From assembly GCA_037441385.1 (NCBI GenBank), contig JBBISH010000045.1, positions 1-42,987 on the forward strand: a DNA stretch of 42,987 nucleotides. The letters are read 5' to 3'. The stretch is from Myxococcales bacterium (GTDB lineage: Bacteria; Myxococcota_A; UBA9042). The translations under genes were made by a program, and so were the position numbers. Positions 1 to 42,987 of this stretch are shown here, one piece after another (positions within the stretch are counted from its first letter, which is position 1; every line of letters starts with the position of its first letter). A model generated the notes under the pieces. The model was given only the letters and a program-made list of their open reading frames with translations. It was not told where the DNA came from and made no database searches.

Positions 1-647
1 CCAAGCCTGTGGTCAAGCCGGAGCCCAAGCCCGAGGTCAAACCCGAGCCGAAGCCGGAGCCCAAGCCCGAACCCAAGGCGCAACCGGAGCCGACTCGCCC
101 AGCCCAAGGCAGCGAAGCGGGTGCGCCCAATCCCAAGATGGCCATCGAAGTCGCCAAGTTCTTCCGGATTTGGAGCAAGCACGTCGCAACTGGCAATGCC
201 GACGCGCTGTGCGGCGAAGTCGACGAGCAAGTGCTGATCGACATCTCGACCGCTCAGCCCAAGATCCGCATCAAGCAAGCGATGAGTTCGGCGGAGGCGT
301 GTGAGTCGTTGAAATCGGGCGAATTGGCTGGCTATCTGCGCGAATTTGGCCCGACCGAAGTGCACGCCGAGGTCGAGTACCTGTTGCCTACTCTCTTTGT
401 CATGCACGGCGCGCCGTTCTTGAAGCTCGACGAGGCGACGCAGGCCCGCTACGCCGAGCAAGTGAACAAGACCCGCACGGCCGAAAACAAGAAGCCGCTG
501 GCGTGCACCGTGTACGGCGCGGCCACGATGGGCGACGAAAACTTTGTCGTGCAAATGGGTTGCGACGGGGTGCAGGCGTTCCGCCTCATCCTGCGCCGCC
601 AAGCCGAGGGCGTGTTCAAGGTGATGCGCTTCATCTTGACCCGCTGA
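1..647 (+). CDS. Hypothetical protein, 5'-truncated by the window edge; Pro/Lys/Glu-rich (KPEP)n linker followed by a globular C-terminal domain
   Basis: Frame is open from the window start; KPEPKPEVKPEPKPEP repeats; GC3-biased codons; stop TGA at 645-647. Confidence 0.75.
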   Translation, partial: KPVVKPEPKPEVKPEPKPEPKPEPKAQPEPTRPAQGSEAGAPNPKMAIEVAKFFRIWSKHVATGNADALCGEVDEQVLIDISTAQPKIRIKQAMSSAEACESLKSGELAGYLREFGPTEVHAEVEYLLPTLFVMHGAPFLKLDEATQARYAEQVNKTRTAENKKPLACTVYGAATMGDENFVVQMGCDGVQAFRLILRRQAEGVFKVMRFILTR

Positions 648-684
648 TCGTTCGGCCCCAATTCCATGCCGGACCGGTGGACCG

Positions 685-1155
685 ATGGCCGCTGATTTGC
701 CCGCGCCGCGGCATGCCGCATTGGTCCACGAGCAAACCTGTTTTGCGTGCAGCGGCGGATCCGACCTGCAGAACCGGTTCACTTACGACCCGGAACAGCG
801 CGTCGCCCACGGCGATACGATCTTTGGTCCCGGCTGCCAAGGGGCGCCGGGTTTCGCCCATGGTGGTGCGGTGTTCACCATTCTGGACGAGGTGATGGGC
901 TCGGCTTGTTGGCTGGGCGGTCTGCCGGTGATGACGGGCCGGGCGACCATCCACTACAAGCAGCCCGTGCCGCTGAATGTGCCGATCCGGTCGCAGGGGC
1001 GCGTGACCAGCATCGACGGCAAGAAAGTACACGTTCACGGTGAGTTGCATGGCCCAGAGGGCCTGTGCGCCTATGCCGAGGGCTTGTTCATTCGCATCGA
1101 CGGCCGCTACCACTGGCCGGTGCGATTGGAGAAGGTGGGCAATGAAGAGCAATAG
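685..1155 (+). CDS. PaaI-family (hotdog-fold) thioesterase
   Basis: CFAC..., QGAPGFAHGGAVFTILDEVMG, IHYKQPVP and AEGLFI motifs typical of PaaI/4HBT thioesterases. Confidence 0.85.
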   Translation: MAADLPAPRHAALVHEQTCFACSGGSDLQNRFTYDPEQRVAHGDTIFGPGCQGAPGFAHGGAVFTILDEVMGSACWLGGLPVMTGRATIHYKQPVPLNVPIRSQGRVTSIDGKKVHVHGELHGPEGLCAYAEGLFIRIDGRYHWPVRLEKVGNEEQ

Positions 1156-3691
1156 TTCTGGAGTCTTGCTGGGTCGTAGCCTGATCGCGGCGGCGCTTGG
1201 CGCCGTGGTGCTGTCCGCCGCGGTCGCGCACGCCGACCAGGGTCTGCTGGCCTTGCCTGGCAACCAGGCGGCCACGCCCGATGGTGCGCTCTCGCTGCTG
1301 AGCAACCCGGCGGGCTTGAACGGGATCTCGGGCTACGACCTGCGCCTGCAGCTGGGCGGTGGCGGGACGAGTCCGCGGCTGCTGAGCGACGGCTCGCGCC
1401 AAGACGGCCTGGCGCTGGGACTGGCGGCGGCGATGCCGCTCGGCCCACTGGCGCTGGGTGGTGCTATCGAGACCGTGAGCCTGCTGGGCCCCACCCAGAG
1501 CGCCCGCCGCGACCTGGCCCAAGGCCGGTTGGCGCTGAGCGTGGCGACCTCGGACCGGCTGCGGGTGGCGCTGGAGTGGCTGGGGCGAAGCGACGACGGC
1601 GAACCCGCGCGGCATGGTTGGCGGTTGGGTGCGCTGTGGCATCCGGCGAGTTGGCTTGCCCTGGGCGTGCGCGGCGGCGTGGACCCGCGCAACGCCTGGG
1701 ACTCGCGGACCAACGCAAGTCTTGGTCTTGGCGTGGCACTGCGACCGCTGGGCACGGATCGCTGGACGCTGTCGGCCGAAGTCGAGCCCGAGCTGGCCGA
1801 CGGCCTTGGCCGCAACGCCGCCAGCCTATCGACCAGCGTGACGTTGGCGCGCGGCGTGCAACTGGTGGCGCAGGAAACGGCTCAGCAATATTCCTCGTCA
1901 GGAATACAAGCTTACGAAATACGCACATCTGCGCTTCTTCGGGTCAGCTTTGGCGGCTTTGGCGGCGATGTGGGCGGCCAGGTCGACAGCCGCGGGCGCG
2001 CCAGTTGGGTACCCGACGCGGTGGTGGGGCTGCGGCTGTCCGGCGACCGCTTGCCCAGCCAACTGGACCGCGGCGACCCGGTGGTCATCGTGGACCTGAA
2101 AGGCGAGCTGACGGAACACCAGGGGCAGAGCGGCACGCACATGGCCTCGCTCTTGCTGACCCTGCGGCGACTGGCCGGCCAGTCCGCCACGGGCGTGGTG
2201 GTGCTGCGGACGCGTGCGCTGAAGCTGGATTGGGCCCAGGTCGAGGAGTTGCGTACCGCAATTCAGCACTTGCGCAAGGCCGGCAAGGTGGTGGTCTGGC
2301 ACGCCGACGAGTTGGGCACCCGCGGGCTGGCAGCGGCTGCGGCGTGCACGCGGATTTGGCTGGTGCCGGCCGGCTCGGTGATGGCGCATGGCATCGCGGC
2401 CGATTTCGTTCCGCTCGCCGAAGCGTTGAGCCGCGTGGGCGTGGCGGTGCAGGTGGCCCGCTACTCTGAATTCAAGAGCGCCGGCGAGAGCCTGGAGCGC
2501 CGCGACCTTTCGCCAGAGCTGCGCCAGACCCTGGAGCACGCAGTCGAGCGGCGATGGCGGGATTTTGCCGAGACGGTTGCGCTGGGCCGCGATGTGACCC
2601 CTGGGCAGGTCGAGGCCGCGCTGGCGGCAGGCGCCGTCTACCCCAGCGACGCCAAGGCAGCTCACCTGATCGATGCGGTGGTGCCTCCGGGCCAGTTGGA
2701 CGCCCAGCTAGTCCGCGAAGGCTGGTTGGAGCCCGGTGAATCGGCCAGCCCCGTGGGCGGCGCACCGCTGCGGCGCGGCCAATGGGGTCCGCCGCCGTCG
2801 ATCGCCGTGGTGCAGATCGACGGGAACATCACCGATCACGACTCGGGCCGCGGGCTGACCGGGGCCAGCGTGGGTGGCACTCAGACTGCCAAGCTGATTC
2901 GCGATTTGGGGCGCGATCCCAACACGGCAGCGGTGGTGGCGCGCATTGCCTCGGGTGGCGGCAGCGCCAGCGGTAGCGAAGCCATGCGCGAAGCTCTGGT
3001 CGAAGCGGCCGAGAAGAAGCCGGTAGTCGCGTCGATGGGCGGCATTGCGGCAAGCGGCGGTTTTTGGCTTGCCTTGGGGGCGCCGCTGGTCCTGGCCGAT
3101 CGCAGTACGGTAACGGGCTCGATCGGCATCCTGCTGATCAAGCCCGAATTCTCGGGTTTATACGGCAAGTTGGGTGCCACACCGGCCGTCTTGGCCCGCG
3201 GTCCATGGCCAGGGATCGAGAGCACCGATCGGCCGTGGACACCCGAAGAGTTCGCCTTTGTGCACAAACAGTTGGGTCGCTTCTACGGGCTCTTCATCGA
3301 TCGCGTTGCCAGCCGGCGCAAGCTAGAGCGCGACCAAGTCCTGGCGCTGGCCGGCGGTCGCCTGTGGTTTGGCGACGAAGCAGTGCAGCGCAAGCTGGTA
3401 GACCGCACTGGTGGGTTGCTGGACGCCCTGGCGCTGGTCGAGCAGCAGGCCGACCAAGGGCCGCTGGCCGTGCGCTTTGTGCCCGAGCTGTCTTGGGGGG
3501 ACAAGCTGCGCGGCGCACTCGGTATTTCGGCCGAAGATGGCGGCCAGCTCGCCCAGATCGCGGGTTCGGCGCCAGCGTTGGCGCTGCTGCGGGCTGTGGG
3601 GCCGTGGCTAGACGCCGCCGCTTTGGCCGTACTGGCCGACGGACGGCCACAGGCCTACAGCGAGGTCGCGGCCGAGCCACGCGGGCCGTAG
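1142..3691 (+). CDS. sppA: Signal peptide peptidase SppA (tandem S49 domains) with an N-terminal beta-rich, outer-membrane-barrel-like domain
   Basis: Start MKSNSS at ATG 1142, overlapping the upstream stop; signal peptide; FKSAGE (Lys) and SMGGIAASGGFW (Ser) catalytic motifs; TGSIGI; GGRLWFGDEA..LVDRTGGL. Confidence 0.85.
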   Translation: MKSNSSGVLLGRSLIAAALGAVVLSAAVAHADQGLLALPGNQAATPDGALSLLSNPAGLNGISGYDLRLQLGGGGTSPRLLSDGSRQDGLALGLAAAMPLGPLALGGAIETVSLLGPTQSARRDLAQGRLALSVATSDRLRVALEWLGRSDDGEPARHGWRLGALWHPASWLALGVRGGVDPRNAWDSRTNASLGLGVALRPLGTDRWTLSAEVEPELADGLGRNAASLSTSVTLARGVQLVAQETAQQYSSSGIQAYEIRTSALLRVSFGGFGGDVGGQVDSRGRASWVPDAVVGLRLSGDRLPSQLDRGDPVVIVDLKGELTEHQGQSGTHMASLLLTLRRLAGQSATGVVVLRTRALKLDWAQVEELRTAIQHLRKAGKVVVWHADELGTRGLAAAAACTRIWLVPAGSVMAHGIAADFVPLAEALSRVGVAVQVARYSEFKSAGESLERRDLSPELRQTLEHAVERRWRDFAETVALGRDVTPGQVEAALAAGAVYPSDAKAAHLIDAVVPPGQLDAQLVREGWLEPGESASPVGGAPLRRGQWGPPPSIAVVQIDGNITDHDSGRGLTGASVGGTQTAKLIRDLGRDPNTAAVVARIASGGGSASGSEAMREALVEAAEKKPVVASMGGIAASGGFWLALGAPLVLADRSTVTGSIGILLIKPEFSGLYGKLGATPAVLARGPWPGIESTDRPWTPEEFAFVHKQLGRFYGLFIDRVASRRKLERDQVLALAGGRLWFGDEAVQRKLVDRTGGLLDALALVEQQADQGPLAVRFVPELSWGDKLRGALGISAEDGGQLAQIAGSAPALALLRAVGPWLDAAALAVLADGRPQAYSEVAAEPRGP

Positions 3692-3798
3692 TCGCCGCAG
3701 GTCAGCCAAGTGCCCTGCGGCAGGCTGCGCGATGCCTTGCCGGCCATCGGCTGACCAGGAATGGCAGCGAAGGCGCTTGGGTTCTGCTTGGCGGCCCG

Positions 3799-3828
3799 TT
3801 GGCAGGGCGGCGCGAGCGCCTGTATAGT
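3799..3828 (+). promoter_or_regulatory. Candidate sigma70 promoter for the 3891 gene
   Basis: TTGGCA-N18-TATAGT about 60 nt upstream of GGAG-ATG(3891). Confidence 0.4.
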
Positions 3829-3890
3829 GGCCTAGAGCCGGGCGGTCGCTACCCGTCACCGTACCAAGGCGCACAAACCAGCGGAGCGAC

Positions 3891-6800
3891 ATGGCCCTTC
3901 TCCCCCGTATCCAGCCGCGCCCTGCAGGCCCCTGCCTCCACGCCTGGGCGTGGATGGTGGCTTTGGTGCTCGCCGCGACGAGTTGCTCGTCCGATCCGGT
4001 GGCCAACGGTGGCAGCAGTGCGGACGCCGTCAGCAGCGACGCAGGCAAAGGCCCAGACGGCGCAACTCTGCAAAAACTGGCGGTCACCAGCGTCACGCCC
4101 GCACGCGGTGGCCTGGACGGCGGCGAGCAGCTTGACATAGCCGGCACCGGCTTTAGCCCCACCAGCAAAGTGTTCATTGGCGACAGCGAGGCAGCCGTGC
4201 AGTGGCGCGCCGGCACCACCCACGTTTTCGTCACGGCACCGTCGGCCAAAGTGGCCGGTCTGGCCGATGTCCGCGTGGGTCCCAACAAGGCCGGCGCCGT
4301 GGTGCTCAAGGGCGGCTACGCCTACCTAGACGCCGTCGCGATCACCGCCTTTGCGCCCAGCAACGGACCCATGAGCGGCGGCAGCGAAATCACCGTGCGC
4401 GGCGAAGGGTTCCGCGATGGCGACCGCGTGCTGGTGGGCTTTGCCGAAGCGCTGAATACCCGCTGGATCGACGACAAGACTTTGATCGCGCAAACGCCGC
4501 CCTACAGCGCCAGCGACACGATGGACACGGCCAAAGTCGTGGTTTCGGTTCGGCATGCCGGCGGGGTGGCCCACGCCAAGGATGCGTTTACTTACGGCCG
4601 TGCGCCCAAGCTCGAGCGGGTCAAGCCGGCCGTGGTGGGGATGGGCGGCGGCACCGTCAGCCTGGTGGGTGTGGGGCTTGGCAACGCCGAAAAGATGTAC
4701 GCGCACGGCGCGTTGGGCGTGCTGCAAGGCGATACGCCCGCCGGTCGCGCCGCTGTGGTGCCGGCGCTGACGGCTCTGGACCCTGCGGCGCAACCAGGTC
4801 CGGCCGATGTGGTGCTCATCAGCCCCTACGGCAACGACAAGCTTTCGCCCGCGTTCGCGTACGTGGACCCATCGCTCAAAACGCCGGTGCTGTACGGGGT
4901 CACGCCCAATTCCGGTCTGACCTCGGGCGGGACCGAAGTGGCGCTGCTGGCGGGCCTGCCGGACGGCGCCGAGGTCCAAAAGGTCCTGTTCGGCGGCGCT
5001 TCGGTGCAGTACAAGCAAAATGGGACCGCGCTCCAAGCCACTTCGCCTGCGGGCCCGGCCGGCCCGGTGGCGGTCACAGTGGTTACCAGTGCCGGCACCG
5101 CCACGTTGGATGGCGCGTTCACGCGTTTTGCCCCGGTGGTCGTGTCGGCGATCACCCCCGCCTTGGGGCCTATCGCAGGCGGGACCGCCGTCAAAATCAG
5201 CGGCAGCGGCTTTGCCAAAGGCTGCTTGGTGCGGCTGGGCATGTACTCGGCCGACGTGACCTCGGTGGCCGCCGACGGCAAGTCACTTGGCGCCATTACG
5301 CCGGCCGGGGCCCCCGGCGCCGCCGATGTCGAGGTCAAGTGCGGCAGCCAAAAAGCTACTCTTGCCAATGGCTTTGGGTATACAGACGGCCATCCGCACA
5401 TCAACGCGGTCAGCCCGCCCAGCGGCTCGGTCGGCGGCAGCTCGGTGGTCAAGATCTACGGCAGCGGCTTCAAGAAGGGCATCAAGGTTCATTTTGGCGG
5501 CCTCATCGCCAGCGGCACGACCATCGTGCACAGCGGTCTGCTGACCGTGGTTACGCCGCCCCACCCGGCGGGGCCAGTCAACGTCGACGTGCTCGATGGC
5601 AACGATACGGACACTTTGCTCGACGGCTACGAGTACTACGCACCGGGCAGTCCAGACGGCGGCACCTGGGGCACCAGCGCCGCCGGCACGCTCAACGTCA
5701 CGGTGCTCGACATCTACACGCGCGAGCCGATCGAGGACGCAACGGTGCAACTCGGCTCGCCCGGCGACGCGGTCTACGAAAAACACAGCGGCGCCACCAA
5801 CCAGAACGGCATGATCGTGTTCTCGGGCCCCGAAGTCATCGCCCCGGTGCGGGTGTCGGCGACCAAGCCCGAATACACCAGCAGTTCGATCGTGCAGTTC
5901 GACGCCACCAACGCGACCTTGCTGCTATTCCCCTACACGCCGCCGCAGCAGGGCAACGGGGGTGGTGGCGGCGGACCCGTTCCGCAGCCGTTCGCGCTTG
6001 TCAAAGGTAAAGTTGTTGACCTTGATAAATATCTAGTCGTACCGCCAGCCAACTGCCTGAGTTCCACGGACACGGGCGACAAGACCTGCAAGACCTGCCA
6101 GTTCGACGCCGACTGCCAAGACCCCGCCAATGGCGACACGGCCTTCCGCTGCGTGGACAACGGCCCCGCGGGCAAGCGCTGTCTGGCCGACTGCAGCACG
6201 CAAAACGTGTGCAAGAAGGGCTTTGTCTGCGTGGCCGACGTCAGCGCACCGGCGGGCCAGGTCTGCAAGCCCACCATCGGCATCCGAGCGGTTTACTGCG
6301 CCACCAGCATCCGCGACATCGGCGCCGACTCCGAGAATCCGCTGCCGTCGCAGTTCGACAACAAGGGCGCCCTGCCCTACGAGACCGCACCGGTGGACCC
6401 GGTCACGGGCAACTACGAGATGACCACACGACTGGACGAACTGGCGGTGGTGTGCATCGGCGGCTACATCGTCAACACAACCAACACGTTTGTGCCCACG
6501 GCGATGGGCGTACACCGGCATGTGTTCCCGCAGCCCAACTTTGGCAACCCGGGCGATGCGGTCACGGGCATCGACGTCAAGCTGAACATCCCGCTCAGCC
6601 GCACGCTGCAAGTGCGCCTGGACCATCCGCAACCGTTCTTGGCGGGCTTGGGCGGCACGTTGCAGGTCGCGCCGTGGATCAACCTGGGCTCGGATGGTTT
6701 GGTCCGCCTGCCTGGGTACCTCAGCGAGCCCAAAGGGGGCGGGACCGGGGTGGTCGACGACGTCGCGCTCAAATACCAGCCCGTGTCGCTGCCCATGGAC

Positions 6801-8183
6801 CTGAGCACGACCCACTACTCGTTCTATGCGCACGCGATGTTCGGCACCTACACCGAGGTGGGGCCGATCACGCTGACCATGCACGACACCGTGATTGCGC
6901 CCGGCGATGCCAATTTCCGCGTGCGCGGCGGCACGGGCGAGACCACGGACAGCGCGTTGGGCATGGACCTGGACCTGACCGCCGTCGTCAGCGGCAGCGA
7001 CGGACGGGTGGCCGCGGTGGCGCGCGACGGCGGTATTTGGCGCGGCTATCCGAAGGAACCGCTGCTCATCTGGCTGCCGCCCGTCATCGACCCCTACGAG
7101 AAGCCGCCAGCCGTGCTCGCCATGGCGGGGACCCCACCGAATGCCACCATGGTCGGCGCCGGCGGCTTGGTGCGGCACTTGCTGGGCAGCAAAGTCACGA
7201 CCGAGAACTCGGGTACGCAGGCCGAGTTGCGGGCCGTGTGCGCGGGGCCCCTGGGGCGCGTGGCCGTGGGGGCCCAAGGCACGGCGATCGTCGACCGCGG
7301 GGCTGGCTGGCAGGCGGTCAGCGGCGCCAAAGCGACCGGTTGGAATGCCGTGGCCTGCACGCCCTTTGGCGCGGTGGCCGGCGGCGACGGCGGTGCTGTG
7401 TTGCGGATCGACTTGAGCGGCGCCGAGGTTGCCGTCAGCGAATCGAACGCCGGCAGCGCCGACCTGCGCGCGGCGACCGTTGCCGGCGGCAAGATCTGGC
7501 TGGGCGGCGACGTCGCTGGCGGCTTGCCATCCCTGTGGCTGAGCGGCGACGGCAGCAACTGGGAGACCGGTTGGCCGCTGGGCAGCGTGACACCGGCCGT
7601 CAAAGCGCTGGTCGCGATCGTGCCGCTGGGCGACGCCGCCCTGCTGTTGGTGGACCGCGAAGGCGGCCAGTTCCGCTTGGATGCCAAGGGGTTGACGGAC
7701 GAGTCGCCAGAGCGGCGCGACCTGCGCCCGCGAGCCGGGACTTTGCTGCCCGATGGCTCGGCCGTGCTGGTGGGCGAGCCCGGCCTGTGGCTGGGGCCGT
7801 TCCTCACCATCCCTAGCATCGACAGCCCAGCCCCGGGGAGTGGCCTGTCCGGCGCCGTCAAGGTCGAGTGGAGCAACTTGCCCGGCCCCAAGCCGTCGTT
7901 CACACGGGTGCACGTCGACGCGGGCCTGGATCCCCAATCGGGATGGGGATTTCCGTTCTGGTGGATCTACGTGGGCCCCACCATCAACGAATTCACTCTG
8001 CCCGACTTCGGGGCCATAGGGATCAACCCGTTCCCGCAGCTGCAGTCGGGCGGCGACTACTCCATCCGCGTAGACCGCGGCTACATCCCCAACTTCTCGA
8101 TCAACGGCTTTGCCACCTACGACCTCGAATTCGGTCGCTGGCGGTCGCGGGCCAGCAACTTCCTGACCATCGGCCAGCCGTAG
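3891..8183 (+). CDS. Large IPT/TIG-repeat lipoprotein (about 6 IPT/TIG domains, carboxypeptidase-regulatory-like domain, Cys-rich module, beta-propeller-like region)
   Basis: GGAG RBS; lipobox VLAATSC; repeated VTSVTPxxGxxxGGxxxxIxGxGF...F/Y units; Cys cluster around aa 720-800. Confidence 0.85.
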   Translation: MALLPRIQPRPAGPCLHAWAWMVALVLAATSCSSDPVANGGSSADAVSSDAGKGPDGATLQKLAVTSVTPARGGLDGGEQLDIAGTGFSPTSKVFIGDSEAAVQWRAGTTHVFVTAPSAKVAGLADVRVGPNKAGAVVLKGGYAYLDAVAITAFAPSNGPMSGGSEITVRGEGFRDGDRVLVGFAEALNTRWIDDKTLIAQTPPYSASDTMDTAKVVVSVRHAGGVAHAKDAFTYGRAPKLERVKPAVVGMGGGTVSLVGVGLGNAEKMYAHGALGVLQGDTPAGRAAVVPALTALDPAAQPGPADVVLISPYGNDKLSPAFAYVDPSLKTPVLYGVTPNSGLTSGGTEVALLAGLPDGAEVQKVLFGGASVQYKQNGTALQATSPAGPAGPVAVTVVTSAGTATLDGAFTRFAPVVVSAITPALGPIAGGTAVKISGSGFAKGCLVRLGMYSADVTSVAADGKSLGAITPAGAPGAADVEVKCGSQKATLANGFGYTDGHPHINAVSPPSGSVGGSSVVKIYGSGFKKGIKVHFGGLIASGTTIVHSGLLTVVTPPHPAGPVNVDVLDGNDTDTLLDGYEYYAPGSPDGGTWGTSAAGTLNVTVLDIYTREPIEDATVQLGSPGDAVYEKHSGATNQNGMIVFSGPEVIAPVRVSATKPEYTSSSIVQFDATNATLLLFPYTPPQQGNGGGGGGPVPQPFALVKGKVVDLDKYLVVPPANCLSSTDTGDKTCKTCQFDADCQDPANGDTAFRCVDNGPAGKRCLADCSTQNVCKKGFVCVADVSAPAGQVCKPTIGIRAVYCATSIRDIGADSENPLPSQFDNKGALPYETAPVDPVTGNYEMTTRLDELAVVCIGGYIVNTTNTFVPTAMGVHRHVFPQPNFGNPGDAVTGIDVKLNIPLSRTLQVRLDHPQPFLAGLGGTLQVAPWINLGSDGLVRLPGYLSEPKGGGTGVVDDVALKYQPVSLPMDLSTTHYSFYAHAMFGTYTEVGPITLTMHDTVIAPGDANFRVRGGTGETTDSALGMDLDLTAVVSGSDGRVAAVARDGGIWRGYPKEPLLIWLPPVIDPYEKPPAVLAMAGTPPNATMVGAGGLVRHLLGSKVTTENSGTQAELRAVCAGPLGRVAVGAQGTAIVDRGAGWQAVSGAKATGWNAVACTPFGAVAGGDGGAVLRIDLSGAEVAVSESNAGSADLRAATVAGGKIWLGGDVAGGLPSLWLSGDGSNWETGWPLGSVTPAVKALVAIVPLGDAALLLVDREGGQFRLDAKGLTDESPERRDLRPRAGTLLPDGSAVLVGEPGLWLGPFLTIPSIDSPAPGSGLSGAVKVEWSNLPGPKPSFTRVHVDAGLDPQSGWGFPFWWIYVGPTINEFTLPDFGAIGINPFPQLQSGGDYSIRVDRGYIPNFSINGFATYDLEFGRWRSRASNFLTIGQP

Positions 8184-8207
8184 CCTGGCGCCCGACCAAG
8201 AGGAAAC

Positions 8208-9263
8208 ATGCCCAGTTCCGGTGTGCGCGTGATCGCTGCGCGCGATGAAGCCCTTGTCCAGCACGTGCGCCAAGGTGCCGCTCTCTTTGGCCGCGACGAT
8301 CTGCTCGCGGTGACGGCCAAAGGCAAGGACTTCAAGAAGTTCTTGCACGCCATGCTGACCCAAGACGTCAAGGGCTTGCCCGATGGCAGCCTGCGGACCA
8401 CCTGCCTATGCGACCCGCAGGGTGCGGTCTTGACGACGGCGATTCAATTCGTGGGCGCCAATTCGGCCACCCTGTGGACCGAGCGAGGCCTGGCCGAGAC
8501 GCTGCGCGAGACGCTGGACCGCTACGTCATCATGGACGAGGTCGATCTCGCAGTCGACGAGGATCTCGCGCTCGTGCAACTCATCGGCACCGAGGCCGCG
8601 GAGGTGGCGAGCCAGTTGGGCCTGGCGCTGCCCGAGTTGGGCCTGTGGCACACGCAGCAAGTCCAGGCGATTCCTGTGATCGTGGGCCGCGGAGTGGCGG
8701 GAGGTGCTCTGGGATCGCCGCTTGGCCAGGCCCTGCCGTGCCTGTTCTTGCAGATGGCGCGCGACCACCTGGGCGACGTCGCTGGCGCGTTCTTGGAGGC
8801 GGGCACAAAGGCGGGCAGCCATGCGGCCTTTGAGGTGTTGCGCATCGCCAGCGGCTGGCCGTCGATCGGCGCAGGCGACGTGGACCCGGGCAGCCTGCCT
8901 CTAGAAATCGGCCTGAAGACCGCCGTCGATTACCGCAAGGGCTGCTACATGGGTCAGGAAGCGATCGCCATGATGACCTACCGTGGGCAAATTCGCCGCC
9001 ACCTTTGCTGGGTTGAGGGCGAGGGGCAACCAACTGCTGGGTGGACGCTGCGCGACACGGCCGGCAAACGCGCCGGCAAGATGGGCTCGGCCGTGCTGCT
9101 GCCGGGCGGGCGCTTGCTGGGGCTGGCCAGTGTGCAGCGCAAAGCGTACGCTCCGGGGGCCGTGCTGACGGCCGCCAGCGAAGATGGCGCGAGCACTGCC
9201 CAAGTGCGCGTCGTCACCACCACCGTCCCCGGCGTGCTGGCCGCCGAAGGAACTGCAGCATGA
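8208..9263 (+). CDS. ygfZ: YgfZ/GcvT-like folate-binding Fe-S cluster maintenance protein
   Basis: Signature KGCYMGQE; FLHAMLTQDV; LDRYVIMDEV; AGAGGA RBS. Confidence 0.88.
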   Translation: MPSSGVRVIAARDEALVQHVRQGAALFGRDDLLAVTAKGKDFKKFLHAMLTQDVKGLPDGSLRTTCLCDPQGAVLTTAIQFVGANSATLWTERGLAETLRETLDRYVIMDEVDLAVDEDLALVQLIGTEAAEVASQLGLALPELGLWHTQQVQAIPVIVGRGVAGGALGSPLGQALPCLFLQMARDHLGDVAGAFLEAGTKAGSHAAFEVLRIASGWPSIGAGDVDPGSLPLEIGLKTAVDYRKGCYMGQEAIAMMTYRGQIRRHLCWVEGEGQPTAGWTLRDTAGKRAGKMGSAVLLPGGRLLGLASVQRKAYAPGAVLTAASEDGASTAQVRVVTTTVPGVLAAEGTAA

Positions 9264-9820
9264 TCATTGGCCTGACTGGACGCAACGCCTCGGGCAAGGG
9301 CACCGTCGCCGACTGGCTGGTGGCACAGGGCTTCTTCTACACATCGCTATCCGACGCGATTCGCACCTGGCTCACCGAACAGGGGCTGGAGACGTCGCGC
9401 GACAACCTGATCTACGGCGGGCGGACCCTGCGCAGCCAAGGCGGGCCGGGTGTGCTGGCTGTGCGGACCCTGCAGAGCCTGCCTGCGGGCCGCGACGTGG
9501 TGGTCGACAGCATCCGCACCCCGGCCGAGGTCGAGGCTCTGCGCACCCGGCCCGACTTTGTGCTGCTCGAGGTCTTTGCCGACGAGCGCCTGCGCTATGA
9601 CCGCCTCAAGGCCCGCGGCCGGGCGGGCGATGCCAAAGACTTTGATGAGTTCGTCCGTCATGAGCAGGCCGAGTTGACCTCGTCGGACTCGGCGGGCCAG
9701 CAGCTGGTCGCCACGGCGGACCTGGCCGACGTCCGCGTGGACAATGGCCGCCAGCTACAGGATTTGTCTGCTGATCTTCAAAGTCTGCTCGCGGGTTGGC
9801 GCACGCGCTGGCCGAGCTGA
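9260..9820 (+). CDS. P-loop nucleotide kinase (dephospho-CoA-kinase/UPF0200-like)
   Basis: MIIGLTGRNASGKGT Walker A; SLSDAIR; VVDSIRTPAEV; ATGA overlap with the ygfZ stop. Confidence 0.8.
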   Translation: MIIGLTGRNASGKGTVADWLVAQGFFYTSLSDAIRTWLTEQGLETSRDNLIYGGRTLRSQGGPGVLAVRTLQSLPAGRDVVVDSIRTPAEVEALRTRPDFVLLEVFADERLRYDRLKARGRAGDAKDFDEFVRHEQAELTSSDSAGQQLVATADLADVRVDNGRQLQDLSADLQSLLAGWRTRWPS

Positions 9821-9844
9821 CAACCAAGTACCTGGGGGATTTTC

Positions 9845-10759
9845 ATGGGCATGCTCGAAGGCAAGGTGGGCATCGTGACCGGCGCGGGCCGCGGCATCGG
9901 TGCCGCCATCGTCCAAGACCTAGCGGCCCAAGGTGCGGCCGTGGTGGTCAACGACCTGGGTGCGCGTTTGGACGGTGGGCAGACCGGCGAACACCCGGCG
10001 CACGACGTGGCACAGGCCATCCGCGCGGCCGGCGGCGAGGCCATCGCCAACGAGCAAAGCGTGGCCACCTTCGACGGCGCCCGCTCTATGGTGCGCGACG
10101 CCCTGGCCCGATGGGGCCGCATCGACTTTGTGGTGCACAACGCCGGCATCGTGCGCGACGTGATCTTCCACAAGATGAGCGAAGAGGATTTCGACAGCGT
10201 GATCGCGGTCCACCTCAAGGGCGGTTTCAACATCTTCCGCGCCTGCGCCGAGCCATTTCGCGAGCAAGGGAGCGGCGCGATGCTGGCCATGACCTCGACC
10301 TCGGGGCTCATCGGCAACGTGGGCCAAGCTAACTACGCGGCGGCCAAGCTGGGCCTAGTGGCGCTGACCCGCAGTATCGCCCTGGACATGCAGCGCTACG
10401 GTGTGCGCGCCAATGCCGTCGCTCCGTTTGCCTGGACCCGCATGACCTCGAGCATCCCCGCGCGCGATGCCGCCGGCGAGGCGCGCCTGCGGCGCCTGCA
10501 GCAGCTCGACCCAGCCCAAGTGGCGCCGCTGGTCACGCTTCTGGTCAGCGACCGCGCCAAGGACATCAATGGCCAGATTTTTGCGGTTCGCGGCACCGAG
10601 ATCACCCTATTCGATCCGCCCGAGCCCAGCCGCAGTCTGCACCGGCAAGGTGGTTGGACGGCCGAAGAGCTGGCTGATCAGTTGCCGCAGGCCTTCCGCG
10701 CCAGTTTTGCCCCGCTCCGGGTCACCGGCGACGTGTTCGGGTATGACCCACTCGTGTAG
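9845..10759 (+). CDS. SDR family oxidoreductase (3-hydroxyacyl-CoA dehydrogenase/MFE-2-like)
   Basis: TGAGRGIG, VVVNDLG, HNAGIVRD, GQANYAAAKLG (YxxxK). Confidence 0.92.
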   Translation: MGMLEGKVGIVTGAGRGIGAAIVQDLAAQGAAVVVNDLGARLDGGQTGEHPAHDVAQAIRAAGGEAIANEQSVATFDGARSMVRDALARWGRIDFVVHNAGIVRDVIFHKMSEEDFDSVIAVHLKGGFNIFRACAEPFREQGSGAMLAMTSTSGLIGNVGQANYAAAKLGLVALTRSIALDMQRYGVRANAVAPFAWTRMTSSIPARDAAGEARLRRLQQLDPAQVAPLVTLLVSDRAKDINGQIFAVRGTEITLFDPPEPSRSLHRQGGWTAEELADQLPQAFRASFAPLRVTGDVFGYDPLV

Positions 10760-10819
10760 AGACTCGACCCAACAAGAAGGCGCGGCCGCGGCGGGCCCAG
10801 ACTGCTCAAGAAATCGACC

Positions 10820-10977
10820 CGCTTCGATTCGTGTACTTGTACCGAATCTGGTCAGATCGGAATTCTGGGCATTTTCCGGGTCAGGGCCGGGGTCCCGGCC
10901 TGACTCTCGCTAGTTGCACAGCAGATCAGAGAAAAGATCAGAGAATCCGTGCGGGCGCGAATCAGGTGGGGTACGCA
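10820..10977. repeat. Dispersed intergenic repeat family A, copy 1 (MITE-like)
   Basis: 10887-10933 matches 33451-33497 at 42/47 nt; 10954-10977 matches 33506-33529 at 21/24 nt. Confidence 0.8.
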
Positions 10978-11190
10978 TTACTTGATCGCCCACCATGTGG
11001 CACGATTGGCTTCCGTGACCTTGCTGACCACACCTTCTGCGTGAAGGCGACTCAAGGCTTCCTGCAAATTCGCTTTGCTGAAAGCCTCATCGCACCACAC
11101 GTGGAAATCTGCAACCTGCAGTTCGCGATCTGGGTGTTGGCGCAGCGTGGCTAAGATGAACTCACGCGCAGTTCCTGTCTTCTTGGGCAT
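10978..11190 (-). CDS. 70-aa hypothetical protein, winged-helix-like
   Basis: MPKKTGTAREFILATLRQHPDRELQVADF...SKANLQEALSRLHAEGVVSKV...W; strong GAGGGAGAG RBS upstream of ATG 11190. Confidence 0.7.
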   Translation of the reverse strand: MPKKTGTAREFILATLRQHPDRELQVADFHVWCDEAFSKANLQEALSRLHAEGVVSKVTEANRATWWAIK

Positions 11191-11352
11191 GCTCTCCCTC
11201 CCCGCTCTCCGCAGCCAGGCACGCCGCGGATTCCCAGTGGGAGAGTGTAGCAGGATGACAGTGCGTAGGCCAAACGATCGTTTCAATTTCACGTCAGGTG
11301 CCGACTGCAACAAACAGAGTTCCCAAGATGGAATACAGGAAACACAACGGGT

Positions 11353-11811
11353 TCAGCGATTCGTCTCGAGCGGCAAGCCGGCGGCGCGCCAGCCGTCGAT
11401 GCCAGAAGGCATGATCCAGACATCGCGAAACTGGAGGGCGACCGCCACCCGGGCGGCCTTGTGGCACGCCAGTCAGTGTTCATTACTGCAGTAGAATACT
11501 AGTGTTGCGCTCTTGTCCGCGGGCAACCGATCCGCGGAAACTTCGCCAAGGGCGAGCGCGATCGCCCCCGGCACCCGTCCAAGTGCATAAGTTTCGGGGC
11601 GATTGTTGTCGAAGACGTGGATACTACGGCCGTCTTTCAACCATTGCCACAGCTGTTGGGGCGTAAGGGTGCCAAACTGATCGCGGTGCGCCTCGGCCGC
11701 GGCGGGCGGCGAGCTGCGGCCTGCCGCGCTGCCACAGCCGGCTGCGGTGGCGATCGTCGCCGCCACGACCCAGGTCGGCCGCAATGAAAATGTCTTGGGG
11801 CAAAGGTCCAT
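11353..11811 (-). CDS. Rhodanese-domain lipoprotein with an in-frame UGA (11473-11475), probably selenocysteine
   Basis: Lipobox ATAAGC; rhodanese motifs FDNNRPETYALGRVPGAI and LVFYC; after the TGA the frame continues LACHKAARVAVALQFRDVWIMPSGIDGWRAAGLPLE, which completes the rhodanese C-terminal signature; final stop at 11353-11355. Confidence 0.8.
11431..11472 (-). other. Candidate bacterial SECIS element
   Basis: Immediately 3' of the UGA: stem GGCCGCC/GGCGGUC with loop CGGGU starting 21 nt after the UGA, G at loop position 2; basal CUGG/CCAG pairing. Confidence 0.6.
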
Positions 11812-11976
11812 GGCATCGGTCCCGCACGGGCACCCGCCCGCATGGCAAGCATACGGGTTGAACCGCGAACTGCAATGGTGTCGCAGCCCGCGGGCAAATC
11901 GTGTAGGCTGCCACCCCAGGGCCGGCGGTCGGTGCCCACCTTGTGCACCTGGCCGCGTCGCCACGCGAGGAAGAAC

Positions 11977-13164
11977 ATGCTGGAGAACAAGATTCACGGA
12001 ATCGCGATCGCACCGCGGCGCGGGCTTGCGCGCGTGGCCTTGGCAGGACTGGCCACCGTGGCGCTGGGGGCGTGCGGCGCGACTGGCGGCGGTGGTGGTG
12101 GTGGCGGCGGCGTCATCGTCGGCGCGCCAGGGACGGCCTGCAACCCCGCCACCTACGGCGAGGTTTGCTTGGGCTCCGCCCGCATGGTGTGCGATCCCAA
12201 CCTGACCGTGTGGACGCAACTGGCCGTTTGTCCACAGGGCAGCTCGTGCGTGCTGACTTCGGTGACAACCACGCTTTGCACCGCGCCAACGACCGACACG
12301 ACCTCGTCATCGGGTAGCGACGCCGGCAGCACCGACACGGGCGCCAACAAGGCCGACACCACCAAGGACTCCGGCGGGAACACCCAACCCGATGTCCAGA
12401 CGACGGATATCAAGACGACCGATAGCGTGCCCACCGACACCATCGATCCGGGCGATGTGCCGCCGCAACCCACGGGGCCGATGACCATCTCCGAGATCCA
12501 GCAGGGCTCGGTCGGTTGTCCGTCGCCCGACCCGGCGGCTTGGAACCAACTGCCCGGGGTCACCATCACGGGCGCTACGGTGGTGACGTCGCAGCGCAAG
12601 CTCAACACCGACGGCTCGATGATCGGCGTGTACGTGCAGCAGGGATCCGGTCAGTGGTCTGGCCTGTTTGTGATCGGCGCCAAGGACGGCCCGCTGGGCG
12701 CGCTGAACTTGGGCGACGTCGTCAATCTGACCGGCGATGTCAAAGACTACTACTGCCTGACCGAGATGTACGTGACCGCTGCCACCACGACCGCGGTGGG
12801 ACAGTCGGCGCAGGCCACGACCGCTACCCTCTACCAGGTCGGCGACTCGGCTGGCCCCGCCAAGTCCGAGGCCTGGGAAGGCGCGCTCGTCGAGCTCCAC
12901 AACGTGGTGACCGGCGGCGACGCGCTGGGCACGGACGGCAAGCCGCACGGCGACTTCTGGGTCGGCATGACCAAGGGCGACACGGCACTGCGCGTAGGCG
13001 CCGGGTTCCCGGGCGTGTATACCAGCGTCAAACAAGCCGACGGTACGTTCTTGCCCAAGTACCCGGCCGGCACGATGCTGAGCACGGTGCGCGGAGTCAT
13101 CGACTACAATTTCGGGACGTTCCGCCTCCTGCTGACTGAAGATCCGCTGCTCGGCGCACCCTAG
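11977..13164 (+). CDS. Lipoprotein with poly-Gly stretch, small Cys module, Thr/Asp-rich linker and C-terminal OB-fold-like domains (similar to those of extracellular nucleases)
   Basis: GAGGAAG RBS; lipobox VALGAC; TISEIQQG..VTITGATV..GVYVQQG..WSGLFV..GDVVNLTGDVKDYY; EAWEGALVEL. Confidence 0.75.
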   Translation: MLENKIHGIAIAPRRGLARVALAGLATVALGACGATGGGGGGGGGVIVGAPGTACNPATYGEVCLGSARMVCDPNLTVWTQLAVCPQGSSCVLTSVTTTLCTAPTTDTTSSSGSDAGSTDTGANKADTTKDSGGNTQPDVQTTDIKTTDSVPTDTIDPGDVPPQPTGPMTISEIQQGSVGCPSPDPAAWNQLPGVTITGATVVTSQRKLNTDGSMIGVYVQQGSGQWSGLFVIGAKDGPLGALNLGDVVNLTGDVKDYYCLTEMYVTAATTTAVGQSAQATTATLYQVGDSAGPAKSEAWEGALVELHNVVTGGDALGTDGKPHGDFWVGMTKGDTALRVGAGFPGVYTSVKQADGTFLPKYPAGTMLSTVRGVIDYNFGTFRLLLTEDPLLGAP

Positions 13165-13221
13165 AGACCTGACCAACTACTGCACACTCGTTCAGTTCTT
13201 GGATGTTCTGGTCAGGTCTCT
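13161..13221. repeat. About 60-bp palindromic element (family B), overlapping the upstream TAG stop
   Basis: Perfect 13-bp inverted repeat AGAGACCTGACCA (13163-13175) / TGGTCAGGTCTCT (13209-13221); aligns end to end with 34829-34887. Confidence 0.75.
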
Positions 13222-13225
13222 CGCT

Positions 13226-13532
13226 GCTAGGAGCCTGTCGGCAAAATGGGCGACACTACATGTCCATTTAGTTATACATTATGATCTTATTGGGTGCCGC
13301 CAGTCTCCTAGCCTTTTTCGTTTGTCCAACTGGCCGAAAATCGCCCGAAGTGAATTCGTGCGATTTCAGCCAGTTGCCGCCGCGCAAGACGCGGCGCTAG
13401 GATTGTGCCGGGATTATCCCGACACGCTCCTAGGTGGGTCGCAAGCTCGCCCCGTTGGGGACTCGCCGCTCCAATTGCGGCGGGTCCGGCGCAGCGAAGA
13501 ACTCCAATTGGCGCTCTGGAGACTCGACCCGC
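13226..13532. other. Array of consecutive stem-loops (possible structured ncRNA or cluster of miniature elements)
   Basis: Inverted repeats at 13226-13243/13295-13312, 13327-13376, 13378-13396, 13397-13433, 13434-13441/13525-13532 and 13460-13486. Confidence 0.6.
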
Positions 13533-13572
13533 CCCAGGCCGAGTGCCGCCGCCCAACTGGCGAATCCAACGA

Positions 13573-14307
13573 TCAGGGCAATTGCACCGCGGTGAGTTCT
13601 GCTGGGTGCACCACGGCCACCGCGTCCAGATCAAAGCCACCGGTCGGCACAAGATACTGGTTCACTCCCGTGTCGCGAATGCGCACGTAGCGAACCGCCT
13701 TGAGCCCCAGTACCGCCAAATCAAAGCCATCGCCACCCGAGACTGCGGGGTCCGTTGCCGAAATGCCGTTACTGGGCGAACTGAACACGGGCGCGACCCC
13801 AGCACAGCCCGCGAAGATTCCTTTGGCGTCGTTGGCGTTGCAGGGCCAGGTATGCCAGGTGATGCCGTCGGCACTTACCGCCACTTCGCCCGTCTCGATG
13901 AAGCCGTCGAACGGATTCTCGAAGACCAGCAGATCTACGCCCGGGCCGTCGGTGGCGACCCAGTCGTCAAATGCCACGACAATCGTGCCGCTTTCGCCCA
14001 GCGAGACCACGTCCAAGCTACCGGCCTTGTTGCCGGCGCCCTTGGGCGGCCCCAACACGACCGCCGGCATGTTCGCCTGCCCAAAACCGGCTTGGGGGCC
14101 CGGCGCGTAGGCGACCACGCGGTCAGCAAACGGATCGGCAGGGTGGGTCGGACCACTGCCGGTGAATTGCATCGCCGCCGTGGTGGCCTTGGCGTCGCCG
14201 CCGCCCGCGTCTGGGGCGGGGGCTGGGCCCGACGCCTCGCACCCACAAGCCAGCCCAGCGGCCAGACACCACGCCACCCAGCCATGTTCTTGCATCATCG
14301 CCGCCAC
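13573..14307 (-). CDS. Lipoprotein of the 'cell surface protein' type, candidate cobalamin-binding protein
   Basis: Lipobox AGLACGC; DPFADRVVAYAPG..VLGPPKG..SLDVVSLGESGTIVVAF..DLLVFENPF..GGDGFDL..RYVRIRD..GFDLDAV; second gene behind the B12 riboswitch; start uncertain (14307/14298). Confidence 0.8.
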   Translation of the reverse strand: MAAMMQEHGWVAWCLAAGLACGCEASGPAPAPDAGGGDAKATTAAMQFTGSGPTHPADPFADRVVAYAPGPQAGFGQANMPAVVLGPPKGAGNKAGSLDVVSLGESGTIVVAFDDWVATDGPGVDLLVFENPFDGFIETGEVAVSADGITWHTWPCNANDAKGIFAGCAGVAPVFSSPSNGISATDPAVSGGDGFDLAVLGLKAVRYVRIRDTGVNQYLVPTGGFDLDAVAVVHPAELTAVQLP

Positions 14308-14338
14308 CTCCGCGAGGTAGGGGCCGCGTGCCGCGGCG

Positions 14339-14944
14339 CTACTTCTTGGTCGCCTTGGTCCAGGGGAAGGAACCGCCGCAGCCCTTGTTGTCGGGGTCGC
14401 TGGCGTCGGCGGTCAGGGTCGATGCCTTGGCCAAGGCCAGGGAATCCTTGCCATAGTCCACGATGCAGTAGTAGAAGGAGTTGTTCTTGGGCTCGGTCCA
14501 AATGACCTTGTTGAACTTGTTGGGGTTGTAGGGGTCGTCGGCCGGCTCTTGGGTAAAGCCCAGGTTGGCGGCATTGTCGAACTCGACGATCTTCGCCTTG
14601 TTCCACATCGTTTGCGTGATGACGTCGTCGGTGCCGTAGGGCGTGGCCCAGGTGCCGATCAACTCGAAGACAGCGGCAGCGGTGTCGGCCGAGGCGGTGT
14701 CGGCCGAGGCGGTGTCGGCCGAGGCAGTGTCGGCGGTCGCCGTGTCGCCGCTGGCGGTGTCCTTGCCCGCCGAGTAGCTGCTGCCCACGTCCGACTGGGT
14801 CGCCGTGCTGGAGCTGCCGGTGCCCGAATCGCAGCCCGCGATCACCAACGCCGAGCCGGAAACAAGGGCCATGCTGCACGCCAAGGCCGCGCTCCGCTGA
14901 CGGAGCGAGCTGGAGCCGCCAAAGAAATTGCAATTGATTTTCAT
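14339..14944 (-). CDS. Hypothetical lipoprotein, first gene downstream of the cobalamin riboswitch
   Basis: Lipobox LVIAGC; (DTASA)n linker; C-terminal domain with FYYC...GCGGSFPW; GGGGAA RBS. Confidence 0.8.
   Translation of the reverse strand: MKINCNFFGGSSSLRQRSAALACSMALVSGSALVIAGCDSGTGSSSTATQSDVGSSYSAGKDTASGDTATADTASADTASADTASADTAAAVFELIGTWATPYGTDDVITQTMWNKAKIVEFDNAANLGFTQEPADDPYNPNKFNKVIWTEPKNNSFYYCIVDYGKDSLALAKASTLTADASDPDNKGCGGSFPWTKATKK
14679..14738. repeat. 15-bp coding tandem repeat encoding the DTASA linker
   Basis: GCGGTGTCGGCCGAG x3 plus one degenerate copy. Confidence 0.85.
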
Positions 14945-15209
14945 GATGCTAGTTCCCCAAGACCGCGAACTCGCTGGTTGGGCCGCGCCCTGCTCTGCAC
15001 GCGTAGCCGCCAGCCATCCGATCCCGCCAGTGCGCAGGCCAGTCTCACCGGGCGGTTGCCTGGGGAGCCGCGTCGACTTGGCCGCCTACCCGCAGCGCTG
15101 CGACCAGCCGGACCAGCCGGATGGCCGCGCACAAGCGCAATGAGTAGGCGTGGTTGGTCGACTTGCGGCGCGGCGCCGGACCCATGTCCTGCGCGCGCTG
15201 GCGTTGCCG

Positions 15210-15350
15210 GTCCCCACGCCTCGAGGGACACTTGCACAGGGAGTTCCCGACTTGCGGTGGCGCCAGCGGTCCAGCGGCGTCACACACTCACGGTTGCGGG
15301 TCAGCGCCGGAATTGCACCGGACTTCCTCCCGCGCGACGACCGCAAACGG
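15210..15350 (-). promoter_or_regulatory. Cobalamin (B12) riboswitch, short type
   Basis: Minus strand AGGAAGTCCGGTGCAATTCCGGCGCTGACCCGCAACCGT (15328-15290), B12-box-like AAGTCGGGAACT (15253-15242), GGGAG/CTCCC pairing, downstream hairpin GTCCCTCGAGGCGTGGGGAC; TGCTAGCCT -10-like element just upstream. Confidence 0.88.
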
Positions 15351-15391
15351 CCTCGCGCAGTTCGCAGGCTAGCACGATCGTCGCGCAGCCA

Positions 15392-16675
15392 TCAAGCCGC
15401 GGGTCGCGGCGGGTACGGCTGGGCAAAGCCGGGTGGCGGAAACTGCGCCATCAGCTCGTACACTTCGCTGCGGATGCGGGCAATCGCCGCCGGGTCGTCG
15501 CGACCGGCAATCGCGCGCGCGATCCACGCGCCTACCTGCTCCATGTGGGCGGCGCCCAGGCCGCGCGAGGTCAGCGCAGGGGTACCGATGCGGACGCCCG
15601 AAGGGTTCATCGGCGGCTGCGGGTCAAAGGGGATGCTATTGAAATTCGCTTCCAATCCGGCCGCATCCATGGCCTTGGCCGCGATCTTGCCCGTCGCGCC
15701 CAGCGGCATGGTCGAGAACAGGACCAAGTGGTTGTCGCTGCCACCGGTGATCACCTGCAGACCGTGACGCATCAACGACTCGGCCAGGGCGCGGCTGTTG
15801 TCCACCACGGCCTGCGCATACGCGCGAAACTCCGGGGTCGCCGCCTCGTGTAGGGCCACCGCCAGCGCCGCCGTGGTGTGGTTGTGCGGACCGCCCTGTA
15901 GACCAGGAAACACCGCCTTGTCGATGGCTTGCGCGTGCTCGGACCGGCACAGGATCATGCCGCCGCGCGGTCCGCGCAGGGTTTTGTGGGTGGTGGTCGA
16001 GACCGCCGCCGAGTAGGGGATCGGGCTGGGGTGCGCGCCGCCCGCCACCAGACCGGCGATGTGCGCCATATCGGTCACAAGCAGGGCGCCGACCTCGCTG
16101 GCGATCTCGGCGAACTTGGCAAAGTCGATCACCCGCGGATAGGCCGTGGCGCCCGCCACAATGAGCGCCGGCTTGAACTCGCGCGCCTGGGCGGCGATCG
16201 CCGCATAGTCCAAGCGGTGCGTCACTGGGTCCACGCCATAGTGGGCGAAGTCAAAAAACCGCGACGTGGCCGAGACTTTCCAGCCGTGCGTCAAGTGGCC
16301 GCCCGCCGGCAGGCCCAGGCCCAGGATGCGCTTGTTCTCGGCATCGCGGGGGATCAGCGCCGTATACATCGCCAGGTTGGCGGGCGAGCCCGAGTACGGC
16401 TGCACATTGGCGTGATCGGCACCGAACACGGCCTTGGCACGGGCGATCGCCAGTTCCTCAATGGGATCGATGACCTGCTGGCCCTCGTAGTAGCGCTTGC
16501 GCGGGTAGCCCTCGCTGTACTTGTTGGTCAGCACCGAGCCCGAGGCCTGCAGTACGGCCAGCGAGGCGTAGTTCTCGGAAGGAATCAGCTTGGCGGTATA
16601 AAACTGCCGCGATTCCTCTTGGGCGATCAGCGCGCCGATCGCGGGATCCTGGCGATTGAGCTCGTTCAGCGACAT
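15392..16675 (-). CDS. glyA: Serine hydroxymethyltransferase
   Basis: LIPSENY, TNKYSEGYP, NVQPYSGSPAN, GGHLTHG, TTTHKTLRGPRGG (PLP Lys), FPGLQGGP, SGVRIGTPA; start MSLNEL with GAGG RBS. Confidence 0.97.
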   Translation of the reverse strand: MSLNELNRQDPAIGALIAQEESRQFYTAKLIPSENYASLAVLQASGSVLTNKYSEGYPRKRYYEGQQVIDPIEELAIARAKAVFGADHANVQPYSGSPANLAMYTALIPRDAENKRILGLGLPAGGHLTHGWKVSATSRFFDFAHYGVDPVTHRLDYAAIAAQAREFKPALIVAGATAYPRVIDFAKFAEIASEVGALLVTDMAHIAGLVAGGAHPSPIPYSAAVSTTTHKTLRGPRGGMILCRSEHAQAIDKAVFPGLQGGPHNHTTAALAVALHEAATPEFRAYAQAVVDNSRALAESLMRHGLQVITGGSDNHLVLFSTMPLGATGKIAAKAMDAAGLEANFNSIPFDPQPPMNPSGVRIGTPALTSRGLGAAHMEQVGAWIARAIAGRDDPAAIARIRSEVYELMAQFPPPGFAQPYPPRPAA

Positions 16676-16921
16676 CCATGACCTCGAATGGCCCACCTGG
16701 GGCGGCGCGGAGCATCGCACCGCCGGACGATCCCGTCAAAAGAGGCCCGGCCGGTCGCAACCAGGGCCATGGCGGCGAAAATGACCTTGCGGAACGGCTG
16801 CGAGCGTGGCAAACTTCCGCGCCTCAGCCGCCAACCCTGCTTGGTGGCGCCCCAAGAACGCAAGCGGAACTCGACAGGTACGCTTCTGAACGACGACTTG
16901 AGCACGGAGACTCGCAAGACG

Positions 16922-17212
16922 ATGAGCGATTTGCTGAACGATACCAATGCCCTGGACAAGCCCAAAGGCGAGCGCCCCCACCGCGCCTCGGCCCGCTCGG
17001 TGGAATTCCGCCCGATCGAAGTGACGGTGCAGGACGGCAACGTCAACCGCGCCCTGTCCATGCTCAAGCGCAAGATGGCCGCCGAAGGCATCTACAAGGA
17101 GCTGCGCAAGCGCCGCTTCTTCGAGAAGCCCAGCGAAGAGAAGAAGCGCCGCAATCGCGAGGCCGAGCGCCGCCGCAAGAAGGCCGTTCGCGCATCGCGC
17201 GAGAAGATCTAG
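16922..17212 (+). CDS. rpsU: 30S ribosomal protein bS21 with an N-terminal extension
   Basis: IEVTVQDGNVNRALSMLKRKMAAEGIYKELRKRRFFEKPSEEKKRR; start uncertain. Confidence 0.9.
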   Translation: MSDLLNDTNALDKPKGERPHRASARSVEFRPIEVTVQDGNVNRALSMLKRKMAAEGIYKELRKRRFFEKPSEEKKRRNREAERRRKKAVRASREKI

Positions 17213-17271
17213 GGCTGCGCGCATCGCGCGAGCTGATCTAAGGGGTGCGCGCATCGCGCGAGAAGATCTAG
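17189..17271 (+). repeat. Three tandem copies of a 24-bp unit equal to the rpsU 3' end including its stop codon
   Basis: CGCGCATCGCGCGAGAAGATCTAG at 17189 and 17248; CGCGCATCGCGCGAGCTGATCTAA at 17218; 5-6 nt spacers. Confidence 0.9.
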
Positions 17272-17341
17272 TCCAGGCCCTCGCCTGCACGATCCCGCCC
17301 ACAGCACTTGGCGCCGTCTTGGCCCGTCCATGGAGGCCGAC

Positions 17342-18178
17342 ATGGCCCAGGTTTGGAATCGTACCACTTTGAATCGGCTGCTGGGTGCCCTGGTGGCTGT
17401 GACCGGGCTATTCGGCGCGACCGCGGCCTGGGCAAGCGACCCGCCGCCCGATGGCGTGCCGGTGCCCAGCGGCTACACGGCCGAGCACAAGCGAGCCAAG
17501 TCGACATTCGAAGGCTTCTTTGTGCAACTGGGCCTGGGCTACTCGACCAGCGGCGGCGACGGTGGCCCGGTGATTCCGGACGTGCAACAGGGCGCCGCCA
17601 CCAGCGAGTGGAATTTCGGCACGTTCCAGGACTGGCGCAACAAAGGCTGCCTGTACGGCGACAGCCACTGCTACAACCGCGCCATTACCACGGATCGCGG
17701 GGCCGGCTTGGCCGCGGCGTTCCAGCTGGGCTACAACATCAAGGGCTACGCAGACTTGGCCCTGGACTTCGCCTGGAACGGCAGCTTTGGCTCCACCGCT
17801 GACATGGCGGGCGCTGGTGCGGTTTCACCGATGGTCGGCATCCACCCACTGCGGTTCTGGCGCGACGATCTGCCTGCGGACGTGCGCCTTTACACCGGGT
17901 TTGGCGCCTTTGACATCCTGTACTACTACGAGACTGAGTTCCAGACCGAAGCCAAGGGCAAGGCCTGGACGGGCACGTCGGTGCCGTTTGGCCTGCAGGG
18001 CGAGTACAAGTTCGACAAGAACGGCGCGTTCGCCTTGGGTCTGGACCTGCGCTTCGTTCGCGCCAGCTACACCAAGTGGATCTACAACAACGACAAGGAC
18101 ATCGCGAGCCACATGGACAGCAATCCGGTGACCACGATGCGCTTTGCGCCGCGCGTCAATTTCGCCTTCCACTTCTAG
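17342..18178 (+). CDS. Outer-membrane beta-barrel protein
   Basis: GGAGG RBS; signal peptide (AAWA); amphipathic beta-strands; C-terminal VNFAFHF beta-signal. Confidence 0.8.
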   Translation: MAQVWNRTTLNRLLGALVAVTGLFGATAAWASDPPPDGVPVPSGYTAEHKRAKSTFEGFFVQLGLGYSTSGGDGGPVIPDVQQGAATSEWNFGTFQDWRNKGCLYGDSHCYNRAITTDRGAGLAAAFQLGYNIKGYADLALDFAWNGSFGSTADMAGAGAVSPMVGIHPLRFWRDDLPADVRLYTGFGAFDILYYYETEFQTEAKGKAWTGTSVPFGLQGEYKFDKNGAFALGLDLRFVRASYTKWIYNNDKDIASHMDSNPVTTMRFAPRVNFAFHF

Positions 18179-18196
18179 CGTCTGCGTGCTCCTGCG

Positions 18197-19225
18197 ATGA
18201 CCCGCAAGCGCGTCCTCCTCATCCACACCGGCGGCACCCTGGGCATGGGCGAGCCGGCCCACCGCCGCCTGGACCTGGAGCCAGCCGAGCACCTGCAGCG
18301 GATGCTGGAGCGGGTGCCCGAGCTGAGCGAGATCGCCGACTGCGACCTGATCGCGCCGTGGAACCTGGACTCGTCGGATGTGGGCCCCAGCCACTGGCAG
18401 CAATTGGCGCAGGCGGTGGTCCAGCACGGCGGCGCCGGTCAGCCTGGCGGCTACGCCGGCATCGTCATCATCCACGGCACCGACACCCTGGCCTATGCAG
18501 CGTCGGCGCTGGCGTTCATGCTGCGCAACCTGGATCGGCCAGTTATTTTCACGGGTTCACAACGGCCGCTGCAGGCCTGGCGCACCGATGCCCGCGCCAA
18601 CCTGGCCGCGGCGGTCGAGGCGGCGACGCTGGACCTGCCCGAAGTGGCGATCGTTTTTGGCGATCGCGTACTGCGCGGCTGCCGCGCCACCAAGGTGGAC
18701 GCCAGCGACTACCTCGCGTTCGACACGCCCAACCTGTCCCCGCTGGGTCGGATCGGTGTGGGAATTGACCTGGATCCGGTGCTGATCCGCCGGCCAAGCG
18801 GCCCGTTTGCCTTGGCCGAAGACCTGAATCGACAGGTGTTGGGGGTCACCGTTTTCCCCGGCTTCGATCCCGCGCTGCTCGACGGGGTAGCCGACTCTGG
18901 CGCCGGGATGCGTGTCAAAGCATTGATCGTGCGGGCTTTTGGCGCGGGCAACGTGCCCATCGTGGGCGACTACAGCTTGCTGCCGGCGATCGAGCGCATG
19001 TCGGCGCGCGGCGTCGCGGTGCTGATCGCCACTCAATGCTTGCGGGGCAGCGCCCAGCTGGATCTGTACGCGGCCGGCCGTGCCCTGCGCGACGCGGGCG
19101 CCATCTCGGCAGGCGACATGAGCTTTGAGGCCGCGTCGACCAAGGCGATGTGGGCCTTGGGGCACCCCGAGCGTAGCGTGGCCGAGTGGTTCGCCCTGAA
19201 CCTGGCCGGAGAAGTCAGTCTTTAG
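18197..19225 (+). CDS. ansA: L-asparaginase, type I (cytoplasmic)
   Basis: IHTGGTLGM, LDSSD, HGTDTLAY, FTGSQRP, GAGN, TQC; no signal peptide. Confidence 0.9.
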   Translation: MTRKRVLLIHTGGTLGMGEPAHRRLDLEPAEHLQRMLERVPELSEIADCDLIAPWNLDSSDVGPSHWQQLAQAVVQHGGAGQPGGYAGIVIIHGTDTLAYAASALAFMLRNLDRPVIFTGSQRPLQAWRTDARANLAAAVEAATLDLPEVAIVFGDRVLRGCRATKVDASDYLAFDTPNLSPLGRIGVGIDLDPVLIRRPSGPFALAEDLNRQVLGVTVFPGFDPALLDGVADSGAGMRVKALIVRAFGAGNVPIVGDYSLLPAIERMSARGVAVLIATQCLRGSAQLDLYAAGRALRDAGAISAGDMSFEAASTKAMWALGHPERSVAEWFALNLAGEVSL

Positions 19226-19393
19226 CTTGCGCGGGCGCGCGGCTATACTGCGCCGATGATGTCCTATGAACGCCGCCTGATTCACGCTTGTTCGGCCTGC
19301 CCAACCCGCTATGCAACCGGCGAGAATCAGGCCGGGACCCCGGTTCGGCCCCAGAGAATTGCCAGGGTTCTCGAACCGATTCAGAGGGAATTC

Positions 19394-20827
19394 GTGTTCA
19401 TCCCTTCATCCTTGGTGCTCCGCACCCTTCGGATCGGCCTAGCGATCGTGGTGGGACTGATGTGCCTGGCGTGCCAGCGCATTGCCGAAGACGACAGCCC
19501 CGACACGTTGACCGGCATCAAGATCGACAGCTGGACCACGGCCGACATTGGCAAGATCGATGGCAGCGGGGCCGATTCCAAGACATCCGCCACCAAAGAC
19601 GCCGCTCCTCCACCGCCCGAAAAGTGCGGCAACGACTTGGACGACGACGGCGACGGCTACGTCGACGAGGCCAAGTGCTACCCCGAACCCAATTTGCGAC
19701 CCGGGGCCGAGTGGCAAGACCTGGGAGTCGTCGACATCAGCGCAGGAAAAGGCAAAGCGCCGCTGCGGTCCTTTGGCGCGGCCCTGAAGAACGAGGGCAT
19801 GGTGGTGGTGGCCGAAGACGTGATGGTGCGGCCAGTCGGTACTTACGCGCAGTATGTGTGGGCCGAGCAGTTGGTCTCGCCCGCTGGCGTGGTGGCCCTG
19901 GCCCCCGGCGAATGGCCCTCTTCGCCCAACCGGGCCATGGTCGGCGTAACCGCGAGCACTCTACAAGTCGGTATGAGTCCAAGCCTTTCGGTCGTTGCTG
20001 GACCGTGGAAGATCGCCTTCACCCACGCCCACTCGCTGCCTACCGCCTGGGACGGCACGACCACGGCGGCCAAACTGCATCTGGGCGTCTACGCGCGACC
20101 CGAGATTCCGGCGAATCAGCCAGCTTTCCTGGACTTGGATGTGTTCTGCGTGGGCGGCGTGCCGATGCCCTGTGCCCAGCTCGCCACCAGCCCGCAGTGG
20201 GCGATCATGGCCGCCCGCATCAATGCCATTTGGAAGCCGGCTTCGGTTCAGCTGGGTACCGTGACCTTTACCGACTTGGATGGCGACGACGGAGTCAAAT
20301 ACAAGTACTTGGACAACGTGCTAGAGGGTCTGCCGCAAAACGAGCTGTTCGGCGTGTATCAGGCCACCGCCAAGCGGCGACCGCAGTCCACGGCCGCCAC
20401 ACTGGTCCTGGCCGCGGCGCTGAACGACAACGGGTTGACCGCGGCGGCGGGTCTATCGGCGCTTGCGGGGGTGCCGGGTTGGCCGGGGCGGCGCAGTTCT
20501 GGGCTCGCGGTCGCCATCGATCCCGACTCGTGGCAGAAGGTGGTGGCCCAGGGCCCCAATGCGCCGTATGCGGGCGACGTGTGGGGCGTGGTCATTGCGC
20601 ACGAAATCGGGCACTTCCTGGGCCTGTGGCACACCGACGAGAAGCTGAGTTCCCTCCACGACCCGATCGACGACACGCCGCCCTGCAACCTAAACGAAAG
20701 CACCGAGAAGACCAAGGCGACCTGCCCGGTGCAGGCCAAGTACTTGATGTTCTGGGCGCCCGCCGGCACCAGCGTCACCCTGGGGCAAGCCAAGGTGGTG
20801 CGCCTGAGCCCGGCGCTGCGGCCGTAG
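19394..20827 (+). CDS. Lipoprotein zinc metalloprotease (metzincin)
   Basis: GTG start after AGAGGG; lipobox MCLAC; EKCGNDLDDDGDGYVDE metal-binding repeat; HEIGHFLGLWH zinc motif; YLMFW Met-turn; TATACT -10 at 19244-19249. Confidence 0.8.
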   Translation: MFIPSSLVLRTLRIGLAIVVGLMCLACQRIAEDDSPDTLTGIKIDSWTTADIGKIDGSGADSKTSATKDAAPPPPEKCGNDLDDDGDGYVDEAKCYPEPNLRPGAEWQDLGVVDISAGKGKAPLRSFGAALKNEGMVVVAEDVMVRPVGTYAQYVWAEQLVSPAGVVALAPGEWPSSPNRAMVGVTASTLQVGMSPSLSVVAGPWKIAFTHAHSLPTAWDGTTTAAKLHLGVYARPEIPANQPAFLDLDVFCVGGVPMPCAQLATSPQWAIMAARINAIWKPASVQLGTVTFTDLDGDDGVKYKYLDNVLEGLPQNELFGVYQATAKRRPQSTAATLVLAAALNDNGLTAAAGLSALAGVPGWPGRRSSGLAVAIDPDSWQKVVAQGPNAPYAGDVWGVVIAHEIGHFLGLWHTDEKLSSLHDPIDDTPPCNLNESTEKTKATCPVQAKYLMFWAPAGTSVTLGQAKVVRLSPALRP

Positions 20828-20926
20828 CCCCAGACCCTACGCAGTGCAATGGGTCCGCTGGACCGCGACCGTTGAAAAACCGCGAGCGCAAGCCTACGCT
20901 GCGTCCATCTAGCCCCGGAGCCGAGC

Positions 20927-21949
20927 ATGAAGACACGCCAAACGACCCCAACTTCCCTGGCCCAGCGCGCTCTGACGCTGCTGGTCACCCTGCTGGCCTT
21001 GCTGGTCTGGACGACCCCGGTGCTGGCCGCGCCCAGCGATGCGCTGAACATCTTGCGCAGTGTGGGCCAAAGCGGCATCGCTCAAGACGTGGGGCTGGAT
21101 CAGGCCAAGAAAGACACCGCCAACCAGATTGCGCGCGAGGCGGCGCAAAAGACGGGCGCCAAGGTCTACGTGGTGCTGCTCAAGCGCGACGAAGATCCCG
21201 GCCCCTACGCCGAGCTGTACAGCCAGTTGGGGATGCAGGGCAAAGACCTGCTCGTCGCGTCGAACGGCACCAAGTGGGAAGTGAAGTGTGCCGGCCTGTC
21301 GCACGACAGCAAGGAAGCCGCGGTCGAGCGGGGTCTCAAGGTGCAAGGCCTGGATCCGCTGGGGCGCCTGCGCGAGCTGACCACGCAGATGACCACGGCG
21401 ATCAATCAGCAGACGCTGACTGTGGCGGGCACCGGCCGCATGAGCTGGAACGAATTCCAGTCTGCCAATGCCGGCAAGGGCTGGTCGGGCGCGCGCATGT
21501 CCGAAGAGTACGCACGCTACAAGGCCACCGGCGTAATGCCCGGCGGTGGCGGCGCGATCACCACCACCTCCACGACCGCTGCGGTGCCCGTGGTGCACAG
21601 CTCCAGTTCGCATACTGGCGCGTGGCTGTTCTTGGGCGCCATCCTCATCGCGGTCGTGGGCGTGGTGCTGTGGCGCCGCAAGCAGCGCGACGCGAGCCTG
21701 GGCCAGGACCTGAAGAACGCACTGCAAGGCCCCGAGCAGGTCATCACGGACGTGTACATGAACATGGACGGGCTAGAGAACCACCCGCGCTTTGGTCAGC
21801 TGCTGGAAGCCGCCAACGCCTGCCAGGCCAAGCTGGACGAGTTGAAGAAGGGGCCTGCCACCCGCGAAGCCGTGTCCAAGGCCCGCGCCCTGAACGACGA
21901 AGCCAACCGCGTGCGCCGCGCCTTTGACGACGCCAAGATGCACAAGTAG
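20927..21949 (+). CDS. Single-pass membrane protein: signal peptide, TPM-like extracytoplasmic domain, TM helix, cytoplasmic helical tail
   Basis: GGAG RBS; signal ..TPVLA; QKTGAKVYVVLL..DLLVASNG (TPM-like); TM AWLFLGAILIAVVGVVLW followed by RRK. Confidence 0.75.
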   Translation: MKTRQTTPTSLAQRALTLLVTLLALLVWTTPVLAAPSDALNILRSVGQSGIAQDVGLDQAKKDTANQIAREAAQKTGAKVYVVLLKRDEDPGPYAELYSQLGMQGKDLLVASNGTKWEVKCAGLSHDSKEAAVERGLKVQGLDPLGRLRELTTQMTTAINQQTLTVAGTGRMSWNEFQSANAGKGWSGARMSEEYARYKATGVMPGGGGAITTTSTTAAVPVVHSSSSHTGAWLFLGAILIAVVGVVLWRRKQRDASLGQDLKNALQGPEQVITDVYMNMDGLENHPRFGQLLEAANACQAKLDELKKGPATREAVSKARALNDEANRVRRAFDDAKMHK

Positions 21950-22003
21950 CGGAGCCGAATCCGCCGTTTTTGAACGTACCTAGAACTTCAGCAGGAGTCG
22001 ATC

Positions 22004-23239
22004 ATGCGCCTGACCGCCCAAGCCCGCGTCTTTCTCCAAGCCGGCGAGGAAGTGTTCCGCAAGCCCAGTTTCTGGGACAAGTTCAAGGGTTTCTTGGGTT
22101 CCGACGTGGACCTGCGCACCGGCGAGTTGAGCTTGGCCGGCAATGCCCTGGCCGTGTGCGAGCAGGTGCAGCAGGCCCTGGTAGCGGCCAAGATCACCAA
22201 CGCGGTGAGCATGGGCGTCGATCGCGACATCCTGTTCCAGGACCTGGAAGACCGCGACAACGACGCCGACATGCTTTTGCGGGCGGCGCGGGCCTCTGCC
22301 GCGCGGTTCCAGCAGCCTTTCTCGGTGATTCGCATCGTGTTCGAGCACGAAAAGGCCGGCCTGCACAGCCTGATCGAGGCGACCATCCGCAGCAGCTACA
22401 AGCCCACCGAGCCAGCGGTCATCCTGGCCATCGGCAGCCGCATCAGCGCGCTGCGCCCGCAAGACGGCGAAGACATCGAGACGGCCAAAGACCGCATCGG
22501 CAAAGCCTTGGGTGATCCGCATCTGGTCCCCACCAGCAAGGCCGTGCTCGACGAGCTGCTCGCGCGCATCGAGACCGCGCTCAGCCGCGTGTTTGCCGGC
22601 GCCCGCATCGAGGTGGATCACGCCGACGTGCAGGTGGTGCGCCCCAGCCGCGACGACGTGCAAAACATGGCTGGGTCGTACGACCAGCGCGACGCCAGCC
22701 TGCGCTCTGCGCCCAACTACTATCCGGGCTTCCGCTACGGCGCCTACTATGACCCGTGGGGAACTTACTATTACGATCCTATGGATACGTTTGTGAGCTT
22801 GATGGTCTTGGATGCGATCGCCTCTCCAAGGCACCATTGGGGCTATGGTCCCGGCTATTTGGGCACCAGCTGGGGCAGCTATGGCGCGCCGGTGACGATC
22901 GTCAACTACAACGGCCACCCATTTGGCACCGCCGACCACTATAGCAGCTTCAGCAATCAAATCGGCGACGTAGGCAGCGTTGTCAACCAAGACTTCTCGT
23001 CGGCCAGCTTCAGCGACGGCTGGCTGTCCAGCTACGACGCCAGCAATTCCAGCTTTGACTCCGGCGGCTCGGGCGGCAGCTGGGACTGCGCCGGTGGCTC
23101 CAGCGGCAGCAGCGACTGCGCGTCGTCGGACTGCAGCTTTGACTGCAGCTCGGACTGCAGCTACGACTGCGCGTCCAGCGACTGCTCGTGGGACTGCTCG
23201 TCGGATTGCAGCAGCGATTGTGGTGGCTCCGATTGGTAG
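22004..23239 (+). CDS. Hypothetical protein with a Tyr/Gly-rich segment and a C-terminal tail of ten Asp-Cys units; candidate radical SAM substrate
   Basis: AGGAG RBS; tail WDCAGGSSGSSDCASSDCSFDCSSDCSYDCASSDCSWDCSSDCSSDCGGSDW. Confidence 0.85.
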   Translation: MRLTAQARVFLQAGEEVFRKPSFWDKFKGFLGSDVDLRTGELSLAGNALAVCEQVQQALVAAKITNAVSMGVDRDILFQDLEDRDNDADMLLRAARASAARFQQPFSVIRIVFEHEKAGLHSLIEATIRSSYKPTEPAVILAIGSRISALRPQDGEDIETAKDRIGKALGDPHLVPTSKAVLDELLARIETALSRVFAGARIEVDHADVQVVRPSRDDVQNMAGSYDQRDASLRSAPNYYPGFRYGAYYDPWGTYYYDPMDTFVSLMVLDAIASPRHHWGYGPGYLGTSWGSYGAPVTIVNYNGHPFGTADHYSSFSNQIGDVGSVVNQDFSSASFSDGWLSSYDASNSSFDSGGSGGSWDCAGGSSGSSDCASSDCSFDCSSDCSYDCASSDCSWDCSSDCSSDCGGSDW

Positions 23240-24753
23240 CTCGCGTTCCTTCAGCCAATTCAAGCTCTTCGGCCCTGTCTCAGCCAGCCCGCCTCGGCTT
23301 GCCCCCCCGCACGCTGTGGCGGGACTTGCCGGTGCGCCGCGCGCCGCGCCTGTATACGTCGTGGCTGGACGGGCGACCTTTTGCCCATGATCCAGATGGT
23401 TACGACGCGTTGGCGGTGCTGACCCCGCCCGCTTGGCAGCTGTGCCTGGCCGCCGATGGCCGGCCGCTGGGCCAAGTGTTGGACGAGTTGGCGCCAGGCG
23501 GCGATCACGAAGGCTATCTGCGCGAGCTGCCTCTGCTTTGGCGCAACGGCTTTGTGCGAACGCCTGGGATCCGTCCGCGCACGCCGCAGGCCACCAGCGA
23601 GCGCGTCTTCAACACTTGGATCCACCTGACCAACGCCTGCAATTTGGCGTGCCCGTACTGCTACATCCACAAAGACAAGCGGCACATGGCCGACCATGTG
23701 GTGAGCGATGTGCTAGCGAGCGTGGCGGCCACGGCGCGTTCGGGCGAGGTCGATCGCATCCACGTGCGCTATGCAGGCGGCGAACCGATGCTGCGCTTTG
23801 CGGCCATGCAGGCCTTTCACCAGCAAGCGACCGAGGTTTGCGCGCAGCACGGGGTCAAGTTTTCGGCCGCGGTGCTGACCAATGGCGCAGTGGTGCCGGC
23901 GGGCGCGATCGCCTGGCTCAAGGCCAATCAAGTTTCGGTGTCGATGTCGATCGACGGCGTGGGCGCGACGCAGGACCTGATGCGGCCGGTGGTGGGCGGC
24001 GGCTCGTCCTTTGCGCGGGTGCAGCACGGCTTAGACCAGTACCAGCAGGCGGGCATCCAGCCCTACATGCTCGTCACGGTGGGGGCAAGCAACTTGGACG
24101 GTCTGCCCGACCTGACCGAGTTTTTGCTGAGTCGCGGCCTTGGCTTCCGCTATAGTCTGGTCCGCGATCTCGAGTGGGGCGGCAGCGTCATGGACGACCG
24201 CCACGGCCCCGAGCACGCCGATGGCCGACCGACCGCGCCCACCGACATCTTGAGCGGACCGCCGCTGTACCGCCTGCAAGAGGTGCTGGGGCGCTGCTAT
24301 CGGCGCATCGAGGAGCATGTCCGCCACAGTGACGGCAAGGATCCCAACTGGTTCCGCCGCACGCACCGCTTTTGCGACCTGGACCTGTGGCGGCCGCTGC
24401 AGCATGCCTGTGGCGCTGGGCGGACTTATGTGGCCATCGGCGAGGATGGCCAGGTCAGCCCGTGCCAGGCGGCGTTGCACCACGCCGGCACGCAGCCGGT
24501 CAGGGGGGCCTCGCTGCTGCAATTGGCCAAGGGCCAGACGCAGTTCCCGCAGTTCACGCGCGGCGTGGGCAACCCTGAGTGCGCGCGCTGCCGGCACAAG
24601 CCATCGTGTGCGGGCGGCTGTCCGCTGCAGCTGTACCGCCGCGAGGGCCATGTCGACGGTCGGTCCCCGTACTGCCAGGTCTACAAAGCTGTGATCCCGC
24701 AGATGGTGCGCATCGCGGCCCTAGAGCTGATCTTGGCGCAGACGCGGAGCTGA
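23233..24753 (+). CDS. Radical SAM/SPASM-domain maturase with an RRE/PqqD-like N-terminal domain
   Basis: CNLACPYC (CxxxCxxC), YAGGEP, LTNG, MSIDG; SPASM CGAG..GQVSPC..CARC..SCAGGCP..YC; start uncertain (TTG 23233 overlapping the upstream stop, or 23299/23332). Confidence 0.92.
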   Translation: MVARVPSANSSSSALSQPARLGLPPRTLWRDLPVRRAPRLYTSWLDGRPFAHDPDGYDALAVLTPPAWQLCLAADGRPLGQVLDELAPGGDHEGYLRELPLLWRNGFVRTPGIRPRTPQATSERVFNTWIHLTNACNLACPYCYIHKDKRHMADHVVSDVLASVAATARSGEVDRIHVRYAGGEPMLRFAAMQAFHQQATEVCAQHGVKFSAAVLTNGAVVPAGAIAWLKANQVSVSMSIDGVGATQDLMRPVVGGGSSFARVQHGLDQYQQAGIQPYMLVTVGASNLDGLPDLTEFLLSRGLGFRYSLVRDLEWGGSVMDDRHGPEHADGRPTAPTDILSGPPLYRLQEVLGRCYRRIEEHVRHSDGKDPNWFRRTHRFCDLDLWRPLQHACGAGRTYVAIGEDGQVSPCQAALHHAGTQPVRGASLLQLAKGQTQFPQFTRGVGNPECARCRHKPSCAGGCPLQLYRREGHVDGRSPYCQVYKAVIPQMVRIAALELILAQTRS

Positions 24754-24756
24754 CGG

Positions 24757-25827
24757 ATGGACCAGATCGTCCTGCACAATCCCGTGCAAACCTGGCTGGT
24801 GGCCGTGCTGGTGGTGGCGCTGGGCTGGCTGCTGGGCCGCCTGACGCGCTTTGTGCTCAGCCGCTGGGTGGTCAAGTTGACTGCGGCGACGGGCACCAAC
24901 CTGGACGACAAGATCATCCAACGCTCGGCGCGGCCGGTGGGCCTGATCGTCACGTTTGCCTCGGTGCACGTGGCCCTGGCGATGTTGGTGGTGCCCGACC
25001 AAAGCCGCCACTTGATCGAAGGCACGGTGGTCGCGGCCATCGCCATCACCGCCGCCGTCATCGTGATGCGCAGTGTGGACGCGGTGTTCGAGGAAGTGCT
25101 GAACCCTTGGGCCGCACGACAAAACCCGCCGGTCAACCCGCTCGTGCTCGATGTCGCGCGCATCGCCATCAAGGTCGTGTGCGGCTCGCTGGCGACCGTC
25201 ACGGTGATGCAGCGCGCCGGCTTTGACGTGTGGAGTGTGATCACCGGCCTGGGTATCGGCGGCGTGGCAGTGGCGCTGGCCGCGCAGCAAACGCTGGGCA
25301 ACCTGTTCGGCTCGGTGCAAGTGATGACCGACCGGCCGTTCGCCGTGGGCGACTTCGTGCAGATCGACCGCTATTCGGGACGGGTGCAGAGCGTGGGGCT
25401 GCGATCGACGCGGCTCAAGCGCGCCTCGGGCGAGATCGTGGTCATCCCCAACAAGCACGTGGCCGAGACGACCATCGAGAATTTCATGGCCGATCAGGGC
25501 CAAGTCCGTGAATTCACACTCGCGCTCACCTACGAGACCGCGGCCGAGCGCGTAGAAGAGGCTTGCGAGCGCGTCCGGCAGATCCTGGCGCAGCAGCCCG
25601 GCATCCACGGCGAGGTGATGGTGCACTTTTGGGCCTTTGACGAGTCGGCCCTGCGCCTGCGCGTCATCTACCGCGTGCCGCTGGCCGACCAGTTCGCCGA
25701 CATCGCCCACGCGGTCAACATGGCGATCTTGAAGGATTTCGCCGCGGCGGGTCTGGGCTTTGCCTACCCAGTACGTCGAGTCATCGTCGACGGTCCGGCG
25801 AGTGCGGCCGACGCGGTCGGCTCATGA
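24757..25827 (+). CDS. MscS-family mechanosensitive channel
   Basis: GLGIGGVAVALAAQQTLGNLFGS, DRPFAVGDFVQI, GRVQSVGLRSTRL, IPNK, FAYP. Confidence 0.93.
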   Translation: MDQIVLHNPVQTWLVAVLVVALGWLLGRLTRFVLSRWVVKLTAATGTNLDDKIIQRSARPVGLIVTFASVHVALAMLVVPDQSRHLIEGTVVAAIAITAAVIVMRSVDAVFEEVLNPWAARQNPPVNPLVLDVARIAIKVVCGSLATVTVMQRAGFDVWSVITGLGIGGVAVALAAQQTLGNLFGSVQVMTDRPFAVGDFVQIDRYSGRVQSVGLRSTRLKRASGEIVVIPNKHVAETTIENFMADQGQVREFTLALTYETAAERVEEACERVRQILAQQPGIHGEVMVHFWAFDESALRLRVIYRVPLADQFADIAHAVNMAILKDFAAAGLGFAYPVRRVIVDGPASAADAVGS

Positions 25828-26145
25828 TTTCTTGAAGCAATCGTGGCACTGCTCGGTCCACGGCGACTCGTCCAGCGCCAAGTCGGGCAGCGGCTGGCCA
25901 CAGTCCTGGCACTTACCGAATTCGGCTGTGCCCAAGCGCCGTTGCGCGCGGATGATCTGGTCCAGAAAGCGCCGCAGCCGCTCGTGGGGCTTCTCGCCAG
26001 GCTTCTCTTCGTTTGGCAATTTCATGGTGGCGAGCGTCACGTTCATGCCCGCCAGCACTTCCGTCAGCTTCTGATTGATTTCCATACCCTTGCGACCCAG
26101 TGCCGTGCGCAGCCGGGCCAGGCGGGCGGGATCCATCTCGCTCAT
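25822..26145 (-). CDS. DksA/TraR-like C4 zinc-finger protein
   Basis: Helical N-terminal part followed by FGKCQDCGQPLP..LDESPWTEQCHDC. Confidence 0.8.
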   Translation of the reverse strand: MSEMDPARLARLRTALGRKGMEINQKLTEVLAGMNVTLATMKLPNEEKPGEKPHERLRRFLDQIIRAQRRLGTAEFGKCQDCGQPLPDLALDESPWTEQCHDCFKKS

Positions 26146-26247
26146 GTTGCAGTCCAGACTGCGCGTTTGCCGCGCCAACCCCGCAAGACTGCCCAAGTGC
26201 GACCGGCGTGACAACCCACGCGGTCAAGGCAGTTGCCGCGCGCTGCC

Positions 26248-26275
26248 TTGCCTGACGCGGCAAAGATCCTACACT
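26248..26275 (+). promoter_or_regulatory. Candidate sigma70 promoter of clpS-clpA
   Basis: TTGCCT-N16-TACACT about 40 nt upstream of the clpS ATG; overlaps inverted repeat CAAGGCAG/CTGCCTTG. Confidence 0.4.
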
Positions 26276-26316
26276 GGCCCAGGGTGCGCGTGCCCCATGT
26301 CCATGTGCCAAGCCGT

Positions 26317-26640
26317 ATGCCAAACCCCAAAGATCAAGACCAAAATGAACAGGGGCTGGCCCTGGCCACGCGGAGCCGGGCCAAGCGGCCCACGCTGTAC
26401 AACGTCATTTTGCACAACGACGACTACACCACCCAGGAACTGGTCGTGGAGATCTTGCGGAATTTCTTCCACAAGACCGATACCGAGGCGCGCCACATCA
26501 TGCTGACGGTGCACAACAAGGGCAAGGGCGTCGCGGGGACCTACCCGCGCGACACGGCGGAGTCCAAGGTCATGCAAGTCACGGACTACGCCCGGGCCCA
26601 GGGCGCGCCGCTCAAGCTGACCATGGAACCTGCGACCTGA
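26317..26640 (+). CDS. clpS: ATP-dependent Clp protease adaptor ClpS
   Basis: YNVILHNDDYTT, IMLTVHNKGKGVAGTY, PLKLTME; directly upstream of clpA. Confidence 0.95.
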   Translation: MPNPKDQDQNEQGLALATRSRAKRPTLYNVILHNDDYTTQELVVEILRNFFHKTDTEARHIMLTVHNKGKGVAGTYPRDTAESKVMQVTDYARAQGAPLKLTMEPAT

Positions 26641-26649
26641 AGGGGACCG

Positions 26650-29079
26650 ATGCTGTCGATTGAACTCGAGATTGCCATCCAGGTGGCGGCGACCGAAGCC
26701 CAGGCGCGGCGGCACGAATTCTTTGGCTTGGAGCACATGCTCTTTGCCCTGCTGCACGACGCGGCGACCGCCAACGTGATCGCGCACTGCCACGGCGACG
26801 TGCAGGCGCTGCGCAAACAGGTGGGCGAGTACTTGGCCAACGAAGTGCAGGTGCTGCCGGCCGATACCGAAGTGCAGGCCCAGCCGACCCTTGGCCTGCA
26901 ACGGGTCATCCAGCGCGCCGCTTTGCACGTGCGGGGGGCTGGCAAGCAGAAGGTGACCGGCGCCAACGTGCTGGTCGCGATGTTTGCCGAAGACGACTCG
27001 TTTGCCGTCTATTTCCTGCAGCAGCAAGGGGTTACGCGGCTCGACGTGGTGTCGTATTTGGCCCACGGCAAAGACGACGACGAAAGCGGCGCGATCACTC
27101 CGCTCAACCGCGACGAGGACGAAGAAGAGGAATTCGGCGAGGACGCGCCGGGTTTTGACGAGGACGAAGAAGGCGGCGAGCCAGTGGGCGCCTTGGCGGC
27201 GTACTGCGTCAACCTGAACGAAGAAGCGCGCCAGGGCCGCGTCGATCCGCTGGTCGGGCGCGACCTGGAACTGAACCGCATGGCGCAAGTGCTGATGCGC
27301 AGGAAGAAAAACAACCCGCTGCTGGTGGGCGATTCGGGCACGGGCAAGACCGCCATCGTCGCGGGTCTGGCGCGGCAAATCGTCGAAGGCACCGCGCCGC
27401 CGCCGCTGGCTGGGACCACGATCTACTCGCTGGACCTGGGGAATCTGCTCGCCGGCTCCAAGTACCGCGGCGACTTTGAGAAACGCCTAAAGGGCGTGCT
27501 GGCGGCGCTGAGCGAGCAAGACGACACGATCCTGTTCATCGACGAGCTGCACACGATCATCGGCGCCGGGGCCACCAACGGCGGCTCGATGGACGCGTCG
27601 AACCTGCTGAAACCGGCGCTGGCGTCTGGCGTTTTGCGCTGCATTGGCTCGACCACCTGGGAGGAGCACCGCACGCACATCCTGCGCGACAAAGCCTTTG
27701 CCCGCCGCTTCCAGAAGATCGACGTGGGCGAGCTGAGCGTGGACGACACCGTGGCGGTCCTGCGCGGCCTGCGCAAGGCCTACGAAGAGCACCACAGCGT
27801 GATCTACAGCGACTCGGCGCTGGTCGCGGCCGCCCAGCTGTCCAACCGCTACCTGGCCGACCGCAAGCTGCCCGACAAAGCCATTGATCTCATGGACGAA
27901 GCGGGCGCGGCGGTGCGACTGGCCGCGGCCAAGAAGGCCAAGAAAAAGCTGGATCGCAGCCCCGAAGAGCCGCCGCCGCTGCCGCAAGGCGAGCCGACCG
28001 AGGCCAAGCCCGAGGCCAGCAAACCCAAGCTCCGCGTCACGGCCCGCGACATCGAAAAGGTGTTGGCCAAGATGGCGCAGATCCCCGAGCGGCAGGTGTC
28101 GCAAGACGACAAGTCGGCGCTGCACGACCTGGAAACGCGCCTGGCACAGACGGTTTTTGGCCAGGAGCAGGCGGTCCAGCAGATTGCCACGGCCATCAAG
28201 GTGGCGCGCGCCGGCCTGGGCAGCCCGCACAAGCCGATGGGTTGCTTCTTGTTCACCGGCCCCACCGGCGTGGGCAAGACCGAATTGGCCAAGCAGCTGG
28301 GGCAGATCCTGGGCCTGCAGTTCCTCCGCTTTGACATGAGCGAGTACATGGAGCGGCACACGGTGGCTCGCCTCATCGGCGCTCCACCCGGCTACGTGGG
28401 GTTTGATCAAGGCGGTCTGCTGACCGAGGCGGTGACCAAGAGCCCGCACGCGGTGCTGCTGCTCGACGAAATCGAAAAGGCGCACCCCGACGTGTTCAAT
28501 GTGCTGCTGCAGGTCATGGACCACGGCACGCTGACCGACAACAACGGCAAGCAGGCCGACTTCCGCCACGTCATCCTGATCATGACCAGCAACGTCGGCG
28601 CGCGCGAGCTAGAGAAAGGCCGCGTGGGCTTTGGCGATTTTGGTCTGGGCACCGGTGGCGACGACGACAAGGAATTCAAGACCCTGTTCTCGCCCGAGTT
28701 CCGCAACCGCCTGGACGCCCGCGTCCGCTTTGGGCGCCTATCGCCAGAGACCATGCTGCGGATCGTGGACAAGTTCTTGAGCGAGCTGGAAGGCCAGCTA
28801 GCCGAGCGCAAGGTGGTGCTGGAGGTCGAGGAGTCGGCGCGCAAGTGGCTGAGCGAGAAGGGCTTCGATCCCAAGATGGGCGCGCGGCCGCTGGCCCGGC
28901 TGATCCACGAGCAGCTGCGCAAACCGCTGGCCGACGAGTTGCTCTTCGGCAAGCTGCAGCGCGGCGGCACGGTGCATGTCGAGCGCGCCGAAGTGCCCGA
29001 GGGTCAAGAAGAGCCGGCACAGATGCTCACATTCGACGTGGAGGCCGCGCCCGAGACCGGTAAGAAGAAAGCCGCGTAA
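26650..29079 (+). CDS. clpA: ATP-dependent Clp protease ATP-binding subunit ClpA
   Basis: Clp-N domain (RRHEF..LEH), two AAA modules (GDSGTGKT, GPTGVGKT), RFDMSEYMERHTV, VGF loop, MGARPL; no middle coiled-coil domain. Confidence 0.96.
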   Translation: MLSIELEIAIQVAATEAQARRHEFFGLEHMLFALLHDAATANVIAHCHGDVQALRKQVGEYLANEVQVLPADTEVQAQPTLGLQRVIQRAALHVRGAGKQKVTGANVLVAMFAEDDSFAVYFLQQQGVTRLDVVSYLAHGKDDDESGAITPLNRDEDEEEEFGEDAPGFDEDEEGGEPVGALAAYCVNLNEEARQGRVDPLVGRDLELNRMAQVLMRRKKNNPLLVGDSGTGKTAIVAGLARQIVEGTAPPPLAGTTIYSLDLGNLLAGSKYRGDFEKRLKGVLAALSEQDDTILFIDELHTIIGAGATNGGSMDASNLLKPALASGVLRCIGSTTWEEHRTHILRDKAFARRFQKIDVGELSVDDTVAVLRGLRKAYEEHHSVIYSDSALVAAAQLSNRYLADRKLPDKAIDLMDEAGAAVRLAAAKKAKKKLDRSPEEPPPLPQGEPTEAKPEASKPKLRVTARDIEKVLAKMAQIPERQVSQDDKSALHDLETRLAQTVFGQEQAVQQIATAIKVARAGLGSPHKPMGCFLFTGPTGVGKTELAKQLGQILGLQFLRFDMSEYMERHTVARLIGAPPGYVGFDQGGLLTEAVTKSPHAVLLLDEIEKAHPDVFNVLLQVMDHGTLTDNNGKQADFRHVILIMTSNVGARELEKGRVGFGDFGLGTGGDDDKEFKTLFSPEFRNRLDARVRFGRLSPETMLRIVDKFLSELEGQLAERKVVLEVEESARKWLSEKGFDPKMGARPLARLIHEQLRKPLADELLFGKLQRGGTVHVERAEVPEGQEEPAQMLTFDVEAAPETGKKKAA

Positions 29080-29142
29080 TACGCACCCCGGTTCGGGCCC
29101 GAAAGATTGCCCGTATTTTCGATCCGATTCGGACGGAACTGG
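29080..29142. repeat. Partial (left-end) copy of repeat family A
   Basis: Starts TACGCACCCC, the reverse complement of GGGGTGCGTA at 33520-33529; continues ..GGTTCGGG..TTTCGATCCG..GAACTGG as at 33324-33377. Confidence 0.55.
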
Positions 29143-29147
29143 TAGAA

Positions 29148-29753
29148 CTAGTTTGGGTTGAGCGCCGCCACCACCGCGTCGACCAGCACTGCGTCGTCCG
29201 GCAGTGCGGCTTTGCCGTCTTGGGCGCGCGGCGGGATCACCCGGCAGCCCAGGTTGGCCAGCTTGGCCAGCGACTCGCGCAAGATGGCGTTGACCATCGA
29301 ACCGTGCATGGTGGGCGCGAACAAGACCTGCGTGCGACCCTGCTCGAGCAAGCCCAGAGCGCTGGCCAAGGCCGTGGTGACCGCGTTGTCCGCCACACCG
29401 GCCGCAACCTTGTTGAGGGTCGAGTAGGTAGCCGGCGCCACCAGGTAGGCGTCCAGGGCCGATTCCACGTGCTGAGCGCGGCCATCCAAGGCGGTCACCA
29501 GCGGGTGCAGGCTGGTCCACTCCAGGGCGTCTTTGGCCACGAACTGTTGGGCGGCCGGCGTCAGGAACACGAACACTTCGGCCCCGGCGCGCCGCAGTTC
29601 GCGGACCAGCCCCGGTGCGCGGTAGGCCGCGATGCCGCCCGTGACCAACAACCCGATGTGCTTGCCCTGCAACCGGCTCGACGTCGCCGCCACGGCCCGG
29701 TCACCGGGCAGCAACTCGCCCAAATTCCAGCGAAAATCATCTGACGTGGCCAT
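29148..29753 (-). CDS. coaC: Stand-alone HFCD flavoprotein, phosphopantothenoylcysteine decarboxylase (CoaC)-like
   Basis: LQGKHIGLLVTGGIAAYRAP, LVAPATYSTLNKVAAGVADN, APTMHGSM; no CoaB domain. Confidence 0.75.
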   Translation of the reverse strand: MATSDDFRWNLGELLPGDRAVAATSSRLQGKHIGLLVTGGIAAYRAPGLVRELRRAGAEVFVFLTPAAQQFVAKDALEWTSLHPLVTALDGRAQHVESALDAYLVAPATYSTLNKVAAGVADNAVTTALASALGLLEQGRTQVLFAPTMHGSMVNAILRESLAKLANLGCRVIPPRAQDGKAALPDDAVLVDAVVAALNPN

Positions 29754-29784
29754 GAGGTCCCTACACGGGTGCGGCTCGCCCGGA

Positions 29785-32700
29785 CTAGGGCGCCACCGCG
29801 CACCAGCCCACGCCCTGGGTATAGCCCACGGCCAGGTCAATGTTGTCGATCATCACGCCCATGCCCTGGTTGCCGACCTGATCGGTCGTATCAAACTTGA
29901 ACGTGACCAAGTACTTGGCCCCTGGGCCCAACTTGGTCAGCGAGTCGGCCATGTTGATCTTGATCGTCTGCCATTGGTTGATCGGCACCGGCTGGGTCAC
30001 TTCCTTTTGCCACACCGTCCAGGGATCGCCGATCGGTCCGCCGATCTTGGGCGAGAATTGCTGCACGCTGACGCTGAGCACGTCGTAGGTGCCGCCGCCT
30101 TCCGTAGCCATGTACAGGTCAAAACTTAGGTTGGCCCACGGAAAATCTTGCGGGACCGTGGCCAGGGGCAGCGCAAACGTGCCCGACGACTTGCCGAAGT
30201 CGAAGTTCCACACGCTCGCGTCGCCGTAATACAGCACGTACTTGCTGGGCTGCGCGTCGCAGGCTGGGCCGTTGGGCGGGCACGGCGCCGGGCGCGCGAC
30301 CAACTGCCAGCCCTGGAATGGCCCGGAGCTGTTCGCGACGTTGATGTGCTGCAACTGCTGATCCTCAAAACCATTCAAGTACATGTTCTGATCGCAGCAG
30401 GTGGTATCCAGTTTGGGCACACACTGATTGGACGCCAAATCGCAAGAGCTGGGGCTCATGCACGACCAGCCAAAACCGCACTCGGCCGTGGACAGGCAGC
30501 AGTTGTCCTTCTTGACCACGGAGCAGGCGTTGATGGCCTCGTTGCAGACCTGGGCGTCACACGGTCCCAGCTTGATGGGCTTGCACGGCGGCGGCGCTCC
30601 ACCTACGCACTGGCCCGTGGACGAGCAGGTGTCGCCGGTGGTGCAGAACTTTCCGTCTTCGCAAGCCTCGCCCGCGGCCTTGGGCTTGACGATGCAGCCT
30701 TGCGCCTCGTCGCACACCAAAGGCGCGCAGGGATTGCCGCTGTCGCCGCACTGCTGCGGGGTCGCGGTGCAGTTGCCGGATCCGTCGCACTGGTCGCCCA
30801 CCGTGCAGGTCTTGCCGTCGTCGCAGACCACCCCCTTGCCCAGGGGCGTGACTTGGCACGCGTAGCTCGCGGGGCCAAATGACTTGCACACCACCAGATT
30901 GCAGGCGCTAGGCGGGCAGTTGGCCGCCGCGCCGGGTACGCACTTGCCGCCCTTGCAGACGTCGCTGACGGTGCAGCCGTTGCTATCGGCGTCGCAGGCG
31001 GTGCCGTCGGCCTTGCTGACTGCTTCACACTTGCCGGTGCTGGGATTGCACTGGGCGTTGTTGCAGGCGTCGGCGCTGGCGCTGCAGTCCACCGGCTTGC
31101 CGCCCACGCAGGCTCCGGCCTGGCAGGTACCCGTGCCGGCCTGGATGCACTTGTTGCCCACGTCGCAGGTCTGGGTGGTCGGCGCCGAGGCGTAGCCGCA
31201 CTTGCCGGCCGAGCAAGTATCCACGGTGCAGGGGTTCTTGTCGTCGCAGTCGGCATTGGCGGCGCATTGGCACTTGTTCTCGGACTTGCAGACGCCACCC
31301 ACGCACGTGTCGGTGGTGCAGCTGTTGCCGTCGTCGCACTTGCCGGTGTCGTCGCCCACCGAAGAGCAGCCCTTGGTGGCCACGCAACTATCCTTGGTGC
31401 AAGGGTTCTTGTCGTCGCAACCCGTGTCGTCGGTCTGGTGCGTGCACTCGCCGCTGGCCTCGTCGCAGGCGTCGTAGGTGCACGGAATGCCGTCGTCGCA
31501 GCTCTTCTTGGCGCCCAGGCACACGCCCGCGGCTGAGCAGAGGTCGCCGGTCGTGCAGTTCAGACCGTCGCTGCACTCGCCCGTGGTGACGTTGTGCAAG
31601 CATCCGGCCTTGGGCTCACAACTGTCCAGCGTGCAAGCATTTTTGTCGTCGCAAGCCACGGCGGTGCCAGTGCATTTGCCGGCGACACAGGAGGTCGAAG
31701 TGGTGCAGGCGTCGCCGTCTTCGCAAGTCTTGCCTTCGTTTTGGGCTTTGACCAAGCACTCGCCGGTGGCCTCGTCGCACGCGCTGATGGCGCAGATGTC
31801 GCTCAGAATGGGGCACTTGACCACGGAATCCAGCTGCAGCTCGCACGACTTGGTGGTCAGGTTGCAGGTGAACTTGCCGCCGCACTTGGTGTTGTTGGCG
31901 GCGCAGTCGGTGTCGGCCTTGCAGCCGCACGACGCCTTGCCGGTGCATTTGCCGTCTTTGCACACGTCGCCCGTGGTGCAGGGGTTGTTGTCGTCGCAGC
32001 TGTTGAGCTCGTTGCCGGTGGCGGTGCAGCCCTCGGCCAAGTCGCACTCGATCTTGACGCACGGATCGTTGTCGACGCAAAGCTTGTTCAGCGGCGTGAA
32101 CTTGCAGCCCGTGGCCTTGTCGCACGTGTCTTCGGTGCAGGCGATGCCGTCGTTGCAGACCAGCGCGGTGCCTTTGCACTGGCCGGCTTGGCAGCTGTCG
32201 TTCTCGGTGCACTTGGTGCCGTCGTCGCAGGTGACCCCAACGTCGGTGATCGGGTCGTGCTTGACCTGCTTGCCCTGATCGCAATAGTCCTGGGTGCACG
32301 GGTTGCCGTCGCTGTAGTCGGCCGCCGTGGCCGTGATACAAATTCCTGCCTTGCAGATCTTGCCGCACGCAGTCAAGCCGCAGATCGTCAGGTCCCCGCC
32401 CGATTGCTTGTCGGGTTTGGGCGTCTTGACGCACTGCGCTTTGTCGTCGCAGAACGCCTGCTCGCATTCACCCGCCTCGTCCAGCGGGTTGACGCACGGC
32501 TCGCCCTTGCTGCGCGGCTTGAGCACGCACTTGCTGGTCTGCAGGTCGCACTTGGGCACGTTGCAGGGCGTCTTGCCCTTCATCGAGGCGCAGTCAAAGT
32601 CGACCGTGCACTCGGCCGCCACGGTGTCCGGCGTGGTGGTGTCCGCGCTGACGTCGGTGCCACCGCCGATCGTGTCGGGGCCCACGTCGTCGCTCGCGGC

Positions 32701-32877
32701 GGGCTCTTGGATCGCAACTTGGCCGCAGCTGGCCAGGGCGCCGGCCAAAAAGAGGGCCACCAGGCCCGCCGGCAAGTGCGCGATCCGACGCAATGGGCCG
32801 GGCAAGGGACTCTTTGGGGAACCCGGTCCACCCTGCGTGTCCTGGACTTGGGCGCGGCCAACAACGCTCGCCAACAT
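29785..32877 (-). CDS. Large Cys-rich repeat lipoprotein with a C-terminal beta-sandwich-like domain
   Basis: Lipobox ALASC; many CDDGNxCTxDxC / CDDKNPCT units (Dictyostelium CTDC/myxobacterial-type repeats); C-terminal ..GVMIDNIDL; GGGGGAG RBS. Confidence 0.88.
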   Translation of the reverse strand: MLASVVGRAQVQDTQGGPGSPKSPLPGPLRRIAHLPAGLVALFLAGALASCGQVAIQEPAASDDVGPDTIGGGTDVSADTTTPDTVAAECTVDFDCASMKGKTPCNVPKCDLQTSKCVLKPRSKGEPCVNPLDEAGECEQAFCDDKAQCVKTPKPDKQSGGDLTICGLTACGKICKAGICITATAADYSDGNPCTQDYCDQGKQVKHDPITDVGVTCDDGTKCTENDSCQAGQCKGTALVCNDGIACTEDTCDKATGCKFTPLNKLCVDNDPCVKIECDLAEGCTATGNELNSCDDNNPCTTGDVCKDGKCTGKASCGCKADTDCAANNTKCGGKFTCNLTTKSCELQLDSVVKCPILSDICAISACDEATGECLVKAQNEGKTCEDGDACTTSTSCVAGKCTGTAVACDDKNACTLDSCEPKAGCLHNVTTGECSDGLNCTTGDLCSAAGVCLGAKKSCDDGIPCTYDACDEASGECTHQTDDTGCDDKNPCTKDSCVATKGCSSVGDDTGKCDDGNSCTTDTCVGGVCKSENKCQCAANADCDDKNPCTVDTCSAGKCGYASAPTTQTCDVGNKCIQAGTGTCQAGACVGGKPVDCSASADACNNAQCNPSTGKCEAVSKADGTACDADSNGCTVSDVCKGGKCVPGAAANCPPSACNLVVCKSFGPASYACQVTPLGKGVVCDDGKTCTVGDQCDGSGNCTATPQQCGDSGNPCAPLVCDEAQGCIVKPKAAGEACEDGKFCTTGDTCSSTGQCVGGAPPPCKPIKLGPCDAQVCNEAINACSVVKKDNCCLSTAECGFGWSCMSPSSCDLASNQCVPKLDTTCCDQNMYLNGFEDQQLQHINVANSSGPFQGWQLVARPAPCPPNGPACDAQPSKYVLYYGDASVWNFDFGKSSGTFALPLATVPQDFPWANLSFDLYMATEGGGTYDVLSVSVQQFSPKIGGPIGDPWTVWQKEVTQPVPINQWQTIKINMADSLTKLGPGAKYLVTFKFDTTDQVGNQGMGVMIDNIDLAVGYTQGVGWCAVAP

Positions 32878-33022
32878 GGAACTCCCCCAAAAACCGTGCG
32901 CGATGTGCGACCCAGACAGTCTAGCCCCTCGCGGCGCGCCGCGTCAAAGCATACGGGCACCTACATAGGGCACACTGGGTCGCCGCAGACCGCTGGGGCG
33001 ACGCGGAACGCGAAAACGCGGC

Positions 33023-33051
33023 TTGCCGACATGACAAAGGCTGCGTATACT
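33023..33051 (+). promoter_or_regulatory. sigma70-type promoter for the 33132 small gene
   Basis: TTGCCG-N17-TATACT. Confidence 0.65.
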
Positions 33052-33131
33052 GCGCCGCCCTCGCCCTAGCCCGCCAGTTTGGCGCGGCCCCGGCGGCGGC
33101 CCACAACCCTTTTCTCGTGCGAGTTCTGCAA

Positions 33132-33314
33132 ATGGCCAACACCCTGAACATCAAAGCTGATCGCAACCTCCGCAAGTCGCTGAAGCGCGCCCAGCGCAAG
33201 CGCCTGAAGGCGGTGGAAGCCGGCCTGACCAACGAGCAGCGCGACAAGCTGCGCCGCGCCCGCGCCGAGAAGCACATCGGCGTCCGCGCCTTCTTGGCCA
33301 GCAAGAAAGCCTAG
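33132..33314 (+). CDS. 60-aa highly basic protein
   Basis: MANTLNIKADRNLRKSLKRAQRKRLKAVEAGLTNEQRDKLRRARAEKHIGVRAFLASKKA; 19 K/R; strongly biased codons (AAG, CGC, GCC); own promoter. Confidence 0.8.
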   Translation: MANTLNIKADRNLRKSLKRAQRKRLKAVEAGLTNEQRDKLRRARAEKHIGVRAFLASKKA

Positions 33315-33529
33315 TTCGAACCCGGGTTCGGGTCCGGCCCAAGACGCCGCCGTTTCGATCCGCGCTTGCCGAACTGGGTGTGACCCAGGCCGCTTCTGCC
33401 GGATCCGTTTAGGCCAGATCGAATTCGCGCCCATGCCGGATGGGACCAAACCGGGGTCCCTGACTGATTCTCGCCAGTTGCACAGCAGGTCAGAGAACGA
33501 GGACAGGCGCGATTCAGGTGGGGTGCGTA
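33315..33529. repeat. Dispersed intergenic repeat family A, longest copy (MITE-like, about 215 bp)
   Basis: Matches 10887-10977 and 29080-29142; right end GGGGTGCGTA, degenerate left end TTCGAACCCG. Confidence 0.75.
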
Positions 33530-33545
33530 GAAGCGAGGTGCCGCC

Positions 33546-34832
33546 GTGTTCCTCTCTGGTCTTGAACGCTTGCATCAGGCGGTGTGGTCTGCGGGCCTGA
33601 CCTCGGGTCTGAGCTTGGCCGGCGAAGTCGATCGGCGCTTGGCGCACCTGCTGGGCGAACGCCTGGCCCCCGGCGTCGAAGTCGTAGAGCGCGGCGTAGG
33701 TTGGAACCTGCTGGGGCTGGTGTGGGACGACGGCGATGCCGCCGAGTCTGCCGGCCTGGGTAGGCTCTTGGCCGCACAGGGCAGCTTCATGGCTGCCCGC
33801 GACCTGGACCTGCGTGGCCCCAGCGAAGCGTGGCAAACGATCGACAGCGTGCCCGCGTCGTTGGCGGTGCGGCTGACGGCGCGCCCGGCTCGCCGCGTCC
33901 TGCAAACTGCCAGCGAACATGCGCCTATGCCGGCCACGTTGCTGGCCTGGTCGCGGCCGCAGGACTGGCTGACGATGGCGGCCCGGCTGGGTGTGCACCA
34001 AGCGACCCAGTTGCCTTCAGGTACGCTGCTCGTGGGGGTCAGCGGCCGGCTGTTGCGGCGCGAGCGCCAGGGCTGGTGGCAAACTGCTTTGCGCTACGAT
34101 GGCTTCCGCAAGCCCACCCGTGCAGGCCTGCTGGTCGACCGCCGGGGCCGCGCGTGGGTCGCGCAATACGCCATGAACCGCGACCGCAGCCAGCCGATCC
34201 GCCTGTGGTGCAGCGAGAACGACGGCAAGGAATTCGCGGCAGTGCGCACCTTTGGCCCAGGTGAAGTGCGCCACATCCACTTTGTCCAGCAAGACCCGAT
34301 CGACGGCTCGCTGTGGCTGGGTACGGGGGACCGCGACAGCGAATCGGCTATCTGGCGCTCGCACGACGGCCACGACTGGCGACAAGTGGGCGGCGGCTCG
34401 CAGCTTTGGCGCGCCATGGGCCTGGGCTTCACCCCCGACGCAGTGGTGTGGGGCACAGACGCCGGCTTGGATGCGCCGCACTTCGACAACGCCCTGGTGC
34501 GCTGGTCGCGGGCCACGGGCGAACTGACCGTAGAGCAAAGCGTGCAGGGGCCCGTTCACAGCGTGGCCACCCTGCCCGATGGCCGCGTGGCGGCGAGCAC
34601 GGGCTGCGAGGGTGGCGCCAACGAGCGCGACAACCGCGTGCACCTGTGGCTGCGCGATACGGGCGGGACGTGGCGCGAGCTGGCCAGCTGGCGCAAGGGT
34701 CCCCAGCCGCCGCGGGTGCAATACGCCGTGGGTCACCTAGTGGCCGGCCAAGAACGCTGCGACGACCTGTGGTTGCAGCTCCGCGGCACCGCCGCGATGC
34801 CACTGGGGTTTGTGCGCCTGCGGGTAAGCTAG
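33546..34832 (+). CDS. Hypothetical protein with a C-terminal BNR/Asp-box beta-propeller (glycoside-hydrolase-like)
   Basis: GAGGTG RBS and GTG start; SENDGKEF and RSHDGHDW Asp-boxes; RHIHFVQQDP..LWLGTGD. Confidence 0.7.
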   Translation: MFLSGLERLHQAVWSAGLTSGLSLAGEVDRRLAHLLGERLAPGVEVVERGVGWNLLGLVWDDGDAAESAGLGRLLAAQGSFMAARDLDLRGPSEAWQTIDSVPASLAVRLTARPARRVLQTASEHAPMPATLLAWSRPQDWLTMAARLGVHQATQLPSGTLLVGVSGRLLRRERQGWWQTALRYDGFRKPTRAGLLVDRRGRAWVAQYAMNRDRSQPIRLWCSENDGKEFAAVRTFGPGEVRHIHFVQQDPIDGSLWLGTGDRDSESAIWRSHDGHDWRQVGGGSQLWRAMGLGFTPDAVVWGTDAGLDAPHFDNALVRWSRATGELTVEQSVQGPVHSVATLPDGRVAASTGCEGGANERDNRVHLWLRDTGGTWRELASWRKGPQPPRVQYAVGHLVAGQERCDDLWLQLRGTAAMPLGFVRLRVS

Positions 34833-34887
34833 CGACTCGACCAATTACCGATAGTCGTTCAGTAATTTGCTCTGCCGGTCGCGTCTC
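34829..34887. repeat. About 60-bp palindromic element (family B), copy 2, overlapping a TAG stop
   Basis: CTAGCGACTCGACCAATTAC..TCGTTCAGT..GGTCGCGTCTC is colinear with 13161-13220. Confidence 0.65.
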
Positions 34888-34937
34888 CTGCCATGTGGGG
34901 CGCGAGCGAACGGCGACAGCGACGCGACGCGCCGAGG

Positions 34938-36218
34938 TCAACGGTTCGGATGTGCGGCGAAAGTCGAAGTCGAGCGGTGCTCTGGGCGCGGCTCTGGCAA
35001 GGTCCTAAATTTCTCCAACATTTCTGCGGCATTCGTGTAGGGCGGCAACCAGGTCCAGCCCGCGCGGTGCTCACCATCGCCCGGTACGGCCGGCCCGAGC
35101 TTGGGCCAGGTGGTCAGCAGCGGCGGCACCACGGGCGGATCTTGAAAGGCCACCAAGCCAAATTGCTGCGCTGACTCAATCGGTTGCGCGTCCGGCGTTG
35201 GATCGGTGCCAGGCGCGGACAGCGATCGGCCGGGCAGGCGGGTCCGCGCAGCCTCGTCGGGTCGCTGGCTGCCCAAGGGCTCTGCCTGCCACTCCTGCAC
35301 GACAGTCCAGCGGCCCGCGTCGTCCAGGTCCAGATAGATGGCGGCCAAGTGCTCAAATGGCAATGATTTCTGTTGATCAGCTCGATCGGCCAGAGCATCG
35401 CGGCAGGCGGGGAGCAAGGCCGCTTCGTCCACGGAGGACCACGGCGCGGCCAGCACGCTGGCGCCGGGCCGCACCCACCCGAGCTCGCTGGCGGTCCCGC
35501 CCTTCATGGCGCCGCAGGCCATGGTCTCGGTCACTGTGCGGACCAAAAGTCCACTTCCCGTGCTTGCCAGAGGCTCCACGAAGTGGTGCAGCCCCGGCGA
35601 TCCCAAGTCGATCGCGACGCGGTCGGGCAGACGCGGCCCCAGGCGCGTACGTTTGCCGGTGGCGAGGCCGACCCAAAACACCTCGTCCAGCCGCCCGGCC
35701 AGCGGCCCGCCCTCCGCGGCACCTGGGCTGCAACTACCCAACTCATCGGCACAATCGGCCATGTCGCAAACGCGAACCATCCGCCGCTCCACGCGCCACT
35801 CTACCACTTCGCTGGCCGCGGCCGCCCACAGACCGCCCCGCTCGGCCAATTTTTGGCAAGCCTGACTGGCCGGGCAGCGCAGCCACCACGTGCGCAGCTC
35901 GCGGTCGCGCAACCGCCACACCAGCGCATCGCGCGTGGCCGTGGGGGTCGCCGCGCCGGGCAGTGCGGCCGGCAGTCCCGTCTCGGCCATGTCAAAGCTG
36001 ACGCGGGGCGCTACGGGCAGGCGGTCGCGCTCGCGGCGCTGCAGGTGGACCAGCAGCAGGTCGTCGCCGGTGTCGGTCGCGGCCTGTGGCAACGGCGCGA
36101 CCTGGAATTCCTGCGGCGGCGCGCCCCCTTGGGGCCGCTCTGGCTCGCGCGAGCAAGCCCAGATCATCCCCAAAACGACAAGATTTGTCGCTTTTGGCCA
36201 GCCACCAGCCACGGTCAA
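34938..36218 (-). CDS. Hypothetical lipoprotein
   Basis: TTG start overlapping the upstream TGA (or GTG 36212); VVLGMIWAC lipobox-like; several Cys pairs. Confidence 0.6.
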   Translation of the reverse strand: MTVAGGWPKATNLVVLGMIWACSREPERPQGGAPPQEFQVAPLPQAATDTGDDLLLVHLQRRERDRLPVAPRVSFDMAETGLPAALPGAATPTATRDALVWRLRDRELRTWWLRCPASQACQKLAERGGLWAAAASEVVEWRVERRMVRVCDMADCADELGSCSPGAAEGGPLAGRLDEVFWVGLATGKRTRLGPRLPDRVAIDLGSPGLHHFVEPLASTGSGLLVRTVTETMACGAMKGGTASELGWVRPGASVLAAPWSSVDEAALLPACRDALADRADQQKSLPFEHLAAIYLDLDDAGRWTVVQEWQAEPLGSQRPDEAARTRLPGRSLSAPGTDPTPDAQPIESAQQFGLVAFQDPPVVPPLLTTWPKLGPAVPGDGEHRAGWTWLPPYTNAAEMLEKFRTLPEPRPEHRSTSTFAAHPNR

Positions 36219-37114
36219 CTCGCGTGGCCCAGCAAGGCCCGGGTCTCGGCTGGCGTCGCCACCTGGCCGCCAGCTTCGCGCACGGTGCGAACCAGGGCCT
36301 CGACCAGGGCGCCGTTGCTCGCAGTTTTGCTGCCGTCGGGCAGGTAGAACGTATCCTCCAGCCCAGTGCGGACATGGCCACCCAGCTCCACGGCGCGGCG
36401 GTGCAAAGCCCAGACCTCCTCGCGGCCGATGCCGATCACCTGCCACAGCGCGCCCTTGGGCATCTCGTCGCGCAGCAGGGGCAGCCAACGCGGGTCGGCG
36501 GGCATCCCCGAGTCGACGCCCATCACCAGCGAGAGGTGAACCGGCGCGCGCACCATGCCCTTTTGGGCGAACATGGCCACGCTGCGCACGATGCCGGTGT
36601 CGAAGCACTCGCACTCGGGCACGATGTCGAGCCGGTGCATGGCGGCCAAGAAGGCTTCGATCTTGGCGACGGGATTGTCAAACAGCAGCGGCGGCCAAGC
36701 CCACTCGCCGCCCGCCCGCAGCTTCAAGTAGTTCAAGGTGCCGGCGTTGAGCGCCGCCATCTCGGGCCGCCCCGCCTCCAAACAGGCCAGGGGACCCGAG
36801 ATGTCCGAACCAAAGATTCCCGTTGAGAAATTCTGCACCAGATCCGGGCAGCGAGCGCGAATGGCGTCGCCGATCGCCTTGGCCACGGCCGGGTCCCACG
36901 ACGGCAGCCGGCCCATGCCCGGACGCTGGTCGCGAAAGTGCAGGTGCACGATGGACGCGCCGGCGTTGTAGGCCTGCTGGGCGTGGTCGGCCATTTGCTC
37001 TGGTGTGACAGGCACTTGATGGACATTGGGATCCGTCAGGACCCCGGTCAAGGCACAGGTGACGACCACTTTGCCCGCCCCTTGTGGGCGGCTGTGGACC
37101 GCGACATCGCTCAT
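36215..37114 (-). CDS. Beta-keto acid cleavage enzyme (BKACE/DUF849, Kce family)
   Basis: VVTCALTG, VPVTPEQ, AGASIVHLHFRD (HxH), NFSTG, LNAGTLN, PECECFD, GGHVRTGLED. Confidence 0.92.
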   Translation of the reverse strand: MSDVAVHSRPQGAGKVVVTCALTGVLTDPNVHQVPVTPEQMADHAQQAYNAGASIVHLHFRDQRPGMGRLPSWDPAVAKAIGDAIRARCPDLVQNFSTGIFGSDISGPLACLEAGRPEMAALNAGTLNYLKLRAGGEWAWPPLLFDNPVAKIEAFLAAMHRLDIVPECECFDTGIVRSVAMFAQKGMVRAPVHLSLVMGVDSGMPADPRWLPLLRDEMPKGALWQVIGIGREEVWALHRRAVELGGHVRTGLEDTFYLPDGSKTASNGALVEALVRTVREAGGQVATPAETRALLGHAS

Positions 37115-37147
37115 GGAAACTCCTTGTCTTTGGGTGCCAAAACCGAA

Positions 37148-39169
37148 TTACGGCACGGCGATTTCGACCAGTGGCGTGCCCGCAGCGACCGCGTCGCCCA
37201 CCTGGGCAAACACGCCAAGAACGGTGCCGGCCGTGGGCGCGCGGATCACCGTCAGCATCTTCATGGCTTCCATGGCCAGCAGCGGATCGTCCGCGGCGAC
37301 CACTTGGCCAACCTGCACCCACACTTGCGTGATGACCGCCGCCGAGGGAGCCACGACCGAGCCTGCCGGTGCGTCGACCACTCGCGCTTGGGGCAGCAGC
37401 GACTGTTCCCGCAGGTGCGCCAAAGCGCCGTTGCGGTGCTGCACGAACACGTCGTCCCCAGCAAACAGACCCGTGAACGACTCGCGGTGCTCGCCGAGCT
37501 CGAATTCGATGCTCCACTCGCCCGTTTGCGTGGCAACGATGCCCTGCGGCACGTCCCAGCGCACTTCGCCGGCCAGCGCAGGTACCTTGGCCAGCAGCGG
37601 GTCGGACGCCCGGTCGACGGCATAGGCCAGTCGCCCAGCCGCGACGGGCTGCAAGAACACTGCGGCCGGCGTGTCGGTTGGATGCTGGGCCACAACCAGC
37701 AGTGTTGCGTCGGGTCGCCACGGATTGCTGCGCAGGCGCCGCTGCAAGCCCGCGCCGTGGCGTGCCAGCGCGGCGGCGAGCAGGTGGGCGTCGCTGGGCG
37801 GCGGCAGGGCGGCGGGCGGGTGCAAGGCCACAAACCGGGTATCCAACTGCCCACGCGCGAAGTCTGGGCTGGCCAAAATCGTCTGCAAATAGTCGCGGTT
37901 GTGGGTCACGCCCCAAAGCTGCAGATCCGCCAGGGCTCGCTGCAACCGGGCGGTGGCCGTGCCGCGCGTGGGCGCCCAGGCAATCACCTTGGCGACCAGG
38001 GCATCGTAGTGCAAAGGTACATGATCCTTAGGCTTTAGCCCGTGATCGACGCGGACACCTTCGCCACGCGGCGGGGCCCACCGATGCACGGGCCCGGCTT
38101 GGGGCACAAAGTCGCTGCTGGGATCCTCTGCACACAAGCGGACTTCGATGGCATGGCCGCGCATGGCCACCTGCGCCTGGCTAAGGGGGAGCGGCTGCCC
38201 TTGCGCGACCGCGAGCTGCAGCTCGACCAAGTCCAGACCCGTCACCAGTTCGGTGACCGGGTGCTCCACTTGCAGGCGCGCGTTGACCTCTAGGAAGTAG
38301 AACTCGCCCGTCGCGTCGTCGAGCAAGAATTCCACAGTGCCCGCGCCGGTATAGCCCACACCAACGCCGATCGCCAGCGCCGCCTGCCCCAGCCGTGCGC
38401 GCAAATCAGGGTCGACGCGGGGCGAGGGCGACTCTTCGACAATCTTCTGATGCCGCCGCTGAATCGAGCACTCGCGCTCGCCCAACTGCACCACGTGACC
38501 GTACTGGTCGCCCAAAATCTGCACTTCGAGGTGGCGGCCGCGCTCGACAAAGTGTTCGAGCAGCAACGCCCCATCGCCAAAGGCGCTTTTTGCCTCGCGA
38601 CTGGCTAGTTCCAACTGCTGCGTCAGCTCGCTAGCCTCGCGCACGACCCGCATGCCGCGTCCACCGCCGCCACCCGCTGCCTTGATCAGCAGTGGAAACG
38701 GCAGGTTGCGCCCCTTCTCGGCAAGTTCTTGCAGCTGTTCCGGGCCATCGGGCGCCTCGATACCCGGCACGACCGGCACCCCCAGCTCGCGGGCCAGCCG
38801 CTTGGCGGCGTCTTTGCGGCCCACCGCGCGCATGGCCGCTGGCGCTGGTCCCACCCACGTCAGGCCAGCCTGCAGCACGGCCTCGGCAAACTCGGCGCGC
38901 TCGCTCAAGAAACCGTAGCCCGGATGCACAGCGTCCACGCCGGCGCGAAGGGCGGCCTGCACCACGATCGCCATGTCCAGGTAGGGGCTACCGTGGCCCT
39001 CGTTCCCCAAAAACAGGGCCTCGTCGCACACTTGCGTGTGCAGGGCCTCGCGATCCACGTCGGTGTAGACGGCCACGGTCGCCATGCCGAGCTGACGCGC
39101 GGTGCGCGCAATACGGCAGGCAATTTCGCCCCGGTTGGCGATCAGCAAGCGGCGGATGGGCTGTGTCAT
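37148..39169 (-). CDS. Acyl-CoA carboxylase alpha subunit (biotin carboxylase plus BCCP; geranyl-/methylcrotonyl-CoA carboxylase type)
   Basis: LIANRGEIACR, HPGYGFLSE, GGGGRGMR, ERECSIQRRHQK, RLQVEHPVTE, EAMKM biotin site; AGGTGA RBS before MTQP. Confidence 0.93.
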   Translation of the reverse strand: MTQPIRRLLIANRGEIACRIARTARQLGMATVAVYTDVDREALHTQVCDEALFLGNEGHGSPYLDMAIVVQAALRAGVDAVHPGYGFLSERAEFAEAVLQAGLTWVGPAPAAMRAVGRKDAAKRLARELGVPVVPGIEAPDGPEQLQELAEKGRNLPFPLLIKAAGGGGGRGMRVVREASELTQQLELASREAKSAFGDGALLLEHFVERGRHLEVQILGDQYGHVVQLGERECSIQRRHQKIVEESPSPRVDPDLRARLGQAALAIGVGVGYTGAGTVEFLLDDATGEFYFLEVNARLQVEHPVTELVTGLDLVELQLAVAQGQPLPLSQAQVAMRGHAIEVRLCAEDPSSDFVPQAGPVHRWAPPRGEGVRVDHGLKPKDHVPLHYDALVAKVIAWAPTRGTATARLQRALADLQLWGVTHNRDYLQTILASPDFARGQLDTRFVALHPPAALPPPSDAHLLAAALARHGAGLQRRLRSNPWRPDATLLVVAQHPTDTPAAVFLQPVAAGRLAYAVDRASDPLLAKVPALAGEVRWDVPQGIVATQTGEWSIEFELGEHRESFTGLFAGDDVFVQHRNGALAHLREQSLLPQARVVDAPAGSVVAPSAAVITQVWVQVGQVVAADDPLLAMEAMKMLTVIRAPTAGTVLGVFAQVGDAVAAGTPLVEIAVP

Positions 39170-39190
39170 GGAATTCACCTGCATGCGCAA

Positions 39191-40801
39191 CTACATACGG
39201 AATACGCCAAAGCCGGGCGGCTGGGCAGCCACGTCGCGCTGCCAGGCCGCTTCCAGGCCCAATGCCAACGCGGCGCGGGTGTGCCGCGGGTCCAAGATGC
39301 CGTCGTCCCACAGTTGCGACGTCGCGAAATAGGGGTCGCTCTGCCGCAAAAACTCCGCCTTGACCATGGCTTCCATCTCGGCGAACTCGGCAGCGTCCGG
39401 CTCGCCACCCATCTTGCGAATCGCCTCTTCTTGCACGATGCGCATGACCCGCGCCGCCTGGTCGCCGCCCATGACCGCAATCCGCGACGAGGGCCAGGTC
39501 AGCAGCAGCCGCGGGTCGTAAGCCCGGCCGCACATGCCGTAATTGCCAGCGCCAAAAGAGCCGCCAACCAGCACGGTGAACTGCGGCACGCTGGCCGTGG
39601 CGACGGCGTGGACCATCTTGGCGCCGTCTTTGACGATGCCGCGCCGCTCGGCCTCTACGCCCACCATGAAGCCGGTGATGTTCTGCAAGTACACGATGGG
39701 GCAGCGCTTTTGGCAGCATAGCTGGATGAAGTGCGCGGCCTTTTGCGCACTCTCGCTGAAGAGCGGCCCGTTGTTGCCCAGTACCCCCACCAAGAAGCCG
39801 GAAATCCTGGCGAACCCGCAGACCAGCGTGGGGCCATAGCCCGGGCGGAACTCGTCCAGCTCGGATCCATCGAGCAAACGCGCCATGACTTCGCGGATAT
39901 CAAACGGAACCTTCAAGTCCGGCGGCACGATCCCCAACAAATCCTCTTGATCATACAGCGGTTCTTCCACCGCATCGCGCGGGATCGGGTGGCTAGGCTT
40001 GCCCAAGTTCGCCACGATTTGCCGACCCAGCGCGACCGCGTGGGCGTCGTCGTCGGCCAGGTAGTCGCAAAGGCCCGAGACGGTGTGGTGCATCTCGGCG
40101 CCGCCCAAAGTCTCGTCGTCGGTGTCGGCCCCCGTGGCGGCTTTGACCAGCGGCGGCCCAGCCAAGAACACCTTGGCCTGCCCTTTGACCATCACGGTAT
40201 AGTCACTCATTCCAGGGACATACGCGCCGCCCGCGGTAGCATTGCCAAACACCAGCGCGATCTGCGGCAGGCCCATCGCGCTCATGCGCGCTTGATTGCA
40301 GAACCCGCGGCCGCCGCGGTGGCCGGGGGCAAACAGCTCGGCTTGATACAGTAGGTTGGCGCCGGCAGACTCGACCAAAGCTACCGTGGGCAAACCATTT
40401 TCGCGCGCCACCTGCTGGGCGCGGATCATCTTGTCGGCACCCAGCGGGTAGATCGCCCCGCCCTTGATGCGGGTATCGTTGGCGCTGACGACCACCAACC
40501 GGCCCGCCACGCGGCCAACACCGGTGATGACGCCGGCTCCAGGTGCCTCGTCGTCGTAGTGGCCGTAGGCGGCCAAGGGGCTGAATTCCAAGAAGTCGCC
40601 GTCGCGGTCGAGCAGCCGTTCGATGCGCTCGCGGGGGCTGAGCTTGCCGCGCTGGGCCAAACGGGCCGCGGCCTTGGGCCCACCGGCGTTGCGCGCCTTG
40701 GCCAAGCGCTCGCCCAACTCGGCCAGCAGGCCCTGCATGTGCTCGCGATTGCGTTGGAAATCCGCCGAACGCGGGTTCACGTGGCTGGTCAGGCGCGGCA
40801 T
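39191..40801 (-). CDS. Acyl-CoA carboxylase carboxyltransferase (beta) subunit, motifs closest to geranyl-CoA carboxylase AtuC type
   Basis: LVESAGANL, TAGGAYVPGMSDY, FLAGPPLVKAATG, QNITGFMVG, SFGAGNYGMCGR, DDGILDPR, FGVFRM; AGGAG RBS. Confidence 0.92.
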   Translation of the reverse strand: MPRLTSHVNPRSADFQRNREHMQGLLAELGERLAKARNAGGPKAAARLAQRGKLSPRERIERLLDRDGDFLEFSPLAAYGHYDDEAPGAGVITGVGRVAGRLVVVSANDTRIKGGAIYPLGADKMIRAQQVARENGLPTVALVESAGANLLYQAELFAPGHRGGRGFCNQARMSAMGLPQIALVFGNATAGGAYVPGMSDYTVMVKGQAKVFLAGPPLVKAATGADTDDETLGGAEMHHTVSGLCDYLADDDAHAVALGRQIVANLGKPSHPIPRDAVEEPLYDQEDLLGIVPPDLKVPFDIREVMARLLDGSELDEFRPGYGPTLVCGFARISGFLVGVLGNNGPLFSESAQKAAHFIQLCCQKRCPIVYLQNITGFMVGVEAERRGIVKDGAKMVHAVATASVPQFTVLVGGSFGAGNYGMCGRAYDPRLLLTWPSSRIAVMGGDQAARVMRIVQEEAIRKMGGEPDAAEFAEMEAMVKAEFLRQSDPYFATSQLWDDGILDPRHTRAALALGLEAAWQRDVAAQPPGFGVFRM

Positions 40802-40880
40802 GGCAAGGCGACTCCTGGTTTGGTTGGAGGTTGGTAGGGGCAAGGACCGCGCGGCCGACGCTGGCCGAACCTACCATAGG

Positions 40881-41645
40881 CTACTGGCCAAAGGGCTCGG
40901 TGACCGACAAGAAGGCCCTGGCGGCCGCGTCGTCGAGCAGCCAATGCAGGTCGCGGCCGTGAAGCTTGGCCACCGGCAGATCGGGGCCATGGCCAGCCCA
41001 GACCTCGCCAAGCACCTTGCCGGCGAGCTTGCCCTCAGCGATCACCAACACCACCGCGCTGCGGTTCAGGGTGGGCAGCGCCAGGGTCAGTCGATCCGGC
41101 TCGCCGTGGACGACCAGGCACAGGTCGTCGACCGAAAGCGAAGGATGGCCGGGCTGCAGCGCCGCCACCCCGCCGTCGTCGGCCACCTGCAGCAGCACCA
41201 CATCGAGCTCGCCCTGGAATTGCTGTTGAAATTCGCGGCCAAAACGCACGCACTCGCGCGCCGCTTCGCCACCCAACGTCATCGGCAGCACCTGCTGCGG
41301 CGGCAGGTCCAAGGCAGCCAACCAGGCCTCGTAGCTGGCCCGCAGCTGATGCTCGGGCAAAAACGCTTCGTAATCGCCGATTTGTCGCGGCATGGCCTGA
41401 AGCAGCACCTCGTCGGTCCACGTGATCCGCAGTTGGCCGCGCACGCCGGGATCCAGGCGCTGGGCAAGGAACCGCCCCGCCCTCGCCACGCCATTGCCCC
41501 CCGAAATCGCCAGCCGGCACCGCCCTTGCTGCCGCGCCACGCCTTCCACAGCGCCGCGAAGCAGTCCGCCGAGTACGCCGTCGCCGCCTCCCAGATGCAC
41601 GGTCGGTTGCGGCGACAGGTGGGCATCGCGGTGAAGCACGATCAT
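40881..41645 (-). CDS. pgl: 6-phosphogluconolactonase-fold protein with degenerate motifs
   Basis: RLAISGG, ITWTDEV, LDVVLL, RLTLALPTLN, EGK, LP, WLLDDAAA. Confidence 0.7.
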   Translation of the reverse strand: MIVLHRDAHLSPQPTVHLGGGDGVLGGLLRGAVEGVARQQGRCRLAISGGNGVARAGRFLAQRLDPGVRGQLRITWTDEVLLQAMPRQIGDYEAFLPEHQLRASYEAWLAALDLPPQQVLPMTLGGEAARECVRFGREFQQQFQGELDVVLLQVADDGGVAALQPGHPSLSVDDLCLVVHGEPDRLTLALPTLNRSAVVLVIAEGKLAGKVLGEVWAGHGPDLPVAKLHGRDLHWLLDDAAARAFLSVTEPFGQ

Positions 41646-41773
41646 GGGCAACCTCGGGCGCGGCGTGAGTTGCACGACGTGGCGGCGAGCGTAGCACATC
41701 GCCGCGATCGCACCCAAGCCCGGCGCTGGGACGCCTGTAGAAATCCCGGCTTTGGCTGCCTGCGCGGCGGGGA

Positions 41774-41802
41774 TTGCACACGCCCGCGAACCCGTCTAGC
41801 TT
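41774..41802 (+). promoter_or_regulatory. Candidate sigma70 promoter of the esterase gene
   Basis: TTGCAC-N17-TAGCTT. Confidence 0.4.
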
Positions 41803-41841
41803 TGCGATCCAACCTGAAGCAAGCCCACCCCAGGAGTCCGC

Positions 41842-42576
41842 ATGTTCAAGAAGCCGCACCAACTGCCCAGTCAGCACATGGGCCGCTCGATCTGGCTTTG
41901 GCAGTACGGCGAATTCGGCCGGCCGTTGCTGGTGTTCCCTTCGGCCGCGGGCATGGCCCACGAGTGGGAGAACCAGGGTATGCTCGCCGGCATCAGCCAC
42001 CTCATCGGCACCAAGATCAAGCTGTATTGCGTCGAGTCCAACGTGTCCGAGGCGTGGACCAAGAAGGACGCCGATCCTGCCTGGCGCATCCAGCGGCACA
42101 TGGCCTACGAGCGCTTTGTGTACGACGAACTGGTCCCGTGGATCCGCCAGGACTGCCGCACGCCGGACATTGCGATCGGCGTCACCGGCACCAGCCTGGG
42201 CGCGATGTACGCCGCCAACGCGGTGCTCAAGCGCCCCGAGGTGTTTCGCTACGGCCTGTGCCTAAGCGGCCGCTACGACGTCCGCGATTTCAACGCGTTG
42301 CAGAGCGCCGACGTGTACTTCAACAACCCGCTGGCGTACGTATGGGGTCTGGAAGGCGCGCCGCTGGACCAGATCCGCCACCACGTGCACCTGGATCTGG
42401 TCTGCGGTCGCGGCCCGTGGGAAGACGGCAACTGGCAAGAGACCCAAAAGCTGGCCGACCTGCTGCACAAAAAGGGCATCTCGTGCCACTTGGATCTCTG
42501 GGGCCGCGACACCGACCACAACTGGCCGGCGTGGCGCAAGCAGGCGGCGATGTACCTGAATCAAAGGTTCCGCTAG
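41842..42576 (+). CDS. Putative esterase (alpha/beta hydrolase)
   Basis: YGEFGRPLLVFPS, GTSLG nucleophile elbow, LSGRYD, YFNNP, HNWPAW; AGGAG RBS. Confidence 0.88.
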   Translation: MFKKPHQLPSQHMGRSIWLWQYGEFGRPLLVFPSAAGMAHEWENQGMLAGISHLIGTKIKLYCVESNVSEAWTKKDADPAWRIQRHMAYERFVYDELVPWIRQDCRTPDIAIGVTGTSLGAMYAANAVLKRPEVFRYGLCLSGRYDVRDFNALQSADVYFNNPLAYVWGLEGAPLDQIRHHVHLDLVCGRGPWEDGNWQETQKLADLLHKKGISCHLDLWGRDTDHNWPAWRKQAAMYLNQRFR

Positions 42577-42600
42577 CCCGTTGTGCCGCAGGAGGCTGTC

Positions 42601-42987
42601 ATGATCCGATCTGTGCTGCTCGTGTGGTCGCTCGCCTGTGCTGGTTTGGTCGCCCTGCCCGCTCTGGCCGGACCGAGCCATGCCCCGCCGCTGAAAGCCG
42701 CGCCCGCGGTGGTCATCTACGAACACGGCAGCTTTGTTGGCAAATTCCAAGTGCTGCCGGTGGGTGCCTACGACGTCGGCGCCCTGAAGATGGGCAACGA
42801 CAAGGTCAGTTCGGTGCGCGTGCCGCCGGGATTCAAGGCGATCCTGTTCGAGCACGCGGGGTTCCAAGGTCGGACGCTGGAACTGCTGAACGATGCGCCC
42901 AACCTGCCGGCCGACTTCAACGACGTCACGTCAAGCGTGGTGGTCGAAGCCGTGCACATGCCGCCGCCGCCACCGCCCGCGCCAGAG
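42601..42987 (+). CDS. Secreted beta/gamma-crystallin (Protein S-like) domain protein, 3'-truncated by the window edge
   Basis: Absent from the ORF track; AGGAGG RBS; MIRSVLLVWSLACAGLVALPALAG..YEHGSFVG..NDKVSSVRVPPG..FEHAGFQG..FNDVTSS. Confidence 0.85.
   Translation, partial: MIRSVLLVWSLACAGLVALPALAGPSHAPPLKAAPAVVIYEHGSFVGKFQVLPVGAYDVGALKMGNDKVSSVRVPPGFKAILFEHAGFQGRTLELLNDAPNLPADFNDVTSSVVVEAVHMPPPPPPAPE

What the first reader, a model, noticed from the sequence alone, without database searches (positions are those of the whole stretch)
22004..24753. Candidate new radical SAM system: 411-aa protein with ten Asp-Cys units in its tail, coupled to an RRE-rSAM-SPASM enzyme
Seen: the tail (23081-23236) has ten Cys, each preceded by Asp, and nine have another Asp 3-4 residues downstream (six CX2D, three CX3D). 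The next gene abuts or overlaps the stop and encodes a CxxxCxxC radical SAM with a full SPASM domain and an N-terminal region of about 90 aa with a three-strand/three-helix pattern like RRE/PqqD. Known: SPASM enzymes PapB (CX3D) and QhpD form Cys-to-Asp carbon thioether crosslinks. Inference: a ladder of ranthionine-type rings is installed on the tail of a large folded protein rather than a short precursor peptide. RiPP miners that look for short ORFs would miss it. Aromatic crosslinks (F/Y/W in CSxD) or metal-cluster binding by the tail are alternatives.
Basis: partly seen in the sequence, partly recalled or inferred. Interest (0 to 1): 0.9.

Follow-up and report, generated by a model that had tools for sequence, protein, structure and literature searches.

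The report
Protein tail modified by radical SAM
An uncultured myxobacterium encodes a normal-sized protein ending in ten Asp-Cys units next to a peptide-crosslinking radical SAM enzyme; relatives with other cysteine tails sit beside other cysteine-modifying enzymes, so the tail is probably rewritten after translation, but the chemistry is untested.

Summary
Gene 22004-23239 encodes a 411-aa protein whose last 52 residues carry ten Cys. Each Cys follows an Asp, giving six CX2D and three CX3D motifs. The next gene encodes an RRE-radical SAM-SPASM enzyme whose closest solved relative is CteB.

New here: the 411-aa protein has a confidently folded ~345-aa domain and a disordered tail. It belongs to an unannotated superfamily with 459 representative clusters. 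Of 27 genomes with the DC-tail form, 26 hold the rSAM ortholog, and in 20 it is the next gene.

Outside this clade, 9 of 9 evaluable homologs with Ser/Gly/Cys-repeat tails sit beside a cysteine-modifying RiPP-type enzyme (7 MNIO, 2 SbtM-type rSAM). None of 8 Cys-poor homologs does. This supports the tail as a substrate for post-translational modification.

Against strict coupling, 5 of 31 genomes keep the rSAM ortholog without a DC protein, in one genus under purifying selection (dN/dS 0.105).

The chemistry (Cys-to-Asp thioethers) remains inference. The concept has a 2026 precedent, CrpA/CrpC in methanogens, and this scan noted the same gene pair in another genome (e1-1397815). Verdict: a real system, a new variant of a known kind.

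The parts
22004..23239 (+). DC-tail protein, 411 aa. It has no signal peptide or transmembrane segment by eye and no Pfam or NCBIfam family.
   Evidence: ORF; no family at E<=0.01; 49 homologous clusters, all unnamed or 'hypothetical', from Myxococcales MAGs.
22004..23038 (+). Folded N-terminal carrier domain, residues 1-345.
   Evidence: In the AF2 model, most 10-residue blocks from residue 41 to 330 have pLDDT 84-98, with dips at residues 11-40 and 241-250. It is homologous across the superfamily, with invariant G32, D73, D80, D87, F106, R146, E156, R164, P214 and D250. The profile finds 459 representative clusters at E<=0.001. No convincing solved fold was found.
23081..23236 (+). Disordered tail, residues 360-411, with ten Asp-Cys units (repeat D-C-S-x, that is C-S-x-D).
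   Evidence: Sequence; pLDDT about 30; the D-C columns are invariant or nearly so in 34 homologs, and the number of units varies from 8 to 12.
23299..24753 (+). RRE-radical SAM-SPASM enzyme. The start is uncertain; in-frame candidates are 23188, 23233, 23299 and 23332.
   Evidence: Pfam Radical_SAM at 49 bits. Best NCBIfam match is PapB at 110.9 bits against a cut-off of 340, and all families fall below their cut-offs. Profile against PDB: CteB 5wgg, E 4.3e-34. AF2 pLDDT 90.1. VIA Z 29.9 to CteB over 406 residues.
23329..23562 (+). N-terminal RRE-like domain, residues 11-88 of the 484-aa form.
   Evidence: Strands 11-14, 19-23, 26-30 and 38-40, then helices 43-51, 57-64, 70-74 and 77-82. It aligns with CteB residues 24-~100 by profile and in the structural superposition. 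anSME, which lacks this domain, aligns only from residue 102.
23638..23661 (+). CX3CX2C radical SAM cluster motif (C114, C118, C121).
   Evidence: Invariant in 40 orthologs.
24373..24675 (+). SPASM region with C359, C371, C389, C428, C431, C437, C441 and C459.
   Evidence: Seven are invariant and one nearly invariant. The Pfam SPASM match is weak (16.6 bits, below the cut-off of 21.5). The region aligns with the CteB and anSME SPASM domains.
20927..21949 (+). Partner membrane protein 'up340' (signal or transmembrane segment, extracytoplasmic domain, one transmembrane segment, cytoplasmic helical end). It sits directly upstream of the carrier gene.
   Evidence: Homologs lie directly upstream of the carrier gene in all family-f1 loci. 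They also do so in the distant loci L034, L036, L041, L045, L046, L047, L049 and L051 (HMM search). No Pfam family. TPM-likeness is only a lead.
24757..25827 (+). MscS-type mechanosensitive channel, 3 nt after the rSAM stop codon (context; role unknown).
   Evidence: Pfam MS_channel domains. It is conserved downstream of the rSAM in family-f1 loci. No terminator-like site lies before 25806.
19256..20827 (+). M12/reprolysin-like metalloprotease with a lipoprotein-like N-terminus (context; conserved synteny within the family only).
   Evidence: Pfam Reprolysin_4 at 24.2 bits; synteny.

Best explanation
The 411-aa protein is a cytosolic carrier. It has a folded ~345-aa domain of an unannotated Myxococcota superfamily and a disordered tail of ten C-S-x-D units. 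The enzyme encoded next to it is an RRE-radical SAM-SPASM maturase built like CteB. It most likely binds the protein through its N-terminal recognition domain and converts tail cysteines into intramolecular thioether crosslinks. The most probable acceptor is a side-chain carbon of the Asp 3-4 residues downstream, giving a string of small rings at a cost of 2 Da each. No dedicated protease or exporter is evident, so the modified tail probably stays on the protein and acts together with the upstream membrane protein, possibly in metal or redox handling. Shown: the gene anatomy, the folds, the conservation and the co-occurrence. Inferred: that the tail is the substrate (my odds about 0.75), that the product is a thioether (about 0.6), that Asp is the acceptor (about 0.45), and the metal or redox role (speculative).
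For: (1) The two genes lie on the same strand, separated by at most 59-92 nt or overlapping, with no terminator-like site between them.

(2) Of 27 genomes with the DC-type protein, 26 have the rSAM ortholog. It is the next gene in 20, lies 4.4-5.4 kb away in 3, and is on another contig in 3. In the remaining genome (G007, 81% complete) the DC gene is cut by the contig end.

(3) The enzyme class fits. The best NCBIfam rows are PapB, DynA, nif11-type, QhpD and SCIFF maturases. The best solved relative is the thioether-forming CteB (E 4.3e-34; Z 29.9 over 406 residues including the RRE).

(4) The tail is disordered. Its D-C-S-x units are the most conserved part of it, and they give CX2D and CX3D motifs. 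PapB crosslinks CX3D/E and accepts CXnD with n=0-6 (PMC9413430, abstract). CrpC modified the CAVD and PCAGD motifs of the protein CrpA (PMC13692751, section 12).

(5) At superfamily level, 9 of 9 evaluable homologs outside this clade with Cys-repeat tails have a Cys-modifying RiPP-type enzyme in the fetched flanks. Seven have MNIO PF05114 (L034, L036, L041, L045, L047, L048, L051). Two have double rSAM-SPASM proteins, one of which scores 481.5 bits against the cut-off of 350 for SbtM (L035, L055). None of 8 Cys-poor homologs has either (L037-L040, L042, L043, L049, L056).
Against: Five of 31 genomes with the rSAM ortholog have no DC-type protein. Three belong to genus g5 (G014, G024, G169). 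There the carrier gene is missing between the shortened upstream gene and the rSAM, leaving a 12-nt gap. No DC arrays exist elsewhere in those genomes, and the rSAM is under purifying selection (dN/dS 0.105 at dS 0.38). In G147 the ortholog follows a glutamate-cysteine ligase family 2 (Pfam GCS2) gene. In G257 it follows a CusCBA-like efflux operon. So the enzyme has a function that does not need this protein.

In genus g9, unrelated genes (a DeaD helicase and an OYE reductase) separate the pair.

The enzyme falls below every NCBIfam cut-off, so its reaction cannot be read from family membership.

Many superfamily members have no Cys in the tail (67 of 108 full-length representatives), so the carrier works without any such modification.

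The genomes are related, so the counts are not independent. There is no experimental or expression evidence.
Confidence: 0.55

Rival explanations
1. The tail is the rSAM's substrate, but the reaction is not a Cys-to-Asp side-chain thioether. It could be a sactionine (Cys S to an alpha carbon), a thioether to Ser or to the variable x residue, or another radical reaction on Cys, Ser or Asp.
For: The enzyme is below all family cut-offs, and its best rows span enzymes with different chemistries: PapB, DynA, YhhB, anSME and SCIFF. anSME and ChlB align structurally as well as CteB over the core (Z 29.1-29.7). A Ser follows the Cys and is invariant in two repeat columns and nearly invariant in one more.
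Against: Asp directly before each Cys, and 3-4 residues after it, is the most conserved feature of the tail. CX2-3D matches motifs crosslinked by PapB and CrpC (PMC9413430 abstract; PMC13692751 section 12). Aromatic residues at x are absent from the repeats of at least 3 of 34 homologs, which argues against cyclophane-type links.
Confidence: 0.2
2. The tail is not modified by this enzyme. It is an acidic Cys/Asp/Ser metal- or cluster-binding tail used as made, and the rSAM is kept nearby for another reason, such as a shared regulon or shared metal or Fe-S economy.
For: Asp, Cys and Ser are all metal ligands. Cys-free members carry comparable acidic Gly-rich tails. rSAM orthologs persist without the DC protein. 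In G257 the ortholog lies in a CusCBA-like efflux operon next to a Met/His-rich lipoprotein.
Against: 26 of 27 DC-protein genomes hold the rSAM. Three unrelated Cys-modifying enzyme types were recruited next to Cys-bearing tails, and none next to Cys-poor tails. That pattern is hard to explain unless the tails are substrates. An RRE domain points to a peptide or protein substrate. A metal-binding role for the modified tail fits the best explanation equally well.
Confidence: 0.15
3. The rSAM's main substrate lies elsewhere: an unannotated small peptide, the upstream membrane protein, or a protein encoded at another locus. The DC protein would then be an accessory, for example a scaffold, a chaperone or a sulfur/iron donor.
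For: In genus g5 the rSAM follows the shortened upstream gene directly and is under purifying selection. The upstream gene is the most constant neighbour of the module.
Against: No Cys-rich or repeat candidate was seen near the rSAM in the g5 loci or in G147. The upstream protein has few Cys. The MNIO- and SbtM-linked cousins show the same carrier-plus-Cys-tail logic with enzymes known to act on Cys in peptides.
Confidence: 0.1

Closest known systems
CrpA/CrpC of Methanococcus voltae (rSAM family TIGR04463). Dieter et al. 2026, PMC13692751; I read the abstract and sections 8, 12 and 13.
   Same: A SPASM rSAM with a predicted RRE modifies a Cys-rich protein rather than a short peptide. The Cys lie in C-terminal repeats that include C-X-X-D/Q motifs. 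Ranthionine-type crosslinks (-2 Da each) were found at CAVD and PCAGD among others. An N-terminal domain of the substrate contributes to engagement.
   Different: Our enzyme scores 75.8 bits against the TIGR04463 cut-off of 525, so it belongs to another family. CrpA has a 47-residue leader-like N-terminus and a 17-residue motif repeated 10 times, predicted to form a beta-helix. Here a ~345-aa folded domain of an unrelated, unannotated superfamily carries a 4-5-residue D-C-S-x repeat predicted to be disordered. The host is bacterial (Myxococcota). I could not compare CrpA's sequence directly.
PapB/PapA (freyrasin), ranthipeptide maturase NF047865. Eastman et al. 2022, PMC9413430; abstract read.
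   Same: This is the best NCBIfam row. Six repeated Cys-X3-Asp/Glu motifs are crosslinked Cys to Asp, and the enzyme accepts CXnD with n=0-6. Our tail has six CX2D and three CX3D motifs.
   Different: The score is 110.9 bits against a cut-off of 340, so this is not a member. PapA is a short precursor peptide, whereas here the repeat sits on a 411-aa protein.
CteB, the SCIFF maturase (PDB 5wgg/5why; TIGR03974).
   Same: It is the closest solved structure by sequence profile (E 4.3e-34) and by model (Z 29.9, 406 residues aligned, rmsd 5.3). It has the same three-domain layout: RRE, rSAM core and SPASM.
   Different: The TIGR03974 score is 81.5 bits against a cut-off of 425, with 19% identity. 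SCIFF precursors are peptides of about 45 residues (recalled).
TIGR04222 membrane proteins with Ser/Gly/Cys tails linked to MNIO enzymes. Antoine et al. 2025, PMC12452194; sections 16 and 17 and some passages read.
   Same: Full-size proteins carry unstructured C-terminal Ser/Gly-rich tails interspersed with Cys. They are often, but not always, next to a Cys-modifying enzyme, and members without Cys lack the enzyme. The same pattern appears in the superfamily found here.
   Different: The carrier is different: it is soluble, gets no NCBIfam hit, and is paired with a separate membrane protein. In the window's clade the enzyme is an rSAM-SPASM, not an MNIO. I did not see this carrier family in the sections I read, and I did not open the supplements.
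rSAM 'Cluster 59' with an Asp-Cys repeat peptide. Kostenko et al. 2022, PMC9062424; one passage read.
   Same: A conserved Asp-Cys motif, repeated up to six times, sits next to an rSAM enzyme. The authors could not predict the modification.
   Different: It is described as a three-gene cluster (recombinase, rSAM, peptide). Here the setting is a 411-aa protein with no recombinase. I could not test whether the enzymes are related, because no sequences were available to me.
QhpD/QhpC (quinohemoprotein amine dehydrogenase maturation, TIGR03906).
   Same: A SPASM rSAM makes Cys-to-Asp/Glu thioethers in a protein subunit (recalled knowledge). It is the fourth-best NCBIfam row.
   Different: The score is 95.7 bits against a cut-off of 453. 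No qhp genes are present in the window.

Membership tests
PapB family ranthipeptide maturase (NF047865) | Whole-protein score at or above the curated cut-off of 340 bits | tested here: not met
   110.9 bits
PapB family ranthipeptide maturase (NF047865) | Radical SAM CX3CX2C motif plus a SPASM domain with auxiliary-cluster Cys | tested here: met
   C114/C118/C121 and seven invariant C-terminal Cys in 40 orthologs; structural match to SPASM enzymes
PapB family ranthipeptide maturase (NF047865) | Substrate with repeated Cys-Xn-Asp/Glu motifs | tested here: met
   Six CX2D and three CX3D motifs in the tail of the adjacent gene product; that this protein is the substrate is inference
PapB family ranthipeptide maturase (NF047865) | Formation of a thioether from Cys S to the Asp side-chain carbon | not testable with these tools
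   Needs mass spectrometry after co-expression or reconstitution
SCIFF maturase CteB family (TIGR03974) | Score at or above the cut-off of 425 bits | tested here: not met
   81.5 bits; the fold and domain order match CteB
TIGR04463 rSAM/SPASM maturases of Cys-rich proteins (CrpC) | Score at or above the cut-off of 525 bits | tested here: not met
   75.8 bits
TIGR04463 rSAM/SPASM maturases of Cys-rich proteins (CrpC) | A large protein with C-terminal Cys repeats encoded next to the enzyme | tested here: met
   A 411-aa protein with ten tail Cys directly upstream; conserved in 20 of 27 genomes as the neighbouring gene
RRE (PqqD-like) containing RiPP maturases | N-terminal winged-helix domain of three strands and three helices, homologous to known RREs | tested here: met
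   Strands 11-40 then helices 43-82, pLDDT 85-97. The profile alignment covers CteB residues 24 onward. The superposition starts at CteB residue 2. No RRE-specific HMM was run.
RRE (PqqD-like) containing RiPP maturases | Binding of a recognition sequence in the substrate | tested here: inconclusive
   The complex prediction gave no verdict. A conserved D-F-x-x-A-x-W-D-D...Y-D stretch just before the tail is a candidate only.
TIGR04222 / MNIO-linked Cys-tail membrane proteins | Match to the TIGR04222 model; transmembrane carrier | tested here: not met
   No NCBIfam family at E<=0.01 for the DC protein or the upstream protein
Classical RiPP precursor | Short precursor with a leader that is removed, plus a protease and exporter in the cluster | tested here: not met
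   The precursor is 411 aa with a folded domain. No peptidase-containing transporter is in the window. The M12-like protease and the MscS channel are conserved neighbours of unknown relevance.

The most novel reading that the evidence does not exclude
One soluble carrier domain, paired with a dedicated membrane protein, serves across Myxococcota as a platform for 'protein-tail RiPPs'. Its disordered C-terminal repeat has been coupled independently to three unrelated cysteine-modifying enzyme types. These are an RRE-rSAM-SPASM acting on D-C-S-x repeats (this window), BufB-like MNIO oxidases acting on S-S-C-G repeats, and SbtM-type double rSAM enzymes. The product would be a membrane-associated protein with a chemically rewritten, probably metal-binding, tail that is never released as a peptide.
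Probability: 0.45. Interest if true: 0.8.

Novelty: new variant of a known kind. Interest (0 to 1): 0.68.

Why it matters
If the tail is crosslinked, RiPP-type radical chemistry is applied to an ordinary cytosolic bacterial protein, which short-ORF genome miners cannot see. It would also add a bacterial counterpart to the single archaeal example published in 2026.

The wider observation may be the more useful one. The same carrier domain appears with different Cys repeats, each beside a different Cys-modifying enzyme. That gives a natural comparison set for asking how such enzymes recognise protein substrates and what modified Cys tails are for. Copper or other metal handling is the obvious guess, given bufferin-like MNIOs and a Cus-like context in one relative.

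The repeat of ten minimal C-S-x-D units would also be a compact substrate for enzymology and for peptide stapling.

Tried and rejected
- **Complex prediction.** I ran the rSAM (alignment A4) against residues 316-411 of the DC protein (A1). The result was no verdict, score 0.00. I do not use it either way.
- **Fold of the carrier domain.** Foldseek against PDB gave no match at E<=0.001. VIA wide gave a best Z of 9.1 (rmsd 2.3, 95 residues aligned) to the N-terminal domain of human spermine synthase. The following rows scored Z 6-7 and were unrelated. I treat this as a common alpha/beta arrangement with no functional assignment.
- **Family searches.** Pfam and NCBIfam found nothing for the DC protein or the upstream protein. 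TPM-domain likeness of the upstream protein rests only on an Atlas score of 0.85 and on two sub-threshold Pfam rows among 11 homologs (E 0.03 and 0.045). It remains a lead.
- **Locus scan with the full divergent alignment A2.** I repeated it with the closer subset A3.
- **RNA evidence.** No RNA holder was listed; there were only DNA runs of one study, one of which may be the source. I laid no reads.
- **A hidden DC-repeat substrate in genus g5.** The pattern DCxxDCxxDC gave 0 matches in G014 and G024. The pattern DCxxDC, run on G014, G024 and G169, was at the level of the reversed-pattern control and never clustered.
- **Aromatic (cyclophane-type) crosslinks.** Rejected as a general mechanism, because P0045, P0048 and P0049 have no aromatic residue within the repeat units.
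- **HFCD flavoprotein at 29151-29849.** I considered it as a possible LanD-like Cys decarboxylase. Its best NCBIfam rows are CoaBC and CoaC, both below cut-off. It lies on the other strand beyond clpA, so I treat it as housekeeping.
- **Literature.** A search for 'SbtM' returned nothing relevant. Searches for this family found no description of it, only the Asp-Cys repeat peptide passage in PMC9062424. These searches cover open-access text only.


Full report
**What is in the window**

Genes on the + strand run in this order: asparaginase (18197-19225), an M12/reprolysin-like metalloprotease (19256-20827), a 340-aa membrane protein with no family (20927-21949), the 411-aa protein of the finding (22004-23239), a radical SAM/SPASM protein (ending at 24753), and an MscS channel that starts 3 nt later (24757-25827). 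The rest of the window is housekeeping: SHMT, S21, ClpS/ClpA and acyl-CoA carboxylase. It holds no other RiPP-type gene. No terminator-like site lies between the 411-aa gene, the rSAM and mscS. The first good one is at 25806 (a consensus scan only).

**Checking the observation**

The protein has 11 Cys, ten of them in residues 362-406. Each of those ten follows an Asp. In a six-frame scan of the whole assembly (6.6 Mb, 221 contigs), no other open frame reaches more than 5 DC dipeptides in 60 residues. The frames that reach 5 look like Cys-rich repeat proteins of another kind, by eye.

The downstream protein has CX3CX2C and eight C-terminal Cys, seven of them invariant in 40 orthologs. Its start is uncertain. 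In-frame candidates are at 23188, 23233, 23299 and 23332. Conservation among orthologs begins around 23299, and the first ten residues of the 23299 form are modelled with pLDDT 92. The genes are therefore at most 59 nt apart and may overlap.

**The enzyme**

Pfam sees Radical_SAM. NCBIfam lists 71 rSAM/SPASM families, all far below their cut-offs. The best is PapB at 110.9 bits against 340, followed by DynA, nif11-type, QhpD and others. TIGR04463 scores 75.8 against 525.

A profile of 40 orthologs finds CteB (5wgg) as the best solved chain (E 4.3e-34). The alignment starts at CteB residue 24, inside its N-terminal domain.

The AF2 model is confident (pLDDT 90.1). Its first ~90 residues form four short strands followed by helices. 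VIA-align puts CteB first (Z 29.9, rmsd 5.3, 406 residues aligned, model 16-477 against chain 2-450). anSME and ChlB score as well but align only from residue 102. The three-domain RRE-rSAM-SPASM reading is therefore supported. Membership in any named family is not.

**The 411-aa protein**

It matches no Pfam or NCBIfam family. A word-indexed search found 49 clusters. All are unnamed or 'hypothetical', and the named sources are Myxococcales MAGs.

In an alignment of 34 homologs, the N-terminal ~345 residues are well conserved. The tail varies in length but keeps its D-C units, several of them invariant, with Ser after Cys invariant in two columns. AF2 gives a confident fold for most of residues 1-345 and pLDDT about 30 for 350-411. 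Neither Foldseek nor VIA-align against 48,161 chains gives a convincing known fold.

**Co-occurrence within the family**

The DC-type protein was found in 27 genomes:
- 19 of 41 relatives;
- 8 more in a 401-genome sample of the phylum.

The rSAM ortholog is present in 26 of these 27:
- It is the next gene on the same strand in 20.
- In three genomes of genus g9 it lies 4.4-5.4 kb downstream. In the one locus examined (L020), the intervening stretch holds a DeaD helicase and an OYE-type reductase.
- In three fragmented assemblies it is on another contig.
- In G007 (81% complete) the DC gene is cut by the contig end.

**The counter-evidence**

The rSAM ortholog occurs in 5 genomes without the DC protein. 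In genus g5 (G014, G024, G169) the carrier gene is simply absent. A shortened upstream gene (204 aa) ends 12 nt before the rSAM. The profile A2 finds no carrier domain anywhere in these genomes. DC arrays are absent. The two g5 rSAM genes compared differ with dN/dS 0.105 at dS 0.38, so the enzyme is maintained.

In G147 the ortholog (46% identity) follows a GCS2 glutamate-cysteine ligase family gene. In G257 (54% identity, with a shortened N-terminal domain) it follows an OEP-CusB-like-RND efflux operon and precedes a Met/His/Cys-rich lipoprotein.

The relation is therefore asymmetric. The DC tail is essentially never found without the enzyme, but the enzyme can do without the DC tail.

**The superfamily and its tails (the main new result)**

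The phylum search also found distant homologs of the N-terminal domain, at 25-33% identity, in other families. An alignment of 20 domains (A2) shows shared invariant residues. As a profile it finds 459 representative clusters at E<=0.001 and 343 at E<=1e-10 among 1.84 billion proteins.

Among the 108 listed hits of 300 aa or more (of the best 150):
- 20 have three or more Cys in the last 60 residues. Six of these are of the D-C type. The other fourteen are mostly S-S-C-G or S-S-S-C repeats, often ending GGCGGG.
- 21 have one or two Cys.
- 67 have none. Some of these have Gly/Asp/aromatic repeats (GGDF, GGDY), and eleven tails end in W or WD.

I then looked at genomic context for every distant homolog I could fetch. 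That was ten loci from the phylum sample and nine new ones from a scan of GTDB species genomes. Five further loci of that scan duplicate earlier ones and were counted once. Two (L046 at 3.5 kb and L050 at 1.7 kb) are too short to judge. Context was assessed with Pfam and with HMMs run over all six-frame ORFs of 80 aa or more in every locus.

- **Cys-repeat tails: 9 of 9 have an enzyme nearby.**
  - Seven have an MNIO (PF05114) enzyme just upstream on the same strand (L034, L036, L041, L045, L047, L048, L051). The two I scored against NCBIfam are closest to BufB (176-177 bits against the cut-off of 310).
  - Two (L035, L055) have an 844-915-aa double rSAM/SPASM protein directly downstream. The one tested passes the cut-off of the SbtM 'thio(seleno)oxazole modification' family (481.5 against 350).
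- **Tails with at most one Cys: 0 of 8 have an MNIO or rSAM hit in the fetched flanks** (L037, L038, L039, L040, L042, L043, L049, L056). Flanks are short on one side for L037 and L038. L049 has one C-terminal Cys, and a transposase sits where the MNIO would be.

My first pass missed the MNIOs of L034 and L045 because of an ORF filter. The HMM search found them and Pfam confirmed them. These genomes are related, so the 9-to-0 split overstates independence. Four of the Cys-poor loci do share the N-terminal V-D-L-P-S signature of the Cys-repeat set.

**A second conserved partner**

An HMM of the 340-aa upstream protein finds homologs directly upstream of the carrier gene in every family-f1 locus. 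It also finds them in L034, L036, L041, L045, L046, L047, L049 and L051. The usual order there is MNIO, membrane protein, carrier. The membrane protein and the carrier thus form a conserved pair, and the Cys-modifying enzyme is the variable third element. What the membrane protein does is unknown. TPM-domain likeness is only a lead.

**How it most likely works**

- **Shown:** the gene order, folds, conservation and co-occurrence described above.
- **Inferred:** the rSAM docks on the carrier protein through its RRE. A conserved D-F-x-x-A-x-W-D-D...Y-D stretch just before the tail is a candidate recognition element. The enzyme then works along the disordered tail, abstracting hydrogen from an acceptor carbon and joining it to a Cys sulfur held at an auxiliary cluster, as in CteB and PapB (established knowledge of those enzymes).

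The repeat gives each Cys an Asp at +3 or +4. PapB's natural motif is CX3D/E, and it accepts n=0-6 (PMC9413430, abstract). CrpC modified CAVD and PCAGD in a protein substrate (PMC13692751, section 12). That is why Cys-to-Asp thioethers are my first choice, but nothing here discriminates them from other thioethers.

Because the MNIO-linked cousins resemble bufferin maturases, and one rSAM ortholog sits in a Cus-like operon, a metal-related role for the modified tail is a reasonable guess and no more.

**Comparison with what is known, and novelty**

The idea that a SPASM rSAM crosslinks a Cys-rich protein is now in print for CrpA/CrpC (PMC13692751). The idea that full-size proteins with Ser/Gly/Cys tails are MNIO substrates was proposed in silico for TIGR04222 proteins (PMC12452194, section 16). 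An Asp-Cys repeat peptide next to an rSAM was noted without interpretation (PMC9062424, one passage).

The present enzyme fails the cut-off of every named family. The carrier domain is unannotated. I found no description of this family in four full-text searches. These searches cover open-access literature only, and I did not open the supplements of the papers above, which may list such proteins.

An earlier follow-up of this scan reported the same kind of pair in another genome (e1-1397815). I reached the same reading independently, and add the superfamily and tail-to-enzyme association and the DC-less orthologs.

I rate this a new variant of a known kind, of good but not exceptional interest.

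Noticed in passing
L067 (G257:C13:9000-23000), about 5090-13215, minus strand: An rSAM ortholog (54% identity, with a shortened N-terminal domain) lies at the end of an OEP - CusB-like (His-rich N-terminus) - RND efflux operon. It is followed by a 305-aa lipoprotein rich in Met/His, with a Cys-rich C-terminal part. This hints at a metal connection for this enzyme family.
   Followed up: partly
L035:6741-9272 and L055:3010-5754: Fused proteins of 844-915 aa have two radical SAM domains plus SPASM. The N-terminal half of the L035 protein passes the NCBIfam cut-off for SbtM (thio(seleno)oxazole modification). They sit directly after carrier homologs whose tails end SSCGSSCGGGCGGGY. No MNIO was found in the fetched flanks.
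   Followed up: partly
L049:3613-4563 (minus strand): An IS605 OrfB/TnpB-like gene sits where other loci have the MNIO gene. The carrier there keeps only one Cys, at its very C-terminus. This may be a decayed system.
   Followed up: no
L020:7844-11117 (G018) and the matching loci L058 and L060: In one genus, 4.4-5.4 kb lie between the DC-tail gene and the rSAM. In L020 this stretch holds a DeaD-type RNA helicase and an OYE-type FMN oxidoreductase.
   Followed up: partly
Own genome, contig C24, minus strand (near codon 15200 of frame 0); and C81:24205-24234: An open frame on C24 ends in a dense Cys/Gly/Asp/Glu run (CGSGGGCCGDDGECEDGCDGDCDGDCDCEGGCDGECDC...). A DCASDCASDC stretch lies on contig C81. 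Neither is near the window.
   Followed up: no
window 29788-32943 (-) and 3828-8180 (+): Two very large proteins: one of 1052 aa with Dictyostelium-type CTDC Cys repeats, and one of 1451 aa with five TIG/IPT domains.
   Followed up: no
window 25825-26223 (-): A small ORF with a C4 zinc-finger end gives a weak DksA/TraR-like match (26.5 bits, below cut-off). It is convergent with the end of mscS and is also present next to MscS in the g5 locus L022.
   Followed up: no
window 24753-24757: The rSAM stop codon and the MscS start codon are 3 nt apart. MscS is kept downstream of the rSAM in most family loci, including those without the DC protein. Its relevance is unknown.
   Followed up: partly
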